Part shown: one piece after another, positions 1 to 64,000 of the stretch
Layout: every line of letters starts with the position of its first letter
Position numbering within the stretch: the first letter of the stretch is position 1
From: a virus
Virus record (IMG/VR): IMGVR_UViG_3300025941_000016
Coordinates: 1-64,000 of that record
Strand: one strand, 5' to 3'
Length of the DNA stretch: 64,000 bases
Made by a program: the position numbers and the translations under genes
Notes under the pieces: generated by a model
The model's input: the letters and a program-made list of their open reading frames with translations, nothing else
Database searches by the model: none
What the model was told of the DNA's origin: nothing

Positions 1-126
1 GTCGTCTGTTTGACGGCCGTCCGAGTCGAACACGATCACCGCATCTGGGCTGGCCCCGGCGTCAAGCAGACGACCCGACCAGACATGCAGGTCGTACAGC
101 GAGACCATGCGTCGTTCATCAGCCAT
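1..126 (-). CDS. Hypothetical protein, partial (runs off the left edge)
   Basis: ATG at 126 overlaps the end of the upstream gene; open frame MADERRMVSLYDLHVWSGRLL... to the edge. Confidence 0.5.
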   Translation of the reverse strand, partial: MADERRMVSLYDLHVWSGRLLDAGASPDAVIVFDSDGRQTDD

Positions 127-949
127 CAGTCGCCTCACCCTTCGCCCATGCGCGTTGGTGCGCCTCCACGAGGTACCGGTCGACCGCCTGCCTGTCCGGG
201 CGGTCCCGCACCGGTAGCGACATCGGGCCATCCAACAACTCGACCAGCCGTGCCCGAGCCTCGTCGATTAGCCGCCGGGCTTCCTTCTGGGATACCTCGC
301 CGCGGCGCACGGCCAGAACCGTGGACCGGTCTGGCTCGGCCATCGGTAGGGCGAGACGCCCCGTCGTCAGCAGCTCGACCCCTTGCAAGCCCAGTCGCAG
401 GGCATGCGAGCCATATTTCACGTCCCACCCATGGGCGGCGATCAGCTCGGGGCGCTTCGGCAACCGGTTCTGCTTGCCGCCGCCGTCCATCCTGATTCGC
501 TGCTGCGTCAGGTAGCCGAGAAATTTCACCCCAGCGGCACGGGACACTACGAGTGGTGCGAGCGCCCGGAGCAGGTCTCCTTCACCCGTTCGGACAACCA
601 GCGACTCATCGGGAGCGAAGAACAGGGCGAGGATCGTCGGGTTCCCCTGCGTCGCCAGCGACAGGAACCGGCGCAGCGTGTAGATCGTCCGGTCAATGTC
701 GCCCGGTCCGGAGCGCACGCCCTCCGGTTGAGTCCGCCACGTGAAAGTGTCCGCCTCCGAAAGGCCGAGTACATGTGCGGCACCGGGGATGTAGACGCCC
801 ATCTCATCTGTATCGTCTTGGCCGCCCACTGCGAGGCCGTGCAGCTTCGACCCAACGACTGCACGCACAATCTCGCCGTGGTAGGCCAGATCACCCGGGC
901 CGTAGTTCACGTTCCCCGGCTTCACCTCAGTCGTCTCGATCAGTCCCAT
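119..949 (-). CDS. Pol-beta superfamily nucleotidyltransferase (RlaP/YcgL-like)
   Basis: VVGSKLHGL...DDTDEMGVY (GS + DxD), GNPTILALFF and DVKYGSHALRL motifs. Confidence 0.85.
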   Translation of the reverse strand: MGLIETTEVKPGNVNYGPGDLAYHGEIVRAVVGSKLHGLAVGGQDDTDEMGVYIPGAAHVLGLSEADTFTWRTQPEGVRSGPGDIDRTIYTLRRFLSLATQGNPTILALFFAPDESLVVRTGEGDLLRALAPLVVSRAAGVKFLGYLTQQRIRMDGGGKQNRLPKRPELIAAHGWDVKYGSHALRLGLQGVELLTTGRLALPMAEPDRSTVLAVRRGEVSQKEARRLIDEARARLVELLDGPMSLPVRDRPDRQAVDRYLVEAHQRAWAKGEATDG

Positions 950-1299
950 GCCCGTACCTTCCTCAGCCGGTAGGCGGCCTGCGCCAGCGCATCAGCCAGC
1001 CAATCGTTGGTCCCTGGGATCTCGTCGTTGAGGGCTCGTTCCCAGTCCTTGAGCAGCCGGTAGAGCGCCCGCAAGTTCTCCGGCGTGCCTGCGGCCGTCT
1101 CCGCGGCGAGGTCAGGTGGTTCGCCGGTCTCCCAGCCGGAAACGCGGCGCCAAACGTGCTCAACCTCGGCGCCGTGCTCGTACTTGCAGGTACCGTTGGC
1201 GTTGACCGGCGCAGCCGCGATCCCACCGTTGCCTGTCAGCTCCTGAAAGTCGGCATCGGCCCAGCGGTGCGCCCACTCGATCCGCGACGTCTCAGCCAT
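940..1299 (-). CDS. Hypothetical protein
   Basis: Overlaps neighbouring genes in the operon; RBS GGAG. Confidence 0.6.
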   Translation of the reverse strand: MAETSRIEWAHRWADADFQELTGNGGIAAAPVNANGTCKYEHGAEVEHVWRRVSGWETGEPPDLAAETAAGTPENLRALYRLLKDWERALNDEIPGTNDWLADALAQAAYRLRKVRAWD

Positions 1300-1585
1300 C
1301 CTGGACTCCGTTCAGATTGTCCGGCGGGTCCAGGCCGACCAGCTCCCAGCCTGCCTCGGTTGCGATCTCCGCCATGACCGCCACCGGTCGGGATGTCAGG
1401 TCAAGGCCGTAGAGGATCGTCTCCGCATGGCGGGTCGACGTGGTCAAGGTCAGGCCAGTGACTGTCGAGCCCAGCTCGGTCCGCCACGCCAGGCGGACGG
1501 CTGCACATGCCAGCAGACCAACCCGCCGGCCCACCTCGAACACGGTGTGGGCGCGGCGGACCGACGCAGATAGAAGGTCAGGCAT
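1292..1585 (-). CDS. Hypothetical protein
   Basis: Coupled within the minus-strand operon. Confidence 0.6.
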   Translation of the reverse strand: MPDLLSASVRRAHTVFEVGRRVGLLACAAVRLAWRTELGSTVTGLTLTTSTRHAETILYGLDLTSRPVAVMAEIATEAGWELVGLDPPDNLNGVQDG

Positions 1586-1853
1586 CGGAAAGCCCCTCGC
1601 GGTAGCCGGCGAAGAACGCCGACGCCTCCGGCGGCAAAGTGACCAGCGGGGCGTCCAGTCGGCAGGCCGGACACGTGACCAGGCTTGGCAGGTTCGGGCC
1701 AGCCGGGTCGGGAAACTCCCAGCCGAACCGTCCCAGATGTTCCACCGCAGCCGCCCGGGAGGTGAACTGTCCGTCGTCCAAGTCGAAGTCCGAGGGGGTC
1801 TGGCCGCAGTTGTCGCAGACTGGCAGCAAGTAGGTGACCGTCTCGAAGGGCAT
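1578..1853 (-). CDS. Small zinc-finger protein
   Basis: CDNC...CPAC pairs; TGATG coupling. Confidence 0.65.
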   Translation of the reverse strand: MPFETVTYLLPVCDNCGQTPSDFDLDDGQFTSRAAAVEHLGRFGWEFPDPAGPNLPSLVTCPACRLDAPLVTLPPEASAFFAGYREGLSDA

Positions 1854-2644
1854 CAGACCACCGCCTCAACCCGGAGGTCTGGCAACTGCTGGATGCGCAG
1901 ATCAGCAGGCCACAGTGACGGCTTCTGGCCGGCGCTCACGCCCTTACCTCGGTGGCCTGATGACCGGGCCCAGCGGGTGCCGAGCTGCTTCACCCACAGC
2001 AGCACGTCGGCCTCGGCACACTGGTCCCGCACCGACCGCATCCAATCCACCTCACACAGCCGGGCCCGCGCGCCGGACTCGCCGCCCGTTATGGCCCAGT
2101 CGATGCCGTCAAGATCCAGCCGAACCGGCTCCAGCAACGGCTCCACCGACAGGAACCGCACCGCCGCCGGCAGCATCCGCAGGACGGGAATCCGCTCGTC
2201 GGCGCGACGCTGATCCTCGACACTCGCGCCGATCCACACATTCGACGGCCAGACGTCCACCCACGGGACCATGGCGGCCGCGTTCTCGGGCCGCTTGGTC
2301 AGAAGCTGCCAGACCAGCCACGGCGTCTCGTCGATCAGGCTCCATAGGCGATCACGGGAGGCGTCCAGGTCGCGGCGATCCTCGAAGACATCGGCCATCG
2401 AGGCACAGAAGACCAGCGCCGGGCGACCCGCGGCATCCGCCTCCCGGTTCCAGCGGACCGGGTTCCGCCACGTCGCATCCGACATCGGACGCCGCTCCCC
2501 ATGCCGGCGCCACAGCCGCTCGTTGCCCCAGCGGGACGCCACACTGTCCGCGTAACACATCCTGCACCCCGGGGAAATGCGGGCACAGCCCCACCAGGGC
2601 GAAAACGTGTGGTCCGTCCAACTGATCGCCGAGTTCGCGGTCAT
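1853..2644 (-). CDS. DUF5131 / phage Gp37-Gp68 family protein (radical-SAM-like)
   Basis: SAISWTDHTFSPWWGCARISPGCRMCYA, VFCASMADVF, LLTKRP, FLSVEPLL, WAITGGESG, VKQLG; ATGA coupling at 2641-2644. Confidence 0.92.
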   Translation of the reverse strand: MTANSAISWTDHTFSPWWGCARISPGCRMCYADSVASRWGNERLWRRHGERRPMSDATWRNPVRWNREADAAGRPALVFCASMADVFEDRRDLDASRDRLWSLIDETPWLVWQLLTKRPENAAAMVPWVDVWPSNVWIGASVEDQRRADERIPVLRMLPAAVRFLSVEPLLEPVRLDLDGIDWAITGGESGARARLCEVDWMRSVRDQCAEADVLLWVKQLGTRWARSSGHRGKGVSAGQKPSLWPADLRIQQLPDLRVEAVV

Positions 2645-3108
2645 TCGCACATCACCTCCGGCACGGGCAGCGCTTCGCCATAGACGGCCCGGACCATCTC
2701 GGCAAGAGCGTCCACCAGCCCAGTCGGCAGATCACTACGACATTCAGGTCCCACGCCGTACGTCTTGCTGCGATCGTCCGTAAGACAACGACCGCAGCAC
2801 GCACAGCGGATCGCCAGCGCGGCGAATCGCCCTGCCGCGCGGTTCGGATCGGCGACAATCACTTCATTCGCGGTCCGAGCCGCCGCGGCCACCCGGGCGT
2901 AGTGGGCGTTGACAAACGCCCGACGCTCCGGCGTGCCCTTCCGCAGACCGGACGGAACATCCTTCGACCAGAGCACGCCCCACTTCGAGCGGCGCGGCGG
3001 CCACGGCTTCACCGTGGCGCTGTTCTTCGGTCGGTACCAGTAGGACATCTTCGACTCGTCGAGCGGGTCCGGGATCGCGAAGTAGTCCGGAGCGGTCTTG
3101 GCGGCCAT
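2641..3108 (-). CDS. DUF6011-domain protein
   Basis: CACCGRCLTDDRSKTYGVGPEC matches the CxxCGRxLTDxxSxxxGxGPxC signature. Confidence 0.8.
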   Translation of the reverse strand: MAAKTAPDYFAIPDPLDESKMSYWYRPKNSATVKPWPPRRSKWGVLWSKDVPSGLRKGTPERRAFVNAHYARVAAAARTANEVIVADPNRAAGRFAALAIRCACCGRCLTDDRSKTYGVGPECRSDLPTGLVDALAEMVRAVYGEALPVPEVMCE

Positions 3109-3509
3109 CAGACGTCGCCCCCAGCATCGGGAAGAACCACCCGAACCGTCATCTCAAGGCGGGTACCCGGAGGGAAGTCGGCGGCCACCGCATACCAACC
3201 CTCACCAGAGACACGGACATGACCGACATCCTCGCTGTTGGGCAGAACGAACCGCATCGGGCCGACCTTGCCCACAAAGCCAGGCAGGAGTTCCGAGACA
3301 ACCAGCGTCGTCGTATGCGCAGGAAGATCCGGAGACACGCGGGCACGTCTGTGGTCTTGGCACAGCCAGGTATCCCGATCGGCCAGCATCTTCGCGTTAT
3401 CCCCACCGAGCGCCGCAGGCCACCGGAAGGTCTCAGAACATCCGGGGAAGGTGCAGCGGTACACGATGTAGTGCGGGGAACGGCTACCCATCAGCCGGCC
3501 CTCTGCCAT
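3108..3509 (-). CDS. Hypothetical protein (Cys/His-containing)
   Basis: CTFPGC...CQDH; coupled to neighbours. Confidence 0.6.
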   Translation of the reverse strand: MAEGRLMGSRSPHYIVYRCTFPGCSETFRWPAALGGDNAKMLADRDTWLCQDHRRARVSPDLPAHTTTLVVSELLPGFVGKVGPMRFVLPNSEDVGHVRVSGEGWYAVAADFPPGTRLEMTVRVVLPDAGGDV

Positions 3510-3916
3510 TCGTCGCCGTCGAGCAGCACCGGCGAGCCCGGAAGCGACGCCACCTCACCCCACGGCTCGGGCTCGGCGGCCGGCTCCGGCTGGGCCTCGA
3601 CCATCGGGGCCACGTACTCCCAGATCGGCCGCTCCATCTCCTTGCCGATACTGAAACGCCACAGGCGAAGCTGCTGGATCACAGCCGTCTTCGACGGGGT
3701 AAGCCCGGCGCCGAGCATCTGGGCGACAGCCTTCCGCGCAGCCTCCAACATGATGTCCGGGATGGGAACACCATCCGGGGTCTTTGGGATCGACGCCTCA
3801 ACCAGCTTCACCAGATCGGCGAGGTCAACGCGGATCGCCTTGCCTTCGGCCACGTGGGCGTCATAGCGGGCAGCCAGACGGCGCACAGCGGCGAGAACAT
3901 CGGGTGTGTCAGCCAT
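3491..3916 (-). CDS. Hypothetical protein
   Basis: RBS GGGGGA upstream of ATG; operon position. Confidence 0.6.
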   Translation of the reverse strand: MADTPDVLAAVRRLAARYDAHVAEGKAIRVDLADLVKLVEASIPKTPDGVPIPDIMLEAARKAVAQMLGAGLTPSKTAVIQQLRLWRFSIGKEMERPIWEYVAPMVEAQPEPAAEPEPWGEVASLPGSPVLLDGDEWQRAG

Positions 3917-3931
3917 CGTCGTCCCCCCGAT

Positions 3932-4468
3932 CTAGAAAGGTGGCTCATTCGAGTACGACCCCGCGCCGGCTGGTGCCGGCTGCGACCACGGATCGTCCGC
4001 GGGTGCCTGGCCCTGACCGCCATAGCCCTGCGGCGCCTGCTGCTGGCCGTAGCCCTGCTGGGGAGCCTGCTGGCCATAACCAGAGCCCTGACCCGGGCCG
4101 CCACGGTCCGCCTTCTGCACCTTCGCCGTCGCGAACCGAAGCTCAGGACCGATCGCCTGCACATCCAACTCAGTCGAAGTCCGCTTCTCGCCTTCCCGCG
4201 TCTCATACGGCCGCATCTTTAGATTCCCCTGGGCGATGACCCGCGTGCCCTTCTGAAGCGACTCGGCGCAGTGCTCCGCAAGGTCCCGCCACACGCTGCA
4301 CCGGAGGAACAGCGGAGGCTCGTCCTTCCACTGGTTCGCCTGCCGGTCGAACGTCCGCGCGTTCGACGCGATGGTGAAGTTACACACGGCGTTTCCGTTC
4401 GGCAGGAATTTGACCTCCGGATCGGCGGTCAGCGTGCCGACCACGGTGATGCTCGTTTCTCCGGCCAT
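3932..4468 (-). CDS. ssb: Single-stranded DNA-binding protein
   Basis: [18 protein letters not shown]...FLRCSVWR...Gly/Gln-rich tail ending DDPW...EPPF, typical actinobacterial SSB. Confidence 0.97.
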
Positions 4469-4510
4469 CGTCCACTACCCTTCTCGTCCACTCACCTGGC
4501 CAACGCAGCC

Positions 4511-6172
4511 CTACGCTGCGCGTGTTCTGAAATAGCCGTCAACTCGCGACGAGGCGAGCTTTACCGTGATCAGATCCGAAACCTGACCGGCTGTCGCCCC
4601 ACGCGGAACCCTGATCCGCATCTTCGCCGCCGTCTCCAACTGCCTGTTCGACGGCGCCAACTCGCCCCGCCACCGCGCATCCCGCATCGACGACCGGAAC
4701 TGACCCGACATCCGATCCGCTTCCTCCGCCGCCGACTCGCCGCGGGCCATCGCATAGCCCAGATCGTTGACCTTCTGGATCAGCTTCGGCTGGTCGTCAT
4801 ACCGGCCGAACCAGCCCACCGAGTAACCCGCCCCGTTCGGCCACGGCCGCAGGAACACGAAGCCGCCGCCGGCCGGGATGAACCAGTGGCCGCCCTTCGT
4901 CCGCAGCCAGAGTCGGGTCGATTCCTCGAACAGGGACACCTCTTCGACCGCGCCATGGGTCAGCGTCTCGACCTCTTCGGGCTCCCCGCCGCCGTCGGTA
5001 CGTTCGGCTGCGTTGCCGAACTCGCGCGCGGGCCGCAGCGACAGATCCTTCAAAGTGCGGATCTTGAGGTTCTTCGCTGTTCCCACGATGTCGATGACAA
5101 GCGCGTCGGTCTTCCCCGCCCACTTGGCGGGACGCAGCACACGGCCCACCATCTGGATGTACAGCGGCTCAGACTTCGTCGGCCTGGCAATCACACAGCA
5201 CGACGCCTGCGGCGCGTCGAAGCCCTCGGTGAGGCACATGCAGTTCACAAGCACCTGCACGTCGCCCGCCTTGAACGACGCGATAACCTGCTTCCGCGAC
5301 TCGCTATCCATCTCACCCCACACCGACTCGGCGTGGATACCTGCCGCGTTCAGCGCAGCCGCAGCCTCATGCGCTGTCGCCACCGTCGGCGTGAACACGA
5401 TCCCCTGACGGTCCGACGCATGGGCGGCATAGGCAGCCGCAACATGCTTCGCGAATCCGGCGGCGGTGAGCTGTTCGCCGAGCGTCGACGCCGTGTAGTC
5501 ACCGTGGGAAGTGGCGACCTTCGAGAAGTCCAACCCTTCCAGTGGAACGACCTTGCCGCGGGGCTCAACGAGCCAGCCCCCGCGGATCATCTCCTTGATG
5601 GACCGTTCATACGCGACTTCCTGCCACACTTCGCCAAGGCCCGCGCCGTCGCCCCGAGCGAGCGTGGCCGTGAAGCCGACAGCACGAGTCGCGGCGAAGC
5701 AACCGAAGTGGTCGAGGATCGTGCGGTAGGTGTCCGCGGTCGCGTGGTGCGCTTCGTCCACGATCACCTGGGCGAAGGCGTCCCGCTCCCACGCCGTCCG
5801 GCGTCGCTCGGAAGCCAATGTCTGCACTGAGGCGACAACCGCATGGGCATCGTGGGCTCGGCGTTCCGCCATCTCGATACCGACGTGCATGTGAGGGGCG
5901 ACGTCGAGAATCTTGCTTGCGGCCTGTTCCACCAACTCCTGGCGGTGAGCGAGAATCAGCGTTCGTCCTGGCTCGCCGACTGTCAGGTGCGAGAAGCAGA
6001 CCGTCTTACCCCCACCTGTGGGCAGGATTACCGCCGGCCGCAACACGCCCCGCGCCCACGATCCACGCACCGCCTCCACAGTCTCCTGCTGGTAGGGGCG
6101 CAGCGGAAGGAGACTCGAAGACTCACCCCAGCCTTCGGAACCGAAAAGCGTGGTCCCCATGCCTGAAATCAT
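4511..6172 (-). CDS. SF2 DEAD/DEAH-box helicase (RadD/Irc3-like)
   Basis: LRPYQ, LPTGGGKT, VDEAHH, GFTAT, LTEGFD, QMVGRVLR. Confidence 0.95.
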   Translation of the reverse strand: MISGMGTTLFGSEGWGESSSLLPLRPYQQETVEAVRGSWARGVLRPAVILPTGGGKTVCFSHLTVGEPGRTLILAHRQELVEQAASKILDVAPHMHVGIEMAERRAHDAHAVVASVQTLASERRRTAWERDAFAQVIVDEAHHATADTYRTILDHFGCFAATRAVGFTATLARGDGAGLGEVWQEVAYERSIKEMIRGGWLVEPRGKVVPLEGLDFSKVATSHGDYTASTLGEQLTAAGFAKHVAAAYAAHASDRQGIVFTPTVATAHEAAAALNAAGIHAESVWGEMDSESRKQVIASFKAGDVQVLVNCMCLTEGFDAPQASCCVIARPTKSEPLYIQMVGRVLRPAKWAGKTDALVIDIVGTAKNLKIRTLKDLSLRPAREFGNAAERTDGGGEPEEVETLTHGAVEEVSLFEESTRLWLRTKGGHWFIPAGGGFVFLRPWPNGAGYSVGWFGRYDDQPKLIQKVNDLGYAMARGESAAEEADRMSGQFRSSMRDARWRGELAPSNRQLETAAKMRIRVPRGATAGQVSDLITVKLASSRVDGYFRTRAA

Positions 6173-6174
6173 AT

Positions 6175-7953
6175 CTAACCAACCTCATCCCAGGCGGGGT
6201 CTGACGGAGGATAGATGTCATAATCCTGCGGCGGTTCGTTGTTCGGGTCGGCCCTGAAAGCCTCGGCGGCAGCGTTGACCTCTAGTTCGGACCACAGCGG
6301 TTGCCACGGCCAGCGGGAACCCCACTGCATAGCCACCGGCCAACCGGACCGCTCATCGCGGTCCCCGCGGAACCGGCCGAGGGTGACCAGCTTCGCCGAG
6401 TCCGGGTGAGGCATTAGCTTGATACCGAACTCGGGCCAGCGCATCCACACGCCCGAGTTCATCGGCCGGAGGTTCCGGCCGTGATTGCCGGACTCCATCG
6501 GCGCATGGGTCTCCAACCACAGGCCGACGTCGAACCGCGAGCGAATCCCATCCAAAATTCGGGCGGTCTCCCCATTGACGGTCTCCGCCTTGCCGCCATC
6601 CTCCAAGTACGCCTTGTACAGCGGCCCGAGGCAGATCAGATCCGGTTCGGTCATCTCGCAGACCTGGTGAAGGCTTTTGAGCCCGGTCGCGGTCCGTAGG
6701 TCGATGCCGCCCGGCTGAGTCCACAGCCAGCAACGTCCGGCCTCGTAGGCACTGTCGAACTCGACCGCTTGAACGATGGACTTGGTTTTGCGGCGGATGT
6801 TGCGGGGCGGGTTCTCCAGGTCGACGATCAACGTCCTGATGGGCGGGATCTTCTCGAAGGTGAACGGGTGGACCCCTTGCGCGGCCATGATCGCGACCTG
6901 GCGGGCCATCTGCGTCTTCCCAGCTCCTTCTGGGGCGACGACGATCACGCGGTCCATCCGCTCCATCAGGTTGGGAATCAGCCAGTCGTACTCGGCCTCT
7001 GGGCTGTTCACGAACTCGTGCAGCTCGAACAGGTCTGAGATCTCCCCGTCCGGCACATCCAGGCCGCCGACCAGTTCCCGGACGAAGGTGACAGCCTGGG
7101 TGCTGTTCTTCTTCGGGTCGTTTGCCACCGCGGCGATCTGCCCGGCGAGGGCCATCAGTGCGGCCCCCATGAGCTGCCGTTCCGTCGGCATCTCGCCGGG
7201 GGGCTCTTCGGTGACCAACGGAATCAGGTCCCGAACACCGAGGCCAGCGCTGACGTGATCATGGAGGTCTTTGTGGTTCGGCGCCACCCACAGGCTCACC
7301 GAGGCGGCATGCTGAGCCACCTGTTCGGCCACCGCATGTGCGTGGATCTTGCCTGGGTCGTCGTTGTCGGCCACGACATGAACCACCGCGCCCGTGAAGA
7401 TCGACGAGTAGTCCCGACGCCACTTGCCGGCGCCCTGGGCGTTGGTCGTGGCGACGTAGCCGATCTTCTCGGCGGCGTGGACGTCCTTCTCGCCTTCGCA
7501 GATCACCACCGGGCGTCCCGCGGCGACAGCTGCGAGGACTTGGGGAAGCTTGTAGATCGGTGGCGTGACCCCACCGAGCCCCCAGACCCACTGATGGCCG
7601 TTCCAATGCTGCTGACGGAAGGTCTTCGGCAGGTAGCGAAGTACCCGGATCGCCGGATTGCCGGCCTCGTCCTCGTAGACGTAGGTCGCTACCGGTGTTC
7701 CGAGACCCTTCGTCTCGCGGGGCGGGAACAAGTCGGCCATCGTCAGCCCAACCGCGGCGACGACCGTTTCGGGTGCGCACCCCCGATGGCAGTTGATCAG
7801 GACATTGCCGTCGGGATTCTTGGAGATCGACAGGGACGGATCGCGGTCACCGTGGGCGTGGGCGTCGGTGGGGCAACGGGCAGCCCAGCCCTGCCCCGAC
7901 GCCCGTACGCCTGTGAAGCGGTCGAGGACACGGCGGGTCAGGTCGTCGGTCAC
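6175..7953 (-). CDS. Primase-helicase (Zn-binding + TOPRIM + RecA/AAA_25)
   Basis: ARCP..H.DR.PSLSI, CHRGC, ICEGEKD, VADNDDPG, APEGAGKT, VDLEN; GTG start at 7953 overlaps the upstream TGA, so the track's 8199 start is an over-extension. Confidence 0.9.
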   Translation of the reverse strand: MTDDLTRRVLDRFTGVRASGQGWAARCPTDAHAHGDRDPSLSISKNPDGNVLINCHRGCAPETVVAAVGLTMADLFPPRETKGLGTPVATYVYEDEAGNPAIRVLRYLPKTFRQQHWNGHQWVWGLGGVTPPIYKLPQVLAAVAAGRPVVICEGEKDVHAAEKIGYVATTNAQGAGKWRRDYSSIFTGAVVHVVADNDDPGKIHAHAVAEQVAQHAASVSLWVAPNHKDLHDHVSAGLGVRDLIPLVTEEPPGEMPTERQLMGAALMALAGQIAAVANDPKKNSTQAVTFVRELVGGLDVPDGEISDLFELHEFVNSPEAEYDWLIPNLMERMDRVIVVAPEGAGKTQMARQVAIMAAQGVHPFTFEKIPPIRTLIVDLENPPRNIRRKTKSIVQAVEFDSAYEAGRCWLWTQPGGIDLRTATGLKSLHQVCEMTEPDLICLGPLYKAYLEDGGKAETVNGETARILDGIRSRFDVGLWLETHAPMESGNHGRNLRPMNSGVWMRWPEFGIKLMPHPDSAKLVTLGRFRGDRDERSGWPVAMQWGSRWPWQPLWSELEVNAAAEAFRADPNNEPPQDYDIYPPSDPAWDEVG

Positions 7954-8906
7954 CGGTACACCGTCCCGGCGTCCCAACGCTGCCCGACGGCCTTCTGGGC
8001 GGGCTGGGTGCGGCCCCTGGCGTTCGGACCGACCTTGCCTTCGCGGATTTCCTTGAGCACCCAGTTCTGCCAGGTGCGGTTCCAACCCGTCGGCTCGGTC
8101 TTGGTGGCGTCCTTGCCGGTCTTGGCAATCCAGTAGTTCCGGAAGATCGTGAGCGTGAAGCGGATCTCGTCGGTGGTCAGACCCTGCTTGCGTGTCCACT
8201 CGCGGTGGCGCTCATCGGGCGTCCAGTCGGCTGGGAGGCGGATGCCCCGAGTCCGAGCGGACGTGGGGAGATGGATGACCTTGGCCTGAGAACCCTGACC
8301 ACTCCCTCCCGCGTCCTTCTTCGAGAAGCCCAGATCGTCGGGGGCGGGGGCGTTCGCGTCAGCGGCGCCCGGACGGTTTACCTCCGTAGGAGGTACTGGG
8401 TGGTTTAGCTCCGTAGGAGCTATGGATGGTTTGGGTGCCACTTTCGGCACCCCGCTCTGGCCAGAACCGGCACCCCGCTTCGCCAAAACTGGCACCCCGC
8501 TTGGGTGATCAACGGCCACTTCTGGCACCTCGTTGTGGCCACTTTCGGCACCCCGCTTGGCCACTTTCGGCACCCCGCTCTGGCCAGAACCGGCACCCCG
8601 CTTCTGGCGCTTCTGGCGCTTCTTCCGGAGATCTAGATCCCACACCACGGGTCGCTTGTCGGCCGGGTAGTCCTCCACCAATCCTTGATCGCCGCGAACG
8701 GTGATCCCGGCGTCTTCGAGGTACGCCAGCCAGCGCCTCACCGTCCGCTCGCCCATCTGCAAGTGCTCGCCGATCGTGTCCGCCGACGGGTAGGTCCCAC
8801 GCCCGCGTTCGTCGGCCCGCTCGGCGAGGTAGACCAGCACCAGACGTGCGGGCGTGCTGACACAAGGCGCCTGCTGGAGAGCCCACTCAACTGCCTCGAT
8901 GCTCAC
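7950..8906 (-). CDS. Phage replication initiator / replisome organiser (N-terminal HTH)
   Basis: MSIEAVEWALQQ...RLVLVYLAERADERGRGTYPS..TI...MGERTVRRWL; C-terminal RLPADWTP..FRNYW..W..TW.NWV (DnaT-like); internal DNA repeats. Confidence 0.8.
   Translation of the reverse strand: MSIEAVEWALQQAPCVSTPARLVLVYLAERADERGRGTYPSADTIGEHLQMGERTVRRWLAYLEDAGITVRGDQGLVEDYPADKRPVVWDLDLRKKRQKRQKRGAGSGQSGVPKVAKRGAESGHNEVPEVAVDHPSGVPVLAKRGAGSGQSGVPKVAPKPSIAPTELNHPVPPTEVNRPGAADANAPAPDDLGFSKKDAGGSGQGSQAKVIHLPTSARTRGIRLPADWTPDERHREWTRKQGLTTDEIRFTLTIFRNYWIAKTGKDATKTEPTGWNRTWQNWVLKEIREGKVGPNARGRTQPAQKAVGQRWDAGTVYR
8435..8603. repeat. Iteron array (probable replication origin)
   Basis: GGCACCCCGCT at 8446, 8469, 8491, 8547, 8569, 8592 plus a variant at 8524; spacing mostly 22-23 bp; inside the initiator gene. 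Confidence 0.75.
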
Positions 8907-9169
8907 GCGGCCTCGCTCGCCTCGTCGCCGTAGAGAATCGCCACGGCCTGCCGAGCTGGCTCGCTGGTCTCGCCAGCGAGAACGGCGATCGCAAGGCCGA
9001 TTCGCGTCGTGAGGGATTCCGCGATACAGAAGGCAGCCATGACTTGGCTGGCCTGGTCGGCGAGGTCTGACCGCGTTTCCCGGCAGTGCTCGGGCCGAAG
9101 GCACTCGGCCCTCATCGTGGGTTCGCCATAAAAGTCTGGCGCTTCGTCGCCAAAATTTGGGTCAGGCAT
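8903..9169 (-). CDS. Hypothetical protein
   Basis: GAAAGG RBS before ATG 9169; GTGA coupling downstream. Confidence 0.6.
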   Translation of the reverse strand: MPDPNFGDEAPDFYGEPTMRAECLRPEHCRETRSDLADQASQVMAAFCIAESLTTRIGLAIAVLAGETSEPARQAVAILYGDEASEAA

Positions 9170-9228
9170 GGTAGCCTTTCCATTGAGCGTCCAGTGGGAC
9201 ACCTGAGTTCCAGCTCAGGACTAACGCG

Positions 9229-9262
9229 GAAGCCCGGCCACACCCCCCGGTGGCCGGGCTTC
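9229..9262. terminator. Stem-loop, probable intrinsic terminator
   Basis: 13-bp perfect stem GAAGCCCGGCCAC / GTGGCCGGGCTTC. Confidence 0.6.
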
Positions 9263-9269
9263 TTGCTGT

Positions 9270-9791
9270 TCACGGCGGCATTGGCGCCGCCTCGTATCCG
9301 CCGTCCGCGGTCAGCAGCACCCACCTGCGATCGGCCAGCAGAACCGGCACCACAGCCGGGTCGAACTCGCGGGCGACCTGCCAACCCATGGAGTGCCGAC
9401 CCATCCCGGCATCGGCACGGAAGTGGCAGCCTGCCGAGGCGTTGGGTCCGCAGACGTCTAGCAAGTTCGTGACGTCGTGGGGTCCGCCTTGGGAGCGGCG
9501 TTTCCGGTGCTGGATTGACCGCCAGCCGGCCTGTAGCGGGATGCCGCAGATTTCGCAGCGGCCACCTGAACGGGCGTGGACGGCGGTGCGAACCTCGCGC
9601 GGTACCGGGTCGGCTGTGGGACGTCGTGGACGTTCGCGGGCGAGCTGTGTGCCTGCCGTTCTAGCGGCTGTGGTGAACGGGACGTGGGTGAGCGTCGACC
9701 ACAGCGGGCCGTCCGACTGGGCGGCTTTCTTCGCGGAGATCTGCCGCAGCGGTCCGCCGCGAGGCATGGGGGTGCGGCGTTGTAGTCCCAT
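9270..9791 (-). CDS. HNH endonuclease-like protein
   Basis: ARSGGRCEICG...QHRKRRSQGG...NLLDVCG...GCH. Confidence 0.8.
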   Translation of the reverse strand: MGLQRRTPMPRGGPLRQISAKKAAQSDGPLWSTLTHVPFTTAARTAGTQLARERPRRPTADPVPREVRTAVHARSGGRCEICGIPLQAGWRSIQHRKRRSQGGPHDVTNLLDVCGPNASAGCHFRADAGMGRHSMGWQVAREFDPAVVPVLLADRRWVLLTADGGYEAAPMPP

Positions 9792-9848
9792 CCCACCCCC
9801 TGGCCTGTGGCTGCTGTCGACCGTGTGGGGTCCAGCATGGCACATGCC

Positions 9849-9900
9849 GTCCTAAACGACTAGTCGCCCTTGACGGATCAAGGACAGTCTAGGACAATGG
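9849..9900 (+). promoter_or_regulatory. Divergent control region with a sigma70-type promoter
   Basis: TTGACG (9870)-17 bp-GACAAT; AGGACA direct repeats at 9881/9891; CGACTAGTCG palindrome; lies between divergent operons. Confidence 0.5.
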
Positions 9901-9944
9901 TTGTGGCGCCCGCACCGCACGGGCTCTGAGCAGGGGGGCTTCTG

Positions 9945-10271
9945 TTGACCATCACCACCGACCAGCCAGCACTCGCCGGCCTGGCCGCCATAGACCCGCA
10001 CGACGCGGCGCTGATCGCCGTCATCTCGGGCGGGGTCGACCCGTTCGAGCCCTACGCCAAGGCGACCTGTCCAGACGGCGAGGACTTGGACGGCTACCGC
10101 TGGGATCTGCTGGAGGAAGCCCAGAACCTGGCCATCGGCAACGCCAGGCTGGCGGACGCCGTCCAGAAGTTGATCGACGTGTTCTGGCCACCGGTCGACG
10201 TCGAGGACGTGTTCCCGATCGCCCCGTACGGGGTCACCGAGGACTACGAGCCCGTCGAGGTGGCCCGGTGA
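9945..10271 (+). CDS. Hypothetical protein
   Basis: First gene of the plus-strand operon; G-rich RBS; GTGA coupling. Confidence 0.65.
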   Translation: MTITTDQPALAGLAAIDPHDAALIAVISGGVDPFEPYAKATCPDGEDLDGYRWDLLEEAQNLAIGNARLADAVQKLIDVFWPPVDVEDVFPIAPYGVTEDYEPVEVAR

Positions 10272-10612
10272 GCCTCGCCGACTTCCAGGCGTCGAAGGCG
10301 TTGCGTAACGAATCCTTCGCCAGTCTGATCATCGCCGCTCACCAGCGTTCCCACGCCGACGACGCGGACCGCATCGACGAGACGTGGCACCGCTTCTTCG
10401 AGTTCCCAGACGATTACGGGTTCGACCACCGGGAGGCCGCGTCGATGCCCGAGGCGACGGCCAGCGCGCTGCTGATGGCTGCCTACTGGAAAGCGGACAG
10501 CATCAACATGCTGGGGCTCGCGCACAACTGGCCGCTGCTGTGCGCAGAGACCGAGGCCCGGAATGCTGCGCCCGGCGGGCGGCTCGACAGCGACCCGGCG
10601 GGGGTGGCCTGA
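10268..10612 (+). CDS. Hypothetical protein
   Basis: Coupled at both ends. Confidence 0.7.
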   Translation: MSLADFQASKALRNESFASLIIAAHQRSHADDADRIDETWHRFFEFPDDYGFDHREAASMPEATASALLMAAYWKADSINMLGLAHNWPLLCAETEARNAAPGGRLDSDPAGVA

Positions 10613-11031
10613 TGGGCGCCACCGTCGTCGCCCCCACACCAGACGAGGTTCGCCGCGCCCACCGGTTTCACTACTGGCCGCTGGAAGCAGCCCCCGTCAA
10701 GGTCGGCGTCGAGATCGACCCGGCCTCGGGCCGAATCATCGACGTGTACGAACAGCCGTCATCTCTGTGGCAGGCGCGCTGTGCCTGCGGCGTGCTGACC
10801 CCAGTCGCCTCCGACCGTTCGGAGGTTGAGGCGTGGGGCCGTGGCCACCGGTACGAACGGGTCATCACCGAGGCCACTGGCGGTGTGCTTCGCGACGGCG
10901 ACAACCAGTGGGGCTTCGTCTGCCCGTGCGGCGCGTTCTCGCGCGGATGGACCCGGAGCAAGGCTGACCTCGTGTGGCGGTGGCATCTGGAGGACTCCTG
11001 CCTGCTGCACCGTGGGGAGGTGGCGGCGTGA
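10612..11031 (+). CDS. Hypothetical protein with two CxCG...W..H motifs
   Basis: TGATG coupling; ARCACG and VCPCG. Confidence 0.65.
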   Translation: MGATVVAPTPDEVRRAHRFHYWPLEAAPVKVGVEIDPASGRIIDVYEQPSSLWQARCACGVLTPVASDRSEVEAWGRGHRYERVITEATGGVLRDGDNQWGFVCPCGAFSRGWTRSKADLVWRWHLEDSCLLHRGEVAA

Positions 11032-11219
11032 GCGCGTTCCTGGAGCGGCTGTCCGATGAGGCGATCGTCGCCGCGCTGGCCGTCGACTTCGCGGCGATGA
11101 GCCCCGGCACACTGCGCGACGACCTGTGTGATGCCCTGTTCGACGAGGCCGGCGGCGACCGGGCCACAGCCCTGTGGGTCAGGGCCTGCGAACTCGACGA
11201 CGCCCGGCGGAGTGCCTGA
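11028..11219 (+). CDS. Hypothetical protein
   Basis: GGAGG RBS; GTGA and TGATG coupling. Confidence 0.6.
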   Translation: MSAFLERLSDEAIVAALAVDFAAMSPGTLRDDLCDALFDEAGGDRATALWVRACELDDARRSA

Positions 11220-11455
11220 TGGGCGCCTACCCCGCGATGGTGACGTTCACCGGTTCCCGCCGTCCGATCCTCCCGCTGATGGTCTCGATTGGAGACAGCC
11301 CGCGCGAGATTGAGGACGCGATCCGCAACCACGTCTGGCCGTCGGTGCTCGGCGACATTGAGGTGCTACTCGACCCCGTCACCGGCACAGGCCGGGTGGT
11401 CTCCGGTTCGCGGACCGTCGCCCACTTCGTCATCGAGACGGCGGTGGCCGCATGA
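11219..11455 (+). CDS. Hypothetical protein
   Basis: Coupled at both ends. Confidence 0.6.
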   Translation: MGAYPAMVTFTGSRRPILPLMVSIGDSPREIEDAIRNHVWPSVLGDIEVLLDPVTGTGRVVSGSRTVAHFVIETAVAA

Positions 11456-11817
11456 GGACTACCGATCTGTTCGCCTGGCAGTTCGACGGTCACAGGGTCC
11501 TTGTCGCCGAGGACCCGCACGGCGACCTGGAGATCACCCCGTACTGCCCGGGACTTGCCGACGGGGCAACACCGTGGTGCCGGGTGCCACAGACCTACGG
11601 CGGACTGTTGCGTTCCACGTTGGACCCGGCGTCATGGTGCGCGTTCGACCACTGGTGGTCCGATCCGCCGGGTGACTGGCTAGCCGACGGTTACACGGCC
11701 GATGCCTTGGCGCCGGGTTTGTGGGAGATCGCCTGGAAGGTCGACGAGGCCCGCCAGGAACCGATCTGGATGCCGTGGGTGCAGGTCGCCACGATCCGAG
11801 AGCCGGTGGCGGCGTGA
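11452..11817 (+). CDS. Hypothetical protein
   Basis: ATGA coupling. Confidence 0.65.
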   Translation: MRTTDLFAWQFDGHRVLVAEDPHGDLEITPYCPGLADGATPWCRVPQTYGGLLRSTLDPASWCAFDHWWSDPPGDWLADGYTADALAPGLWEIAWKVDEARQEPIWMPWVQVATIREPVAA

Positions 11818-12164
11818 ACGTCATCGAAACGATGCCCGAGACGCTGGCCCGTGAGATCGCCGAGGCCACCCATCCCGCCGAACGCGGCGGCTATGTGATC
11901 TGCGCCGATGGCGGCCCGCCCGATGTTCTCGGCGCTGCCGCGTGGACCCGCCACACCTTGGACCGGGTTCAGCTTCCCGCTGGTGCTGTCCGCTGCCGCT
12001 GCGCCATCTGGGGTGACCAGCTCGTCGACGAACCGGTGGCGGATCTGGTCTACGAGGTCCACCGGTGTGTGCTGCCCGCTGACGCCGAAGACCTGTTTTG
12101 TACTGCCTGCCGGATCGCCTGCACAGGCCGTGAATCGAACGCTGACCAGGAGATCTCAGCATGA
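11814..12164 (+). CDS. Hypothetical Cys-rich protein
   Basis: GTGA coupling; CRC and CTAC. Confidence 0.6.
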   Translation: MNVIETMPETLAREIAEATHPAERGGYVICADGGPPDVLGAAAWTRHTLDRVQLPAGAVRCRCAIWGDQLVDEPVADLVYEVHRCVLPADAEDLFCTACRIACTGRESNADQEISA

Positions 12165-12538
12165 CCGTCTTCGACCACCGCCTGACCAGACCTGGCGCCT
12201 TCAACGCTGCCGAAACGACCGGCGCCCACCGGATGCCCCGACAGCCCGGCCCTGACCGCACCCAAGGCGTTCTGGCAGCCGGTGTGCTGACTGCCGGTTT
12301 TCTGGCGGTCGGCGCCCTCGGCTGGTCCCGGTGGGACGCGCTGCAAACCCCGCCGTCGACGCCCACGGCGCCAGTCGTCCAGCCGTCGGATACACGAGCC
12401 GCCCCGGTCGCCGAGTCCGGTTGCACCTTCAACGGCCAGCCCTGTGGTGAGGCCGTGCCGGCTGTCCTTGTAGGACGTTCGCCGACGTCGCTCGCCGTGT
12501 CGGTGGCCATGGCCGCGGTTGGCCAGGTGGCGCCGTGA
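12161..12538 (+). CDS. Putative membrane protein
   Basis: Hydrophobic segment GVLAAGVLTAGFLAVGALGW. Confidence 0.65.
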   Translation: MTVFDHRLTRPGAFNAAETTGAHRMPRQPGPDRTQGVLAAGVLTAGFLAVGALGWSRWDALQTPPSTPTAPVVQPSDTRAAPVAESGCTFNGQPCGEAVPAVLVGRSPTSLAVSVAMAAVGQVAP

Positions 12539-12672
12539 CCAACGACCCGCAGGTCCACGACTTCGACCCCGACTGGACGCCACCCAACCCTTGGGAGCCG
12601 GTGTTCAACGCCCCGGCGGGCAAATGTGCGCAGTGCGGGGCGACCGAACGTTCAGGGGTTTGCCGTGGCTGA
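12535..12672 (+). CDS. Small zinc-finger protein (45 aa, not in the ORF track)
   Basis: MTNDPQVHDF...KCAQCGATERSGVCRG; GTGA coupling. Confidence 0.5.
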   Translation: MTNDPQVHDFDPDWTPPNPWEPVFNAPAGKCAQCGATERSGVCRG

Positions 12673-12814
12673 CGACGTCCCCGAGGTGGTGCGTCTCGCC
12701 CGGCAGATCGCCGCCGACGGGCTGACCGACGCCGCACCCCACGTCGGCCAGCTTGCCGCCGCCCTACACCACGCGGCGAACGAGCTTTCCCATCTGGGGG
12801 TCCGCAATGGCTGA
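12665..12814 (+). CDS. Hypothetical protein
   Basis: Overlaps both neighbours by 8 bp. Confidence 0.5.
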   Translation: MADDVPEVVRLARQIAADGLTDAAPHVGQLAAALHHAANELSHLGVRNG

Positions 12815-13814
12815 CCCCACTCTCCAGCTCCCGTCGGCGGCGGTCCCCCCTTCCGTCGTCGGCGGGGTCAACCTCCGTCCCGGGCCGGTGATCGGCTCCC
12901 GGTCCGGGACGGAGCCCCTCGTTGGCGAGCTGGCGCCGATAATCACGGTTCTGTCACTGGGGGCCGGTGTCCAGTCGACGACCTTGGCGCTGCTCGCCGT
13001 CGAAGGTTGGCTGCCAAAGCCGGATGCGGCGATCTTCTCCGACACCGGCTGGGAGCCGCGCGTTGTCTACGACCACCTGGACCGGCTGGAAGGTGTTATG
13101 GCCGGCGCAGGCATCCCGCTGTACCGGGTGAGCGCGGGCAACATTCGCCGCGACGCGCTTGACCCATCCCACCGGTTCGCCTCCATGCCGCCGTTCATCC
13201 GCAACCGCGACGGCGGGGACGGCATGGCCCGCAGGCAGTGCACCTCCGAATACAAGCTGAAGCCGATCAAGGCGAAGGTCCGCGAACTGCTGGGCTACCC
13301 CTATCCAGCTCCCATCCCGCGGAACGTGTTCGCCGAACAGTGGATCGGCTTTTCAACCGACGAGATCCACCGGGTCCGCGACACCCTAGACGTCCGGTAC
13401 ACCCGACCGCGGCATCCACTGCTGGAACTGGGCATGTCCCGGGCTGACTGCCGGCGCTGGCTGGCAGCCCGCGGCTGGGGTTCGACATCCAAGAGTGCGT
13501 GCATCGGCTGCCCGTTCCACGGCAACGCCCAGTGGCGCGACATGCGGGACAACCGGCCCGACGAGTGGGCCGATGCTGTCGAGTTCGACAAGGCGATCCG
13601 GCACGGTCACGCTTCGGCCAACGACGACGGCCAACCCCTGCTCGGTACCGCTTTTCTGCACCGGTCGCGGGTTCCTCTCGACCAAGCGCCGATCGACCGG
13701 GTAACCCGCCGGGAATGGGCCGACGCCCAGGGCGACATCTTCGATGTCCTCGCCGAGGAAGGCGACTCGGATGGCTGCTCGCCGTACGGCTGCCGGTCTG
13801 GGGCCGCCGCATGA
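12807..13814 (+). CDS. PP-loop / PAPS-reductase-like (adenine nucleotide alpha hydrolase) protein
   Basis: VLSLGAGVQST, AIFSDTGWEP, RQCTSEYKLKPI, WIGFSTDE, KSACIGCPFH, C-terminal GCSPYGC. Confidence 0.8.
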   Translation: MADPTLQLPSAAVPPSVVGGVNLRPGPVIGSRSGTEPLVGELAPIITVLSLGAGVQSTTLALLAVEGWLPKPDAAIFSDTGWEPRVVYDHLDRLEGVMAGAGIPLYRVSAGNIRRDALDPSHRFASMPPFIRNRDGGDGMARRQCTSEYKLKPIKAKVRELLGYPYPAPIPRNVFAEQWIGFSTDEIHRVRDTLDVRYTRPRHPLLELGMSRADCRRWLAARGWGSTSKSACIGCPFHGNAQWRDMRDNRPDEWADAVEFDKAIRHGHASANDDGQPLLGTAFLHRSRVPLDQAPIDRVTRREWADAQGDIFDVLAEEGDSDGCSPYGCRSGAAA

Positions 13815-14095
13815 GCCGTCACGCTGCCCGCCGGTTCGAGACGACCACGGACCTGCACCGCATCGAACCGGACACGCTGGCACTCCGCCGGCTCACCTCG
13901 GTCCCCGAGCCGGAGACGGAGCCCGTCGTCCTGGCGCCCACCCGTTCACGTCTACGCCGGACGTTCGGAGCTGTCTGCCTCACCCTGTCGGCAGTCGTGT
14001 TCCTTGCCGCTTTGGTGTCTGCGGGCGCCTGGCTGGGCTACGCCTACGGGCTCGGCCGGTCGGCGGTTGTCGTCTGCCCGATCGACCAGCGGTAG
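13811..14095 (+). CDS. Putative membrane protein
   Basis: ATGA coupling; C-terminal TM segment. Confidence 0.6.
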   Translation: MSRHAARRFETTTDLHRIEPDTLALRRLTSVPEPETEPVVLAPTRSRLRRTFGAVCLTLSAVVFLAALVSAGAWLGYAYGLGRSAVVVCPIDQR

Positions 14096-14106
14096 CCCCT
14101 TGAACC

Positions 14107-14209
14107 CCCGCCGCCCCGGCCTGCGGACACGGCCACCGATCGGTGCAGCGCCACGCACGCCCTGGCCAACCCCCGAGATGTCTGCCCCGCCACGTGCCGG
14201 GGCGGCGGG
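14107..14209 (+). ncRNA. Intergenic structured RNA candidate
   Basis: Perfect 14-bp closing stem (14107-14120 / 14196-14209) with nested inner helices. Confidence 0.35.
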
Positions 14210-14239
14210 TCTGACCACCACGACCACTGATGGAGAGAG

Positions 14240-14518
14240 ATGGCCTTCACGATCACGCACGCCACCGACGCCGACGGCTACGGCGAGAACCTTTATGTCC
14301 GCCACGACGGTGTCATGGTCGGCAGCCTGAACATTCAGCACGACTGCCCCGAAGACCACACTGTCCGCCGACTCGGACTGATCGCCTTCGTTCAGCGCCT
14401 TCTGCGGGCTGCCGGCGTCGACGACGTGACCGTGCAGACGGTGACGTCGTCCGCCGACGATGTCGAGGACATCGCAGATGCCATCGCGCTTGAGATCGCC
14501 GATCGGACTGGCGCCTGA
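14240..14518 (+). CDS. Hypothetical protein
   Basis: GGAGAG RBS. Confidence 0.7.
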   Translation: MAFTITHATDADGYGENLYVRHDGVMVGSLNIQHDCPEDHTVRRLGLIAFVQRLLRAAGVDDVTVQTVTSSADDVEDIADAIALEIADRTGA

Positions 14519-15012
14519 TGGCCATCTTCACTGCCCGTAAGAAGCCGGGAGGAGAACGAGCACCAGGGCGAGCCCATCACGATCCGACCCCCGACGCATC
14601 GAGAAGGTGTCCTGACATGACCCTGACGGAAACTCCGCTCCCCGACATGCCCGCCGGGCCGGCTCCCTACGTGGAAGGTAGACCGCTCTACCACGTCGAA
14701 CATGTCACCGCGGACCGACTGTGCCGCCTTCTCGTCGAGCACGCGAACCGCTGGATTCGCGAAGGCGACGGCCCGATCATGGCTAGCTTGAAAGACAAGA
14801 GCGACCCTCAGACCCGGCTCTACTTCGCCGCCCAGGGAACCGTGCTCTACTCGTTCGGCTTGGTCCGTCTGCTCCGCTCGCTGCCGCCGAAGCAGGCCGA
14901 CGAGTTGGCGAAGGACATCTGGGAGTGCTGGGACGACGGCGGCACCGTCCACGAGCTGCTGTGGGAGTGGGCCGACGAGTACGGCCAGCATGGCGACGAG
15001 GCTGCGGCATGA
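14518..15012 (+). CDS. Hypothetical protein (start may be 14617)
   Basis: Coupled to the downstream gene; alternative AAGGTG RBS before 14617. Confidence 0.65.
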   Translation: MAIFTARKKPGGERAPGRAHHDPTPDASRRCPDMTLTETPLPDMPAGPAPYVEGRPLYHVEHVTADRLCRLLVEHANRWIREGDGPIMASLKDKSDPQTRLYFAAQGTVLYSFGLVRLLRSLPPKQADELAKDIWECWDDGGTVHELLWEWADEYGQHGDEAAA

Positions 15013-15167
15013 GCAACTGGGTGATCGTCGCCATCGCCTTCTTCGGCTGCATCACCGTCGCGGTGATCGCCGACGCCTGGAAGTCCACCCGCAGGCCGCC
15101 CCAGGTTGGTCAGACAGAGATCTGCCGCACCTGCACCTGCCGCGACGAGACTGGCGACGGCACATGA
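15009..15167 (+). CDS. Small membrane protein
   Basis: MSNWVIVAIAFFGCITVAVIA TM segment; ATGA coupling. Confidence 0.6.
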   Translation: MSNWVIVAIAFFGCITVAVIADAWKSTRRPPQVGQTEICRTCTCRDETGDGT

Positions 15168-15883
15168 CGCGGCACTGGAGCCCGGCGGGTCATCCCTTGT
15201 ACTCCCGCCTCGACTCCGACCCTCCTACCCCTGGGACGCTTCTCGCCAACGACCGGACCCTGTACCGGGTGATCGCCGTCCACGAGTTGAACCCGGCCAA
15301 CTGGGATGAGCGGGACCGCAACCGCATGGTGCAGGCCCTGCGTGCTCGGGACCGTTGGCGCCAGCCACCTGCCCGCGGCGAGATCCGCGTAGACGAACAG
15401 AACCGGCTCGCCTGCTGGGACGGCAAACCCGAAACGTGGCCCCGACGCCCCCGCGCGGTCGAGATCCAACCTGTTTCCGGCGGGAAGCGGGTCCACTATC
15501 CGTGGCCCCACTCCGGGTGGGCGCACTGGTATCCCCTCGACGAACACCATCCCGTCTGCGCCTCATGCGGCGAGCTGTACCCCTGCCGCGAGGTCGAAGC
15601 GGCGAAGGAAGCCGCGCATGAGATGCGCGACGTCGAGAAGCTGATGGCGATCGGTCCTGGCTGCTGCTGGCACTGCGGCGAGCCGATCACCTCACGGCAG
15701 GCGGCGCGGACCTTCCCTGGCGAGAACCTACTTCTGCCCGGTGGCCCGTCGGTGCAGTTCCACCAGCGCAAAACCGGCGGCTGCCTCGACGCAGCGACGT
15801 CGTACGAGAAGAAGTGGCAAGCCGCCAACCCAAGCGAGACGCCCGCAGCAGCTCTGTTCACCGATACCGAAGGAGACAACTGA
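15164..15883 (+). CDS. Hypothetical zinc-finger protein
   Basis: CASCGELYPC and CWHCGEPI motifs; coupled at both ends. Confidence 0.7.
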   Translation: MTRHWSPAGHPLYSRLDSDPPTPGTLLANDRTLYRVIAVHELNPANWDERDRNRMVQALRARDRWRQPPARGEIRVDEQNRLACWDGKPETWPRRPRAVEIQPVSGGKRVHYPWPHSGWAHWYPLDEHHPVCASCGELYPCREVEAAKEAAHEMRDVEKLMAIGPGCCWHCGEPITSRQAARTFPGENLLLPGGPSVQFHQRKTGGCLDAATSYEKKWQAANPSETPAAALFTDTEGDN

Positions 15884-16203
15884 TGGGCTGGGCATCTGCC
15901 GGCGACATCTTCGACCCGATTGCACAGGCGCTCATCGACTGCGACGCGCCGGACGAGATGAAGCGGACGGTGCTCGGCGGTCTGATCGGTCGGCTGCTCG
16001 AAGAGGACTGGGACACCGCCCGCGACTCGCTCGACCAGTTCAAAGGCGACCCGGCGATCGTCGCCGCGTTCGCTGACCGCGGGGTCAAGTTGTGTGGCTG
16101 CTGCTCCCGGCCCTCGTACTACGAGGTCCCGGAAGACGGCCAGCCGGGCGACGACTGTGCGGGCTGTGACCACCCGGCTGGGGAGCATGATGACGGCCGC
16201 TGA
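15883..16203 (+). CDS. Hypothetical phage protein
   Basis: AAGGAG RBS; MGWASAGDIFD...EEDWDT; C-terminal CGCC...CAGCDH. Confidence 0.7.
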   Translation: MGWASAGDIFDPIAQALIDCDAPDEMKRTVLGGLIGRLLEEDWDTARDSLDQFKGDPAIVAAFADRGVKLCGCCSRPSYYEVPEDGQPGDDCAGCDHPAGEHDDGR

Positions 16204-16558
16204 CGGGGTGCTGAACGAGGTCGAGATTCTGGCCCAGCTCGACTCCGGCCTGGCCGTCGTGGTCCGCCTGCCCCCATTCCGGAAGCCCTACAGCGCGTTC
16301 CTCAAGCGGCTGTCCACGGAGGGCCGGCTGGTACGAATCTCCCGGCCCGGCCCGTGGGGCAACCCGTACAGGCTGGCCCCGGGTGCCGGTGAGGTGGAGC
16401 GGGCGCGGGCCATCGCCACCTACGAACACCACCTTGACAGCCGTCCCGACCTGCCGGCAGCGCTCCCCGAACTGCGCGGCAAGGCACTCGGGTGTTACTG
16501 CGCCCCGCTCGCCTGCCACGGAGACGTCCTGGCGGCGCGGGTCAACGCCCTCAGCTAG
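16187..16558 (+). CDS. DUF4326-domain protein
   Basis: ISRPGPWGNPY...ELRGKALGCYCAPLACHGDVL. Confidence 0.9.
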   Translation: MMTAADGVLNEVEILAQLDSGLAVVVRLPPFRKPYSAFLKRLSTEGRLVRISRPGPWGNPYRLAPGAGEVERARAIATYEHHLDSRPDLPAALPELRGKALGCYCAPLACHGDVLAARVNALS

Positions 16559-16791
16559 TTCTGGGCGCGCTGGAGCCGAACCAGCTTGGCCCGGTCGCGG
16601 AACTTCTGAACGGTCGACAGGGAAGTTTCCAGGCGGCGGGCCGTGTCGGTGGGGCCGATGGCGTCGGCGAGGTCTGCGATGGCAAGTGCACGGTCGTCGG
16701 CTGCGCGGGCTCGTTCCTGTTCGGCTGCGGCGATGCGGTCCCGGGCCATCTTCTCGGCGGCTAGCAGGTTGTCGATGGTCGTACCGGTCAT
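16555..16791 (-). CDS. Small HTH DNA-binding protein, probably leaderless
   Basis: GPTDTARRLETSLSTVQKF HTH; TACCAT -10 lies 6 nt before the ATG. Confidence 0.7.
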   Translation of the reverse strand: MTGTTIDNLLAAEKMARDRIAAAEQERARAADDRALAIADLADAIGPTDTARRLETSLSTVQKFRDRAKLVRLQRAQN

Positions 16792-16797
16792 GGACCG

Positions 16798-16870
16798 ATG
16801 GTAGCCGGTTCGCATGAACCTTAGATACCCCTAGCCACATGTCACCCATGGGTATATGGTGGACATGTAA
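16798..16870. promoter_or_regulatory. Divergent promoters with palindromic operators
   Basis: ACATGT at 16837/16863; ACCCATGGGT 16844-16853; plus-strand -10 TATGGT at 16855; minus-strand -10 TACCAT. Confidence 0.5.
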
Positions 16871-16890
16871 CCAACCGGCGGGGGGAACCG

Positions 16891-17637
16891 ATGAGCACCG
16901 CAACCACCACCAGCACCAAGGCCCGGACCATCCCCGGCATCACCCTCGACCACGGCCACGGCATCGCCCGCGTCTACCGGATCATCGGCTCCACCGGCAC
17001 GACCTACACCACCACCGAAGCCACCTGCGACTGCACAGCCGGACTCAACGGCCGCGACTGCAAGCACTGCCGCCAGATCCGCGACCTGCACGCCACCGAG
17101 ACCGCGACCCCCACCGTCACGCCGGCCCGCGACCCGTTCGACCTGCTGCCGGCCCCCGCGCCGGACTTCGACGAGCCGGCCGACCACGCCGTGTCCGTCG
17201 AGACCGCCGCCCAGACCCTCGGCGGCATTCAGATCAAGACCGTCCGCCGCTACCTCGCACAGGGAAAGCTGGCGCCCCTCGACGGAGGGGTCTCCGCGAA
17301 CTCGGTCGACACCTACGCGAAGCTCCGCGACGCCAACATCACCCGCACCCGCTTCAAGAAGGCCGCCCCCGCCGTCGAGCTGACCGAATTCCAGGAAGCA
17401 GCCGCCGGATGGGAAGAAGCCCAGCGCCTCGACCGGCTCGTCCGCGCCCTCAAGGACAAGTACGGCCCCGTCCTCGACCGCTACGGCGTCGGTGTCCACG
17501 ACGGCATCCGCTACGAGGAGACCGCCGGCCGGCTCTGCGACGACGTCGCGCAGATCAAGGCCGACTACGAGGCGTGGGGCAAGCCGGTGCCGAAGCGGCG
17601 CGCCAAGGGCTCCCGCCGGTTCACCCCGGTCGCCTGA
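16891..17637 (+). CDS. SWIM zinc finger + excisionase-like HTH protein
   Basis: CDCTAGLNGRDCKH (SWIM CxC...CxH); VSVETAAQTLGGIQIKTVRRYLAQGKL. Confidence 0.75.
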   Translation: MSTATTTSTKARTIPGITLDHGHGIARVYRIIGSTGTTYTTTEATCDCTAGLNGRDCKHCRQIRDLHATETATPTVTPARDPFDLLPAPAPDFDEPADHAVSVETAAQTLGGIQIKTVRRYLAQGKLAPLDGGVSANSVDTYAKLRDANITRTRFKKAAPAVELTEFQEAAAGWEEAQRLDRLVRALKDKYGPVLDRYGVGVHDGIRYEETAGRLCDDVAQIKADYEAWGKPVPKRRAKGSRRFTPVA

Positions 17638-17696
17638 TCCCCTCACCGCTCCGGCCCGCATGGGGCCGGAGCGGTTCAACCCCGAAGGAGAACCCC

Positions 17697-18035
17697 ATGC
17701 AACTCGTCGGATTCCTGACCAACGTCAACTACCAGCTACTCCGAGAAAAGCTCGGCGAACCGACCAGCACCTTCGGCGACAAGACGATCGTCGAATGGGA
17801 CATGACCACCGACGGGACTTTGCTGCCCTGCGGCGGTTCCAACCTCGCCGCCGTCTCCGTCTACGACTGGAAGACCGACAGGTACAGCGTCGGTCACGAG
17901 CCTGGCGAGGACGACATCCCCGAACTTCTCGACGACCCGTTCGTCTCATGGAACGTCGCCGCCGACGACGCGACAACGGCCCGCCGGGCGCTCGTCGAGG
18001 TCGGGTTGGGCCGGTACTTCCGCGCCGACCAGTGA
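17697..18035 (+). CDS. Hypothetical protein
   Basis: GAAGGAG RBS; SVYDWK motif. Confidence 0.7.
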   Translation: MQLVGFLTNVNYQLLREKLGEPTSTFGDKTIVEWDMTTDGTLLPCGGSNLAAVSVYDWKTDRYSVGHEPGEDDIPELLDDPFVSWNVAADDATTARRALVEVGLGRYFRADQ

Positions 18036-18093
18036 CCCTTGCTGCTCCCGCCCAGACCGGGCGGGAGCGGCCCCAGCCGAAAGGACCGACACC

Positions 18094-18411
18094 ATGCGTG
18101 ACCTGATCGCCGAGACCGTTCTGACCGACGGGCCGATCCGCTGGCACCACGAGCACCGGCACAGCCTCGACGACGTCGCCGACTACGTCGTCGTCGCAAC
18201 CCGCCGGACCGGTGAGGCGATCTACCGCCGTGACCTGGCCATCGTCGAGGACGCCGGCCAGGCGGTGGAGATCGCGCACGCCAAGCGCACCCGGGTGGAC
18301 ATCTCCGACGGCTACGCGATCGTCGAGTCGGTTTTCACCTGCGGCTGCCGCTCCGATGCCCTGCTGTACCAACAGTCCCGCCGAACCGAAGAAAACACCC
18401 ATGAGCAGTGA
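18094..18411 (+). CDS. Hypothetical protein
   Basis: GAAAGGA RBS. Confidence 0.7.
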   Translation: MRDLIAETVLTDGPIRWHHEHRHSLDDVADYVVVATRRTGEAIYRRDLAIVEDAGQAVEIAHAKRTRVDISDGYAIVESVFTCGCRSDALLYQQSRRTEENTHEQ

Positions 18412-18595
18412 ACTCCCCGACCGGCACGCCGCGGAGCCCCGCCACCTGGTCACCGTCGGCGTTGACGTGACGGCCTGCGGCCTCACCCGCCCGTGGGATC
18501 GAGGGCTGGACTACACATCCGCTCTGCGCCTTGTGACCTGCGCCCGGTGCCGGGCAACAGGTGCAGCCGCTAACCCCGAAAGGACCCTGCGATGA
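18401..18595 (+). CDS. Small zinc-finger protein
   Basis: H...TACG...VTCARC. Confidence 0.6.
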   Translation: MSSELPDRHAAEPRHLVTVGVDVTACGLTRPWDRGLDYTSALRLVTCARCRATGAAANPERTLR

Positions 18596-18894
18596 CCAGC
18601 GCCAACGTCGAGGCCGCGAAGGCGATCCGCGCCGAGGTTCGCGCACTCGCGAAGACCGATGAGCGGCTGGCCGGCACGAAGGTCAGCGTCACCGCCGGCT
18701 CCGCCTCCCTCATGTCCGAGGTGAAGGTGAGGGTCAGCGGCTACGGCGATGGGAACCAGCCTGCCCGATACGACAAGGCGGCTATCGCTCTTGCCCACGA
18801 CCTGTGGGCGATCGTCAACAAGCACTGGCAGGCGGACAGCCGGATGCGCTTCTCCGACGTCTGCATCAACGACATCAGCTTCTGGGGCATCTGA
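18592..18894 (+). CDS. Hypothetical protein (weakly LPD29-like)
   Basis: GAAAGGA RBS; AAKAIRAEV...GTKVSV pattern. Confidence 0.65.
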   Translation: MTSANVEAAKAIRAEVRALAKTDERLAGTKVSVTAGSASLMSEVKVRVSGYGDGNQPARYDKAAIALAHDLWAIVNKHWQADSRMRFSDVCINDISFWGI

Positions 18895-19286
18895 TGGCCG
18901 CCGACCCGCGCCGTAACCCGCCGCCCGGCTGGACCGTGCGCAAGTCCGGCTCCCTGCCGTCGATGTCTGGCTGGAGGGCGTACAACCCGGACGGCAAGTG
19001 GTCGACCCTGTTCCGGACTCGCCGTGAGGCCGTCGCCGACGCTTGGCAGACCGCCGACAGCGCCCTACACGCCCAGCTCGTCGCAGCGCTGCACGCGGCC
19101 GGCTGGAACCCGGACCACGACGACCTGATTGGGCCGCCCCGGATGGGTGTCTTCGAGATCAACACGATCCGAGTCATGGTCAGCGCGGACCATAGCCGCT
19201 GGGTTGTCCAAGGCAAGGACGGGAGTTTCCTCTACGACGGGTCGTCGCTCGACGAGGCGTCCAAGGCGGTCGTCGAAGCGTTCTGA
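18894..19286 (+). CDS. Hypothetical protein
   Basis: TGATG coupling. Confidence 0.65.
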   Translation: MAADPRRNPPPGWTVRKSGSLPSMSGWRAYNPDGKWSTLFRTRREAVADAWQTADSALHAQLVAALHAAGWNPDHDDLIGPPRMGVFEINTIRVMVSADHSRWVVQGKDGSFLYDGSSLDEASKAVVEAF

Positions 19287-19618
19287 CCGACCTCTGACGG
19301 CTCGATGCCCCCGCCCTCCGCTGAAGATGTGGGGGCGTCGTCATTCCCGGGCCTGACCTTGGACGCTTCCCGCGGCATCGGACCGTCCAGGTAGTGGCGG
19401 ATCGCATCCCGGACCAGCAACTCCACCGGGCGGTCTTCGAGCACAGCCCGCGCTTCCAGCCGGCGCTCATCCCGCGGCGACACAGCCCGGTAGACCCGGA
19501 GAAGCCGGCGGATCGCTTCGGTCAGGTTCCCCGCCGGGCCGCGTTGCGCCCGGCGCATCGCCGCACGGAAGTCGCGTTCACCCATGCGGAACGTGCGGTT
19601 CGGCTCCCAACCGGCCAT
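19232..19618 (-). CDS. Ribbon-helix-helix DNA-binding protein (possibly tandem RHH)
   Basis: PNRTFRM...AAMRRA...NLTEAIRRLLRVY and second half VELLVRDAIRHYL. Confidence 0.6.
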   Translation of the reverse strand: MAGWEPNRTFRMGERDFRAAMRRAQRGPAGNLTEAIRRLLRVYRAVSPRDERRLEARAVLEDRPVELLVRDAIRHYLDGPMPREASKVRPGNDDAPTSSAEGGGIEPSEVGQNASTTALDASSSDDPS

Positions 19619-19625
19619 GCCACCC

Positions 19626-19658
19626 CCGCCATGTCGGCGCCATGTCGGCGACATGGCG
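19626..19658. promoter_or_regulatory. Putative RHH operator
   Basis: CGCCATGTCGG twice in tandem, then inverted CGACATGGCG, immediately upstream of the RHH start. Confidence 0.5.
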
Positions 19659-19896
19659 GATGACCAAGGAGTCTAGCTGGGAAAACGTAGAAACTACGGG
19701 GCTGCGGCGATTCGGACTTCCACCGAGGTGATTTCCCGGCTATTGTTGGGCGCGACAACCACATAGGTCAGGTCGGCGTGCCCGCTCCACCGGGTGCGCC
19801 CCGGACGCGGCAGCTCCCCTCGACGACTCCACTCGTCTACGGGCGCCACGTCCGGGACGGCTTGGTCAACCCCCTGAGCTAGCAGGAGGTCCACCC

Positions 19897-20586
19897 GTGC
19901 CGACAATGGCACAGGGCGTGCTCGAACGCGCGCCGACACATGATGTTGCGCCCGGAGTGGGCGGCAGGCGATCGGCCAGAGTGCCGCTCACCTACAGCAC
20001 GCTCGCGCCCCACGCCGACAAGTTCCACTCGAAGATCGATCGGACGTCGGAGCCCGGCCACTGGATCTGGACCGGCGGCTACACCTACCGGCGCCGCGCC
20101 GGATTCTGGTACGGCAGACGTGACGTCTGCCTAGCCGCACACGCCTCACTTGTCCTCGCAACCAAGCGGGATCGGCCAGCGGGCACACTCGCCCGCCACC
20201 TGTGCGAGATGACAGACTGCGTCCACCCCGAGCACTGGGCCTGGGCATGCGACGAACCCGCCGCGGGCCCAGAGCCAAGCGGACTGGTCCGGCAGGGCGG
20301 CGACCTCGACTGGCAGAACGACGCCGCCTGCCGGGACGCCCCCGACCCGAACATCTTCTACCCGGACCCGCTTCCTCAGCGCGCCTCCCACGAACAGCGT
20401 GTGGCCTTCCGCAAGCGCCAGGAAGAGGCGCTGTCCTACTGCGCCCGATGCGCTGTGCGGGAGAAGTGCGGGCCGTACGCCCTTGAGGTTTCCGGCGGCT
20501 ACGGCATCTGGGCGTCGATGCCAGAGAAGACGCTGGCAACGGTCGTCGAGCAGCGCACCGCAGTCCGACGGGCGGTAGTCGCGTGA
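19897..20586 (+). CDS. WhiB-family Fe-S transcription factor fused to a degenerate HNH domain
   Basis: WQNDAAC...IFYP...CARCAVREKC..YAL...GIW; N-terminal HWIWTG...RHLCEMTDCVHPEH; GGAGGT RBS. Confidence 0.8.
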   Translation: MPTMAQGVLERAPTHDVAPGVGGRRSARVPLTYSTLAPHADKFHSKIDRTSEPGHWIWTGGYTYRRRAGFWYGRRDVCLAAHASLVLATKRDRPAGTLARHLCEMTDCVHPEHWAWACDEPAAGPEPSGLVRQGGDLDWQNDAACRDAPDPNIFYPDPLPQRASHEQRVAFRKRQEEALSYCARCAVREKCGPYALEVSGGYGIWASMPEKTLATVVEQRTAVRRAVVA

Positions 20587-20680
20587 CCACCACAAGCAGC
20601 CTCGTCTGTGACCACTGCGGGTCGATTCAACACCCAACCGGTGCCTGTCCGCTTCCCCGTAGCCCGGAGGACCGGCGCCG

Positions 20681-20923
20681 ATGAGAACCAGCCTCCCGGT
20701 CACCTTCGTGCGGAGGCCGCTGATCCCGATCGGTGTGGGCGTCTTCGTTCTCATCGGCTTCGGCTGGCACGCCGCCTGTCTGACATTCGCCGCCGCTCAG
20801 GCCACCCTTGCGGCCATCGAACTGATCCTCAACGCCACAGGCCGGCTCGCCCCGCAGTGGGCTTGGCCTACATGGGCCCTCACCGTGTCGATCTACATTC
20901 TGATTTCTCCACTGTGGAGCTGA
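20681..20923 (+). CDS. Small membrane protein
   Basis: Two or three hydrophobic segments; GGAGG RBS. Confidence 0.6.
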   Translation: MRTSLPVTFVRRPLIPIGVGVFVLIGFGWHAACLTFAAAQATLAAIELILNATGRLAPQWAWPTWALTVSIYILISPLWS

Positions 20924-20928
20924 CCATC

Positions 20929-21441
20929 ATGCATCCCGTCCTCGCCGCCACCGAGGCGGCAGCAACCCCCATTCACATCACCGGTGCCGACACGGCAACT
21001 GGCACCGCCGCGCTGGTCCTCGCTGGCATCCTGATCTGGCGGACCTGGACCCCCCGATTCCGGCACCTTCTGTTTCTCGTCGCCGGGGCCGCGCTCGCCG
21101 GACCACTACTCGGCTCCTACGTGTCCAAGCTAACCGGAACGGCCCCCGACTGGCTGCCAGTCTGGACGTTCGGCCTGGTCGCAACCGTGTTCCTGCTGGT
21201 CGAACTATTCCCCCACCAGCAGCATCGGTCCAGCCTGATGTCGAAGGTGAAAACACTGCACCACGGCCACTGGGTTCGCCGCGGTCAGGCCGAAGGGCTG
21301 ACGACCCACGCGGTCGCGTTCGTCTGGCCGCTGCTTGCGGCAACACTGCCGGGCGCGCTTGGCCGGGGAGCGCCGAAGGTCGCGAACACGCTCGCAGTCA
21401 TGCCGCTGACGCTGATCCACTCCCTGCTGGGGGTGTCCTGA
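20929..21441 (+). CDS. Multi-pass membrane protein
   Basis: Three or four TM segments; coupled to the downstream gene. Confidence 0.7.
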   Translation: MHPVLAATEAAATPIHITGADTATGTAALVLAGILIWRTWTPRFRHLLFLVAGAALAGPLLGSYVSKLTGTAPDWLPVWTFGLVATVFLLVELFPHQQHRSSLMSKVKTLHHGHWVRRGQAEGLTTHAVAFVWPLLAATLPGALGRGAPKVANTLAVMPLTLIHSLLGVS

Positions 21442-22763
21442 TGCCCCGCATCCCGTGGCCCGTCCGCCGCGAGGGCCGGAGTTTGGCCGAGGTCCGCGCC
21501 GACCTGGAAACCCGCCAGGTTGTGCTCGACGCGGCGCTCGAACGGGACATCACCGCGCTGAAGGCGCAGGGACGCCGCGAGGCGGTCCTCGCCGAGGTCC
21601 ACGAGGCAGAGGACATTGCCCGCTGGGCGCGCCACGACCGCCGGTCGGCCCGCAGGTACGCCCGACGGTCCGCCCGCGTTGCCCCAACAGTGTCGGGTGC
21701 GGTCTACGCGATGGCCGTGGGGACCGCGGTCGGCGGCCAGGTCTCAACGGCGATCGACGTGCTCCACTGGCCGGTGTACGGCGGCGTCGGCATGTCCGTG
21801 TTCGTTGAAGGGTTCACCCTGTCGATGGCGCTGACCGCCCGGGATCAGCGGCTGGCCGGTGAGCGGGCGGTCGCCCCCCGGATGTTGACGTGGATCGGTG
21901 CCGGGTTCGCGTCGGCGGTCAACGCCTACGCCCACTCGAACGACCCGCTGGCCGCGGTTCTGCTCGGCGCCGCCTCACTGGTCGGCATCACCGTGTGGGA
22001 AATCCGCTCGGGTCTCCCGCTGCGGAAGGCGCTGCGGGAGAAGGGGCTGATTTCCGAAACCCGCCCCCGTCTGGGGGTGGCCTATTCGGCGCGCTTCCCG
22101 GTTCGCGCTTTCGACGCTTTCTCGGCGTCGATTGCCGACCCGGCGGTGTCGACCCGGGACGAGGCGATCGACGCGGGTGGGATCCGCCGGGCTCGTCGCC
22201 GTCCGATCCGCCTGCGCGGACGGTGGACGGTGTGGGGCTGGTGGCGGACGGACGGACCTGCGGACGGACGGACGGACGATCAACGGGCGGCGGACGGTGA
22301 GACGGTGGCGGCTGGCATGCAACCGACCCTCGGATCACGGACGGACGGACCGCAGCAGCCCCCATGGGCGGACGAAGCCGCAACCGCGGACGGTCCGGTG
22401 GACGCCAGAGTGGACGGCGTGGGCCAGGTGGACGGACCGGCCGGTGGGGCTGGGGACGGACGGACCGCCGACAGCGGTGGACAGACGGACCGTCCAGTCG
22501 GCGGGGACCGTCCGTCCGCGGGCAGGACGGTGGACCGGTCCAAGCCGCGGGACTACCTCGCCGAGGTTCGCCCGGTGTACCGGCACATGGTTGTCAGCGG
22601 CGCGCGGATCACCCGGGATGCGCTGGGAGGCGAACTTCGGGCCCGGGGTATCTCGGTGCCGAACGCGCAGATAGGCGAGGTGATGCGAACCCTGCGGGCC
22701 GAGATGCCACCTGGTTCGGTGCAGCCAGAGACGTCCCCCGAGGCCGCCGAGGTGACCTCGTGA
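21441..22763 (+). CDS. DUF2637 / SpdA-like membrane protein with a C-terminal helical DNA-binding-like domain
   Basis: Four-TM core (W...SVFVEG...RMLTW...SAVNAYAH...VWE), low-complexity linker, C-terminal ITRDALGGELRARGISV. Confidence 0.7.
   Translation: MPRIPWPVRREGRSLAEVRADLETRQVVLDAALERDITALKAQGRREAVLAEVHEAEDIARWARHDRRSARRYARRSARVAPTVSGAVYAMAVGTAVGGQVSTAIDVLHWPVYGGVGMSVFVEGFTLSMALTARDQRLAGERAVAPRMLTWIGAGFASAVNAYAHSNDPLAAVLLGAASLVGITVWEIRSGLPLRKALREKGLISETRPRLGVAYSARFPVRAFDAFSASIADPAVSTRDEAIDAGGIRRARRRPIRLRGRWTVWGWWRTDGPADGRTDDQRAADGETVAAGMQPTLGSRTDGPQQPPWADEAATADGPVDARVDGVGQVDGPAGGAGDGRTADSGGQTDRPVGGDRPSAGRTVDRSKPRDYLAEVRPVYRHMVVSGARITRDALGGELRARGISVPNAQIGEVMRTLRAEMPPGSVQPETSPEAAEVTS
22217..22535 (+). 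repeat. Polarised GGACG(G) repeat cluster
   Basis: About 19 GGACG copies by hand count, including (GGAC)n runs. Confidence 0.75.
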
Positions 22764-23026
22764 CCGGGACTGTGGGTCGCGGTGCGCAGCGTCGTACCGC
22801 TGCCCACAGGACCCGTCAGACCCGGCTCAAAGCGCGGGCGAAGGCGGCGCGGAGATCACCCCTCGCTCAGATGTCGGCTGGCTTCGACTTTGTCCGAGCG
22901 GTCGTGGCCCGGTTGCCGGCCAACGAGGCTCAGGGGGCCGCCAACGAGTTCATGCAGTTCGCTGTTCCGTTCGCCGAACGACTCGCGCAGGGGGTGGAAA
23001 TCCACGATGACGATCACAGCCAGTGA
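22760..23026 (+). CDS. Hypothetical protein
   Basis: GTGA coupling. Confidence 0.6.
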   Translation: MTGTVGRGAQRRTAAHRTRQTRLKARAKAARRSPLAQMSAGFDFVRAVVARLPANEAQGAANEFMQFAVPFAERLAQGVEIHDDDHSQ

Positions 23027-23633
23027 CGAAACGGGGAAGATCGAGATCCCCTCTCGGGGGGCCTCCCCTGCGGCGCCGCCAGCCGAGGAAACGGACCAAA
23101 TGCGCGCCCGCGCGCATGCGAGGACCGCAGCCTACCCCATCCGGTGGGGGAGGGGGGCGGCCAGACTGATCGCCATCACGGTCAGTGACTACCGGCCGGT
23201 GTGGGAGGCCACCCCCATCCCTCTCGGAGAGGTCTGGGGATGGGCCCGCGCGGGCATGTGGACCGGCCACGAATCCAAAGCCCTGCGGGGGGTGTACGCC
23301 GCCTACGCGGCCGTCATCGCCGTGCCCGCCTCCGCGGTCGCCTACTGGGCGACCGGCGAACTGATGAAGGTCAGCGGCCTGGACGAACCCGACGACCCGG
23401 AAGGGTCGGGATGGAGCCCGGCACCCCCGCCGCCGGTCGCCGAACTGTGGTGGCGGATGCGCGCCGACGTCGAAGCGGCCGAGGTTCGCCCCTGGGCGGT
23501 GGCTCTCACGGAAGGCTCCGCGGTGATCGCATCCGGGGTGCTGCTGGCCGGCGCGTGGATGGCCCAGCGACTCGGACGGGTCGCAACAGTCCTCGCGATT
23601 GTCGGGACTGTTGCCCTATGCCGGTGGCGGTGA
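23007..23633 (+). CDS. Membrane protein
   Basis: Several TM segments; internal duplication-like P.P...E.W motif. Confidence 0.7.
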   Translation: MTITASDETGKIEIPSRGASPAAPPAEETDQMRARAHARTAAYPIRWGRGAARLIAITVSDYRPVWEATPIPLGEVWGWARAGMWTGHESKALRGVYAAYAAVIAVPASAVAYWATGELMKVSGLDEPDDPEGSGWSPAPPPPVAELWWRMRADVEAAEVRPWAVALTEGSAVIASGVLLAGAWMAQRLGRVATVLAIVGTVALCRWR

Positions 23634-23636
23634 CCC

Positions 23637-24569
23637 ATGGAACTTCTGATCATCCTGTGGCTCACCCACGCGATCATCGTCTCGGTTCGCGAAGGCGTCA
23701 TCACCACCACCGCCCTGATCCGTAAGCAGCCGGTGCCCGCGCGCCGTGCGGAAGATGGCTGGCTGCGGACGATCGGACGGACGATGGCCCGCGGGTTTGT
23801 GGACGACTTGGCCGCCAAGCGGGCTGCGGGCGCCGAACTGCGGACGAAGAAGCGGACCGCCCGCCAGAGGCGGCGGACGGACCGGTGGGAGGCGCGGCAG
23901 GCGAAGCGCCGTCCGTCCGGTGCGGTCGATCTTGACGAGCGGATTCCGGACTGGGCCCGCGGACGGACGGACGATCGGCGGCCGGACGGACTGGCCACTC
24001 CCCCCACCGAAGATCGTCCGTCAGTGGCACAGGACGAAGATCGTCTGTCCGGGCCTACGGCGAACATCGACCCGGCCGCGCCCGACAAAGATCGTCCTCC
24101 CACTGGTCCGGATGCACCCCCGCCGGACCAGCCGTCCACCAGCGAACCCGGCCGCCCGTCGCTCCGGCTCGTTCCACCACTCCCCGACATTCTGGAGGCA
24201 ATGCCCGACATGACCACACCGACAATGCCGACCGGGGAAATCCCCACCATTCCCCAGCTCGCCGGTTTTCTCACCGACCTGGAAACCCATTTGATGTCGC
24301 TACGCGGCGCCGCCGTCAACGCGCTGCGTGTGCTGACATCGCCAGCCGAAAGCGGCGGCCACGGTGTCACCGACACGACACTGACAGGTCTGCTCAACCA
24401 GATCGTCCAAAGCCTCGACGGCGCGAAGGCGACCTGCCCCACAGCCCGCACGGCCCTCCAACCCCACATCGCCGCCGCGAACGCCCTGCACGGCGCCCGC
24501 GGTGCCGGTACCCGTACCGCGTCCTACACGGGCGTTCCCGCCCCCGCCCCCGAGCCGGCTGGAGTCTGA
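23637..24569 (+). CDS. Membrane-anchored protein with a Pro-rich linker
   Basis: N-terminal MELLIILWL hydrophobic anchor; helical C-terminal domain. Confidence 0.7.
   Translation: MELLIILWLTHAIIVSVREGVITTTALIRKQPVPARRAEDGWLRTIGRTMARGFVDDLAAKRAAGAELRTKKRTARQRRRTDRWEARQAKRRPSGAVDLDERIPDWARGRTDDRRPDGLATPPTEDRPSVAQDEDRLSGPTANIDPAAPDKDRPPTGPDAPPPDQPSTSEPGRPSLRLVPPLPDILEAMPDMTTPTMPTGEIPTIPQLAGFLTDLETHLMSLRGAAVNALRVLTSPAESGGHGVTDTTLTGLLNQIVQSLDGAKATCPTARTALQPHIAAANALHGARGAGTRTASYTGVPAPAPEPAGV
23766..24097 (+). repeat. Second GGACG cluster plus AAGATCGTC x3
   Basis: About 10 GGACG copies in 23766-23990; AAGATCGTC near 24010, 24037, 24088. Confidence 0.6.
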
Positions 24570-24648
24570 CCGCCGCCGTGCATCCCCGTGCACCGCGCCC
24601 GGGGGTGTGCGGCGGCAGCCAGATTGCAGGAAGAACGAGGAGACTCCG

Positions 24649-26604
24649 ATGCCGAAGAGCGTCAAGCCGGCGGACATCGACCATCTGCTGGCCGAGACCA
24701 GTCGGCCGGCTGCGGCGAGCAGCACGACCGGCGACAGCGCCGAGGTCGACGCCGGGGTGGCGGACAGCGCTGTCCGAGAGGGAACTGTCCTGCTTCGCCG
24801 CCAGCTTGTGCCGTTCGAGGTTGCGGCCTGTCTGGCGACCGCGGGCGCCGCTGCCCACCACGGCCTCGAAGAGCAGGCCGTCGGCTGCTGGTTCGCGCTT
24901 GGCGCCTTCTGCTGGATCGTGGCGTCGTGGCGTGCAGAGGAACCGGCGGACCGGTCGTGGCGGCGACGCTGGACGACGATCGTCACCGCCTGCGGCACAG
25001 CTTGGCTTGGCCTTGCCGGCCAGGTCGGCCTGTCCGATGTGACGATGGCCGGGCTGGCGGCCGGCACAGTGGTACTGGCCATCCCGTTCTGGACTCGCCG
25101 CAACGGCGACACGGAGCCAGAAGTCGCCGTGGAGCCCGAGCCCGTCGCCGAACCTGAGCCTGCACCCGCCGTCACAGCCGCGACGGACCCGATCGTCGAG
25201 AAGTGGAAGCGGACCGTTGCCGCCGACGGTGGTCCGCTGGCCGGCTCCTACCTCGCTGACCGGGAAGATCTGCCGGGCGGTGTCCGCCGGTACACGATCT
25301 ACCTAATCCCCGGGAGGCAGGTAACGGCGGATGCGACCCACGCCGTGGTGGCTGTTGCCTCCGCGTTCGGCGCGTCGCTCGCCAATCTCACGATCCGCCC
25401 GCCGGACGACGGGGCGCAGGACCGTGCGGTGCTTGTCATCGCCCCACCAAAGGCAAACCCGCTGGCGAAAATCCAGGCCCATGCCGGCTGGGGGAAGTCC
25501 TTCGACCCGCAAACCGGGACGATCGAAGCTGGACGCTACGCCGACGGGGCGGTCGGCCGGTGGGCTGTGCACCGGCCGGGAGACGGTGCTGTCTCTGGGT
25601 TTGTCTGCGGGGAAACACGGATCGGCAAGTCAACGTTCGTCAAGATGATCGGGTTGGAGGCGGCGCATCTCGGCTGGGCTTCTGTCTGGCCAGGCTGCCC
25701 CCGCGGGGGCGCTTCGTTCCCACAGCTTCTCGACGGATCTCCGTTCCCGGCCCGCTCGCGGGCGCGAATACTCGCCCAGGCGCGGGCCGTGTTGCGACTC
25801 ATGGATGTGCGCGCCGCGATGATGGGCCTGCGTGGCGAAGAGGTCCACACGCCCACATCGACGTCGCCGATGGTGTTGCTCATCTGGGACGAGGTCCACC
25901 GTCTCTTTCAACTCCCATGGGATGGCCCATCTGGCCAGTCCGGACAGTTGGAGATCCTCGCCGCTGCCGCGCAGATCGTCCAGGAAGGCGCCAAGTTCTC
26001 GGTCGGCCTGATCGCCGTCGACCAGCAGGCCGGCGCCGAGGTGTTCGCAGGCAACGATGCGCTGGCATCGAACCTGATGCGGCAGATCATGGCGTTCCGC
26101 ACCGCATCGAGCCGTTCGACGACGTCGCTACCCGGCGTGGGCATCGATCTGCGGTCCCTGCCGGAAAAGTGGTCCGACGGGTCGCTGGCCAAGGGACTCG
26201 GGATCTTGACCTCCGGCCAGGTTGGCGGTCAGTTGCGCACCGTGCTTCCCGACTTCACCTCGGTGTCGATGGCCGACCTGTCGCATCCGACGTTCGAACC
26301 GTGGGAGGTCGCGGCGATGGACGGCGACGACGGGCTGTGGACGAAACGCCATGTGGCGGCCGAGGCCGAGAGGGTTGGCAACGCGGCGAGGTCGCTGGAG
26401 GGCCTGTCCGACTCGGTGCTGGACGCGATGGCCGCATCCGACCCGGAAGTGGCACGGGCGGTCGAGGTGGCCAAGGCTCGGCGCGGGCGGGCTACTGCCC
26501 CGGCTGCTGCGTCGGATTCGGTGTCTGCCCGCTGGTGGGATCTGGGTATGCCCCCCGCGGGGCTTCTGGTTCCCGCTCCGATCCCGGCGAGGCAGTCGGC
26601 ATGA
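24649..26604 (+). CDS. FtsK/SpoIIIE-family ATPase, TraB-like DNA translocase
   Basis: N-terminal TM helices; Walker A GETRIGKS; Walker B LLIWDEVH; GAKFSVGLIAVDQ; GAGGAG RBS. Confidence 0.8.
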   Translation: MPKSVKPADIDHLLAETSRPAAASSTTGDSAEVDAGVADSAVREGTVLLRRQLVPFEVAACLATAGAAAHHGLEEQAVGCWFALGAFCWIVASWRAEEPADRSWRRRWTTIVTACGTAWLGLAGQVGLSDVTMAGLAAGTVVLAIPFWTRRNGDTEPEVAVEPEPVAEPEPAPAVTAATDPIVEKWKRTVAADGGPLAGSYLADREDLPGGVRRYTIYLIPGRQVTADATHAVVAVASAFGASLANLTIRPPDDGAQDRAVLVIAPPKANPLAKIQAHAGWGKSFDPQTGTIEAGRYADGAVGRWAVHRPGDGAVSGFVCGETRIGKSTFVKMIGLEAAHLGWASVWPGCPRGGASFPQLLDGSPFPARSRARILAQARAVLRLMDVRAAMMGLRGEEVHTPTSTSPMVLLIWDEVHRLFQLPWDGPSGQSGQLEILAAAAQIVQEGAKFSVGLIAVDQQAGAEVFAGNDALASNLMRQIMAFRTASSRSTTSLPGVGIDLRSLPEKWSDGSLAKGLGILTSGQVGGQLRTVLPDFTSVSMADLSHPTFEPWEVAAMDGDDGLWTKRHVAAEAERVGNAARSLEGLSDSVLDAMAASDPEVARAVEVAKARRGRATAPAAASDSVSARWWDLGMPPAGLLVPAPIPARQSA

Positions 26605-26609
26605 GCCGG

Positions 26610-26810
26610 TCAGGGTTCGTCGGCGGTCTCGGTCGTCTCTGGCATTGGGTCGAGCCGGCCGGCGGCGTATGCGGCGAGCCAGCCCGTGATGACGCTGTTC
26701 AGGGAGCCGTGGCTGTCTGCTTCGGCGCGGAGCTGGGCGGCTTCCCAGATGTGGACCGGGGGTCGGATGGTGCGGCCTCGCTGCCGATGGTAGTCGTCGC
26801 CTCTGACCAT
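26610..26810 (-). CDS. Ribbon-helix-helix repressor, probably leaderless
   Basis: RGRTIRPP..IWEAAQLRA...SLNSVITGWLAAY; TATGCT -10 lies 6 nt before the ATG. Confidence 0.7.
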   Translation of the reverse strand: MVRGDDYHRQRGRTIRPPVHIWEAAQLRAEADSHGSLNSVITGWLAAYAAGRLDPMPETTETADEP

Positions 26811-26825
26811 GAGTCGAGCATACCG

Positions 26826-26926
26826 GTGTGGATGTCCATGCCGGTAGGTGGTGTCTCTACCTGGCCTCAAAGTGGTGGAACAAAAAAATGGCGTTGCGTG
26901 TGGACGTCCATACCGGTTAGTATGGT
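26826..26926. promoter_or_regulatory. Divergent promoters with a duplicated 20-bp operator
   Basis: GTGTGGATGTCCATGCCGGT (26826) and GTGTGGACGTCCATACCGGT (26898), 18/20 identical; TTGCGT-18 bp-TAGTAT promoter. Confidence 0.65.
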
Positions 26927-26956
26927 GACACTGAAAAGCGAACGTTAGGCGTAGCG

Positions 26957-27133
26957 ATGCAGACGACAGACCGCACCACCGACCAGATCGCCGCCGACAT
27001 CACCGACTGGGGCGCCCTCAACATCGACGCCGAAGAGATGGGCAAACTTCTGATCCTGGTCCTTCGAGCGATCGACCGGGGTGCGAGCCTCGCCGAGATC
27101 CGCGCCATCATCGACGACGGAACGTCGGCCTGA
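26957..27133 (+). CDS. Hypothetical protein (58 aa, not in the ORF track)
   Basis: MQTTDRTTDQIAADITDW...; first gene after the promoter. Confidence 0.55.
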   Translation: MQTTDRTTDQIAADITDWGALNIDAEEMGKLLILVLRAIDRGASLAEIRAIIDDGTSA

Positions 27134-27146
27134 ACGGGAGAGCTGA

Positions 27147-27422
27147 ATGGCACGCAAAGGTCCGGTGACGATCCGGGAGTTCGCCGCAGCGCTGGCCGCG
27201 CTGCCGGCCGAAATCCAGGACGAGCCGCTGGTGGTCTTCGCGGATGTGGACGACGGGGAAGGGTTCACCCTTGCCCGCGCCGAAAAGGGCACGGGTCCGG
27301 TCGACCTGGTCCGCGGTGCGCTGACGTTGACGACGTTGCGGGGCTCCAGGGGCGAGTTTCGGGAGAACGCCACACCGGGGGACGGCGAGCGTTGGGGCGC
27401 CGCAGTCTGGGCGGCTTCCTGA
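27147..27422 (+). CDS. Hypothetical protein
   Basis: GGGAG RBS. Confidence 0.6.
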   Translation: MARKGPVTIREFAAALAALPAEIQDEPLVVFADVDDGEGFTLARAEKGTGPVDLVRGALTLTTLRGSRGEFRENATPGDGERWGAAVWAAS

Positions 27423-27811
27423 TGGCCGACACGGACTGGGTTCAGGTAGGCGCGACTGTCGCCGAGTACGACCACCGCTACCGCATGAACCCTCGGGTGG
27501 CCTTTGTGACCGTGGAACGAATCACCCCGGCGCAGATCGTCTGCGTGAACGGGAATCGGTACCGACGAGACAACGGCACGCGCGTCGGCGAACGCGGCGT
27601 CGAGATCCGCCCGGTCGACGACCGGGAGGTTCGCGGTGTTGTGGCGAAGCGGACGGCGGAACGCCTGTGCTTCGACGTCGACCGGATGCGGCTGGCCATG
27701 GGGCGCGGCGAGACTGACGCGCTCGCCCTTCTGGATCAGGTTGAGGCGGCTGTTGCCGCCGCCCGCGCAATGATCGACGACCCGGTTGGTTCCGGGTGGA
27801 CTTCCTACTGA
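27422..27811 (+). CDS. Hypothetical protein (SH3/beta-barrel-like N-terminus)
   Basis: VGATV...VTVERITPAQIV...RYR; TGATG coupling. Confidence 0.65.
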   Translation: MADTDWVQVGATVAEYDHRYRMNPRVAFVTVERITPAQIVCVNGNRYRRDNGTRVGERGVEIRPVDDREVRGVVAKRTAERLCFDVDRMRLAMGRGETDALALLDQVEAAVAAARAMIDDPVGSGWTSY

Positions 27812-27826
27812 GTGAGGGGAGGTCTG

Positions 27827-28108
27827 ATGCAGCGCGGCGGCCGTATCGCAGATGTGTCGGACTGGTCTGCCGGCCGGATACGAGGACGGTCGGCCAGCCG
27901 TGCCGCACAGAAACGGCAGGCGGTCGACAACCAGATTGGAGAGGGCATGTTCTTCGCCGGGGACGAGTACGCGGGCGACGAGGTCACCTCGGGGCCGTAC
28001 AGCGGTCTGGATGACCCGGACGCCGGCGACTACGAGTGCGACGACCTGGCCGACGTGGCTGACGGCTGGGACTACGACCGGAGCTATGACGACGAAGGGG
28101 AGGGCTGA
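27827..28108 (+). CDS. Protein with an acidic C-terminus
   Basis: GGAGGT RBS; Asp-rich tail. Confidence 0.55.
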   Translation: MQRGGRIADVSDWSAGRIRGRSASRAAQKRQAVDNQIGEGMFFAGDEYAGDEVTSGPYSGLDDPDAGDYECDDLADVADGWDYDRSYDDEGEG

Positions 28109-28320
28109 TGGTCGACGACCCGTTCTACGACGTCGAGTTCACCTCCGGTCCGGGAATCGACGAGCCACCGGTTGGCACACCCGGATGGGATGAGGGCTGC
28201 GGGATCTCCTACGACCACACCCTTCGCCTTATCGGCGAGAAGGATGGCATCCAGACCTTCGAGTGCGAGGAATGTGGCGCCGAGGTTGTCGAGGACCCGA
28301 ACGCCGAGGCCCCGTTCTGA
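28108..28320 (+). CDS. Small zinc-ribbon protein
   Basis: C..SYDH...FECEECGAE. Confidence 0.6.
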   Translation: MVDDPFYDVEFTSGPGIDEPPVGTPGWDEGCGISYDHTLRLIGEKDGIQTFECEECGAEVVEDPNAEAPF

Positions 28321-28667
28321 TGGCCGACCTCGCTGCCGGCCTTGGCTTCGACCCGTTCACGCCGGGCGATGTGGCCACCTGGCGGAAGGTGCTCCGCGAG
28401 AACGCCATCGAGCCCGAGCCGGACTGTGAGGGCTGCGACGGTGTCGGGGTCGTTCTCAACGACAGCCCGTTCTCGCTGAGCATCTGGGACTTCTGCGAAT
28501 GCGTCGTCGATGCGGTTGACGACCTGTCGCGCTGCCCGAACGACCCGGACGACTGCGCCGAACCCGGCTGCACCTGCGGCTACGAGGCGGGTGAGATCCC
28601 GGGTGGCGGCTACCTAGCCATCCCGGGCGTGAACTACCCGGGGATCGACTTCCCGGCTGGCAGGTAG
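28320..28667 (+). CDS. Cys-rich hypothetical protein
   Basis: CEGCDG, CEC and CTC motifs; TGATG coupling. Confidence 0.6.
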   Translation: MADLAAGLGFDPFTPGDVATWRKVLRENAIEPEPDCEGCDGVGVVLNDSPFSLSIWDFCECVVDAVDDLSRCPNDPDDCAEPGCTCGYEAGEIPGGGYLAIPGVNYPGIDFPAGR

Positions 28668-28847
28668 CACCGTCCAGTCTCTGCCGCGTCGAGTGGAGGC
28701 GCCGCCGGGTGGACCCGGGGCAGAGGCACGTAGACAACAGACACGATCGAAGGGGGACCGGTGAAGATCCGAGACATCGACTGGCGGAAGGGTCGTTGGG
28801 CCGCGGCCGAAGGCTTCATCGGCGACATCAAGTTCTTGGGCTGACCG

Positions 28848-29222
28848 GTGGCCGATTCGATGCTCGACATCCTGACCGGCGCCCGGGCCGGTGTCGGCGA
28901 CCCGGACATGGTCGGCGACGAACTAGCAAAGGCCCGTGCCGAACTGCGTGTCCTGTACGCCACTTGGGCTGAGGCGGCGAAGGACGGCCCGATCGTCCCG
29001 CCTTCAGGACCGGAGTTCGACTGGCTGGCGCTGCGTTCCGCTGCGACCATGCCCGCGCTGCTCGACACGATCACCTTCCTGCGGCATGCGCTCGCCCGGA
29101 TTGCCCGTGGCGAGCAGGCGATGCCCGCCGAGTTGGAGTCGTCTCCGTGGGATGACACGAGCGAGTTCGGCCAGGCGGCGGCGATCGCGTCGATGGCCCG
29201 ACGACTCACCGGAGGGGAGTGA
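28848..29222 (+). CDS. Hypothetical protein
   Basis: Operon context. Confidence 0.6.
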   Translation: MADSMLDILTGARAGVGDPDMVGDELAKARAELRVLYATWAEAAKDGPIVPPSGPEFDWLALRSAATMPALLDTITFLRHALARIARGEQAMPAELESSPWDDTSEFGQAAAIASMARRLTGGE

Positions 29223-29225
29223 CCG

Positions 29226-29459
29226 ATGGCAGGCAGCTTCCACGCGCCGTCGATCGAGGCTCTGACCGCAGCCCCGTCTCGTGACGCCGCCGCCGACATG
29301 CTGTCCGGTCTGACCGTCGCCCAGCTCCGCGACGTTGCCGCCTCCTGCCGGGTTACGTTGCTGAGCCGGGACGTCAAGGCCGAGATCGTCCGCCGGATCG
29401 TCGACGGCACTGTTGGCGTTCGGCTCACCGCCGAGGCGTTCAGAGGGGCACTGCGGTGA
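29226..29459 (+). CDS. Small SAP/Rho-N-like helical protein
   Basis: LSGLTVAQLRDVA...KAEIVRRI. Confidence 0.6.
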   Translation: MAGSFHAPSIEALTAAPSRDAAADMLSGLTVAQLRDVAASCRVTLLSRDVKAEIVRRIVDGTVGVRLTAEAFRGALR

Positions 29460-29908
29460 AAGCCTCACAGGTCCGCCCCGGCTGGCTGCTCCGCGTCGAC
29501 GGCGTCTGGCGGTTGGTCACATGCAAGACCACCGCCCGTACCCGCCCACCGCGTGTCCTGTTCGACCTCGCCGAAACGCCTCCCGGGATCATCGGCCGGC
29601 CAACTGTCGCGGGTCTGGACACCCGTGCCGAAGTGGAGGCAACCCATCTGACCGGACCACAGGTCGAGGCGGTCCGCGTCGTTGCCGCGGGCGGCGTGTT
29701 CCGGTCCTGCGACTCGGAGGGGCAGAACCACTGCTGGGGTCACGACGATGGTGTGTCGCGCCGCTGGGAGCCGTTCGACCGCGCCTGGGAGGTCGATCTG
29801 ATCCGGCCCGTCGACATCAACCGGCTGTGGCGTGTGGGGTTCGAGCCGACCGACCTTGGGCTTGGCGTTCTCGCCATGCACGGAACGGCGGTGTCCCGTG
29901 CGCGCTGA
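29456..29908 (+). CDS. Hypothetical protein (paralog of 29898-30365)
   Basis: ASQVRPGWLLRVDG.W; LTGPQVEAVRVVAAG. Confidence 0.65.
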   Translation: MKASQVRPGWLLRVDGVWRLVTCKTTARTRPPRVLFDLAETPPGIIGRPTVAGLDTRAEVEATHLTGPQVEAVRVVAAGGVFRSCDSEGQNHCWGHDDGVSRRWEPFDRAWEVDLIRPVDINRLWRVGFEPTDLGLGVLAMHGTAVSRAR

Positions 29909-30365
29909 CCGAGTGAGGCCTGGAGTGCTGGTTCGCGTGGGTGACGGCTGGTATCCGGTCCTTGAGACCACTCCGGTCGTGGGTGTAGCAGACATGGTCC
30001 GCATCCGCCTCGCCGCCACTTCACCCGTTATGTCAGTCAACCGCACCCACAGTGAGGACGTCGAGACTGTCCGGCTGACCACTCTCCAGGTTGAGGCGCT
30101 GCGGATCGTCTCGGCGGGCAACCTGCGTCGGATCACGGCCTATCCCCATCCAGACCTCGCGCGCCCTGGCGCGACGGAACGGAAGTCGTGGGATCGGTCA
30201 GGCATGCCGACCGGTGGGGCAAAGCAGTTCGAGCGTGTCGCCGAACTCGGCTTGATCGCGATCGCGGAGACGAAGCCGATGGGCAGGGTTCGGTACGACT
30301 ACTTCGCCGTCACTCCGTCTGGCCGTGCCCTTCTCGACCTGCTCGACAAGGAGAAGACACCATGA
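29898..30365 (+). CDS. Hypothetical protein, winged-helix-like C-terminus
   Basis: ADRVRPGVLVRVGDGW; LTTLQVEALRIVSAG; LGLI...VTPSGRALL. Confidence 0.65.
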   Translation: MRADRVRPGVLVRVGDGWYPVLETTPVVGVADMVRIRLAATSPVMSVNRTHSEDVETVRLTTLQVEALRIVSAGNLRRITAYPHPDLARPGATERKSWDRSGMPTGGAKQFERVAELGLIAIAETKPMGRVRYDYFAVTPSGRALLDLLDKEKTP

Positions 30366-30481
30366 CCATCCGACGCATCCTGTCTGCCACCACCTACCAC
30401 GCGATCGCCGTTGCGCTTGCTACCCTGGCGCTCGCCGCAATCGCGTCCGAGGCCGAACGTGCGATCGGAAACCGAGCCTGA
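30362..30481 (+). CDS. Small membrane peptide
   Basis: AAGGAG RBS; ATGA coupling; hydrophobic. Confidence 0.45.
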   Translation: MTIRRILSATTYHAIAVALATLALAAIASEAERAIGNRA

Positions 30482-30491
30482 TGGCCCACCA

Positions 30492-30734
30492 CTACTTCGT
30501 CGCCTTCCAGGCAGCCCCGAGACCGGGCGTCTTCATGTTCGGTAACTGCGAGGTCGTGATGCGACTGCCGCCGAACAGCGGTTCTACATCGACGAAGACG
30601 TCAACCGGCACATCAGGCGGGGAGGCTCCCGGCCCGCGGTTCGGGTCGGCTGCCATCTCGACGAGGGTACGGCGAACATCGGCTTCGATCTGGGCGCGAA
30701 CCTCGGGCGGTACGTCAGCAGTGTTGTCAGACAT
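30492..30734 (-). CDS. Hypothetical protein
   Basis: MSDNTADVPPEVRAQIEADVRRTL...; overlaps a plus-strand ORF remnant. Confidence 0.4.
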   Translation of the reverse strand: MSDNTADVPPEVRAQIEADVRRTLVEMAADPNRGPGASPPDVPVDVFVDVEPLFGGSRITTSQLPNMKTPGLGAAWKATK

Positions 30735-30790
30735 GGTCCGGCAGTCTGGACCAAGATTGCTGCCCAGACCAGCAGGGTAGATCACCCAGC

Positions 30791-30934
30791 ATGTTCGCTG
30801 TTTTCGCTGCTGTCTGCTTCCTACTCGCCGCCCTCAACGTCCACGCCGGGGATGTGAACCTGGTCTGGCTGGGTCTGGCCTTCTGGGCCGCCGACTTCGC
30901 CTTCCCATACCGGCCCGGCATGCTGAACCGTTGA
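30791..30934 (+). CDS. Small two-TM membrane protein (47 aa, not in the ORF track)
   Basis: MFAVFAAVCFLLAALNVHAGDVNLVWLGLAFWAADFAF. Confidence 0.6.
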   Translation: MFAVFAAVCFLLAALNVHAGDVNLVWLGLAFWAADFAFPYRPGMLNR

Positions 30935-30958
30935 CACCTGTTTCCAGGCATGCCGAAG

Positions 30959-30997
30959 ACGGCCCGGCTGCCTCCACCAGGGAGACAGCCGGGCCGT
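30959..30997. terminator. Bidirectional terminator between the convergent arms
   Basis: ACGGCCCGGCTG / CAGCCGGGCCGT stem. Confidence 0.65.
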
Positions 30998-31024
30998 TGT
31001 GTGAGTTGATCCGCGAGGCGGAGC

Positions 31025-31378
31025 TTACGGGATCGACGCCGTGTTCGGGTTGCCGACCTTCTTCGCCACAGCACCCTTCGCCAACGCCAGAACGGCGGCG
31101 ATCAGGGGTACGTAGGCGTCGGGCACGCCCCACAGGGTGACAGGCAGAGCAGCCAGTGCGACCTGCAACGCCGTCCACCCAGCTTTCTCGACTGCGGCGG
31201 CGAGCGAACCGAACCCGGTGACGCTCGTCAGTAGCCCGCCGAGCAGCGACAGGACGGCGGCGATCGGCAAAGCCCACCACACATGTGAGCCGTTGAATGC
31301 GGTGACGGCCACGCCGATCGCGGAGAACAGGGCGGTTGCGAACACCCGCCAGGACAGATCCTTGCCGAACGCGGACAT
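31025..31378 (-). CDS. Holin (r1t-like, four TM segments)
   Basis: Hydrophobic; KDLSWRVFAT / EKAGWTALQ internal repeat; ends KGAVAKKVGNPNTAS. Confidence 0.75.
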   Translation of the reverse strand: MSAFGKDLSWRVFATALFSAIGVAVTAFNGSHVWWALPIAAVLSLLGGLLTSVTGFGSLAAAVEKAGWTALQVALAALPVTLWGVPDAYVPLIAAVLALAKGAVAKKVGNPNTASIP

Positions 31379-31408
31379 GCGCGGTCTTCTTTCCGGGGTG
31401 GGGTCGGG

Positions 31409-31687
31409 TCAGCCGGCGGGCGGCGGGTTGACTGCCCCGTCGGCTTCGGTGGTGAGGTCTTCGAGCGCCGACGTGTCAACACCGACCGCGGTGTGGACGT
31501 CGGCGAGGCCGGAGACGGCGGCGTCGATCGCAGCCTGCGCGGCGGGCGGGATCGACTGGCCGGCGGCCTGGAGGGCTGCGACGAGGGCTTGGACGGCGGC
31601 GGTGAGCTGGCCGATGACCGCGGCTTCGGCGGATTCGTCGGCGGCGGCTTGGGTCACGGCGGCGGTCAGGTCGTCGATGGTGGCCAT
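31409..31687 (-). CDS. Ala-rich coiled-coil protein in the lysis region
   Basis: MATIDDLTAAV...; GAAAGGA RBS. Confidence 0.65.
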   Translation of the reverse strand: MATIDDLTAAVTQAAADESAEAAVIGQLTAAVQALVAALQAAGQSIPPAAQAAIDAAVSGLADVHTAVGVDTSALEDLTTEADGAVNPPPAG

Positions 31688-31798
31688 GAGCGGACCGATC
31701 CTTTCGGAGAGGGTGTGAACCGCCTCGGCGAGGACGGCGACTGGAGATCGGCGGCGGCAGAGGCGCATCCGCACCTCCCGGATTGAGGGCGAGACGGG

Positions 31799-33046
31799 CT
31801 AGGAGGCGGCGCGGAACGTCCACACCGCCGGGTTGCTGGACGTGCCGACCTGCGGCAGGTTGGCGCCGCCAATCGAGATCCCCTTGGCGCCCATCCATGT
31901 GGCGAACGCCCCCTGGTAGACGGCGAACGCCTTCGCCAACTCCACGTCGGCCGGGTCGGGCTGCGCCGGCGGCACAGGAGTCGGCGGCGGGGTCGGAGTC
32001 GGCGCGCCGAGAAGGCCGGCGAGGACGGTTCCGACGGGCACGCCAAGCCCCGAGTCGGCATCCCAGCCGACAGACGGCGGGTAGACGTCCCTGCCCCCAC
32101 CGGAGACGATGTCGACGAACGCCTTCGGGTTGGCGTACAGCAACTCGGCCGCGTTCCGAATCGGCCCGCCGTTGAGCTGGCACAGCCGGGCCCAAAGCCC
32201 GGCCATCAGCGGTGCGACCGCGGAAGTTCCGCCGACCGTGGCCCACTGGCCGCCGGTCACCATCTGATAGCCCGAGTTCGGATCGGCGTTCCCTGCCAGG
32301 TCGGGCAGGCCGCGGTGTGAGCCGACGGTGGACGGCTGCCAGGTGGGCCGGGCGAACAAGCTGGAATAGCCGCCGCCCGTCGCCGAGCTCGCCGAGTCAT
32401 CCCACGGCGTCTCCGACAGTCGCGCCCCCGACGAGTCGAGGACAAGCCGGGTACCGCCGCAGGCAAACACGTTCGGCGACGAGGCTGGGAAGTCTGCGAC
32501 CTTCCGGCCCGTGCCGTCCAGGTCGCCGCTGTCCCCGGCCGCGCAGAACACGGCCACCCCCGCGGCGGCGGCCTTCGCGAACACCGCGTCGTAGGCGCGC
32601 ATTGTCGACGCCGACCATGACGACTCCGGGCCGCCCCACGAGCAGGACACCGCACAGGGACCCGACGCGATCGCAGCCTCGAACGCGTCCAGGAAGCCGG
32701 CGTCGCTGTTCTCGCCGAAGAAGACGAGCTGCTTGGCGCCCGGCGCTGCGGCGGCAACGATCTCGATGTCGAGCATCACTTCGACGTCCGCCCCGCCCGG
32801 GTCCGGGGTGATCGAAGCCCCGCCAACCGCCGTGCCCGACACGAACGGTGTCGGGATGCCGGAGCCGTCGCAGAAGGTGTGCAGGTCTACCGGGTCGAAA
32901 GCGCCGCCGAGTTCGACGATCGCGACCGTCTGGCCGGTGCCATCGACACCGGACGGAAACTGGTAGGCGTTGACGATCTGGGCGACGGTGAGGGCCTTCG
33001 GGGCGCTGCCGACGCGGGGACGGCGAAGGTACGGGGACGCGGTCAC
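31799..33046 (-). CDS. S53 family peptidase (sedolisin/kumamolisin-like), catalytic domain only
   Basis: GTGQTVAIVELGG, EVMLD (Glu-Asp), SCSWGGPE, AAGDSG, FPASSP, GGTSAVAP (Ser); GAAAGGG RBS before GTG 33046 (alternative start 33061). Confidence 0.92.
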   Translation of the reverse strand: MTASPYLRRPRVGSAPKALTVAQIVNAYQFPSGVDGTGQTVAIVELGGAFDPVDLHTFCDGSGIPTPFVSGTAVGGASITPDPGGADVEVMLDIEIVAAAAPGAKQLVFFGENSDAGFLDAFEAAIASGPCAVSCSWGGPESSWSASTMRAYDAVFAKAAAAGVAVFCAAGDSGDLDGTGRKVADFPASSPNVFACGGTRLVLDSSGARLSETPWDDSASSATGGGYSSLFARPTWQPSTVGSHRGLPDLAGNADPNSGYQMVTGGQWATVGGTSAVAPLMAGLWARLCQLNGGPIRNAAELLYANPKAFVDIVSGGGRDVYPPSVGWDADSGLGVPVGTVLAGLLGAPTPTPPPTPVPPAQPDPADVELAKAFAVYQGAFATWMGAKGISIGGANLPQVGTSSNPAVWTFRAAS

Positions 33047-33105
33047 GAGGTGCCCTTTCATCGCGACGAAAGGCCCCCGAGCGGATAGCAGGGGGCGAGG
33101 GGGAC

Positions 33106-33134
33106 TAGCGATACATACCAGTGGTGTGTATAGT
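33106..33134 (+). promoter_or_regulatory. Moron promoter with a palindromic operator
   Basis: ATACATACCA-G-TGGTGTGTAT palindrome overlapping -10 TATAGT. Confidence 0.5.
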
Positions 33135-33172
33135 GGTGGTGTACGCAAGTGCGAAGCCCGAGAGGACACCTC

Positions 33173-33484
33173 ATGGACATGCTCTGGAGCGAGATCGACG
33201 GCCCGGCTTCGGGCTTCGTAGCAGGCCCCACGCTGGTTCACATCGAGGTCGCAGCCCCAGAGACGGACATCTGGCACGCGGTTAGCGACATCGACGACAA
33301 CGTCATCGACACCGGCTACACCGGCACCTGGGACGAGATCGCCGAAGCGGCAGCCGCCGACTACGCCGACAGTCAGGCGCACGACGGCGCCCAGGTCGGA
33401 ATGCAGGTCCGCGCGACCGTGTACTCGGACTACGTGAGCGCAGGGCAGGTCTCGCAGGTCCACACCGTGAAGGCCATCGCCTAA
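33173..33484 (+). CDS. Acidic hypothetical protein (moron)
   Basis: GAGGA RBS; TAATG coupling. Confidence 0.65.
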   Translation: MDMLWSEIDGPASGFVAGPTLVHIEVAAPETDIWHAVSDIDDNVIDTGYTGTWDEIAEAAAADYADSQAHDGAQVGMQVRATVYSDYVSAGQVSQVHTVKAIA

Positions 33485-34107
33485 TGGCCGACACCAACTC
33501 CGCCGAGCTGGCCGCCCTCATCGCCGGTCAGCTCAGCGGCATGCCCGACGACCCGATCGACCAGATCCGCTACCTTCGCGCCAGATCCGTCCTTCTCGAC
33601 GAGGTCAAGGCAGCATTGGCGGTCCAGCGGGACGCCATCACCGCTGGACTCAACGAACACGACCACCTGTCCTACGCGAAGATCGCCGCAAAGGTCGGCG
33701 ACCTCACCCCGTCCGGCGTCCAGAAGTTCGTCGACGCCCACAAGGCCCGCACCACTGTCACTGTGGACGTCGAGATGGAGACCGAAAATGGAGGCGAATG
33801 GGAGCTGGTCGCGGGCCATGTGTTCCCGCTGACCAGCAACGCACGGGAGGTGGCAGAGTTCGCGATCCGGGTAACGCTCGGACTGCTGCCCGAGACCCGC
33901 GACGCCTCAAATGCACCCAGCCGTGCCATACGGGCAACTGTGTGTCAGGACGGCGAGGTACTGGATGAGATCGAAGTGGGCGACTTCGTGTGCGACGCGG
34001 ACAGCGACAAGTCAATCCGCCGTGCCACTTGGTGGGAACAGGCGGTCTCTCTCGAAGCACCCGATGGTGTGTTCGAGGTCGATGGGCGGAGGGTCTACGT
34101 CGGCTGA
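33484..34107 (+). CDS. HTH-containing protein (moron regulator)
   Basis: LSYAKIAAKVGDLTPSGVQKF. Confidence 0.7.
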   Translation: MADTNSAELAALIAGQLSGMPDDPIDQIRYLRARSVLLDEVKAALAVQRDAITAGLNEHDHLSYAKIAAKVGDLTPSGVQKFVDAHKARTTVTVDVEMETENGGEWELVAGHVFPLTSNAREVAEFAIRVTLGLLPETRDASNAPSRAIRATVCQDGEVLDEIEVGDFVCDADSDKSIRRATWWEQAVSLEAPDGVFEVDGRRVYVG

Positions 34108-35195
34108 CGCACCAGAACATTCGCCGTCGACGCCGGCAGCACCGCCCGCAACGTCAGCCCGGTCAGAGCGGCCGTCAGCGCATCCAGACGTGACAGCACC
34201 GGTGTCAGATCAGCCCCACCGGCGGTCGACACGGGCAACGCTTTGATGGCGGTGAGAACGGCGACAAGCTGCTGGGAGAGCGCGTTCAGCGCGGCTACGA
34301 CTTCGCCAGTCGGCCCGAGGTAGTTGACGATCTGCCCGACCTCGGACGAAATCGCATCTGAACGGGCGGCGAGAGACAGGTCGCCCTTGTTCCAGCCGAG
34401 CGCGGCAATGATCGCGTTGACACCGTTGTAGACGGTCTGCTCCAGCGACAGGATCGCCTTCTCGGTGGCCGCCCATGCGGGCTGGCCTGCGCCTGTGCCC
34501 TCGTTGAGGACGGCGCGGACGATGCCTGCCATCTGCTGGGCCGTGGGGTCGTCGAGCACGAGACCTCCAAGAGTGGGGAGCCATTCGCGCAGGACGCGGG
34601 AACTGTCCGACTTGCCGGGGATACCGGGCTGGACGGCCTGGTTGGTGTACTGGCGGGCGACGACCTGTGTCCGGTCCCAGCCGGCGGGCAGGGGCATCGC
34701 CGAGTCGGCGACGGCCGTGTTGTAGGTCGCGAGGTGCAGACGGCGCCAGCCCGGCGGCAGGATGCCCGCGGTCAGGCCGACTGGTGTGGCGTACCAGGTG
34801 CCGCTGTAGATCACGCCGGTTGGGTAGCCGTGCTGGACGAGCCGGTTGGCGAAGTCGGCGGCATGCCGGCCGCCAAGGTTGGCATGGTCGTTGGGGTCTT
34901 CCGCGTCGAGGCACACCCAGTCGCGGGGACCTGCACCGCCGGCCCCTTCGACGGCGGCAACGAAGTGATCCGCTTCTGCGGTGCCGCTCGACTGACTGGG
35001 CCTCGCAAAGTGGTAGGCGCCGCGGGCCAGACCCAGCGTCTTGGCGCGCTGCCACCAGATCGCGAACAGGGGGTTCGTGTAGCCGGTGCCCTCGCTGGCC
35101 TTGACCAGCAGCCGGTCGCGGCCCGAGCGGGTATAGGTGTCCAGGTCGAGGCCGGCTTGGTAGGGGTAGGACACGTCACTGAACTCGGGAGACAT
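34095..35195 (-). CDS. Endolysin, GH25 muramidase
   Basis: DVS.Y.Q, VKASEGTGYTNP, GAYHFA, LDAE, IYSG, QYT, D motifs. Confidence 0.92.
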   Translation of the reverse strand: MSPEFSDVSYPYQAGLDLDTYTRSGRDRLLVKASEGTGYTNPLFAIWWQRAKTLGLARGAYHFARPSQSSGTAEADHFVAAVEGAGGAGPRDWVCLDAEDPNDHANLGGRHAADFANRLVQHGYPTGVIYSGTWYATPVGLTAGILPPGWRRLHLATYNTAVADSAMPLPAGWDRTQVVARQYTNQAVQPGIPGKSDSSRVLREWLPTLGGLVLDDPTAQQMAGIVRAVLNEGTGAGQPAWAATEKAILSLEQTVYNGVNAIIAALGWNKGDLSLAARSDAISSEVGQIVNYLGPTGEVVAALNALSQQLVAVLTAIKALPVSTAGGADLTPVLSRLDALTAALTGLTLRAVLPASTANVLVRQPT

Positions 35196-35210
35196 GGAGC
35201 CTCCCTGGAC

Positions 35211-35239
35211 TTGCCTAGCAATGTAGATGTTGCTATCCT
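35211..35239 (+). promoter_or_regulatory. Sigma70-type promoter with a palindromic operator
   Basis: TTGCCT-17 bp-TATCCT; TAGCAA-N8-TTGCTA spanning the spacer. Confidence 0.6.
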
Positions 35240-35290
35240 GGGTTCACGCCCCGGACGGACAGCCCGGGACCTGCCCCAGGGGGAAATCGA

Positions 35291-35905
35291 ATGGCCGCGA
35301 CTGTCGTCGTTGACGAACTGGAAGACCTCACGATCTCCGGCGCACTCGCCAGCCTCAACCCGGAGGCCGACGACTACAACACCCAGCGGGACGCAATGGT
35401 CTCGACGTGGTACGGCCACCTGCGTGCCGCCGCCAACCTGATCGGCATGGAGCGCGGCATCCGTATCAACCTGGTCGGCCCGACCTCGATCTACGAGGAC
35501 GAGGAAACGGAAAACAGCACCGACGAGGCCCTCTGGCAGGAAATCCAGAACCGGGCCCGCGACCTCCTAGAAGCCGCTACCGTTCCCGGCACAGACGGCG
35601 ACGTGGAGTGGGTTGCCACCGTTGGAGCCGACAACGCCGCGTTCCTCGCCAGCCTCGGAACCGACGTCATGGGCAGCACCGGGCAGATCCGCGACCTCGG
35701 AGACGGCCGGATCGCGCTGTCGCACGCGCAGGTGCTGCACCTCGCTAACGGGAACAGCGAGCACGTCACGGAAGGGGTCGACGGCGTGTTCTTCGCGATC
35801 AACACTGACTCGATCGAGATTTGCCGGGGCGACGCGGAGGACTTCACCCGGTACGTCATGTCGAAGGCCGTGTTCGCAGGCCGTTGGATTCGGCGGCCAG
35901 CGTGA
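35291..35905 (+). CDS. Hypothetical protein (moron)
   Basis: Follows the promoter; strong GC3 codon bias. Confidence 0.7.
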   Translation: MAATVVVDELEDLTISGALASLNPEADDYNTQRDAMVSTWYGHLRAAANLIGMERGIRINLVGPTSIYEDEETENSTDEALWQEIQNRARDLLEAATVPGTDGDVEWVATVGADNAAFLASLGTDVMGSTGQIRDLGDGRIALSHAQVLHLANGNSEHVTEGVDGVFFAINTDSIEICRGDAEDFTRYVMSKAVFAGRWIRRPA

Positions 35906-36600
35906 CGCTCGTCGACGAGTTGGTTGCCGCGTTCGCCGCCGCCTCCGACAAGGCGCTAGCGGACCGGCGGGCACTCATCGCCGCCGAACTCGCCGCCGAA
36001 CTCGACTCCGACGAGAAGGCGGGCGCCGCCCTCGACCCGCCCAAGTTCAGGCAGGCGATCCAGCGCCTACGGGCCACAGCCGCCGAGGTACGCGCCAATC
36101 CTGACCGTCTCGCCGCCGCGCTCGCACTCGGCGGCCCCATCCCCACCGTTAGCGGAAAGGACAGCGACGACATGACCCTCTACGGCGACGATGGCGAGCC
36201 TATGGCTAATCGGCGATGGTCATACGACCACATCGGCCACGGCCTACCAGCCGACCTACCATCGACCATCGACGGCGTGCCCGTCTCGTTCGGCCACAGT
36301 GTCGACGCCTTCACTGCCGACGGCCGTGCCCTGTCGATCGCAGGCCCGGTCGTCGAGCCCGCCTTCGCCCATGGTGAAGGCAGCAACGCGACCCACACCC
36401 GTGTCAGCTACTGGACGATGCCCAACCTGCGGGAGCATGGCTTCGAGGCTGTCTCGGCGGGTCTCCATGAGATCAATGTCTGCACCCCGGAGGGTGTGAC
36501 ACCTTCGGCCGATGTGCTGGCCGCGGTGTGCAGGCTAGCGATGACTCAGCCGGCGGCGGACAGGGAGCGCCGGCAGTCGAAGTACGACGTCCACGCCTGA
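35902..36600 (+). CDS. Hypothetical protein (moron)
   Basis: GTGA coupling. Confidence 0.7.
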   Translation: MTLVDELVAAFAAASDKALADRRALIAAELAAELDSDEKAGAALDPPKFRQAIQRLRATAAEVRANPDRLAAALALGGPIPTVSGKDSDDMTLYGDDGEPMANRRWSYDHIGHGLPADLPSTIDGVPVSFGHSVDAFTADGRALSIAGPVVEPAFAHGEGSNATHTRVSYWTMPNLREHGFEAVSAGLHEINVCTPEGVTPSADVLAAVCRLAMTQPAADRERRQSKYDVHA

Positions 36601-36606
36601 CGTGAC

Positions 36607-38082
36607 TCAGGCGGCGAGCATCTGGGGTCCGGCCTTCACCTTCGGCACGGTCACCCCGGCGAGCCCAGCGGCCACCGTGTTGCCGGAGATCGTGTTGCCG
36701 CCAGCCCCACCAGACCATGTGCCGGTGAGCTGTCCGGGCGCCACGTCACAGTAGTTGCCGCTCACCGTGTTGTACATCGACCGTCGGGCGTCAGCCCTGT
36801 CGCCGCCGTTCTGGTCCAGGTAGATCGTGATGCTGGCCGGGTTGCCCCAGAGGTAGTTGCCCGTCGCACTGTCGTGGTTGCTGGACTGGATGACGAGCCC
36901 GGCCGCGCGCCACGGGTCGAGCCTCGCGCCCTTGCCGTTACCGGCGATCAGGTTGCCGGAGAACGTGTTGTTCCCGCCGGTCTCGTCACACAGGCCCGAG
37001 CCGTAGTTGCTGTAGATCAGGTTGCCGACGAACGCGTTTCCGCTGCTCGGGCTGGCCGACACATGGTCGCCGGTCAGTCCGCAGCTCACGTCCATCCACA
37101 GCCCCGGGCCGCCGATACCGCCATAGGAGATACCGGCCGGGTTCGCCTTGTGGATCAGATTGCCGGTCCACGTCGCACCGGTCATCAGCGCCATTTTGAT
37201 CCCGCCATTGTCACCAGGTCCGGTGTCGACCGCGGCGGAAGTGAAGTTGGCGTAGAACTGGTTGTAGCGAACCGTCGACCCTGCGCCGCCGCCCATGATC
37301 CCGTGCGCCTGGTTGTGGTGCACCGTGCAGTTCTCGATCAGCGACCGGTCGCCCAGCCCGAAACCGGTGTAGGAGCCGGCCAGCTCGCAGTTCGCCACAT
37401 GCCAACCGGCCGCGCCCGGACGGGCACCCCGGCCGTTCGACTCGATCGCCGAGTAGTAGTAGCCGACCGGGGACTTGCCGCTACACCCCTGGACGGTCAT
37501 GTTGAAGATCCCGACACCTGTGGCCGACGAGTCTGGGTTCGTCCACCACACGTTGTTCGTGATCGTGAGGCCCGCGCCCTGGCCGTAGAACTGCTGCCCC
37601 GCCTTCGGGTACACGACAGACGGGCCCGTGTAGGTCCCTGCGGCCAAGGCGAACACAGTCCCCGCAGGGTTGGCCTGCGCAAAGCTGTTGATGTTCGCCC
37701 CGGCGGGGATCGGCACAGCCCCCGACGGGATCGCCAGCGGGGCAGGCATCAGCACCCGGTCCGGCCATGCCGACGTGTCCGCCAGGTTCGTCGTGCCACC
37801 CCAGTAGACGCCATCCGCCGGAGGCGGAGTCGAGCCGCCCCCGGAACCGCCTGAGCCGCCCGAACCGCCGGTACCGCCCGAACCCGAACCGCCAGGCTGC
37901 GGCGGCGCCACCATCTGCGGCAGCCACAGCACCGACGACCCCTCGGCCACCACCCACACCGAGTCGCCCACCGACGGAGGCGTAGAGCCGGGCGCCGCGG
38001 ACACGGCGGGCTGCGGGGCGATCTGCACCGACGGACGGCCCTGCGAATCGACCGACACCACGATGCCCTGAAAGACGCTCAT
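36607..38082 (-). CDS. Tail spike-like protein: OB-fold-like N-terminus + right-handed beta-helix
   Basis: QGIVVSVD...PSVGDSVWV; Gly/Ser linker; parallel beta-helix repeats (IENCTVHHN, GNLIYSN); GGAGGT RBS. Confidence 0.8.
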   Translation of the reverse strand: MSVFQGIVVSVDSQGRPSVQIAPQPAVSAAPGSTPPSVGDSVWVVAEGSSVLWLPQMVAPPQPGGSGSGGTGGSGGSGGSGGGSTPPPADGVYWGGTTNLADTSAWPDRVLMPAPLAIPSGAVPIPAGANINSFAQANPAGTVFALAAGTYTGPSVVYPKAGQQFYGQGAGLTITNNVWWTNPDSSATGVGIFNMTVQGCSGKSPVGYYYSAIESNGRGARPGAAGWHVANCELAGSYTGFGLGDRSLIENCTVHHNQAHGIMGGGAGSTVRYNQFYANFTSAAVDTGPGDNGGIKMALMTGATWTGNLIHKANPAGISYGGIGGPGLWMDVSCGLTGDHVSASPSSGNAFVGNLIYSNYGSGLCDETGGNNTFSGNLIAGNGKGARLDPWRAAGLVIQSSNHDSATGNYLWGNPASITIYLDQNGGDRADARRSMYNTVSGNYCDVAPGQLTGTWSGGAGGNTISGNTVAAGLAGVTVPKVKAGPQMLAA

Positions 38083-38183
38083 CGCGCACCTCCGGCGGCG
38101 AACACAGAAAAGCCGGATGCCTACGAAAGGCAACCGGCTTGAAGAAAGGGGTTAGCGTTGCCGCGCCGACTCTCGCCCGGCAT

Positions 38184-38651
38184 TCATTTCTCGCAGCCGA
38201 GCTTCCGCGCCGCGTCAGCGTGGGTTGTCACAACCCGTCGCGCCAACGGGCTGGACGTCGGCGACAGCGTCACATGGCCAACCGCGTCAAACGCGACACA
38301 ACTCGCATCCCGCTGCTGCTGAAGTTGTGCGATCGACTGCCGGGTGCTGTGCACATACAGCCCCACAAGAGCAGCCAGCAGCGCCGCGAGGACAAGACCG
38401 GCGATCCTGAACCGGCGGCGCACTGCGACCCGGTCAGCTTCCACCTCGGTCAGCGGCGCCGACTCGTCCCCTACCCGCTTCACCTCGGCTGCCTGCTCGG
38501 CGAGACGCCGCTCATATTCGGCCCGGTCGCGTTCGGACTGCTCCCGGGCATGGTCGATAGCCCGCTGCAAGGCGCTCGTATCACCGGCGAGCCGGTCTAT
38601 CGACGCACGCAGCTCAGCGAGTTCGGGGGCGAGGTCACGCGGCGCCGTCAT
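38184..38651 (-). CDS. Coiled-coil membrane protein (lysis-associated)
   Basis: Coiled coil, one TM segment, two C-terminal Cys. Confidence 0.7.
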   Translation of the reverse strand: MTAPRDLAPELAELRASIDRLAGDTSALQRAIDHAREQSERDRAEYERRLAEQAAEVKRVGDESAPLTEVEADRVAVRRRFRIAGLVLAALLAALVGLYVHSTRQSIAQLQQQRDASCVAFDAVGHVTLSPTSSPLARRVVTTHADAARKLGCEK

Positions 38652-38820
38652 CCCGACCCCCTTCCGGTTCGTCGTCGAGCGCGCCGAGCAACTGCCGCAA
38701 CTCGGCGATCCCGTCGTCTATCCGCTGCCGCATTTCGTGGGCCTGCCGTAGGAGATCCCTCATAGCCCGCAGCCGGTTCACGGTGGCTGGTGGGAGCAGT
38801 GGGCGGTCGGCGAGGGCCAT
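38635..38820 (-). CDS. Small coiled-coil protein
   Basis: Coupled to neighbours. Confidence 0.55.
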   Translation of the reverse strand: MALADRPLLPPATVNRLRAMRDLLRQAHEMRQRIDDGIAELRQLLGALDDEPEGGRDDGAA

Positions 38821-39200
38821 CACGATGTGCCCGCCCTCCGGTTGAGCGCTGCGACATATTCGCGCGAAATCTCAGCGGTACGGGTGAGCGCTGGAACAAC
38901 CTCGTCCCGCACAAACGCATTCGACGCGTCAACACCTGCGCGTAGCGCGGCGATTTCCCGCTCGTGGGCCGCGATCGTCTGATCTTTGGCGCTAATTTCC
39001 CGCCGGTGGGCCGCATCCCGGGCGTCAAGCTCCGCCTGGTGGGCGGAGTCCTGCCGGGACACCACCCACCCGGGAACCAGCATCCTTGTCAGCAGCAGAA
39101 CGACGACAATCCCGAGCACCCCGTAGCCGAGGACTTGGGACAGCACATCCGCCGGAGGGCTGTCTGCGGCGACAGCGGCAGCGGCGAGGACGGCGAACAT
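38820..39200 (-). CDS. Holin-like membrane protein
   Basis: YGVLGIVVVLLLTRMLVPGW TM segment + coiled coil. Confidence 0.7.
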   Translation of the reverse strand: MFAVLAAAAVAADSPPADVLSQVLGYGVLGIVVVLLLTRMLVPGWVVSRQDSAHQAELDARDAAHRREISAKDQTIAAHEREIAALRAGVDASNAFVRDEVVPALTRTAEISREYVAALNRRAGTS

Positions 39201-39219
39201 AGGCGTCCGTTCCGAATGG

Positions 39220-42200
39220 TCAGTCGGGTAGGACAGGGGACAGTTGGCAGGTGACCTTCCACGACTGGCCGTCCGGCTCCACGCTGATGGAATGCGAAAG
39301 CGCGTCCACATAGCCGTTGAACGTCCACGAAGGCGCACCCACGGGCCGCAGCACAACCTGGTTCAGATCGGAAATGTCCATCGACAGCGCCACGGTGAAC
39401 AGGTCGTCCGGGTTCGCCGACGGCTCGAATCTGAACGCGGACAGCCGAGTCCGCGGCGACGAATACTGGCGGAGCAGCAGTTGGGCACGTTGCGCCGCGT
39501 CCTCATCAAAACCGGTTCTGATCGTCTGCGTGAAGGTCCGCGGAAAGTATTTCGTCATCGACGCCGAGTCGGAAACACTCGCCAACGCCCCACCATCGCG
39601 GGTCACCGAAACCTGGTTGTACACATAGGTCGGGTCGGTGTCCGTTTCCAACCCGTCCAGCTCGTAGGGCAGACCAGTAGCCGGGTCGAACACGTTCACC
39701 GGAGTGGCCTGCGACGGCCGGTAGGAACGGTCCTCGAAGCAGGGCGCCCCGTCGGCCAGACTGTACACTTGGCCTTTGTCGGCATCGCCCTGGTCTTGGA
39801 TCGAATCCAGCGCAGACTGGCCGCCCAGCCCGGACAGGCCGAAGGTCCCCGCCGAACCGGCATAGGTCCGGCCAGGCATGACCGACCTGAGGTTCTTCGG
39901 CCATCCCCAATAGTTCAGAACCCGGTCGACACGTTCCCCGGTAGTTTCAGGAACATAGCCGGCCGCCGGGCCATAGCCGCCGTACACACCGACGACCCAG
40001 TGAGCGTTGACCCGCGTTTCGGTGAGTTCCTTGTTGTAGAATGCGACATGGGAGACGAATCCGTTGTACTGGTTGGCGGTCGCTGTCGTCCCGATCCAGT
40101 CGCCGCCGATAACCGTGTGGGCCACCGGGTTGCCGAAACTCGCCGTCCCCTGCCACAGATACTCGTGGGTCCCATCGGTCAGCCAACCGGCATAGTTGCC
40201 CGCATACAAGGTGATCACACCCGTGTAGCTGACGGTCACAGCCGCATAGTTGCCAAAGCCGCCTCCCAACAGAATGCCGCCCGACGACTCGTAGACCTTC
40301 GTCCCGCCGACATACAGGGTGAGCTGCTGGGCGACAGTCCGACCCACCATGATCTCGATGCCTGTTTTGTTACCGGAGCCGTCGAGATGGCAGAAAATCG
40401 GCGCCGAGGTTGGGGTCGTCGTTCCGTCCTGGCCGAAGAACAGGTCCATCGACCACGGGCCGCCCATAAAGTTCGCGTCGTTCCCCGCAGACAGGTCCAA
40501 CACATCTGCCTGATAGGGGAAGCTCGTCGACGCGGACGGGTTGAGCCGCAGCGCAGCCCCCCCGTCGAAAATGATCGTCTGGCCGCCGAACGTCGACTTG
40601 CCGCCGCCCGCCGACGCGGACACCAGCTTCGCCAGCGACCCGGCGGCCGCCACATCCCCAGCGCCACCGGCCGACGCCGATTCGGCCAGCGGGTAGAACG
40701 CCACCGGCCCGTCGAGCAGCACTTCCTGCTCGTAGGTGGTCCGCATCGTGCCCTGGCTGAGTGCGGCCAGGGAATCCACACAGGTGATCTCCGGAAGGGA
40801 CAGTGATGGTGTGACCCAGGTCTGCGGCCACCGCTCGACAAACCCGGCCCACAGCGGGTAACGCAAACCCCGCCAGATCGCAGTCACTCGGATCGGGACC
40901 AGCGGCACAAGATCCGGCGAATACGGCCCGGCAGTGTTGGTCGGGTCGAACCGGCCGCCCGAGTTGTCGACAATGATCGACGCGGTGCCAGCCTCGAACC
41001 TGTCCAACTCGTACTGTCGGGACGCCCGGTTCAACTCCAAGCCGCGGACATAGCGGGAGATGTCCGTCCACGGGACCGCCGACGTACATTCGATGCCAGC
41101 GATGACGTGCTGCTCACCTGCGGCGAGCCCCACCCAGCCGACGACCAGGTTCAGCCGGGACGCCCCAGCTGCGGGTGTCGAGGTGATGGTGACGGTTGTC
41201 CACCCGGTCGCCGAGTCGGCGAACGTCTCCACATCCTGGTTGGTGGAGGTCGCATTGGCTGCGTCTGCCCACTCGGCGGTCACACCACCGAACCGCGGCG
41301 ACAGCCCGGCGCGAACCCGCAGGGTGATCGTGTACTCGACGCCGGGGATGATGGTCCCCGCGTCGGTGATCAGTAGCACCCCCGCAGCACCGTCGGTCAG
41401 GGCGGTGACCAGCAGGCAGTTACGCCACGGCGCCGGGGCGAAGTTCTGCCCCCACAGCAGGCTGGAGTTACCCGAAGTGCCCCACCGTCCGATCGACCGT
41501 GAGAACGTCGCCGAGTCGCCAACGATCGGCGGGTAGGCCAACGGCGACGCCGGATCCAACCCGAATCCAGCCTCGACAACCACCTGGGGCCACAGCGTTG
41601 ACCCGACGGTGCCGATCCCGCCGCCGCCAACACCCCCACCTCCGCCACCGCCACCGCCACCACCTCCGCCGCCACCTGTGGGGGCTGCGGGGACGATCTC
41701 GAAGACGATCCACGACAGATCCCCGAAGGGCGCCGTGGTCGCGATCTCCATCGTCGTCCCGGCGGACACCGGTGAGGTGTAGGACAAGACGGCGCCGGTC
41801 ATCGACCCGGTGATCGACGAATAGCGGCTGCCAGGTGAGACGGTGGGTGCGCCGGAGCCCGACAGGTCGGCGTAGATCGCCCACAGTTGGGAGCCGGTGC
41901 GGGTGCAGGTCATCGACTGGGCCATGAGCGACGACGGACCCGACGGGGTGCCACCCCCACCGCCGGTACCTGTGCCGGTGGTTGCCTGCGGACCGGCGAG
42001 CAGGGTCGGAACGGTGACTCCGGAGAATCCGCCGACGACCGTGTTCCCGGAGATCGTGTTGTTTCCCGAGCCGCCGGACCAGTTACCGGTGATCTGCGCG
42101 GGGGCAACGTCTAGATGGTTACCGATGACAGAGTTGTTCTTCGACCGGTTGGCGTCGGCCCGGTCGCCACCCGTCTGATCCATGTAGATGATGACGGAAC

Positions 42201-43620
42201 TTCCGCCGTTGTTCCAAATGTAGTTGTTCTGGACCGTGTCATGGTTGGACGACTGGACGGCGATTCCACATCTGCGGAAGCCGTCAAGGCCGCTGCCGTA
42301 CGCATTGCCGACGATCAGGTTGTTCTTGAAGACGTTGTTTCCGCCGGTTTCGTCGCAGATGCCACCCGAATAGTTCGAGTAGATGATGTTACTATCGTAG
42401 ACGTTCCCGAACGCCGGATAGTTCCCAGTCCTGTCGGCCAGGTTGATACCGCAGGAGACATCCTGCCAGACACCGTGGCCGCCAATGCCACCGTAAGACC
42501 CGCCGTTTCCATTGCCCTTGTGGATCAGATTGCCGATCCACGTGGCACCGGTCTGCAACGCCATTTTGACGTTCGAGTCGTCCGCGCCCGAATCGTAATA
42601 ATTATTCTGGCCGGGGGTCAGGTTGAAAAAGAACTGGTTGTACCGGATGATCGAGCCCTGCTCGCCGTCACCGATAGCCTTGCCACCGTTGTGATGCAGC
42701 GTGCAGTTCTCCAGGATGAAGTTCGGCCCGAGCTGAATGCCAATGTAACAGTTGGTGATCTCGCAGTTGGCCACATGCCAACCGCTGGCAGTCTGGTTCT
42801 CCGAGAAACACGAGTCGATCGCACCGCGCTGCGAGGTGTTCGGACCCACATCGCGCAACGTCAGATTGAAAATGCCAATGTTCGTGGTGGCCGAGCTTCC
42901 CCGGTGAATCTGAATGTTCGACAGGATCGTTTTACCGGCGCCCTGGCCGTAGAACTGCTGACCTGGGTTAGGAACGATCGTGTAGCCGCCGCTGTAGGTT
43001 CCAGCGTCGAGGACGAACACAGTCCCCGCGCCGTGGCTCGACGCGGCCGACGCGATATTCGATCCGAGCGGAATACGCACCGCACCCGACGGGATCGGCA
43101 GCGCCGATGGCATGATGACCGAGTTAGGGTAGGCGGTCGTGTCATTGACGTTCGTCGACCCGCCGTAGTAGTTGCCGGTGCTGCTACTTCCGCCGCCCGA
43201 CGAGCCGCTGGAGCCCGACCCCGAACCGGACGATGGGTTCCCAACACCAGTCACATGCTGCGGGAACGTCGCCGCCAGATCAGCGCCTGTAAACACCAGC
43301 ACTTGGACAAACTTCGCACGACTGTTATCCGATGCGCCGACAACTGTCACCGTCCGCGGCGCCGCCGCCGTCGCGATCGTCGCCCAAAAATCGACCTCGG
43401 CGGTTGTCGACGTCGGCGCCCGCCAATCCCAGCGGGGCCAGTCCAACCTGCCCGAGTCGAACGCGAACGCGCCAACCGTCGTCCCATCGGCGCGGGGCGC
43501 CATCGCCGCGAGAATGACAACAACCGACCCAGCCGGAGCGGTAAACGTGGCTGTCGTCGCGTTGCCTGTCGCCACGTAGACCGCGGGCGGGGACGACGGG
43601 TCGACAGCGAGAGTCATCAC
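39220..43620 (-). CDS. Large minor tail protein (beta-helix + CBM-like + LamG/ConA + tail-tip domains)
   Basis: Follows the tape measure; WTDISRYVR...DNSGGRFDP, DGPVAFYPLAE, HVAFYNKEL, YNQVSVTR. Confidence 0.9.
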   Translation of the reverse strand: MMTLAVDPSSPPAVYVATGNATTATFTAPAGSVVVILAAMAPRADGTTVGAFAFDSGRLDWPRWDWRAPTSTTAEVDFWATIATAAAPRTVTVVGASDNSRAKFVQVLVFTGADLAATFPQHVTGVGNPSSGSGSGSSGSSGGGSSSTGNYYGGSTNVNDTTAYPNSVIMPSALPIPSGAVRIPLGSNIASAASSHGAGTVFVLDAGTYSGGYTIVPNPGQQFYGQGAGKTILSNIQIHRGSSATTNIGIFNLTLRDVGPNTSQRGAIDSCFSENQTASGWHVANCEITNCYIGIQLGPNFILENCTLHHNGGKAIGDGEQGSIIRYNQFFFNLTPGQNNYYDSGADDSNVKMALQTGATWIGNLIHKGNGNGGSYGGIGGHGVWQDVSCGINLADRTGNYPAFGNVYDSNIIYSNYSGGICDETGGNNVFKNNLIVGNAYGSGLDGFRRCGIAVQSSNHDTVQNNYIWNNGGSSVIIYMDQTGGDRADANRSKNNSVIGNHLDVAPAQITGNWSGGSGNNTISGNTVVGGFSGVTVPTLLAGPQATTGTGTGGGGGTPSGPSSLMAQSMTCTRTGSQLWAIYADLSGSGAPTVSPGSRYSSITGSMTGAVLSYTSPVSAGTTMEIATTAPFGDLSWIVFEIVPAAPTGGGGGGGGGGGGGGGVGGGGIGTVGSTLWPQVVVEAGFGLDPASPLAYPPIVGDSATFSRSIGRWGTSGNSSLLWGQNFAPAPWRNCLLVTALTDGAAGVLLITDAGTIIPGVEYTITLRVRAGLSPRFGGVTAEWADAANATSTNQDVETFADSATGWTTVTITSTPAAGASRLNLVVGWVGLAAGEQHVIAGIECTSAVPWTDISRYVRGLELNRASRQYELDRFEAGTASIIVDNSGGRFDPTNTAGPYSPDLVPLVPIRVTAIWRGLRYPLWAGFVERWPQTWVTPSLSLPEITCVDSLAALSQGTMRTTYEQEVLLDGPVAFYPLAESASAGGAGDVAAAGSLAKLVSASAGGGKSTFGGQTIIFDGGAALRLNPSASTSFPYQADVLDLSAGNDANFMGGPWSMDLFFGQDGTTTPTSAPIFCHLDGSGNKTGIEIMVGRTVAQQLTLYVGGTKVYESSGGILLGGGFGNYAAVTVSYTGVITLYAGNYAGWLTDGTHEYLWQGTASFGNPVAHTVIGGDWIGTTATANQYNGFVSHVAFYNKELTETRVNAHWVVGVYGGYGPAAGYVPETTGERVDRVLNYWGWPKNLRSVMPGRTYAGSAGTFGLSGLGGQSALDSIQDQGDADKGQVYSLADGAPCFEDRSYRPSQATPVNVFDPATGLPYELDGLETDTDPTYVYNQVSVTRDGGALASVSDSASMTKYFPRTFTQTIRTGFDEDAAQRAQLLLRQYSSPRTRLSAFRFEPSANPDDLFTVALSMDISDLNQVVLRPVGAPSWTFNGYVDALSHSISVEPDGQSWKVTCQLSPVLPD

Positions 43621-43650
43621 ATGCTCCCGCTGTCGACGCCGACGTTCAGA

Positions 43651-46600
43651 TCAGACCCCTGCGATACGGGCCAGACCGTTGCTGGGGTTACGGCGGTTGT
43701 ACCGGAGGGATTGCTTCTGGGTGGACTTGAAAACCTTCTGGCCGTCGATGACGACATCGGACGCCTGCACCGTCAGGTTGATCGTGATGCCGCCTCCGCC
43801 GCCCGACGGCTGCATCCCCACCCAGCCGCCGGACGCCTTCCCGCCGGCCAGAATCGACTTGGTCTCGTTGGCCGGATGGATGTAGGCGGGTGCGCCGAAC
43901 ACGGCCAGCTCCGGGCCACGCTCACCGACAAGCACCGCCTGGCCGACGGGCGGGGAACCACCCTCGGCAAACGGGGCAATCTTGTTCAGGGTGCCGACGA
44001 ACCCGCCGACCGCCTTGGCGACACCACCGATACCTCCGGTGATGGTGCTGATCGCATGACCGATCGAGTCGAAGATCGGTTTGAGGACACCCCAGATCGT
44101 GGTAACCGTGGTCTTGATCCCACCCCAGATCGTGTCCCAGGTGATTTTGAGGGCGCGGAGCGCGGCACCGATCGCCGTGTCAAGCGCCCCGCCAATCGCG
44201 TTGAACGTCGGCGACAGGAACGACGTCCACACCGTGGACACGGCAGTGTGGATCGCCCCCCAGATCGTATTCCACGTGGTCTGCAAAGCACGCAGCCCAA
44301 ACCCGATCACAGCGTCGAACGCCGAAGCGATCGCATGGAACGTTGGCGACAGGAAACCATTCCAGATCGCGGAGAGGGCTGTTTGAATAGCACCCCACAC
44401 GGCGTTCCATGTCGCCTGGAGCAGACGCAGCCCGAAGCCGATGACCGCGTCGAACGCTGTTGCGATCGCGTGGAACGTGGGCAGCAGTACCGAGTTCCAC
44501 ACAAACGACACGGCGGTGCCAAGCGCCGACCAGATCCCGTTCCAGATCGCCTGAGCTAGGCGAAGGTTACCGATGATGAACGTTTCGACGCCTGAGGCAA
44601 TCGCATGGAAGGCGGGCAGCAGCACCGAGTTCCACACCCAGTTGACTGCGGTTCCGAGCGCATTCCAAACGGTTCGCCAGGCAGTTTCCAGCCAGCGGAT
44701 CGCCGTTCCAATCGTGCCGGTGACGACCGAGGCAACACCCTTGCCGAACGGTTCGAGCACGTTGTGCCAGAACCAGAGGACCGCCTTGCCGATCGCCCGG
44801 TAGGCGATCTCCCAGGCCAGAATCTGCAACCGGATCGGCAGCAGCAGAAGGTTGATCGCCTTCGCGATGGCCTTGAGGATCGGCTCCAGGAAATGCCAGG
44901 TGGCGAGCGCTGCTGTTCTGATCGCACCCCACGTGACCCGGGCCGCGGTCGTCAAAGCGCCTGTAACGGCCCGCCAGGCGGTTTCAACCCCACCCACGGT
45001 CGCCCGAAATGCTGAGACGAACGGGCGAGCGACGGCCGACAGGAATGAGATTGTGGCCCGCCACGCTGTCGACAGTGCCGATCCGACCGCGCGCCAGGCG
45101 GTGACGATCCCACCCCATGCCGCCTTGAGGCCGCCGATCATGCCGTTCCAGCCGGCGACGAAAAACCCGGAGACGGCACGCCACGCGGTTACCAGCGCGC
45201 CGATGGTCGCCGACCAGGCGATTTTGAGTGCGTCCCAGACCGCCAGTGCGGCGGTTTTCATCGCACCCCAGACGGTCGACCAGTGCTTGACGAGTTCGTA
45301 GATGGCGAAACCGAGCAGCGCCAGAGCCGCGACGATGAGAATCACGATCGCTGTGATCGGTGCGGCGGCGACCTCTGCGCCGACCAGGGCAATCCCGAGC
45401 GCAACAACAGCCTCAATCACACCGTAGATCCACATGGCGACGGAAAGTGCCATGAGGGCCGCGAACGCTATAACAATGCCCTTCGTAAGGTTCTGGTGGC
45501 TCGCGAAGAACTTGGCGATCGCTTCTAGCTTCGGAATCAGCCAGTTGCCAAGCTGGATCATCAGCGCCTTGGCGGACATCTCCAGTTGCTTCAACTGCTG
45601 GGAAAACGAGTTCGCCTGCGTGGACGCGAACGCCTTGTTGATGTCGCCGGTCGCGGAGCCGGCAGCCTTGACCTTCTCCGTGTAGACCCCGTAGGCGCCG
45701 ATCATGTCGGAGATCGAGTTGCCGCCCTTGGTCCCGAACATGCTGGTCAGGGCGATCTGCTTCTTCAGATCGGCTTCCTTGCCCGAGCCGTACAGCTTGT
45801 CGAGCGACATCTTGATGTCACCGATAGCCTTCGGCAGGCCGCCTGTCGTAATGTCTTTCGACAGCTTGTCTACGGACAGGCCCATCTCGTTGAAGTATTT
45901 CGGTGCCGTCGCCGCGGGATGCAGCAGATACTTCATAGTGTTCGTCATCGCCGTGCCGGCAGCGGCGCCGCGAAGGTTCATGTCACCGAACAGGGCGAGA
46001 GACGCCGTCACATCGGTGATCGACAGGCCATAGTTCTTCCAGATCGCGACATTGCCCTTGCCGAAGGCGTCGGACATGTCCTGCATCGACATGTCGCCCT
46101 CACCGACAGCAGCAACGAGCTGACCGGCCGCCTTGGAAAGGTTTTCCATCCCGGGCAGGCCGGAGACCATCGCCGCGTCGAGGGCGTTGGTTACGTCGAC
46201 CAGGTTCGCCCCGGAGACCGCGGCGGCCTTACCGGCGATCGTCAGGACATCCATCGCCTTCGGGGCGCTGCTCCCCATCGACTTCGTGGCGGCCTCGACG
46301 TGGAGCAGCGCTTCGGCAAGCGAATCCGGGTCTTGGCCGATTTTGCCGGCCAGGGCGAGCACCTGACCCTTGAGTGCGTTGACCTGTGGCATGGTCATGC
46401 CCAACTGGGAGTTGAGCTTGACCATCTCCTTGTCAAAGTCGGCGGCCATTTTGACCGACTCGGCTCCGACGGCAATGAACGCGACGGCAGACGCTTTACC
46501 GAAGGCGGTGACGGCCTTGCCCATGGCGGCGACGGCCTTCTCCCGCGACGCGGCAATCTTCGCGTCCGCGGCAGCCTGCGCGGCTACCTGGGCGTCGAGA

Positions 46601-46908
46601 GCGGCCTTCCACTCGATCGTGCCTACGGTGGCCGCCCGAGTCTGGGCAACCTGCATCGCCAGCGCGTTGCGGTCTGCGGCAACAGCCTGCTTCGCCCATT
46701 CGGCATCCCAGGCCGCACCCCATTTGGCTGCACCCTCAGCCCCGGACAGGGCCATCGCGTCGTCGGCAGCTTTGACCGCGGCGGCGCTCCGTTCCGCCAT
46801 CTCCCCGACGGCGACGCCGGCTTCCTTCATGGAGGCGGCGAACTCGGCCGCATTCGCGACGAGTTCGATCATCACCGGGGGGAGAAGACCCTTGAGGGCG
46901 GAGGCCAC
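43651..46908 (-). CDS. Tape measure protein
   Basis: About 1085 aa, Ala-rich helical; KMAADFDKEM TP901-type core; periodic Trp repeats; FAEGG..VGERGPEL; GGAGGT RBS before GTG 46908. Confidence 0.95.
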   Translation of the reverse strand: MASALKGLLPPVMIELVANAAEFAASMKEAGVAVGEMAERSAAAVKAADDAMALSGAEGAAKWGAAWDAEWAKQAVAADRNALAMQVAQTRAATVGTIEWKAALDAQVAAQAAADAKIAASREKAVAAMGKAVTAFGKASAVAFIAVGAESVKMAADFDKEMVKLNSQLGMTMPQVNALKGQVLALAGKIGQDPDSLAEALLHVEAATKSMGSSAPKAMDVLTIAGKAAAVSGANLVDVTNALDAAMVSGLPGMENLSKAAGQLVAAVGEGDMSMQDMSDAFGKGNVAIWKNYGLSITDVTASLALFGDMNLRGAAAGTAMTNTMKYLLHPAATAPKYFNEMGLSVDKLSKDITTGGLPKAIGDIKMSLDKLYGSGKEADLKKQIALTSMFGTKGGNSISDMIGAYGVYTEKVKAAGSATGDINKAFASTQANSFSQQLKQLEMSAKALMIQLGNWLIPKLEAIAKFFASHQNLTKGIVIAFAALMALSVAMWIYGVIEAVVALGIALVGAEVAAAPITAIVILIVAALALLGFAIYELVKHWSTVWGAMKTAALAVWDALKIAWSATIGALVTAWRAVSGFFVAGWNGMIGGLKAAWGGIVTAWRAVGSALSTAWRATISFLSAVARPFVSAFRATVGGVETAWRAVTGALTTAARVTWGAIRTAALATWHFLEPILKAIAKAINLLLLPIRLQILAWEIAYRAIGKAVLWFWHNVLEPFGKGVASVVTGTIGTAIRWLETAWRTVWNALGTAVNWVWNSVLLPAFHAIASGVETFIIGNLRLAQAIWNGIWSALGTAVSFVWNSVLLPTFHAIATAFDAVIGFGLRLLQATWNAVWGAIQTALSAIWNGFLSPTFHAIASAFDAVIGFGLRALQTTWNTIWGAIHTAVSTVWTSFLSPTFNAIGGALDTAIGAALRALKITWDTIWGGIKTTVTTIWGVLKPIFDSIGHAISTITGGIGGVAKAVGGFVGTLNKIAPFAEGGSPPVGQAVLVGERGPELAVFGAPAYIHPANETKSILAGGKASGGWVGMQPSGGGGGITINLTVQASDVVIDGQKVFKSTQKQSLRYNRRNPSNGLARIAGV

Positions 46909-46927
46909 GGCGGACCTCCCGAGAACG

Positions 46928-47353
46928 TCAGAACAAAGTCCGCCGGATCGCCGCCAGCGCGGCTGTCTGCATTTCGCCGTACGCCGTGCTGTAAGCCGGC
47001 TGCACGTAAGGCCGAGGTGGCAGTGTTGTGCGATGGTGCCGACCGGTGGCCCCACCCAGTTCCTGGATGCGGGCGTAGACGACTGACGGGCCGACGGCGA
47101 CATAGCCGGGGCGGGTTTCGACCATCACGGAGCGGCGAAGGGTGCCGCTGATGACCGCTGGTGGCGCGCCGGGCGGGGACGGGGTGGGTGTGCCTCTGCG
47201 ATGGGAGTAGACCGACAGCTGCCGTTTGATCGACGCCTCGGCGACCGCCGCGCCAGCCTTCGCGCCTGCCATCGCGGCAAGGTCAGCCTTGGCGCCGAGC
47301 GCGTTCAGTCCGGCGAGCAACGCCTCCACGTCGACCCGGAGGGCCATCACCAT
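46928..47353 (-). CDS. HK97 gp10-like tail completion/neck protein
   Basis: SPPGAPPA.ISGTLRRS...VYARIQELGG...LPPRPY. Confidence 0.8.
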   Translation of the reverse strand: MVMALRVDVEALLAGLNALGAKADLAAMAGAKAGAAVAEASIKRQLSVYSHRRGTPTPSPPGAPPAVISGTLRRSVMVETRPGYVAVGPSVVYARIQELGGATGRHHRTTLPPRPYVQPAYSTAYGEMQTAALAAIRRTLF

Positions 47354-47620
47354 CAGCGCGACCTCGCGTCCATCTCGGCGCGGCGCACATCCCGGTCGTG
47401 TTTACGCTGCCGGCCCTCGTCGATCGCTCGCATCATCAGCGGCCAGTCGTCGACCAGCGGCAGCGGCAACGCGTCAACCTGGTCGGGTGTCCAATGCCAC
47501 CGTTCCGCGTACCAGGAGTAGAGCTGGGCGTCGTCGATCCAGTCGGGTAGCGGCGCTTGGTTGGGTCGGAGTTCTTCGCCCTCGGCGAGTTGGCTCAGTC
47601 GCGCGAGGGCACGGAAGGGG
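47353..47620 (-). CDS. Tail assembly chaperone C-terminal extension (probable -1 frameshift product)
   Basis: AERWHWTPDQVDALP motif; overlaps the chaperone 3' end in the -1 frame. Confidence 0.65.
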
Positions 47621-48032
47621 ACTGGGGGTCTGTGCTGGGCTTGGTGTCCCGCCGTCCGTTGATCTTGTCGAGGACGGGCTTCAGCTCGTCTTCCAGGACG
47701 TCGATGATGTCCAGGTCGATGGCAGCAAGCGCCTCGTCGTCGAGATCGAGGGGGATCGGAACCGGCTCGCCGCTCTCCGGGTCCTTCAGCGACCAGGCGA
47801 CGACCCAATGCCGGAGCAACGCATCGAACGACGCGACCGACGCCGCCCCGACATTGGTGACCTTGCCGTCATCGTCGAGTTCCACAACGCTGAACGAGGC
47901 GACCCGCAGATCATCCCGGTCGCCCTTCGTGACCCGCTTGGGGTTGCGGATCTCGGCCCACTGGCCGGTGCCGTAGTCCTCGGTGGCTGGCAGGTCGACG
48001 CGCACGGTCTGCGCGCGAGGGTTGTTGGACAA
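47595..48032 (-). CDS. Tail assembly chaperone
   Basis: Between tail tube and tape measure; VVAWSL...P motif; GGAG RBS. Confidence 0.8.
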   Translation of the reverse strand: MSNNPRAQTVRVDLPATEDYGTGQWAEIRNPKRVTKGDRDDLRVASFSVVELDDDGKVTNVGAASVASFDALLRHWVVAWSLKDPESGEPVPIPLDLDDEALAAIDLDIIDVLEDELKPVLDKINGRRDTKPSTDPQSPSVPSRD

Positions 48033-48061
48033 GGGAGTCTCCTGCGGTCTGCGCGGTCGAG

Positions 48062-48097
48062 CCCACCCCCGGTGCGACCGCCTGCACCGGGGGTGGG
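48062..48097. terminator. Stem-loop after the major tail gene
   Basis: 14-bp perfect stem CCCACCCCCGGTGC / GCACCGGGGGTGGG. Confidence 0.55.
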
Positions 48098-48109
48098 AGA
48101 ACGGGGGAT

Positions 48110-49333
48110 CTACTGGAAAGTCGAACTGGAGATCGCCGATTTGGTGACGATCGTGCAGGCCCCGAAGCCGCCGGAGGCGCCCACGTTGGTCGTGTTCCCG
48201 ATCGCCGAAAAGTCGGTTTCGACGGTCGTGTAGTCCTGGCCGCGGCCGACCTTCGCACCCCGATAGGACACCGACTGCATGGCAATGTCGATGCCTACCA
48301 GCGACGCCCCGCTACCGGCTTCGAAGTTGACCGTCAGGGCCGGGTTGGTGGCGTTCAGATAGCGAAGGAACTCGGTTTCGTCCGCGGCGATGAACGTCAA
48401 CTTGCCAGTGGCGGCGAGCGGCCCGAGCCACACGGCATAGGGGCCCTGAACGCCGTCAACGGTGTTCAGCACCTTCACGTCGCGTTTGAGCTGCAACTCG
48501 CCGGACTGGACGTAGAGAACCGGGCTGCCGCCGATCGACGTCACACCCCGCCACGCGGGAAGCGGCGGACTGATACCCGACCACGACGAGGTCGGCTTGG
48601 GGATGACACCGGACGGCCAGCCGGTGAGCTTCGCCGACCAAGTCAGCAGAGCTTCCGACGACCAGGTGATCGTCAGTTCGGATACGACGCTTCCCGGGTA
48701 GGCGCGGGCCTTGTTCGACGAGGCACCGGTCAGACCAGAGAAGTCCGCGATGGTCAGCGATTCGGGCTGGCCGCCGCCGTACACACCAATGTTGTTCTTG
48801 ATGTTGAAGGTGTGGCTGTACGGGGCCGACCCTCCGGTGACGGCATAGTCGCCGAGCAGGGCGCCGAGAAAATAGCCGATGCTCTCCGGGTACACGTCAC
48901 CGGAGGTGCTGTACTCCGAATGGATTACACCGGGAATCGCCCCGAACAGGCCCACCTCGGAGCCGCGGTAGCCCATGTCCTCAAGAATGGTCAAGTTGTC
49001 GACGGGTTCAAACGTCTTGACCGGGATGTACGCGGTCGGGGCGGCGTTCGCGGCGGTGACGACGACAAGGTTACCGGCGCTGTGCGCTGCGGCGGTCGCC
49101 GCGCAGGTCACCGTGGTCCCCGACACCGACGTGTAGGCGACCGTCTCAACGGTTGTGCCACCAGACGTCGGATCGTAGATGGTGAGGTTGCCGGAGTTCG
49201 GCCAGTTGGTGGTGTCCGAAACCGACAGGGACGTCGCCGACTGGTTCGCGCTCGCGGTCAGGAACGCCCGGTACTTGTCGAGGGACACGCCTAGGTAGGA
49301 GAGATTGGTTGCCTGTGCCGGAGCCGCGCTCAC
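48110..49333 (-). CDS. Major tail (tube) protein
   Basis: D.GYRGS, G..LGALLG, YSHTF, PESLTI, YPG.VVSELTI; position. Confidence 0.88.
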   Translation of the reverse strand: MSAAPAQATNLSYLGVSLDKYRAFLTASANQSATSLSVSDTTNWPNSGNLTIYDPTSGGTTVETVAYTSVSGTTVTCAATAAAHSAGNLVVVTAANAAPTAYIPVKTFEPVDNLTILEDMGYRGSEVGLFGAIPGVIHSEYSTSGDVYPESIGYFLGALLGDYAVTGGSAPYSHTFNIKNNIGVYGGGQPESLTIADFSGLTGASSNKARAYPGSVVSELTITWSSEALLTWSAKLTGWPSGVIPKPTSSWSGISPPLPAWRGVTSIGGSPVLYVQSGELQLKRDVKVLNTVDGVQGPYAVWLGPLAATGKLTFIAADETEFLRYLNATNPALTVNFEAGSGASLVGIDIAMQSVSYRGAKVGRGQDYTTVETDFSAIGNTTNVGASGGFGACTIVTKSAISSSTFQ

Positions 49334-49515
49334 TTCCCACCGCCTTTCTTGGGCGTCGAGGCCGGCTCGACGGCGATGGGAGAGGTATCGGGCGCCGACC
49401 AGTGGGGGTCGGGTGGTTCGGGCCAGTCGGCTATCTCGCCGGGCTGAAACCAGCTACCCCGGTCGGAGTAGTAGCGGGCCTGCCCATCGGCCGGGGCGAA
49501 CGTGAATGCGGGCAT
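49330..49515 (-). CDS. Small hypothetical virion-region protein
   Basis: GTGA coupling to the tail tube gene. Confidence 0.6.
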   Translation of the reverse strand: MPAFTFAPADGQARYYSDRGSWFQPGEIADWPEPPDPHWSAPDTSPIAVEPASTPKKGGGK

Positions 49516-49545
49516 GCGAAAACCCCCAGCCGAAAGGCGGGTAGA

Positions 49546-50088
49546 CTATGAAATGATGAATTCGGTGACGGTCGTGATGACGGCGACTTCAACGTGAAGC
49601 CGGTTGTCTTTCAGTTCCGGCTCGCCCGGGTTGATTTCAATGTCTTCGCCGGCCTGCCAGATGACGCCGAAGTCTCGACCACCGGTTCCCCAGGTGCGGT
49701 CTGCGCGCGCTCGTTCGGCGAGTGCGTCGAGGAATGCGTCGAAGTCATCGATCGCGTCCTCAACACGCGGCTGCCGGGACCGGAAGTAGGTTTCGAGGTA
49801 GACCGTGCGGTCGATCCGCTTTTCGCCGGCTGGCGTGATGCCGTTGGTGCCGCCTCCGCCGATCGACTCTCGCTTCTCCAGGTGGTTGACGAGGTGAACC
49901 GTGCAGACAGCGCCGGAAACCTGGCCGGGCAGGGGGCAATAGTCGTCGTCCTGTGCCTCGCGCGGGCCGCTGGTCCAAAGGGTGCCCAAGAACTTGACGG
50001 GGCCATCGCGGTACATCGACGGTCGGGAGGGTTGCGGTCTTCCCCCGAACCAGGCTGCGGTGGCGGCGCGGATTGTGGCCCGAGACAT
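49546..50088 (-). CDS. Putative tail terminator
   Basis: Position upstream of the tube gene; DFDAFLDAL...RADRTWG...IWQAGE. Confidence 0.65.
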   Translation of the reverse strand: MSRATIRAATAAWFGGRPQPSRPSMYRDGPVKFLGTLWTSGPREAQDDDYCPLPGQVSGAVCTVHLVNHLEKRESIGGGGTNGITPAGEKRIDRTVYLETYFRSRQPRVEDAIDDFDAFLDALAERARADRTWGTGGRDFGVIWQAGEDIEINPGEPELKDNRLHVEVAVITTVTEFIIS

Positions 50089-50106
50089 GACGCCTCCGGG
50101 CTGGGT

Positions 50107-51267
50107 TCAGACTGCGATCCGCTTGTACCGGTCGAGGATCATCCGTGCGGCTTTTTGGAAGACGTCCATGTCGGTGCCCACCGACTTGTCTACCGACGGC
50201 GCCCCGGTGTCCGACGACCGGCGGATGAGCACCACGGCCATCTGGCCGACCGCGGTCTTGATGTCTTCGGGCATCGCGCCGATGGAGGTACCTGCCGGGT
50301 GGGCGTAGGCCGCCGTGCCGACGAGGGGAAGGGTTGCCGGGCCGGTTGTCGGGGTCCACGAGGTGGCGACGCTGACAGCTTCTTCCGAGCCTGGGTGGTG
50401 GATGTTGAGCGTCTGGCCGGGTTGGATGCCGGTCGCGTCCTGGACTGTCAGCGTTGCGGCGGCAGCAGCGGTGGCCGTGGTCAGGATGCTGATCGGGAAG
50501 CCGGCGACGTAGTCGTAATCAACCCACATCCGCTGGCCCGGTGGAGGTCCGCCGAACTGCAACGGTACCGTTCCACCGCCGCCCGTGAACGGGACGACGA
50601 TCAGCCCATCCGCGGGCCAGTAGACGGCCGGGGTGGAGTCAGTCATCTGCCCAGGGCTGCCGTAGGCCAACCTGGACAGCGACACTGCGGGTACGGCGCC
50701 GGAGGTGTGCCGGGGCGACAGGGTGATGGTGCCGTCGCCCGCGACCCGCACCGACTGCCGCTCCGACAGCACTCGGTGCGCGCCGAGTTGCACAGCGCAG
50801 TAGTTGTCGCACCATCTGGACGCCCTCAACAAAATGTTGCCCAGCTCGGCATCGTTCGCCGCCAGCGACCCGTTGGCAATCAGGTCGTCGACGTTGGTGC
50901 CGGTCGGCATCGCGCGGAATTCGGCGATCGTCACATAGCTGCCGGGCCAGCCGAACACCTGCCCGGCATCGGCGAACGCCCCGGTGGTGGAGGCTGTGAA
51001 CTCGCCGTCCAGCCCGCCGTTGGGTGCGGTCGCCCGAAACCAGTAGGCATACCGCCCCGGCAGCGTCGGGGTGTAGACGTATTCGTAGGAGCCGACGCCG
51101 AGCCGGGTCAGATCGGCGATCGTGAACGAGGCCGTCGAACCATCGGGCAAACGGATCGTCAGGGTCAGCGTCTCCGGATCGACCGGCGTACCGCTGACCG
51201 GGTCGACGAGCTGCACAGGCAGCCGGATCGCCTGACCTGCCGGATAGGGAGTCGTCGACATCGACAC
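50107..51267 (-). CDS. Head-tail adaptor with an N-terminal Ig-like domain
   Basis: YVTIAEFR...LLRASRWCDNYC...YVAGF...PEDIKTAV...LDRYK; N-terminal VDP.T.TLTI..PDG...G.Y......PGRY.Y. Confidence 0.75.
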   Translation of the reverse strand: MSMSTTPYPAGQAIRLPVQLVDPVSGTPVDPETLTLTIRLPDGSTASFTIADLTRLGVGSYEYVYTPTLPGRYAYWFRATAPNGGLDGEFTASTTGAFADAGQVFGWPGSYVTIAEFRAMPTGTNVDDLIANGSLAANDAELGNILLRASRWCDNYCAVQLGAHRVLSERQSVRVAGDGTITLSPRHTSGAVPAVSLSRLAYGSPGQMTDSTPAVYWPADGLIVVPFTGGGGTVPLQFGGPPPGQRMWVDYDYVAGFPISILTTATAAAAATLTVQDATGIQPGQTLNIHHPGSEEAVSVATSWTPTTGPATLPLVGTAAYAHPAGTSIGAMPEDIKTAVGQMAVVLIRRSSDTGAPSVDKSVGTDMDVFQKAARMILDRYKRIAV

Positions 51268-51280
51268 CCCCCAAGGAAAG

Positions 51281-53896
51281 TCAGATCATTGGAGCCCCAG
51301 TGAGGACAACCGCGGGTTCGTCGTCGCCAGCCGGCGCCGTCGCCGGACTTGGGGTGCCGGTGAGGATCGCCCCGCCAGCCGTCCCGCCGTAGGAGCCGCC
51401 GCCGTAGCCGACATCCCCGTAGCCGACCGCATCACCCGGCCCGGCGCTGTCGTCGAGGCCGGTGAGGATCGCGGTCACGATCCGGGCGAGCGCGTCGGAG
51501 TCATCGAGCACGACCGTGTCGACGCCGCCGTTGACCGCCGCGTCGATGTGCGCCTGGTCGACTGCCCGTGAGGATTCGGAGGCGGTAGCCGTGGCCGACA
51601 TCGGGCCGACAGTGTCGGCGCCTGTAACCCCGTCGACGCCGAACGCGGTGACGGCGAGTCCGGTCTGGTCGGCCGCAGAACCAGCGTCCGTGCTGGCCAT
51701 GCCGATTGTCGGGGCCTGCTCGCCGACGGCGGCCTGGTCGAGTCCGGTGACGTTGGCGGACAGCGATCCGATCGCCTCAGCCAGCCCACCTTGGTCGGGT
51801 GTGGCCGCGGTGACCCCGATCGTGACTGCCACACCGCCGTAGGGGTCGACACCGTAGCCGGCCTCGCCGTAGCCGTCGCCGGCCATCAGCGCGGACACGG
51901 TGTCAACGTCGGCGACCTGTGCAGACAGGGCTGTGAGGGTGTCGATGGCGACATGGTTATCACGCGAGGTCAGCGTGACCTGCGGGGCACCCTCAGCGAC
52001 CGAAGCTGTATCTGTGTCGGACAGGCCGACGAGCGCCACCTCGGCTACCGCACCGCTGTCACTGGCGGTCAGGCTGGCTGCGACTACCGGGGTTTCGCCC
52101 GCAGTCGCCCCATCCCCCCCGGCCACCGTGGCATTCAGCGACACCACCGAGTCGGCCCCGGTGATGCTGTCCATGCCGAACACAGTTGGGGACAGAACAG
52201 TCGCATCGGCGGCGGTAGCACTGTCCGAGCTGACCAGCAGGTAGGTCAGCGCACTACTGTCCGCCGCCGTGGCCGCATCAACACCGGCAACGCCGATGGT
52301 CGGTGTCGCCTCGACGAACACCGCCGTGTCCGAGCTGGACACCGACGGGGCGAGTGCCGCGCCGTCGATGGCCGTGATGCCATCAACGGCGGCCAGTGAG
52401 ATGAGGGGAACATCGCCGCCGTAGGAGCCGCCGCCGTAGCCGACATCCCCGTAGCCATCGCCGGACCCGGTCGCGGCGACCACATCAACATCGGCAACCG
52501 AGGCGGTCAACGAAACCAGCACATCGGTTGCGGTGACCGTGTCGCTGTCCGATTTGACAACTACGGTGGCCGTCGTTTCGGAGGCGGTCGCACTATCCGA
52601 ACTCGTAGCCGTGGCGGTAACCGTTGCCAGGTCGACCGCGGTGCTGCTGTCCGTATCGCCCAGCGCGGCCGTGATGGCCGCAGCGTCGGTAGCTGTCACC
52701 GTGTCTGTCGACGTCGGGCCGACGACAGGGATGCTTCCCGTGTCGGCGGCGCTGCCGGCGTCCACCGAGGTCAGCGAGGCGGCGACCTGGCCAACATCAG
52801 CCAACGTCGCGGAATCGACAGGACCAGTCAGGGAGATCGCCGGGCCAGCCTCGCCGAACGTCGCCAAGTCGACGATCGAGGTCAGGCTGATCGCCAGTGC
52901 GGCCCCGTCGGCGAGGCTGGCCGTGTCCGAACCGGTGAACGTGGCGGTGAGCGCTGTCAGGTCCGCCGCGGAGGCCGCATCCGACCCGGCCACAGACGCC
53001 AACAGGGCGGTGACATCGGCAGCCGTAGCGGTGTCCGCCGAGGACAACACGGTGGTGATGCCCGCGGTTTCAGTACCAGTCGCAGTGTCCGCCGCCGCCG
53101 GAGTGACAGCGATCGAGACGGGGCTTCCTATCCCGCCGCCGTAGCCACCCTCGCCGTACAGGCCCGCCCCGTAGCCACCCGAGCTGGCGTCCATCTGCGC
53201 CGTATCCGACGCGGTCACCGTCGCCGTGATGCTGGCGGTCGCTGTGGCGGTCGCACTGTCCGAGGCGAGCAGCGTGACCGTCGCCGTCTCGGAGGCAGTA
53301 CCACTGTCCGTCGACGTTTTGGCAACAAGCGCCTGGACTGCGGACGCCACGGTAAACGGCGTAGCGAACACGACGTCGCCGGACGAGTTGTACGTGTCCA
53401 ACCCGGCCCGGTTGCCGCCGGTGATCGACGAGTCCGAACCCGACCAGATCGCCGACCCGTTCAGATCAACCTCAAGGGCGGTGCCATACACCGAAAGAGT
53501 GATCGTGCAGGGAAACGACGGTGCGGTGAACGCGACCGACGTCAACACGCTGACCGTGCCGGACACGCATTTCAACACATACATGGTGCCCGTGTCGAAA
53601 TGAAAATCAGCCGCGTAGAAGCTCTGCGACGACAGCAGGGTTCCACTGTTCGACATGCGGGCCGCGACCCCGGCGCTGCGGCCCGACGGGGCAGCGTTGA
53701 CCGTGGCCGTGACCGCCATGTCCGCTGACGGCACCGACGTGTTGTCACACCGGGCGTAGGCCACCGCGCTGCCCAGCGTCACCGTCGCAGTGTTACTGCC
53801 AGCATTAACCCAGTTGCCGGTGATCTCCGTCCACGACTGGTCGCCACCAAACGCCGGGCTCGCCGACGGAAACGTCTCGGTGTAGTAGGTGGTCAC
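51281..53896 (-). CDS. Repetitive Ala/Asp/Thr-rich virion fibre-like protein with an N-terminal lectin-like domain
   Basis: Recurrent DxAxAxD units; four GYGxxxYGxxxYGG motifs. Confidence 0.75.
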   Translation of the reverse strand: MTTYYTETFPSASPAFGGDQSWTEITGNWVNAGSNTATVTLGSAVAYARCDNTSVPSADMAVTATVNAAPSGRSAGVAARMSNSGTLLSSQSFYAADFHFDTGTMYVLKCVSGTVSVLTSVAFTAPSFPCTITLSVYGTALEVDLNGSAIWSGSDSSITGGNRAGLDTYNSSGDVVFATPFTVASAVQALVAKTSTDSGTASETATVTLLASDSATATATASITATVTASDTAQMDASSGGYGAGLYGEGGYGGGIGSPVSIAVTPAAADTATGTETAGITTVLSSADTATAADVTALLASVAGSDAASAADLTALTATFTGSDTASLADGAALAISLTSIVDLATFGEAGPAISLTGPVDSATLADVGQVAASLTSVDAGSAADTGSIPVVGPTSTDTVTATDAAAITAALGDTDSSTAVDLATVTATATSSDSATASETTATVVVKSDSDTVTATDVLVSLTASVADVDVVAATGSGDGYGDVGYGGGSYGGDVPLISLAAVDGITAIDGAALAPSVSSSDTAVFVEATPTIGVAGVDAATAADSSALTYLLVSSDSATAADATVLSPTVFGMDSITGADSVVSLNATVAGGDGATAGETPVVAASLTASDSGAVAEVALVGLSDTDTASVAEGAPQVTLTSRDNHVAIDTLTALSAQVADVDTVSALMAGDGYGEAGYGVDPYGGVAVTIGVTAATPDQGGLAEAIGSLSANVTGLDQAAVGEQAPTIGMASTDAGSAADQTGLAVTAFGVDGVTGADTVGPMSATATASESSRAVDQAHIDAAVNGGVDTVVLDDSDALARIVTAILTGLDDSAGPGDAVGYGDVGYGGGSYGGTAGGAILTGTPSPATAPAGDDEPAVVLTGAPMI

Positions 53897-53928
53897 CGAC
53901 GCCCCCGCTCACCATCACCGTCCGCCGT

Positions 53929-55476
53929 TTAGATCGCCTGCCAAGAGGTCCCATCCCAGACGAACGTGATACCGGTGGTCGCAGAGGCGGTAGTCGAAAA
54001 CGACTTGCCGTTCAGCTTGAACACGCCGTTCAGAGTGATCGTCCGGCCGCCGGTACCGTCCTGGGTGAAAATCAGCGTCAGTTTCATGCCGACCACCAGA
54101 AAAATGCCGGCGCCCGTGTTCGTGCCGCTCAGGGCGGGGGCGCCGACCGTCGTGTTCCCGGTCAACGTCATCGCGAACGTGTCACCCAAGAACGGGTCCG
54201 GTGTCCACGACGAGTTGTAGGAGAGGGCGTTGAATCCGCCGCCCATCGCCCCCAGTTGCACCCGATTTGACCCGATGACACTCGACGCCAACAATGGCGG
54301 CATGTTCGTGCCGTCGTTCAGCGAGCCGTGGAACTCCAGCTCAACCCGGTTCGAGGCCGCCGACGAGGTGATGTTCAACCCGGCGGCTTGATGGTTCAAG
54401 TTCGCCGACCGATCCCAGGTCAGACCGGTGACGATGCATTTACTCGCCGAGCCCAGATCAATGCCCGCGTAGGAGCCGACCGGCGTTCCGGAGGAAGTGC
54501 CGTCCGACGTCCCGTTGTGACTGTTGCTGTCCGCCTCGATACCAACAAGCGTCTGTCTGCCGCCGCGTATGTAGAAACCGGCCCTCGCACTGTCTTGGGC
54601 GCAGCAGCCCGTGGTTTCGCCGCCGTTGAAGTTTCCAGCCGCAGAGCTGCCACCGATGTTGTAGTACAAGAACCCGTTGCCGAACCCATTGGCCAGGCTG
54701 TAGGTCAGACCGCCGGTGATGTTGCCGCCGTCCCACGAGTTGGCAGGAGCGGAAACGCTCACCGCCGTACTCGACCCGAAACGGTTCGTCATCAGCGAGT
54801 AGCCCGAATACCACGCCTTGCAATTGGCCAACATGTTGTTGCCCTGGATCAGGAATCCGTCCAACCCGCAGGCGCCGGCATCGCAGTTGGTGTACATGGA
54901 GTCGATCGCCAGGTTGAATCCAAAGCCATTACAGGTCCATACCTGGATGTTCGCGCCCTGGACAACCCCGCGCCCCGTCTGCACAAAGCCGTCGCCCGAG
55001 AAGTTCTGTATCAGCACGTTGCTGACCTGATGCCGGGCGTCGGTGTACTCAAAGCTGCCCGACGGCGTTGAGTTCTGGAACACGATGCCGCAGTTCCAGT
55101 TGCTGCCGGAAACGGAGCCCTTGTTGCCCTCCAAGCGCATCTTGTGAACACCACAGGCCTGCGCATCGTTGACGCCCGAGTAGTTCTGGACGTTCATGAT
55201 CAGGTTTTCGAGGGTGGTCGCCGACGCCCGCAACGTCAACTGGGTGGCGAGCCCAACACCCTCCAGAGTGACCCGTTCCGGCAGGTTGATCTGGCCGGTG
55301 ATGTAGTTCCCCGCCGGGAAAAACACGGTCCCCGACTGGGCGTAGATCGACACCGGAGCGACCGACGCAACCGCAGCGGCAATCGCATTCGTATCGTCGG
55401 TGCTGCCGTCACCCTTGGCGCCGAAGTCCTTGACGTTGACGTAGATTCCACGCGGGGGGTAGAAGACGTCGCTCAC
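53929..55476 (-). CDS. Pectate-lyase-3 / tailspike-type beta-helix protein (putative depolymerase)
   Basis: VNVKDFGAKGDGSTDDTNAI...TVFFPAGNY; C-terminal QDGTGGRT...WDGTSW. Confidence 0.88.
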   Translation of the reverse strand: MSDVFYPPRGIYVNVKDFGAKGDGSTDDTNAIAAAVASVAPVSIYAQSGTVFFPAGNYITGQINLPERVTLEGVGLATQLTLRASATTLENLIMNVQNYSGVNDAQACGVHKMRLEGNKGSVSGSNWNCGIVFQNSTPSGSFEYTDARHQVSNVLIQNFSGDGFVQTGRGVVQGANIQVWTCNGFGFNLAIDSMYTNCDAGACGLDGFLIQGNNMLANCKAWYSGYSLMTNRFGSSTAVSVSAPANSWDGGNITGGLTYSLANGFGNGFLYYNIGGSSAAGNFNGGETTGCCAQDSARAGFYIRGGRQTLVGIEADSNSHNGTSDGTSSGTPVGSYAGIDLGSASKCIVTGLTWDRSANLNHQAAGLNITSSAASNRVELEFHGSLNDGTNMPPLLASSVIGSNRVQLGAMGGGFNALSYNSSWTPDPFLGDTFAMTLTGNTTVGAPALSGTNTGAGIFLVVGMKLTLIFTQDGTGGRTITLNGVFKLNGKSFSTTASATTGITFVWDGTSWQAI

Positions 55477-57092
55477 AGTGCGCTCCAGGTGAGGCGACCC
55501 AGCCGAAGCGCGCGGGCAGAAGAGGCAAGAGTTCGCAGCCGGGCCGTGTAGCCAAGCGCCGCCGACGAAGACGGAAGATTGGTCGTATGCGTCGCGGCCA
55601 ACGTCCCGTTGACCCAGAACCGGACCTGCGACACGGCGCTGTTGATCTCAATCAGCAGCTCGTACGCGGTATCCAGCACAATCGCCGACGTCGTGGTTGT
55701 GACTGTCGCCGTCGTCCCCGAGCTGGTGACCGTGCGCCAGACCGCCGTCCCGTCAACCCCGGTGTCGTATCTGAGCCATGCACCCTGCGCGGTGCTGTAC
55801 GAGCCGGTCGTCGCCGGACCGGCGTTGCCCGCAATGTCGGCGGAGACGAGGCCGACCGCGAGCCGCGTCGACGTGATCGCCGAAGCGTCGGTACGAATCC
55901 GGGCGTAGACGTAGGGCGCCCACCTGGGTTGGATCACCCCGAACGGGGAAATCAGCCCGGCGTCAACCGACGAAGCCGCTGTGGTCGTGTACCGGACCAG
56001 CGGCCCTTCCGCCTGGTCGTCGGAGGTCGGCGTGATGTTGACGGTCGCGACGGTTGGTGGCGAGACCCCGTCGAGGATCAGCGTTGTATCGGCGCCCGGT
56101 GCGGCAACAGACGCGACCCGCCGGTTCACAGGGGCCAGCAGCTCATCCTCATGCCCCGCCGACACGCGCGCCCGAGGGCGGCCGTTCCGAACCCAGATGA
56201 CCGAACCCTCGGCAGTGGTGAACGCCCCTTCGCCCTGATGCGACCCGTCCGGGTTGCCCGTCGGCGGGGTCGACGAGTTGCCGAGCGCGAGCACGTCCAC
56301 GCCGCCGGCGGGGTCACCGGCCGCACCCCGGATACCGCCGCCAGCGGTGATGACAGATGCCCGGGTGGTGACTGTCGGCGCGGTACCGATCGCATCGGAG
56401 GGCTGCCCCGAATACATGGTCGCTCCGCCGACCTGGCCGACGCCGAAGACCGGGGCGCCGGCATAGTCGCGGGCGAGGATCAGGTTTTTCGTCGACGATT
56501 CTCTGCCGCGTACGACCAGCCCGTCATGGGAGGCGTCGGGTAGGAGGAGATTCCAAACGCCTTCGTTGGTGGAGCCGGTGCCACCGAAGTTCCGCTGAAC
56601 GGTGCCACCGGACGTGTAGCTACCAGAGCCGGTCGTCGATTGGAGAGTGAACTGGGTGGGCGCAACCTTGGTGATCGTCTTGACGCCGTTGACGCCTGTG
56701 ATGCCGCCGACGTTCGCGATCGTCACCACGTCGCCCGTGCCGTAGCCATGGGATGCGCTGGTGGTGACCGTGACCGTTGTCGTACCGGTCACGTTGGAGA
56801 TCGTCAGCGGCGCGTCACCGGTTTGGATCGTCCCGTCGGCGAGCAGACCCACCCGGGCCAACAGGTCTGCGGCCTGCTTGACCGCGAGCACCACCGCGGA
56901 CGTGGAAGCGGCCGCGGTCTGGGTGGCTACAGCGCCGATGTCGGAGGGGGCGATCGCGTCGCCACCACCTGTGACGTGCTGATCGGCATGGGTGTTGACC
57001 CGGTTGACGATGGTCGTCAGGGCCGTGTTGAGGGTGGTGTCCCAGGCGGCCTGGTCGTGTGCTGGCAGTGTGGGGTTGATAGGTCCAGTCAC
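55473..57092 (-). CDS. Virion appendage protein (FCCH-like + C-terminal ConA-like domain)
   Basis: VTTSASHGYGTGDVVTIANVGG.TGVNG; FWVNGTLAATHTTNLP; shared N-terminal module. Confidence 0.75.
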   Translation of the reverse strand: MTGPINPTLPAHDQAAWDTTLNTALTTIVNRVNTHADQHVTGGGDAIAPSDIGAVATQTAAASTSAVVLAVKQAADLLARVGLLADGTIQTGDAPLTISNVTGTTTVTVTTSASHGYGTGDVVTIANVGGITGVNGVKTITKVAPTQFTLQSTTGSGSYTSGGTVQRNFGGTGSTNEGVWNLLLPDASHDGLVVRGRESSTKNLILARDYAGAPVFGVGQVGGATMYSGQPSDAIGTAPTVTTRASVITAGGGIRGAAGDPAGGVDVLALGNSSTPPTGNPDGSHQGEGAFTTAEGSVIWVRNGRPRARVSAGHEDELLAPVNRRVASVAAPGADTTLILDGVSPPTVATVNITPTSDDQAEGPLVRYTTTAASSVDAGLISPFGVIQPRWAPYVYARIRTDASAITSTRLAVGLVSADIAGNAGPATTGSYSTAQGAWLRYDTGVDGTAVWRTVTSSGTTATVTTTTSAIVLDTAYELLIEINSAVSQVRFWVNGTLAATHTTNLPSSSAALGYTARLRTLASSARALRLGRLTWSAL

Positions 57093-57145
57093 GGGGGCTC
57101 GTCACCCCCGTGACTCGACTAGATCAAGTTATGAAGCCTCAGGCC

Positions 57146-58387
57146 TCAAACGACATGGCCCCGGGCAGCCATCGCCGCAGCAACACGCTGGCCGGCACCC
57201 TTCGGCGGTTGGTCTTCGTCCAGAAGTTCTGGCACATAGAAGGCGATGATCTCAGCGGCGTAGGTGACCAGGTCCGACACGCGAAACTCCGAGGCCCAGT
57301 CGGGCGCCTCAGGTCGGACACCTTCGATCGGATCGAACGCCCAGCCTTCTTGACGGTCGTATCTGATGTGGCACTTTTGGCAGAGCAAAAGCAGGTTCGC
57401 CGGATTGTGGATCATCGACTCCGACCAGCCCATAGCCAGCCCGACATCGAACGGGATGACGTGCGCTACGGCGTGCTGCTTGCCCGCCTCCGGTATGCCG
57501 CACGACCGGCAAAGTCCGCGGTCGCGCTCACGGACAACCTTGCGAGCCGCCTGCCACGTCTTGCCGTAGTAGTTACGGTGCGGCTTTCGACCCTTGGTGC
57601 GACAGTCGGAGCAGATCACGTAGATGTTCGAGTGGAGCCGCTCGACAGGCTTGTGGCACAGCCGACAGTTCCGCGTATGACGTGGGAGCGGGACGCGTCC
57701 AGGAGGACCGATAGGTCCCGTCACCACACTCCCGGTGAGCCACCGCATGTAGTGGGCAGCGCAGAGACCTCGCGCCTGCACGGGTTCGGGACAGTCGCCG
57801 TCCGTGCAGCGATCCGGTCGCGCATTGCGGACGTTGAGAGGTCCTCCGCGAATGCCCTTTAGCCGGAGCCGCTCGGCATGACCCGAGCAAAGATCGCTGG
57901 ACTGCTTCCTCGACCGCCCACAGTCCTCGATAGCGCAGAACGGACCGAGGTCTGTTAGCCGACGCTGTCGTGTAGGCGCGTCAGGACGCTCGTCGACGGG
58001 CCGAAGCCGTCGTGTGACCGCGTTCGGGTCGCCGTGCTTGTGCCACCGGCCGTAATGAGTACCGCAAAGCCCTCGGGCCCATGCTGGGAAGGGGCAATCC
58101 TTCTGCGAGCAAGACTTCGGCGCGGCTTTGGGAGGCTTGCCGGCCGGACCAGGATCGCCGGTCTTCTTCCAGCGCTTGTAGTGCTTGACGCACCATCCAC
58201 GCGCCACGCGGTCACTTGTGCAACCTGGGACCGTGCACTCGCGGTCCGCGGCTGGGTCGCGGTAACGGAGATCTCGCGGGACGCCGGGGTCGATGCCCCG
58301 CCGGGCGCGATCGTAGTGCCGTTGACACCAACCCCGCGCATAGTGAGGCCGCCCGCATTCGTCCTCTGAGCAGGTACTCTGACCCAC
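57146..58387 (-). CDS. HNH endonuclease with five CCCH zinc-finger repeats
   Basis: Five CxxxxC...ARGxCxxHY-type repeats; W..ARKVVRERDRGLCRSCG...AHVIP...NLLLLCQKCH; GGAGGT RBS. Confidence 0.85.
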   Translation of the reverse strand: MGQSTCSEDECGRPHYARGWCQRHYDRARRGIDPGVPRDLRYRDPAADRECTVPGCTSDRVARGWCVKHYKRWKKTGDPGPAGKPPKAAPKSCSQKDCPFPAWARGLCGTHYGRWHKHGDPNAVTRRLRPVDERPDAPTRQRRLTDLGPFCAIEDCGRSRKQSSDLCSGHAERLRLKGIRGGPLNVRNARPDRCTDGDCPEPVQARGLCAAHYMRWLTGSVVTGPIGPPGRVPLPRHTRNCRLCHKPVERLHSNIYVICSDCRTKGRKPHRNYYGKTWQAARKVVRERDRGLCRSCGIPEAGKQHAVAHVIPFDVGLAMGWSESMIHNPANLLLLCQKCHIRYDRQEGWAFDPIEGVRPEAPDWASEFRVSDLVTYAAEIIAFYVPELLDEDQPPKGAGQRVAAAMAARGHVV

Positions 58388-58527
58388 GTCGGGCCACCTC
58401 CGAGATAGGTGTTTCCGGCACGCGGGCGGAGAGCTGTAACTCTTCGCCCGCACCTAGTCTAAAGGACAGACCGCCTTCCGAGATAACCGGCCGAACAACT
58501 GTTCAGCCTCTGGGTTCAAAGACGAAA

Positions 58528-59094
58528 TCAGCTCAGACTAATTGACACTTGTAGCTGCCAACTCGCGGCTGACGTCTTGGTGCCGAGAGCCACGACCTTC
58601 CTATTCAGGATTCGTCCAGTGCCGCCCGTAGTCGAGTTCCCGACGATCCACTCGCTCCATTGGTAGTTCGCGTCGGAGGTCCCGAACGTGGCCGTGAAGG
58701 TGACGGTCGCCGATCCGGACGAGGTCCCATCGGTGTGCGATACGGTAGCGGACTTGCGGGTCTTGTTGGACGATGCCTGAAGGTCGGTTTGAGTGGCGGC
58801 TTCCGCCGTCGAACTGTCCCCAACGCCGAGCGCCGCGTTCGCCGACGAGAAATACGTCAGGTTCTGCCCGCTGGAGCTGGTCCCGTTTCCGATCAGGCAC
58901 TCCCAGATACAGCTCGCCCCGCCGTACATCAGCAAGTTGCCCGCACCCTCAACCACCTCGTACGGCTCTACGGACAGGTCGTCACCCCACCGCTTCGTCA
59001 CCGTCCACGTGCAGCGCCACCGGGCCGGTTCGTGGTCGGCCACGGCCGCACCCACATGGGCAGTGTCGACCGCTTGGGACATGTCGTCTCGCAT
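58528..59094 (-). CDS. Virion structural protein
   Basis: NLL..G...GVGDSSTA..ATQTDL...TFGTSDAN..W.E...LNRKV..LGTK pattern. Confidence 0.7.
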   Translation of the reverse strand: MRDDMSQAVDTAHVGAAVADHEPARWRCTWTVTKRWGDDLSVEPYEVVEGAGNLLMYGGASCIWECLIGNGTSSSGQNLTYFSSANAALGVGDSSTAEAATQTDLQASSNKTRKSATVSHTDGTSSGSATVTFTATFGTSDANYQWSEWIVGNSTTGGTGRILNRKVVALGTKTSAASWQLQVSISLS

Positions 59095-59175
59095 AGTGAA
59101 GCCCTCTCTGCGGGCACATATGAAAAAGGCCCGCACATGGCGGGCAGAGGAAAACGGGCTAAGGTCCGACCGACC

Positions 59176-60657
59176 TCACGGCTCCACGTAGTCGGTCAGC
59201 GTTCCGGGTGCGAGGGCGGCGAGCGCAACATTGAAGATCTCACCGGCGCCCACCGGATCGGTGAGGATCACATTCAATGCGGCCTGCGCAGATGACGACG
59301 GCGCCGTACCCGTCAGGATTACCTTCGTCCAGACTCCCGTCCCGGTGGACACAGTCGATCCCGAGCCGGACGACAGATAGTTGGCCCCGGAGTCAAACCA
59401 GCTGATACCGGCCTGCGCAGTCCGAGCTGTCCCGGCTGCGCGGATGTAATACACGCCCGTCCACGTCTGACCGGGGGCGATGCCCGATGTCACCAGAGGG
59501 TTGATGTAGATCTCGGATATACCGCTCGTCGTCGTGACGATCTTCAATGAGGAGGTTCGTCCGATCGGCGCAACCGTGTCTCGGGTGATCGTCGCATTGA
59601 GAAGCGATGACCATTCCAACGCGTTGATGGTCGCATTTGCCTGGTTCGGCGTCAGCCGATTACCCACAACCGTCGTCGGATTCGCACAGTCTACCCACGC
59701 GCTGCCAGTCGATATCGTCGCTTTACTGCTCGTCGTGTCATACCACGTCGCCCCGGGCCGGCTCGCCGACGGTGGACGTGCATAGATCGCGCCCGCGCCA
59801 ACCTGGCGCGCCTCCACGCTGCGTGGCACCACGATGTGGGGTGCCTGCGGAGCCCGGGAGGACGGTGCGGCGGAATCCGCCCAGATCTCCGTCCAGCCGG
59901 CGATAGCGTCGCCGCTTACCTGGGTGAACATCTCCCAGAACGGATGAGTCGCGGCGATGCTGCCGATCAGCGGGTCCGAGACGACTGCTGTACTACCATC
60001 CGGCAGGAACAGGTAGGCGGTGCTGGTGGCCCGGTCGATCTCGATGTCGACCGTGTAGACGGTTGACCCGTCGGTGGCCAGCGGTGTTGAGAAGTAGACG
60101 CTGCTGGATAGTCGGCCTTTGGGAATCAGGTCAGTGAAGACGCCGCCCGACCAGACGCCGAACTGCCAGTAGGCCGAGCTGATCGCCAAGTGTGCTGACG
60201 ACGAGTTCGGGATTCCCGATGTGCTCGACCAGGCGCCCAGCGCAGGGCCACCACTCGACGAGGCCGTTGATGACAGCACAAATCGGCCGCCGACACGCAG
60301 GACAGGTGATGCCAGCGAGAGCAGCGCATAGCCGGCGCTGCTCGTCGGCGCGCCCAGTGGCAGGGTCAGCAGGCCGCCGCGGATCGTCGGAGTAGCACCG
60401 GTCGTTCCCTGCAAGTTCCAGGTGTGGCCCGAATCCGTCGCTGTCGGCGTGCCGTTGGAGCGCGCTGAACAAAGGTCATAGGCGGTCGGATTGGCTGGCT
60501 GTGCGCCGATCGCTGCCGGGCTGATCGCGTCTGCTCCGCCTGCCGCGTGCTGGTCGGCATGCGTGTTCACACGACTGACGACCTGGCCGAGGCCGGTGTT
60601 CAGATCCGTGTCCCAGCCGATCTCGCCATGTGTCGGCCACGTCGGGTTGAGCGGCAT
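59176..60657 (-). CDS. Virion appendage protein (lectin-like + C-terminal CBM4/9-like)
   Basis: Shared N-terminal module; NRLTPNQA...PGQTWT...ISWFDSG..YLS...WTKV..TGTAP. Confidence 0.75.
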   Translation of the reverse strand: MPLNPTWPTHGEIGWDTDLNTGLGQVVSRVNTHADQHAAGGADAISPAAIGAQPANPTAYDLCSARSNGTPTATDSGHTWNLQGTTGATPTIRGGLLTLPLGAPTSSAGYALLSLASPVLRVGGRFVLSSTASSSGGPALGAWSSTSGIPNSSSAHLAISSAYWQFGVWSGGVFTDLIPKGRLSSSVYFSTPLATDGSTVYTVDIEIDRATSTAYLFLPDGSTAVVSDPLIGSIAATHPFWEMFTQVSGDAIAGWTEIWADSAAPSSRAPQAPHIVVPRSVEARQVGAGAIYARPPSASRPGATWYDTTSSKATISTGSAWVDCANPTTVVGNRLTPNQANATINALEWSSLLNATITRDTVAPIGRTSSLKIVTTTSGISEIYINPLVTSGIAPGQTWTGVYYIRAAGTARTAQAGISWFDSGANYLSSGSGSTVSTGTGVWTKVILTGTAPSSSAQAALNVILTDPVGAGEIFNVALAALAPGTLTDYVEP

Positions 60658-60668
60658 GGCGGCCTCTT

Positions 60669-60971
60669 TCAGTTCGCGTACAGGCTCACCGTCGCCGTAC
60701 CGGCACAGCTCACCGTGACGGCGACAGGTGGAAGGGTGATCTGGCCGGACCGGGGAAGGATCAGCCCGACCCAGCTGGCGTCGCCGAAGACGACCACCGG
60801 GTCCGGGCCGATGTTGAGCAACAGCCATCGCCGGGCAGCCCGGATCTGAACTGGTGCTGTGACGGCCAGTTGGCCGGTGACCGGCCCGAGCCCGGCGGGA
60901 AGGACCGCGCCGATTGGCGCAGGACCGCCGTAGGGGGTGAGACCGTAGGGGCCGTCACCGTAGCCGGCCAT
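60669..60971 (-). CDS. Small virion-region protein with a GYG motif
   Basis: MAGYGDGPYGLTPYGG. Confidence 0.65.
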   Translation of the reverse strand: MAGYGDGPYGLTPYGGPAPIGAVLPAGLGPVTGQLAVTAPVQIRAARRWLLLNIGPDPVVVFGDASWVGLILPRSGQITLPPVAVTVSCAGTATVSLYAN

Positions 60972-60974
60972 GGG

Positions 60975-61268
60975 CTACCCGATTTCGGCGACGATCAGAT
61001 CGGTGTCCGGGTCGACCTCGAACGAGCGGTCGCCGTAGGCGAAACTCGTGTAACCCGAATGGGGGACGAACGCGGAGATCGACTGGCCGGGCTGCGGGTC
61101 GTCTGGGTCGAACGGCGGCGGCTCGACCGGGGTCGAGGCGATCTCGGGCACGGCGGCCGGTTCGGGCTCGGGCGGCGGCAGGGTTTCCGGTGGGACGTCG
61201 ACAACCGGAGGTACCACCCTGACCGGCGGCTGGGCTGGCGGTCGGGGTCTACGTGGCTGCTGGGGCAT
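60975..61268 (-). CDS. Pro-rich hypothetical protein
   Basis: GAGG RBS; operon context. Confidence 0.6.
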   Translation of the reverse strand: MPQQPRRPRPPAQPPVRVVPPVVDVPPETLPPPEPEPAAVPEIASTPVEPPPFDPDDPQPGQSISAFVPHSGYTSFAYGDRSFEVDPDTDLIVAEIG

Positions 61269-61527
61269 CCTCAGCCACCTCCTGCCGTGCGTTGTACCGG
61301 CCGCAGCGGCTGCAACGCCGAAAAAGGCTCTTGAAGCCACACGGGCAGGGGAAGCCAGCCGACCTGGTCACCCCACCCAGATCCGCCGGGAAGGCGCCTT
61401 CGGCTTTGAGCATGCGGATGTGCCGCGGGTTGTCGACGTCGACGATCCGGCCGTCGTAGCGAGTCTTGCCCCGCTCGGTGTTGACGTCGATTCCCAGGCA
61501 CGCCCCGTCTGGCATGGCGAGTCTCAT
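61249..61527 (-). CDS. Small zinc-ribbon phage protein
   Basis: MRLAMPDG...GFPCPCGFKSLFRRCSRCG; TGATG coupling. Confidence 0.65.
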   Translation of the reverse strand: MRLAMPDGACLGIDVNTERGKTRYDGRIVDVDNPRHIRMLKAEGAFPADLGGVTRSAGFPCPCGFKSLFRRCSRCGRYNARQEVAEDAPAAT

Positions 61528-62390
61528 CAGGTGATGATCACCAGGGGAATGGTGCCGACCGTGGTCGGGGTGGCGATCGTCGACGGGGCGGTCGCCGTCA
61601 GGCTGGAGCCCGACGTCTGCGCCAGGACCTTGTTCCCGGTGATGACCGCGGCGGCCGGTCCTGCCCCTGCCCGGCCAACACCAGCCAGCGTCGGCGGGGT
61701 CGTCGCCTTCACCATGATGGCCGCGTAGTAGATACCCGAGGTGGTGATGGTCTGCGGTGCGGACAGCGCGAGCGTCAGCGCGGTCTCCGCCGCCCAGGCC
61801 GTCGACGTCTGGTCCGCGGTCTGGGCCATCAGCGCTGGAGTCGCCGCGTTGGAGTACAGAGCGAACCAATAGTTGGTTGGCGTACCAGCCGCGGTTGCGC
61901 CAGAGGTGAATGTCAGGTTGGTGACGACAGTTCCGGCCTGCAAGAAGACCGCCGTCGACAACATCACCTGTGTGGTCAGCGCGGCCAGGTTGGTGCCGGC
62001 GATCATGCGGGACATGTTCTCGACGTACACGCCCGTCGGGCTGCCATTGAGCGTGTAATTGGCCTGGCCCGAGTAGGCCGACGGGATGCCGCCCGACGAG
62101 TTGAGCGGCGCGGAAACGGGGAAGAACTGGCCGATCGACACGTTCGATTCGATCAGCGTCGACCCGCTGTAGATGTCGACGGTCTGCACACCGTTGGTCG
62201 CCCACTCGGCGAAGCCGTTGCTGTCGGTCGTGAACTGGCCAGACGAGCTGAGCACCGTGGCAAGCGTCGGGTCCGTGTACAGGGTGACAGTCGTCGACGT
62301 TCCCGGCAGCTTCGCCGTGAGCGTCGTGCTGCGGATCGGGTTGACGCCGTCCGGCGCAACAACACGGCCGAACTGGAAGACGGTGGCCAT
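61527..62390 (-). CDS. Virion structural protein
   Basis: AAGGAG RBS; TLYTD...TDSNG N-terminal module; beta-sandwich C-terminus. Confidence 0.7.
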   Translation of the reverse strand: MATVFQFGRVVAPDGVNPIRSTTLTAKLPGTSTTVTLYTDPTLATVLSSSGQFTTDSNGFAEWATNGVQTVDIYSGSTLIESNVSIGQFFPVSAPLNSSGGIPSAYSGQANYTLNGSPTGVYVENMSRMIAGTNLAALTTQVMLSTAVFLQAGTVVTNLTFTSGATAAGTPTNYWFALYSNAATPALMAQTADQTSTAWAAETALTLALSAPQTITTSGIYYAAIMVKATTPPTLAGVGRAGAGPAAAVITGNKVLAQTSGSSLTATAPSTIATPTTVGTIPLVIIT

Positions 62391-62464
62391 TGATCAGGCT
62401 CCTTGCGGGCATGCGAAAGGACCCCACACGGGCGGGGTTGACAGGACAATCGGCGTGAAGGGCG

Positions 62465-64000
62465 CTAGGCGGGGATGCCCCACGCTTCCCGAGTGCGGAT
62501 TGTGAACGTTTTCGTCAGGGTGATCTGCGCGGTCGGGGTCGCGTCATAGCCGGAGAACGCGAAGGTGATGGTGCTCCCGCTATCGGTGACGTCCATCCAT
62601 CCCCACTGGTTCGCCGAGCTACCCAGCGACGCCGGATAGGAGCCCTGCGAGTAGGGCCCCCCTTTGAGGCTGGTTGTCTGCGAGAACGGCGCTGCCTGGC
62701 ACACCGGGATACCGCCGGCCGAATTGGTTCCATCGTCGGCGGCAAGACAATGTGTGTCGCCGGAAAGAATGATGACGTTCAACCGGCTGGCGGTGATGTA
62801 GCTGACCAGTTCCTGGCGCTCGGTGTCGAAACCGGACCAGTTATCTTCGCCTGCCGTGGTGGCGCCGACCCAAGGCACCTCGTTGACCCAGACCTTGACC
62901 GGCTCGGAGCGCGCCAATTCCCGTTTGAACCACAGCTTCTGTGCCGAGCCCATCATCGACTTTGATGAGTTGTCGGTCACCGAGTCGTCCGACCGGTAGG
63001 ACCGCAGGTCGGTCACGATGTAACGGACCCGCCCGACGGTGTAGGCATGGTAGACGCCGGCATTGTCCGCGGCGGGCAGCGTGTAGGACGGCACGTAGTC
63101 GCGGAACGCGGTCTGGGCTCCGGACTGGCTGACTCCGCCGAGGCTGCCGGCGTGGTTGTTGCCGCCCACCGAGTCGTGGTCCGACCAGATGTAGTCGGTG
63201 GGAACCTCGCGCAGGAGCTGCGCGACGTTGCTGTGGGACAGCACCGTGTCCCACGAGGTGCGGAAATCGGATGCCAGATTGCTGGTGATGTTGTCGTAGT
63301 GGATGTCGCCGATGTGCTGGAAGAACAGCGGCGCACCATAGCTGCCGGTGTGGGTTCGCATCGTGGAGAACACGGTCGAGTTCGACCCGCTCACCGCGCA
63401 CGAGCCGAACAGGAACGAGTACGACGCCGCGACCCCTGCGACCGGAAAGGTTTTGACCTTGCCCTGCCGGGCCGTGTCCAGCACCGAGTCGACCTCGACG
63501 GCCCAGTAGTACTGGGTGTTCGCCGACAGGCCGGTGATGGCCAGCTTTGCGAGGCCGTTGCTGTCCGGCGTGGCGCTCGACGAGTAGACCACACCCGTCG
63601 TGATACCCGAGTTGGTGCCGACCTTCAGGCGGATCGACGACGCGCCCGCGCATTTCGTCGCCACCACGGCCGATGTCGCGTCGACCGCGCCGACCCAGGC
63701 GGACGTGAGCGTGCCTGGCGTGACCGACGACGTGGTCTTATAGGCGACGACGGCGCACACATTCTCAAATGCGCTGGACAGCGTGCCCGAGTACGTGCCG
63801 TCACCGCTGGCCGATGCGACCGTGTTCTCGGCGGCGGCAAGACAGCGCACCGAAGATCCGACCGCGGAGATGCTGGTCAGATCGGTGAACGAGTTGCCGG
63901 AGGTAAGAGTGGCCGTGTTGGCGCTCGTTCCGCCATAGCCGATCGCGGCGACGACGATTTCATTGGTTGCTCCGGTCGTGACCGCTGCGGAGGCGACTGA
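62465..64000 (-). CDS. PhoD-family phosphodiesterase fused to a virion beta-sandwich domain (5'-partial)
   Basis: FGSC, HIGDIHYD, WSDHD, DLRSYRS, MG..Q..WF, DNWSGF..ER, LSGDTH; preceded by FN3-like ITGLSANTQYYW; frame open to 64000. Confidence 0.88.
   Translation of the reverse strand, partial: SVASAAVTTGATNEIVVAAIGYGGTSANTATLTSGNSFTDLTSISAVGSSVRCLAAAENTVASASGDGTYSGTLSSAFENVCAVVAYKTTSSVTPGTLTSAWVGAVDATSAVVATKCAGASSIRLKVGTNSGITTGVVYSSSATPDSNGLAKLAITGLSANTQYYWAVEVDSVLDTARQGKVKTFPVAGVAASYSFLFGSCAVSGSNSTVFSTMRTHTGSYGAPLFFQHIGDIHYDNITSNLASDFRTSWDTVLSHSNVAQLLREVPTDYIWSDHDSVGGNNHAGSLGGVSQSGAQTAFRDYVPSYTLPAADNAGVYHAYTVGRVRYIVTDLRSYRSDDSVTDNSSKSMMGSAQKLWFKRELARSEPVKVWVNEVPWVGATTAGEDNWSGFDTERQELVSYITASRLNVIILSGDTHCLAADDGTNSAGGIPVCQAAPFSQTTSLKGGPYSQGSYPASLGSSANQWGWMDVTDSGSTITFAFSGYDATPTAQITLTKTFTIRTREAWGIPA

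Follow-up and report, generated by a model that had tools for sequence, protein, structure and literature searches.

The record that holds this locus is 99,986 bp long and belongs to a tailed phage with a tyrosine integrase and replication genes; the phage is large, soil-derived, actinobacterial and temperate. Within the window (the whole 64,000-nucleotide stretch that was analysed), a small antisense regulator gene stands at each side of a plus-strand module whose products are an HNH-WhiB protein, membrane proteins, a DUF2637 protein and a P-loop ATPase anchored in the membrane. All eight module frames are intact, and every gene named in an earlier, sequence-only reading of this DNA was an open frame at the position given there, confirming that the cluster is real. 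The genes and features are as follows.

19232..19654, minus strand: small regulator gene, ribbon-helix-helix (RHH)-like with the fold judged by eye, 140 aa, divergent from the module
19626..19659, no strand: palindrome with 17-nt arms, 88% complementary, lying over the regulator gene's 5' end; candidate operator
19897..20586, plus strand: HNH endonuclease-WhiB fusion, 229 aa (Pfam, PHROG)
20681..20923, plus strand: small ORF, 80 aa, translation hydrophobic by eye
20929..21441, plus strand: membrane protein, ~170 aa, from an ATG at 20929 within ORF 20608-21441
21441..22763, plus strand: DUF2637 membrane protein (Pfam); its linker is long and rich in repeats, and its C-terminal segment is conserved
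22246..22517, no strand: first GGACGGAC array, 10 on plus and 1 on minus, within the DUF2637 linker
22760..23026, plus strand: probable gene for a small basic protein, 88 aa, its GTG overlapping the DUF2637 stop; uncertain
23007..23633, plus strand: membrane protein, from an ATG at 23007 within ORF 22782-23633
23637..24569, plus strand: protein with an N-terminal hydrophobic segment (hydropathy) and a Pro/Asp/Arg-rich body, 310 aa
23775..23991, no strand: second GGACGGAC array, 5 on plus and 1 on minus
24649..26604, plus strand: membrane-anchored P-loop ATPase, 651 aa, TraB-like FtsK/HerA branch, no C-terminal winged helix
26610..26870, minus strand: Arc-like RHH repressor gene, at most 86 aa, convergent with the ATPase gene
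26819..26834 and 26909..26924, no strand: 16-nt sequence present twice in direct orientation around the Arc-like gene's start; candidate operator

The HNH-WhiB protein matched the HNH endonuclease PHROG over residues 38-114 (1.1e-7) and Pfam Whib over residues 139-211 (1.2e-12), with a PHROG WhiB match at 1.3e-11. The membrane character proposed for the small proteins was borne out by hydropathy peaks in the products of 20929-21441 (five, at residues 127-277 of ORF 20608-21441) and 23007-23633 (three) and at the N terminus of 23637-24569, whereas for 20681-20923 it was judged by eye. The 20929-21441 product had no match in Pfam, PHROG or NCBIfam, and 20681-20923 matched no PADLOC family. The DUF2637 protein has hydropathy peaks at residues 80-186; its assignment is marginal, since it scored 23.4 bits against a Pfam cut-off of 22.8. 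The label "SpdA-like" found no homology support: when module proteins were compared by phmmer with the pIJ101, pFRL1 and G238 island neighbours, only WhiB and the ATPase matched. The membrane proteins showed no sequence likeness to SpdA, SpdB or KilB of pIJ101, nor to the plasmid and island neighbours. Two RHH genes had been claimed, and the one at 26610-26870 stood (PHROG 6506, Arc-like repressor, 6.6e-5), whereas the 19232-19654 product gave a RelB-like NCBIfam match of 0.013, below the cut-off. The operators ascribed to these genes are present as repeats, the palindrome at 19626-19659 and the direct repeat at 26819-26924, and as nothing beyond that.

A prophage-like region on a contig of Frankia sp. 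R82 carries the first regulator, HNH-WhiB, DUF2637, both downstream membrane proteins and the ATPase in this order. Module identities between phage and Frankia were 27-52%, and those of shared replication and tail genes 39-68%. Individually, the regulator was 52% identical to its orthologue (L002:4066-4413), HNH-WhiB 30% (the orthologue's own Whib match being 3.5e-16), DUF2637 42% (27.9 bits for the orthologue), the 23007-23633 protein 30% over residues 96-279 and the 23637-24569 protein 27%. The 22760-23026 product weakly resembled an 83-aa Frankia ORF in the equivalent place (L002:7960-8211; 30% over 54 aa, pairwise E 0.098). No counterpart of the Arc-like gene was found at the Frankia locus and no head or packaging genes in the parts examined; what is left there may be a remnant of a prophage. 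Because the Frankia region retains the same gene order, the module is not the decayed insertion that the sequence-only reading had named as a possible outcome, but was inherited in the phage lineage. The module is a conserved, native part of the phage genome, and its ATPase is related to an actinomycete plasmid-type DNA pump. Members of the ATPase family occurred in 8 of 56 genomes of Frankia's order, and the host of the phage is probably a hyphal actinomycete of that order.

The ATPase contains GETRIGKS and LLIWDEVH and has hydrophobic segments at residues 47-147. As a lone query, it had no match in Pfam (E<=0.1), NCBIfam, PHROGs or PDB sequences, and its FtsK-superfamily identity became visible only via a family profile built from the phage ATPase and three relatives, the four closest sequences. 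This profile retrieved 785 proteins at E<=1e-3 among 1.84 billion representatives. Pfam FtsK_SpoIIIE was matched by 34 of 70 scanned family proteins, and wHTH families lay at the C terminus of scanned relatives, giving a C-terminal winged helix in 64 of the 70. The family thus has the layout of TraB: membrane segments at the N terminus, a single ATPase domain of the FtsK type and, at the C terminus, a winged helix. In line with this, pIJ101 Tra aligned end to end with the family profile (99.1% probability, E 1.4e-18; 411 columns, beginning ahead of the ATPase domain and reaching the winged helix), although its probability against the profile of the phage clade was 0.5%. Searches of the ESM Atlas led to FtsK/SpoIIIE clusters, with values of 0.94-0.98 in the feature comparison and TM 0.46-0.57 in the structural one.

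We then placed the ATPase in a tree of 87 rows comprising the family, FtsK, EccC D1 and D2, and pIJ101 Tra, the sole experimentally studied Tra included. The family formed a 75-row clade (SH-aLRT 99) separate from FtsK, both EccC domains and pIJ101 Tra; within it, the phage clade (99) fell inside a 15-row clade (99) alongside the G238 island ATPase. By this placement, the phage ATPase is a deeply nested member of an actinomycete family with the TraB layout, and the family is sister to pIJ101 Tra, with which it shares that architecture. The earlier description of a TraB-type ATPase holds for the architecture of the family, but the tree keeps pIJ101 Tra outside the clade.

A dedicated wHTH HMM found nothing in P0001, P0002 and P0004, and its best hit in six frames of 24001-28000 had an E of 0.2, confirming the absence of a clear winged helix noted at first. 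Three sequences, down to 48-50% identity, stop at the same point ahead of the winged helix. TraB reads clt through its C-terminal winged helix, so this absence from the phage ATPase weakens a TraB-like, clt-guided mechanism. In addition, at the position corresponding to the arginine finger of FtsK (R620), the phage ATPase has Ala, where 112 of 127 family members have Arg, and it has Cys in place of the conserved Asp of the DPQ motif (Asp in 118 of 127). Walker A, Walker B, the Lys beside the finger column and Gln459 are kept in four ATPases (83%, ~50% and 41% identity).

Related ATPases sit in comparable surroundings. Plasmid pFRL1 (NC_010851.1) has WhiB, DUF2637 and then its only FtsK-like gene, the product of which scored 98.9% against the phage-clade profile. 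The other loci are integrative-element-like islands in genomes of Frankia's order. The G238 island encodes two WhiB proteins, DUF2637 (4e-44), GntR/UTRA, a tyrosine integrase, HTH_17 and SLT; the G270 and G188 islands each encode two WhiB proteins, GntR/UTRA and a Resolvase; and the G420 island encodes Resolvase, ParA, NUDIX, GntR/UTRA and WhiB. Like the phage, pFRL1 and these islands combine an ATPase of the same family with the order WhiB, DUF2637, small proteins, ATPase, and G420 further shares a DUF2637 protein (48% identity over 124 aa) and two more small genes with the phage. Among the differences from the phage, recombinase, GntR, NUDIX, ParA and SLT genes occur at these loci, and a winged helix is retained in their ATPases. 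No phage structural families appeared in the lists shown for these five loci, and we found no experimental work in the literature on transfer by any of them. The dsDNA translocases of Streptomyces plasmids and of actinomycete integrative conjugative elements (AICEs), which work with clt and Spd proteins (pSVH1 TraB, pIJ101 Tra/KilA, pWTY27 TraA), are likewise FtsK-type ATPases with one such domain and a membrane anchor, and genes for small membrane proteins of diverse kinds lie next to theirs; the phage ATPase differs in belonging to a clade separate from pIJ101 Tra and in lacking the winged helix and the finger-column Arg.

Membrane DNA pumps of actinomycete plasmids and integrative elements pass DNA between hyphae. 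We propose, at roughly even odds (a probability of about 0.5), that the cluster is a dsDNA-transfer or spreading-type module of the plasmid/AICE kind, inherited as an operon in the plus-strand arm of a temperate phage. Such a role, already suggested in the sequence-only reading, agrees with the kinship of the ATPase and with the parallel content and order of the plasmid and integrative-element-like loci, but not with the position of the ATPase apart from pIJ101 Tra. The ATPase would assemble as a ring in the membrane. Together with the small membrane proteins and the DUF2637 protein, it would drive phage dsDNA, after replication or excision, through cross-walls into adjacent compartments or into hyphae in contact, so that the phage would spread without virions. 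Such movement would resemble intramycelial spreading of the Spd type more closely than mating between donor and recipient.

As the phage pump lacks a winged helix, a partner would have to choose the DNA, and we speculate that the conserved C-terminal segment of the DUF2637 protein might act on the GGACGGAC arrays within the module. The motif had 20 matches in the window against 8.94 +/- 3.26 in shuffled sequence, a count reached in 0 of 100 shuffles, and its arrays lie at corresponding positions in the genes of the phage and of Frankia. The arrays may be slippage in disordered linkers and nothing more; linkers rich in repeats occur in other DUF2637 genes too, where the motifs differ. According to parts of PMC3583192 and PMC4170104, clt and sps are short repeats inside or adjoining transfer genes, a placement that the phage repeats resemble.

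The complex, inherited from a plasmid or AICE, might instead serve the prophage in exclusion or defence, blocking the entry of DNA from other phages or plasmids or interfering with resident conjugative elements, with no export of the phage's own DNA. Loss of the winged helix would suit a task without self-DNA recognition, the phage is temperate, and an arm between two repressor-like genes is a common site for lysogen-expressed genes. We nevertheless consider this unlikely, as none of 10 proteins tried matched a PADLOC defence model, the searches made turned up no known exclusion system so composed, and a multi-gene set with motif arrays, kept in order in the Frankia relative, exceeds the needs of a simple exclusion protein. 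We regard as similarly doubtful that the module is an inactive or half-active plasmid/AICE fragment captured by a phage ancestor, its motor dead. The lost winged helix, the Ala and Cys substitutions and a divergence too great for Pfam FtsK_SpoIIIE would fit a dead motor, but the eight frames are intact, and Walker A, Walker B and the other two residues named above persist in four diverged ATPases. The finger-column Arg is also absent from 15 of 127 family members and is thus inessential to the family, the truncation at one and the same residue in three sequences suggests that this form is stable and has been selected, and phage-Frankia conservation of the module proteins is about that of the replication and tail proteins.

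A role in host development or segregation, in which WhiB and the FtsK-like pump would steer septation or place phage genomes in compartments or spores, is rather improbable. A general proposal of this sort exists for actinophage ftsK, parB and ssgA genes, and a WhiB fusion opens the module; however, the WhiB-DUF2637-ATPase set occurs on a plasmid and on integrative-element-like islands, where it is usually read as transfer, and the ATPase is not close to chromosomal FtsK in the tree. This role also coincides in part with intramycelial spreading, from which it is hard to distinguish. An EccC-like type VII motor for protein export is very improbable: the best solved match of the family profile was Thermomonospora EccC (4nh0, 3.7e-27, 98.3 bits), ahead of FtsK (3.3e-15), but the 651-aa protein has one ATPase domain whereas the EccC-like frames of Frankia show two or three matching stretches, EccC D1 and D2 lie across a 99-supported split, a DNA-binding-type winged helix ends most relatives, and WXG100 is absent from the record. 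The grouping with EccC that the sequence-only reading had wanted checked was thus not borne out.

A phage with conjugation-type spread is not a new idea, as sections of PMC3583192 and PMC4170104 describe the Streptomyces plasmid-phages pZL12 (phiZL12) and pFP4 as conjugating. By description only, the present phage differs from pZL12, which carries ParAB according to part of PMC4487206, in having an integrase and no ParB found. The claim that it is a phage-plasmid was accordingly left without support: the record has the tyrosine integrase, and a search for ParB found none. PhiNon1 of Nonomuraea integrates and also replicates, and the main text of its description mentions neither TraB nor FtsK (PMC5431353). 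SpdB2 homologues of phiC31 and VWB were proposed to aid the spread of phage DNA in mycelium, as stated in part of PMC4447253; these are single Spd-type membrane proteins, whereas the present module is centred on an ATPase and no SpdB likeness was detected. Queries with the P0001 and G238 ATPases had 0 matches among 50,697 phage records, whereas pIJ101 Tra matched 260 phage records, 22 of them from Streptomyces phages, so that the translocases of cultured Streptomyces phages belong to the pIJ101-Tra family and not to that of the present ATPase. YDN12 (Woodruffvirus) is, like the present phage, a tailed actinophage with a Tra-type ATPase (gp71, "FtsK-like DNA translocase"), but there the gene stands alone at an end of the genome, and neither DUF2637 nor WhiB is annotated next to it. 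YDN12 gp71 shares 43% identity with pIJ101 Tra across 82% of the query, and a winged helix matching Pfam HTH_24 lies at 634-674.

Most genes of the tailed-phage record (99,986 bp, of which the window is bases 1-64000; classed as linear and 87% complete in IMG/VR; G+C of 62-71% in the window, no tRNA genes found) lie on the minus strand, and the module sits within a plus-strand arm of about 20 kb (9945-30365), both as judged with the crude GC3-based gene caller that was also used, in place of a trained gene finder, for the fetched loci. Outside the module, the following genes were located:

4511-9104, minus strand: helicase, primase and replication initiator (PHROG matches)
34095-35195, minus strand: endolysin (PHROG, 2.8e-22)
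39220-43620, minus strand: tail-associated protein (PHROG match)
43651-47103, minus strand: tape measure protein (PHROG, 3e-42)
85148-85651 of the record, minus strand: tyrosine integrase (Pfam, 42.7 bits, within a 378-aa frame)

The module itself comprises these features:

19232-19654, minus strand: regulator gene with a sub-threshold RelB-like match, conserved in Frankia
19626-19659: palindrome, candidate operator (repeat search of the sequence)
19897-20586, plus strand: HNH-WhiB fusion (Pfam Whib, 1.2e-12; PHROG HNH, 1.1e-7)
20929-21441, plus strand: membrane protein (hydropathy peaks)
21441-22763, plus strand: DUF2637 (Pfam PF10935) protein, marginal at 23.4 bits against a gathering cut-off of 22.8
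22760-23026, plus strand: probable gene for an 88-aa basic protein, whose GTG start overlaps the DUF2637 stop
23007-23633, plus strand: membrane protein (hydropathy peaks)
23637-24569, plus strand: protein with a hydrophobic N-terminus (hydropathy peaks)
24649-26604, plus strand: ATPase of 651 aa, P0001
26610-26870, minus strand: Arc-like repressor (PHROG, 6.6e-5)
26819-26834 and 26909-26924: 16-nt direct repeat, candidate operator (repeat search of the sequence)

These frames, together with the WhiB, HNH and marginal DUF2637 matches and the hydropathy peaks, confirm the module genes described in the sequence-only reading. Of the two repressors with their own operators that it also described, the Arc-like one has a PHROG match, the RelB-like match of the 19232-19654 gene remained below threshold, and the palindrome and direct repeat are candidate operators. 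The gene ends overlap or abut in an operon-like manner. The Frankia orthologue of the DUF2637 protein scores 27.9 bits against the same Pfam cut-off of 22.8, and an 83-aa ORF weakly similar to the 88-aa protein occupies the equivalent place in the locus of Frankia sp. R82 (L002:7960-8211). SpdA, SpdB and KilB of pIJ101 gave no phmmer match to the module proteins at E<=1; in a passage of PMC4447253, spd genes are described as often too diverse for sequence matching.

The ATPase carries the Walker motifs GETRIGKS and LLIWDEVH and, in a simple Kyte-Doolittle scan used instead of a topology predictor, four hydropathy peaks consistent with N-terminal membrane segments (residues 47-63, 77-93, 111-127 and 131-147). 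As a single query it matched nothing in Pfam (E<=0.1), PHROG, NCBIfam or PADLOC and no relevant PDB sequence, and PF01580 had zero matches in the whole phage record even at E<=1. A word-index search in which 8000 candidates were scored yielded four proteins, namely P0001 itself, P0002 (83% identical, from a 14.9-kb contig), P0003 of Frankia sp. R82 (41%) and the fragment P0004. Since single-sequence searches found nothing useful, the family was revealed by profile search alone: the four-sequence profile retrieved, from 1.84 billion representatives, 785 proteins at E<=1e-3, 553 at 1e-10 and 184 at 1e-30, mostly 600-800 aa long. We scanned 70 of 151 family proteins, taking the closest and then about every second one and leaving out most fragments. 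Pfam assigned FtsK_SpoIIIE (PF01580) to 34 of them (best 1.3e-10), AAA_22 to 21, MarR_2 to 11 and FtsK_gamma to 6, and further winged-helix families were also matched. Against solved structures, the 70-sequence profile matched Thermomonospora EccC (4nh0, 3.7e-27), FtsK (2iuu, 3.3e-15), EccC5, HerA-type helicases and a conjugative coupling protein, and its C-terminal positions matched many winged-helix regulators. The ESM Atlas contains the exact phage ATPase sequence and lists, by features and structure, FtsK/SpoIIIE clusters of Actinomycetota.

[quoted passage not shown] The Tra protein of pIJ101 (NC_001387.1, 3897-5843, minus strand; PF01580 at 9.3e-10) aligned with the 70-sequence profile at 99.1% probability (E 1.4e-18) over 411 columns, from the pre-ATPase region to the winged helix, and the family therefore has the TraB layout. 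With the four-sequence profile of the phage clade (P0001-P0004), the same protein reached a probability of 0.5%.

To place the phage ATPase, its domain and those of its relatives were cut with a family-core HMM and used for a quick IQ-TREE run of 87 rows with SH-aLRT support only. The rows comprised 65 of the 151 family proteins, 8 genome-derived members, the ATPases of the plasmids pFRL1 and CP109187, pIJ101 Tra, and Frankia references (FtsK, four EccC-like frames with D1 and, for three of them, D2, a 1044-aa FtsK-like frame and two small FtsK-like frames). pIJ101 Tra was the sole experimentally studied Tra in the tree. The family formed a clade of 75 rows (SH-aLRT 99), and the other 12 rows (FtsK, EccC, pIJ101 Tra and small frames) lay across this split. 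Within the family, the phage clade (99) joined P0005, P0007 and P0023 (97), and a 15-row clade (99) enclosed all of these and the ATPase of an integrative-element-like island in genome G238. The phage ATPase thus does not group with EccC, FtsK or pIJ101 Tra, while the placement of pIJ101 Tra itself, on a branch of length 1.7, is uncertain. The proposal that the ATPase is a TraB stands insofar as its family, by profile, has that layout; its position outside the pIJ101 Tra clade does not agree with it. We also considered EccC, the best PDB match. In EccC and other type VII secretion ATPases, two or three FtsK-type ATPase domains follow one another, and WXG100 substrates are encoded nearby. The family members gave single ATPase-domain matches where the Frankia EccC frames gave double ones, no WXG100 protein was found in the phage record and the tree separated the two at 99. 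EccC identity, one of the outcomes that would have spoken against the sequence-only reading, was rejected on these grounds.

According to a passage of PMC3583192 that cites Vogelmann 2011, the C-terminal winged helix of TraB reads short repeated motifs in clt. For an HMM of this domain we used 64 of the 70 family proteins, leaving out the phage clade and P0005. It matched P0005 at 1.7e-18 and the Frankia protein P0003 at 2.4e-15, but neither P0001, P0002 and P0004 nor any of the six frames of window 24001-28000 (best E 0.2), which bears out the earlier remark that the phage ATPase has no such domain. No trace of a frameshift or of a split-off gene was seen in any frame of that region. P0001, P0002 and P0004 stop at the same residue, where the Frankia protein runs on into the winged helix, so the loss is old and stable. 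The Arc-like gene now adjoins the stop codon of the phage ATPase.

The catalytic core also departs from the family in places. All 127 aligned members keep the Walker A Lys and the Walker B Glu. In P0001-P0003, Ala or Ser occupies the column aligned to the Arg of FtsK 'KARAAGIH', which we take to be the arginine finger (R620 of Pseudomonas FtsK); 112 of the 127 have Arg there. The Asp of the DPQ motif, present in 118/127, is replaced by Cys in the phage clade and in a few other members. The Ala is a weaker sign of a dead motor than it might seem, since 15/127 members lack the Arg and 123/127, the phage included, keep the adjacent Lys.

Relatives of the module were then sought on plasmids and chromosomal islands. 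A tblastn search of 72,556 plasmids with the phage ATPase returned 37 records (28 from Streptomyces) at 25-33% identity, none of whose matches covered 80% of the query. The linear plasmid pFRL1 (NC_010851.1) encodes, in this order, WhiB, a DUF2637 protein, small proteins and a 740-aa ATPase annotated as 'type IV secretory system conjugative DNA transfer family protein'. No other gene of the plasmid matched the family profile or PF01580, to which the ATPase itself matched weakly, and the ATPase matched the phage-clade profile at 98.9%. Family matches were present at 1e-10 in 13 of the 401 genomes sampled from the class and at 1e-30 in 8 of 56 genomes of Frankia's order.

Four genomes of this order hold family ATPases in integrative-element-like islands. 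The locus of G238 (32 proteins; 25 of 26 families listed) has WhiB twice, DUF2637 (4.3e-44), GntR with UTRA, Phage_integrase, HTH_17 and SLT; those of G270 and G188 (34 proteins together; 25 of 32 families listed) have WhiB twice, GntR with UTRA and Resolvase; and that of G420 (34 proteins; 25 of 32 families listed) has Resolvase, a ParA-type ATPase, NUDIX, GntR with UTRA and WhiB. No terminase, portal, capsid or tail family was among the Pfam families listed for these loci. GntR repressors, NUDIX proteins, integrases and Tra genes are typical of AICEs, which passages of Ghinet et al. 2011 (PMC3218068) bear out in part, and by their predicted gene content the four loci are plasmid- or AICE-like settings. 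The G420 locus and the phage have three further genes in common, which encode the DUF2637 protein (48% over 124 aa) and proteins of 77 and 148 aa. Together, the ATPase family and the gene content of pFRL1 and the islands support well the plasmid/AICE kinship that had been proposed. In three island loci, a second, shorter ATPase paralogue (~280-355 aa, profile positions ~164-497) immediately follows the full-length gene (L034, the G238 locus, 14947-16014; L037, the G270 locus, 9442-10284; and L054, about 10109-10747); the phage has none. Among 50,697 phage records, no relatives were found by megablast of window 19000-27000 or by tblastn with the phage and G238 ATPases, and pattern scans of IMG/VR and JGI metagenomes, of limited sensitivity, found no phage relatives.

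A counterpart of this part of the phage is a contig of Frankia sp. R82 (NZ_JAMQQG010000043.1, 89,514 bp), which is collinear with the window over ~15-40 kb. The module is preserved there in the same order, with the first regulator at 52% identity, HNH-WhiB at 30%, DUF2637 at 42%, the downstream membrane proteins at 30% and 27% and the ATPase at 41%; the Arc-like gene has no counterpart in the locus. Beyond the module, shared genes include those for the primase/helicase (68%), the replication initiator (39%) and a tail protein (44-45%); in total, 13 of the 133 called phage proteins have a match in parts 1-20000 and 27380-87299 of the contig. The contig further holds lysis-type and tape-measure genes, integrases, anti-repressors and a transposase (25 of 39 families listed). 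Head or packaging genes were not found in parts 1-20000 and 27380-87299, so the R82 relative could be a mosaic or what is left of a prophage. All phage module frames are intact, and against R82 the module proteins are about as conserved as the phage replication and tail proteins, which argues against a recent or decaying insertion. A separate decayed insertion, which the sequence-only reading had named as a way to be wrong, is likewise at odds with the gene order kept in R82.

Two short repeat arrays lie within the module. GGACGGAC occurs 20 times on both strands of the window, compared with 8.94 +/- 3.26 in shuffles, none of 100 of which reached 20. Two patches, 22246-22517 (the linker of the DUF2637 protein) and 23775-23991 (the gene that directly precedes the ATPase gene), hold 17 of the 20 copies and 15 of the 17 plus-strand copies in the 100-kb record. 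At the two equivalent places, Frankia carries another motif, CGGWCCGG, with 73 copies against 10.1 +/- 3.5 expected from shuffles, 70 of them in L002 6731-7753 and 9123-9440. The position of the arrays is therefore conserved between phage and Frankia, but the motif sequence is not. We considered that the GGACGGAC arrays may be a clt; slippage in a disordered linker fits too, and DNA-level selection is inseparable from it because the three (GGAC)n frames encode the same cyclic peptide; linkers rich in repeats are also seen in other DUF2637 genes. The GGA glycine codon is rare in high-GC genomes, and its consistent use here hints at a DNA-level cause.

An element-specific repeat was found in the 3' half of most genes inspected at the DUF2637 position, and the C-terminal segment looked HTH-like by eye in 11/11 of their proteins. 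In two AICE-like islands, the DUF2637 genes contain repeated 12-bp palindromes within stretches coding for Ser-Arg-Asp (L034 7371-7508 in G238; L037, gene 16536-18290, in G270). Their form is similar to that of the sps palindromes of pIJ101 (two SRDE sites, L006 about 8149 and 8182), and sps is given in a passage of Thoma et al. 2014 (PMC4170104) as the SpdA2 binding site. DUF2637 proteins may correspond, on larger elements, to the SpdA/sps pair. A full-text literature search for DUF2637 returned nothing on this topic.

Phage-plasmids are extrachromosomal prophages that have a partition system and need not integrate. The record (87% complete) encodes a tyrosine integrase and gave no match to ParB (ParB_N) or to a large serine recombinase domain, which lends no support to the phage-plasmid label proposed earlier. 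PhiNon1 is described in PMC5431353 as an integrating, self-replicating plasmid-phage. A passage of Ghinet et al. 2011 (PMC3218068) defines AICEs by Int, Rep and an FtsK-domain Tra within 30-60 kb, with int not between rep and tra. The phage likewise combines Int (85148-85651), replication genes (4511-9104) and a Tra-like ATPase (24649-26604); it differs in being 99,986 bp long rather than a compact 30-60 kb and in having, between its ATPase and integrase genes, phage genes that include those for tape measure, tail and lysis. Its ATPase resembles TraB/Tra in its N-terminal membrane segments and, as seen through the family, its FtsK/SpoIIIE-type domain, but it has no C-terminal winged helix and falls outside the clade of pIJ101 Tra. 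From EccC it differs in its single domain, its place in the tree and the lack of WXG100 in the record.

We estimate at about one in two the probability that the module has a DNA-moving or DNA-handling function. Its proteins would assemble in the membrane into a complex that translocates phage dsDNA from one compartment or hypha to another, and the DUF2637 protein might, more speculatively, select DNA via the repeat arrays. This mechanism draws on TraB-architecture homology, parallel gene content, retention in a diverged relative, a temperate lifestyle and the concentration of relatives in a hyphal order. In a more specific form, possible but doubtful, the phage would be a functional chimera of phage and AICE: once induced, or while infecting, the ATPase ring, the DUF2637 protein and small partners would pump dsDNA, capsid-free, through cross-walls or touching hyphae, DNA choice having moved from the lost winged helix to the membrane-tethered C-terminal segment of the DUF2637 protein, which would recognize the GGACGGAC arrays within the module genes themselves, as in a split TraB-clt.

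An exclusion role of the module is unlikely. About as improbable is that the module is inactive cargo; the missing finger Arg would fit this, but 15/127 family members share that feature and 123/127 keep the adjacent Lys. A role in development or segregation seems slightly less likely still. EccC-like secretion has in its favor the best PDB match of the family profile and is nevertheless highly improbable in view of the domain number, the tree and the WXG100 result.

A DNA pump would matter for the lifestyle of the phage. Hyphal actinomycetes are compartmented, and a virion has to lyse the compartment it is in before it can enter another. With a pump of the plasmid type, a phage would gain a second route of spread within the mycelium or between touching hyphae, which would blur the boundary between phage and integrative conjugative element. 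There are cultured precedents (pZL12, pFP4), and Tra-like genes are annotated but ignored in dozens of Streptomyces phage genomes, so the question is what the pump does for the phage rather than whether hybrids exist. What appears to be new here, judged from the sequences, is a second Tra-like ATPase family in a phage, arriving as a full WhiB-DUF2637-ATPase module that contains position-conserved motif arrays and a putative motor that is stably without its DNA-reading domain. A pump long kept after losing that domain would be a natural experiment on the need for sequence-specific loading, and arrays that are conserved in position and divergent in sequence within module genes are directly testable candidate cis sites.

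The other Tra-like family is well represented among phages. At E<=1e-3, 260 phage records match pIJ101 Tra, among them 155 from phages of Bacillus, 52 from those of Mycobacterium and 22 from those of Streptomyces. YDN12-type phages gave 43-46% identity over ~80% of the query, in proteins annotated as 'FtsK-like DNA translocase'. In the cultured Streptomyces phage YDN12 (KP876465.1, 54424-56484; L044 6905-8965), the 686-aa homologue (43%) has the full TraB layout and keeps the winged helix (Pfam HTH_24, residues 634-674) that the ATPase studied here lacks.

Two further genes of the window may be mentioned. A PAPS-reductase-like protein (12753-13814, plus strand; PHROG 424, 3.2e-50) is encoded on the same plus-strand arm as the module, and a protein of 554 aa that weakly matches a PHROG protease (31799-33463, minus strand; 2.2e-8) is encoded beside the endolysin gene.
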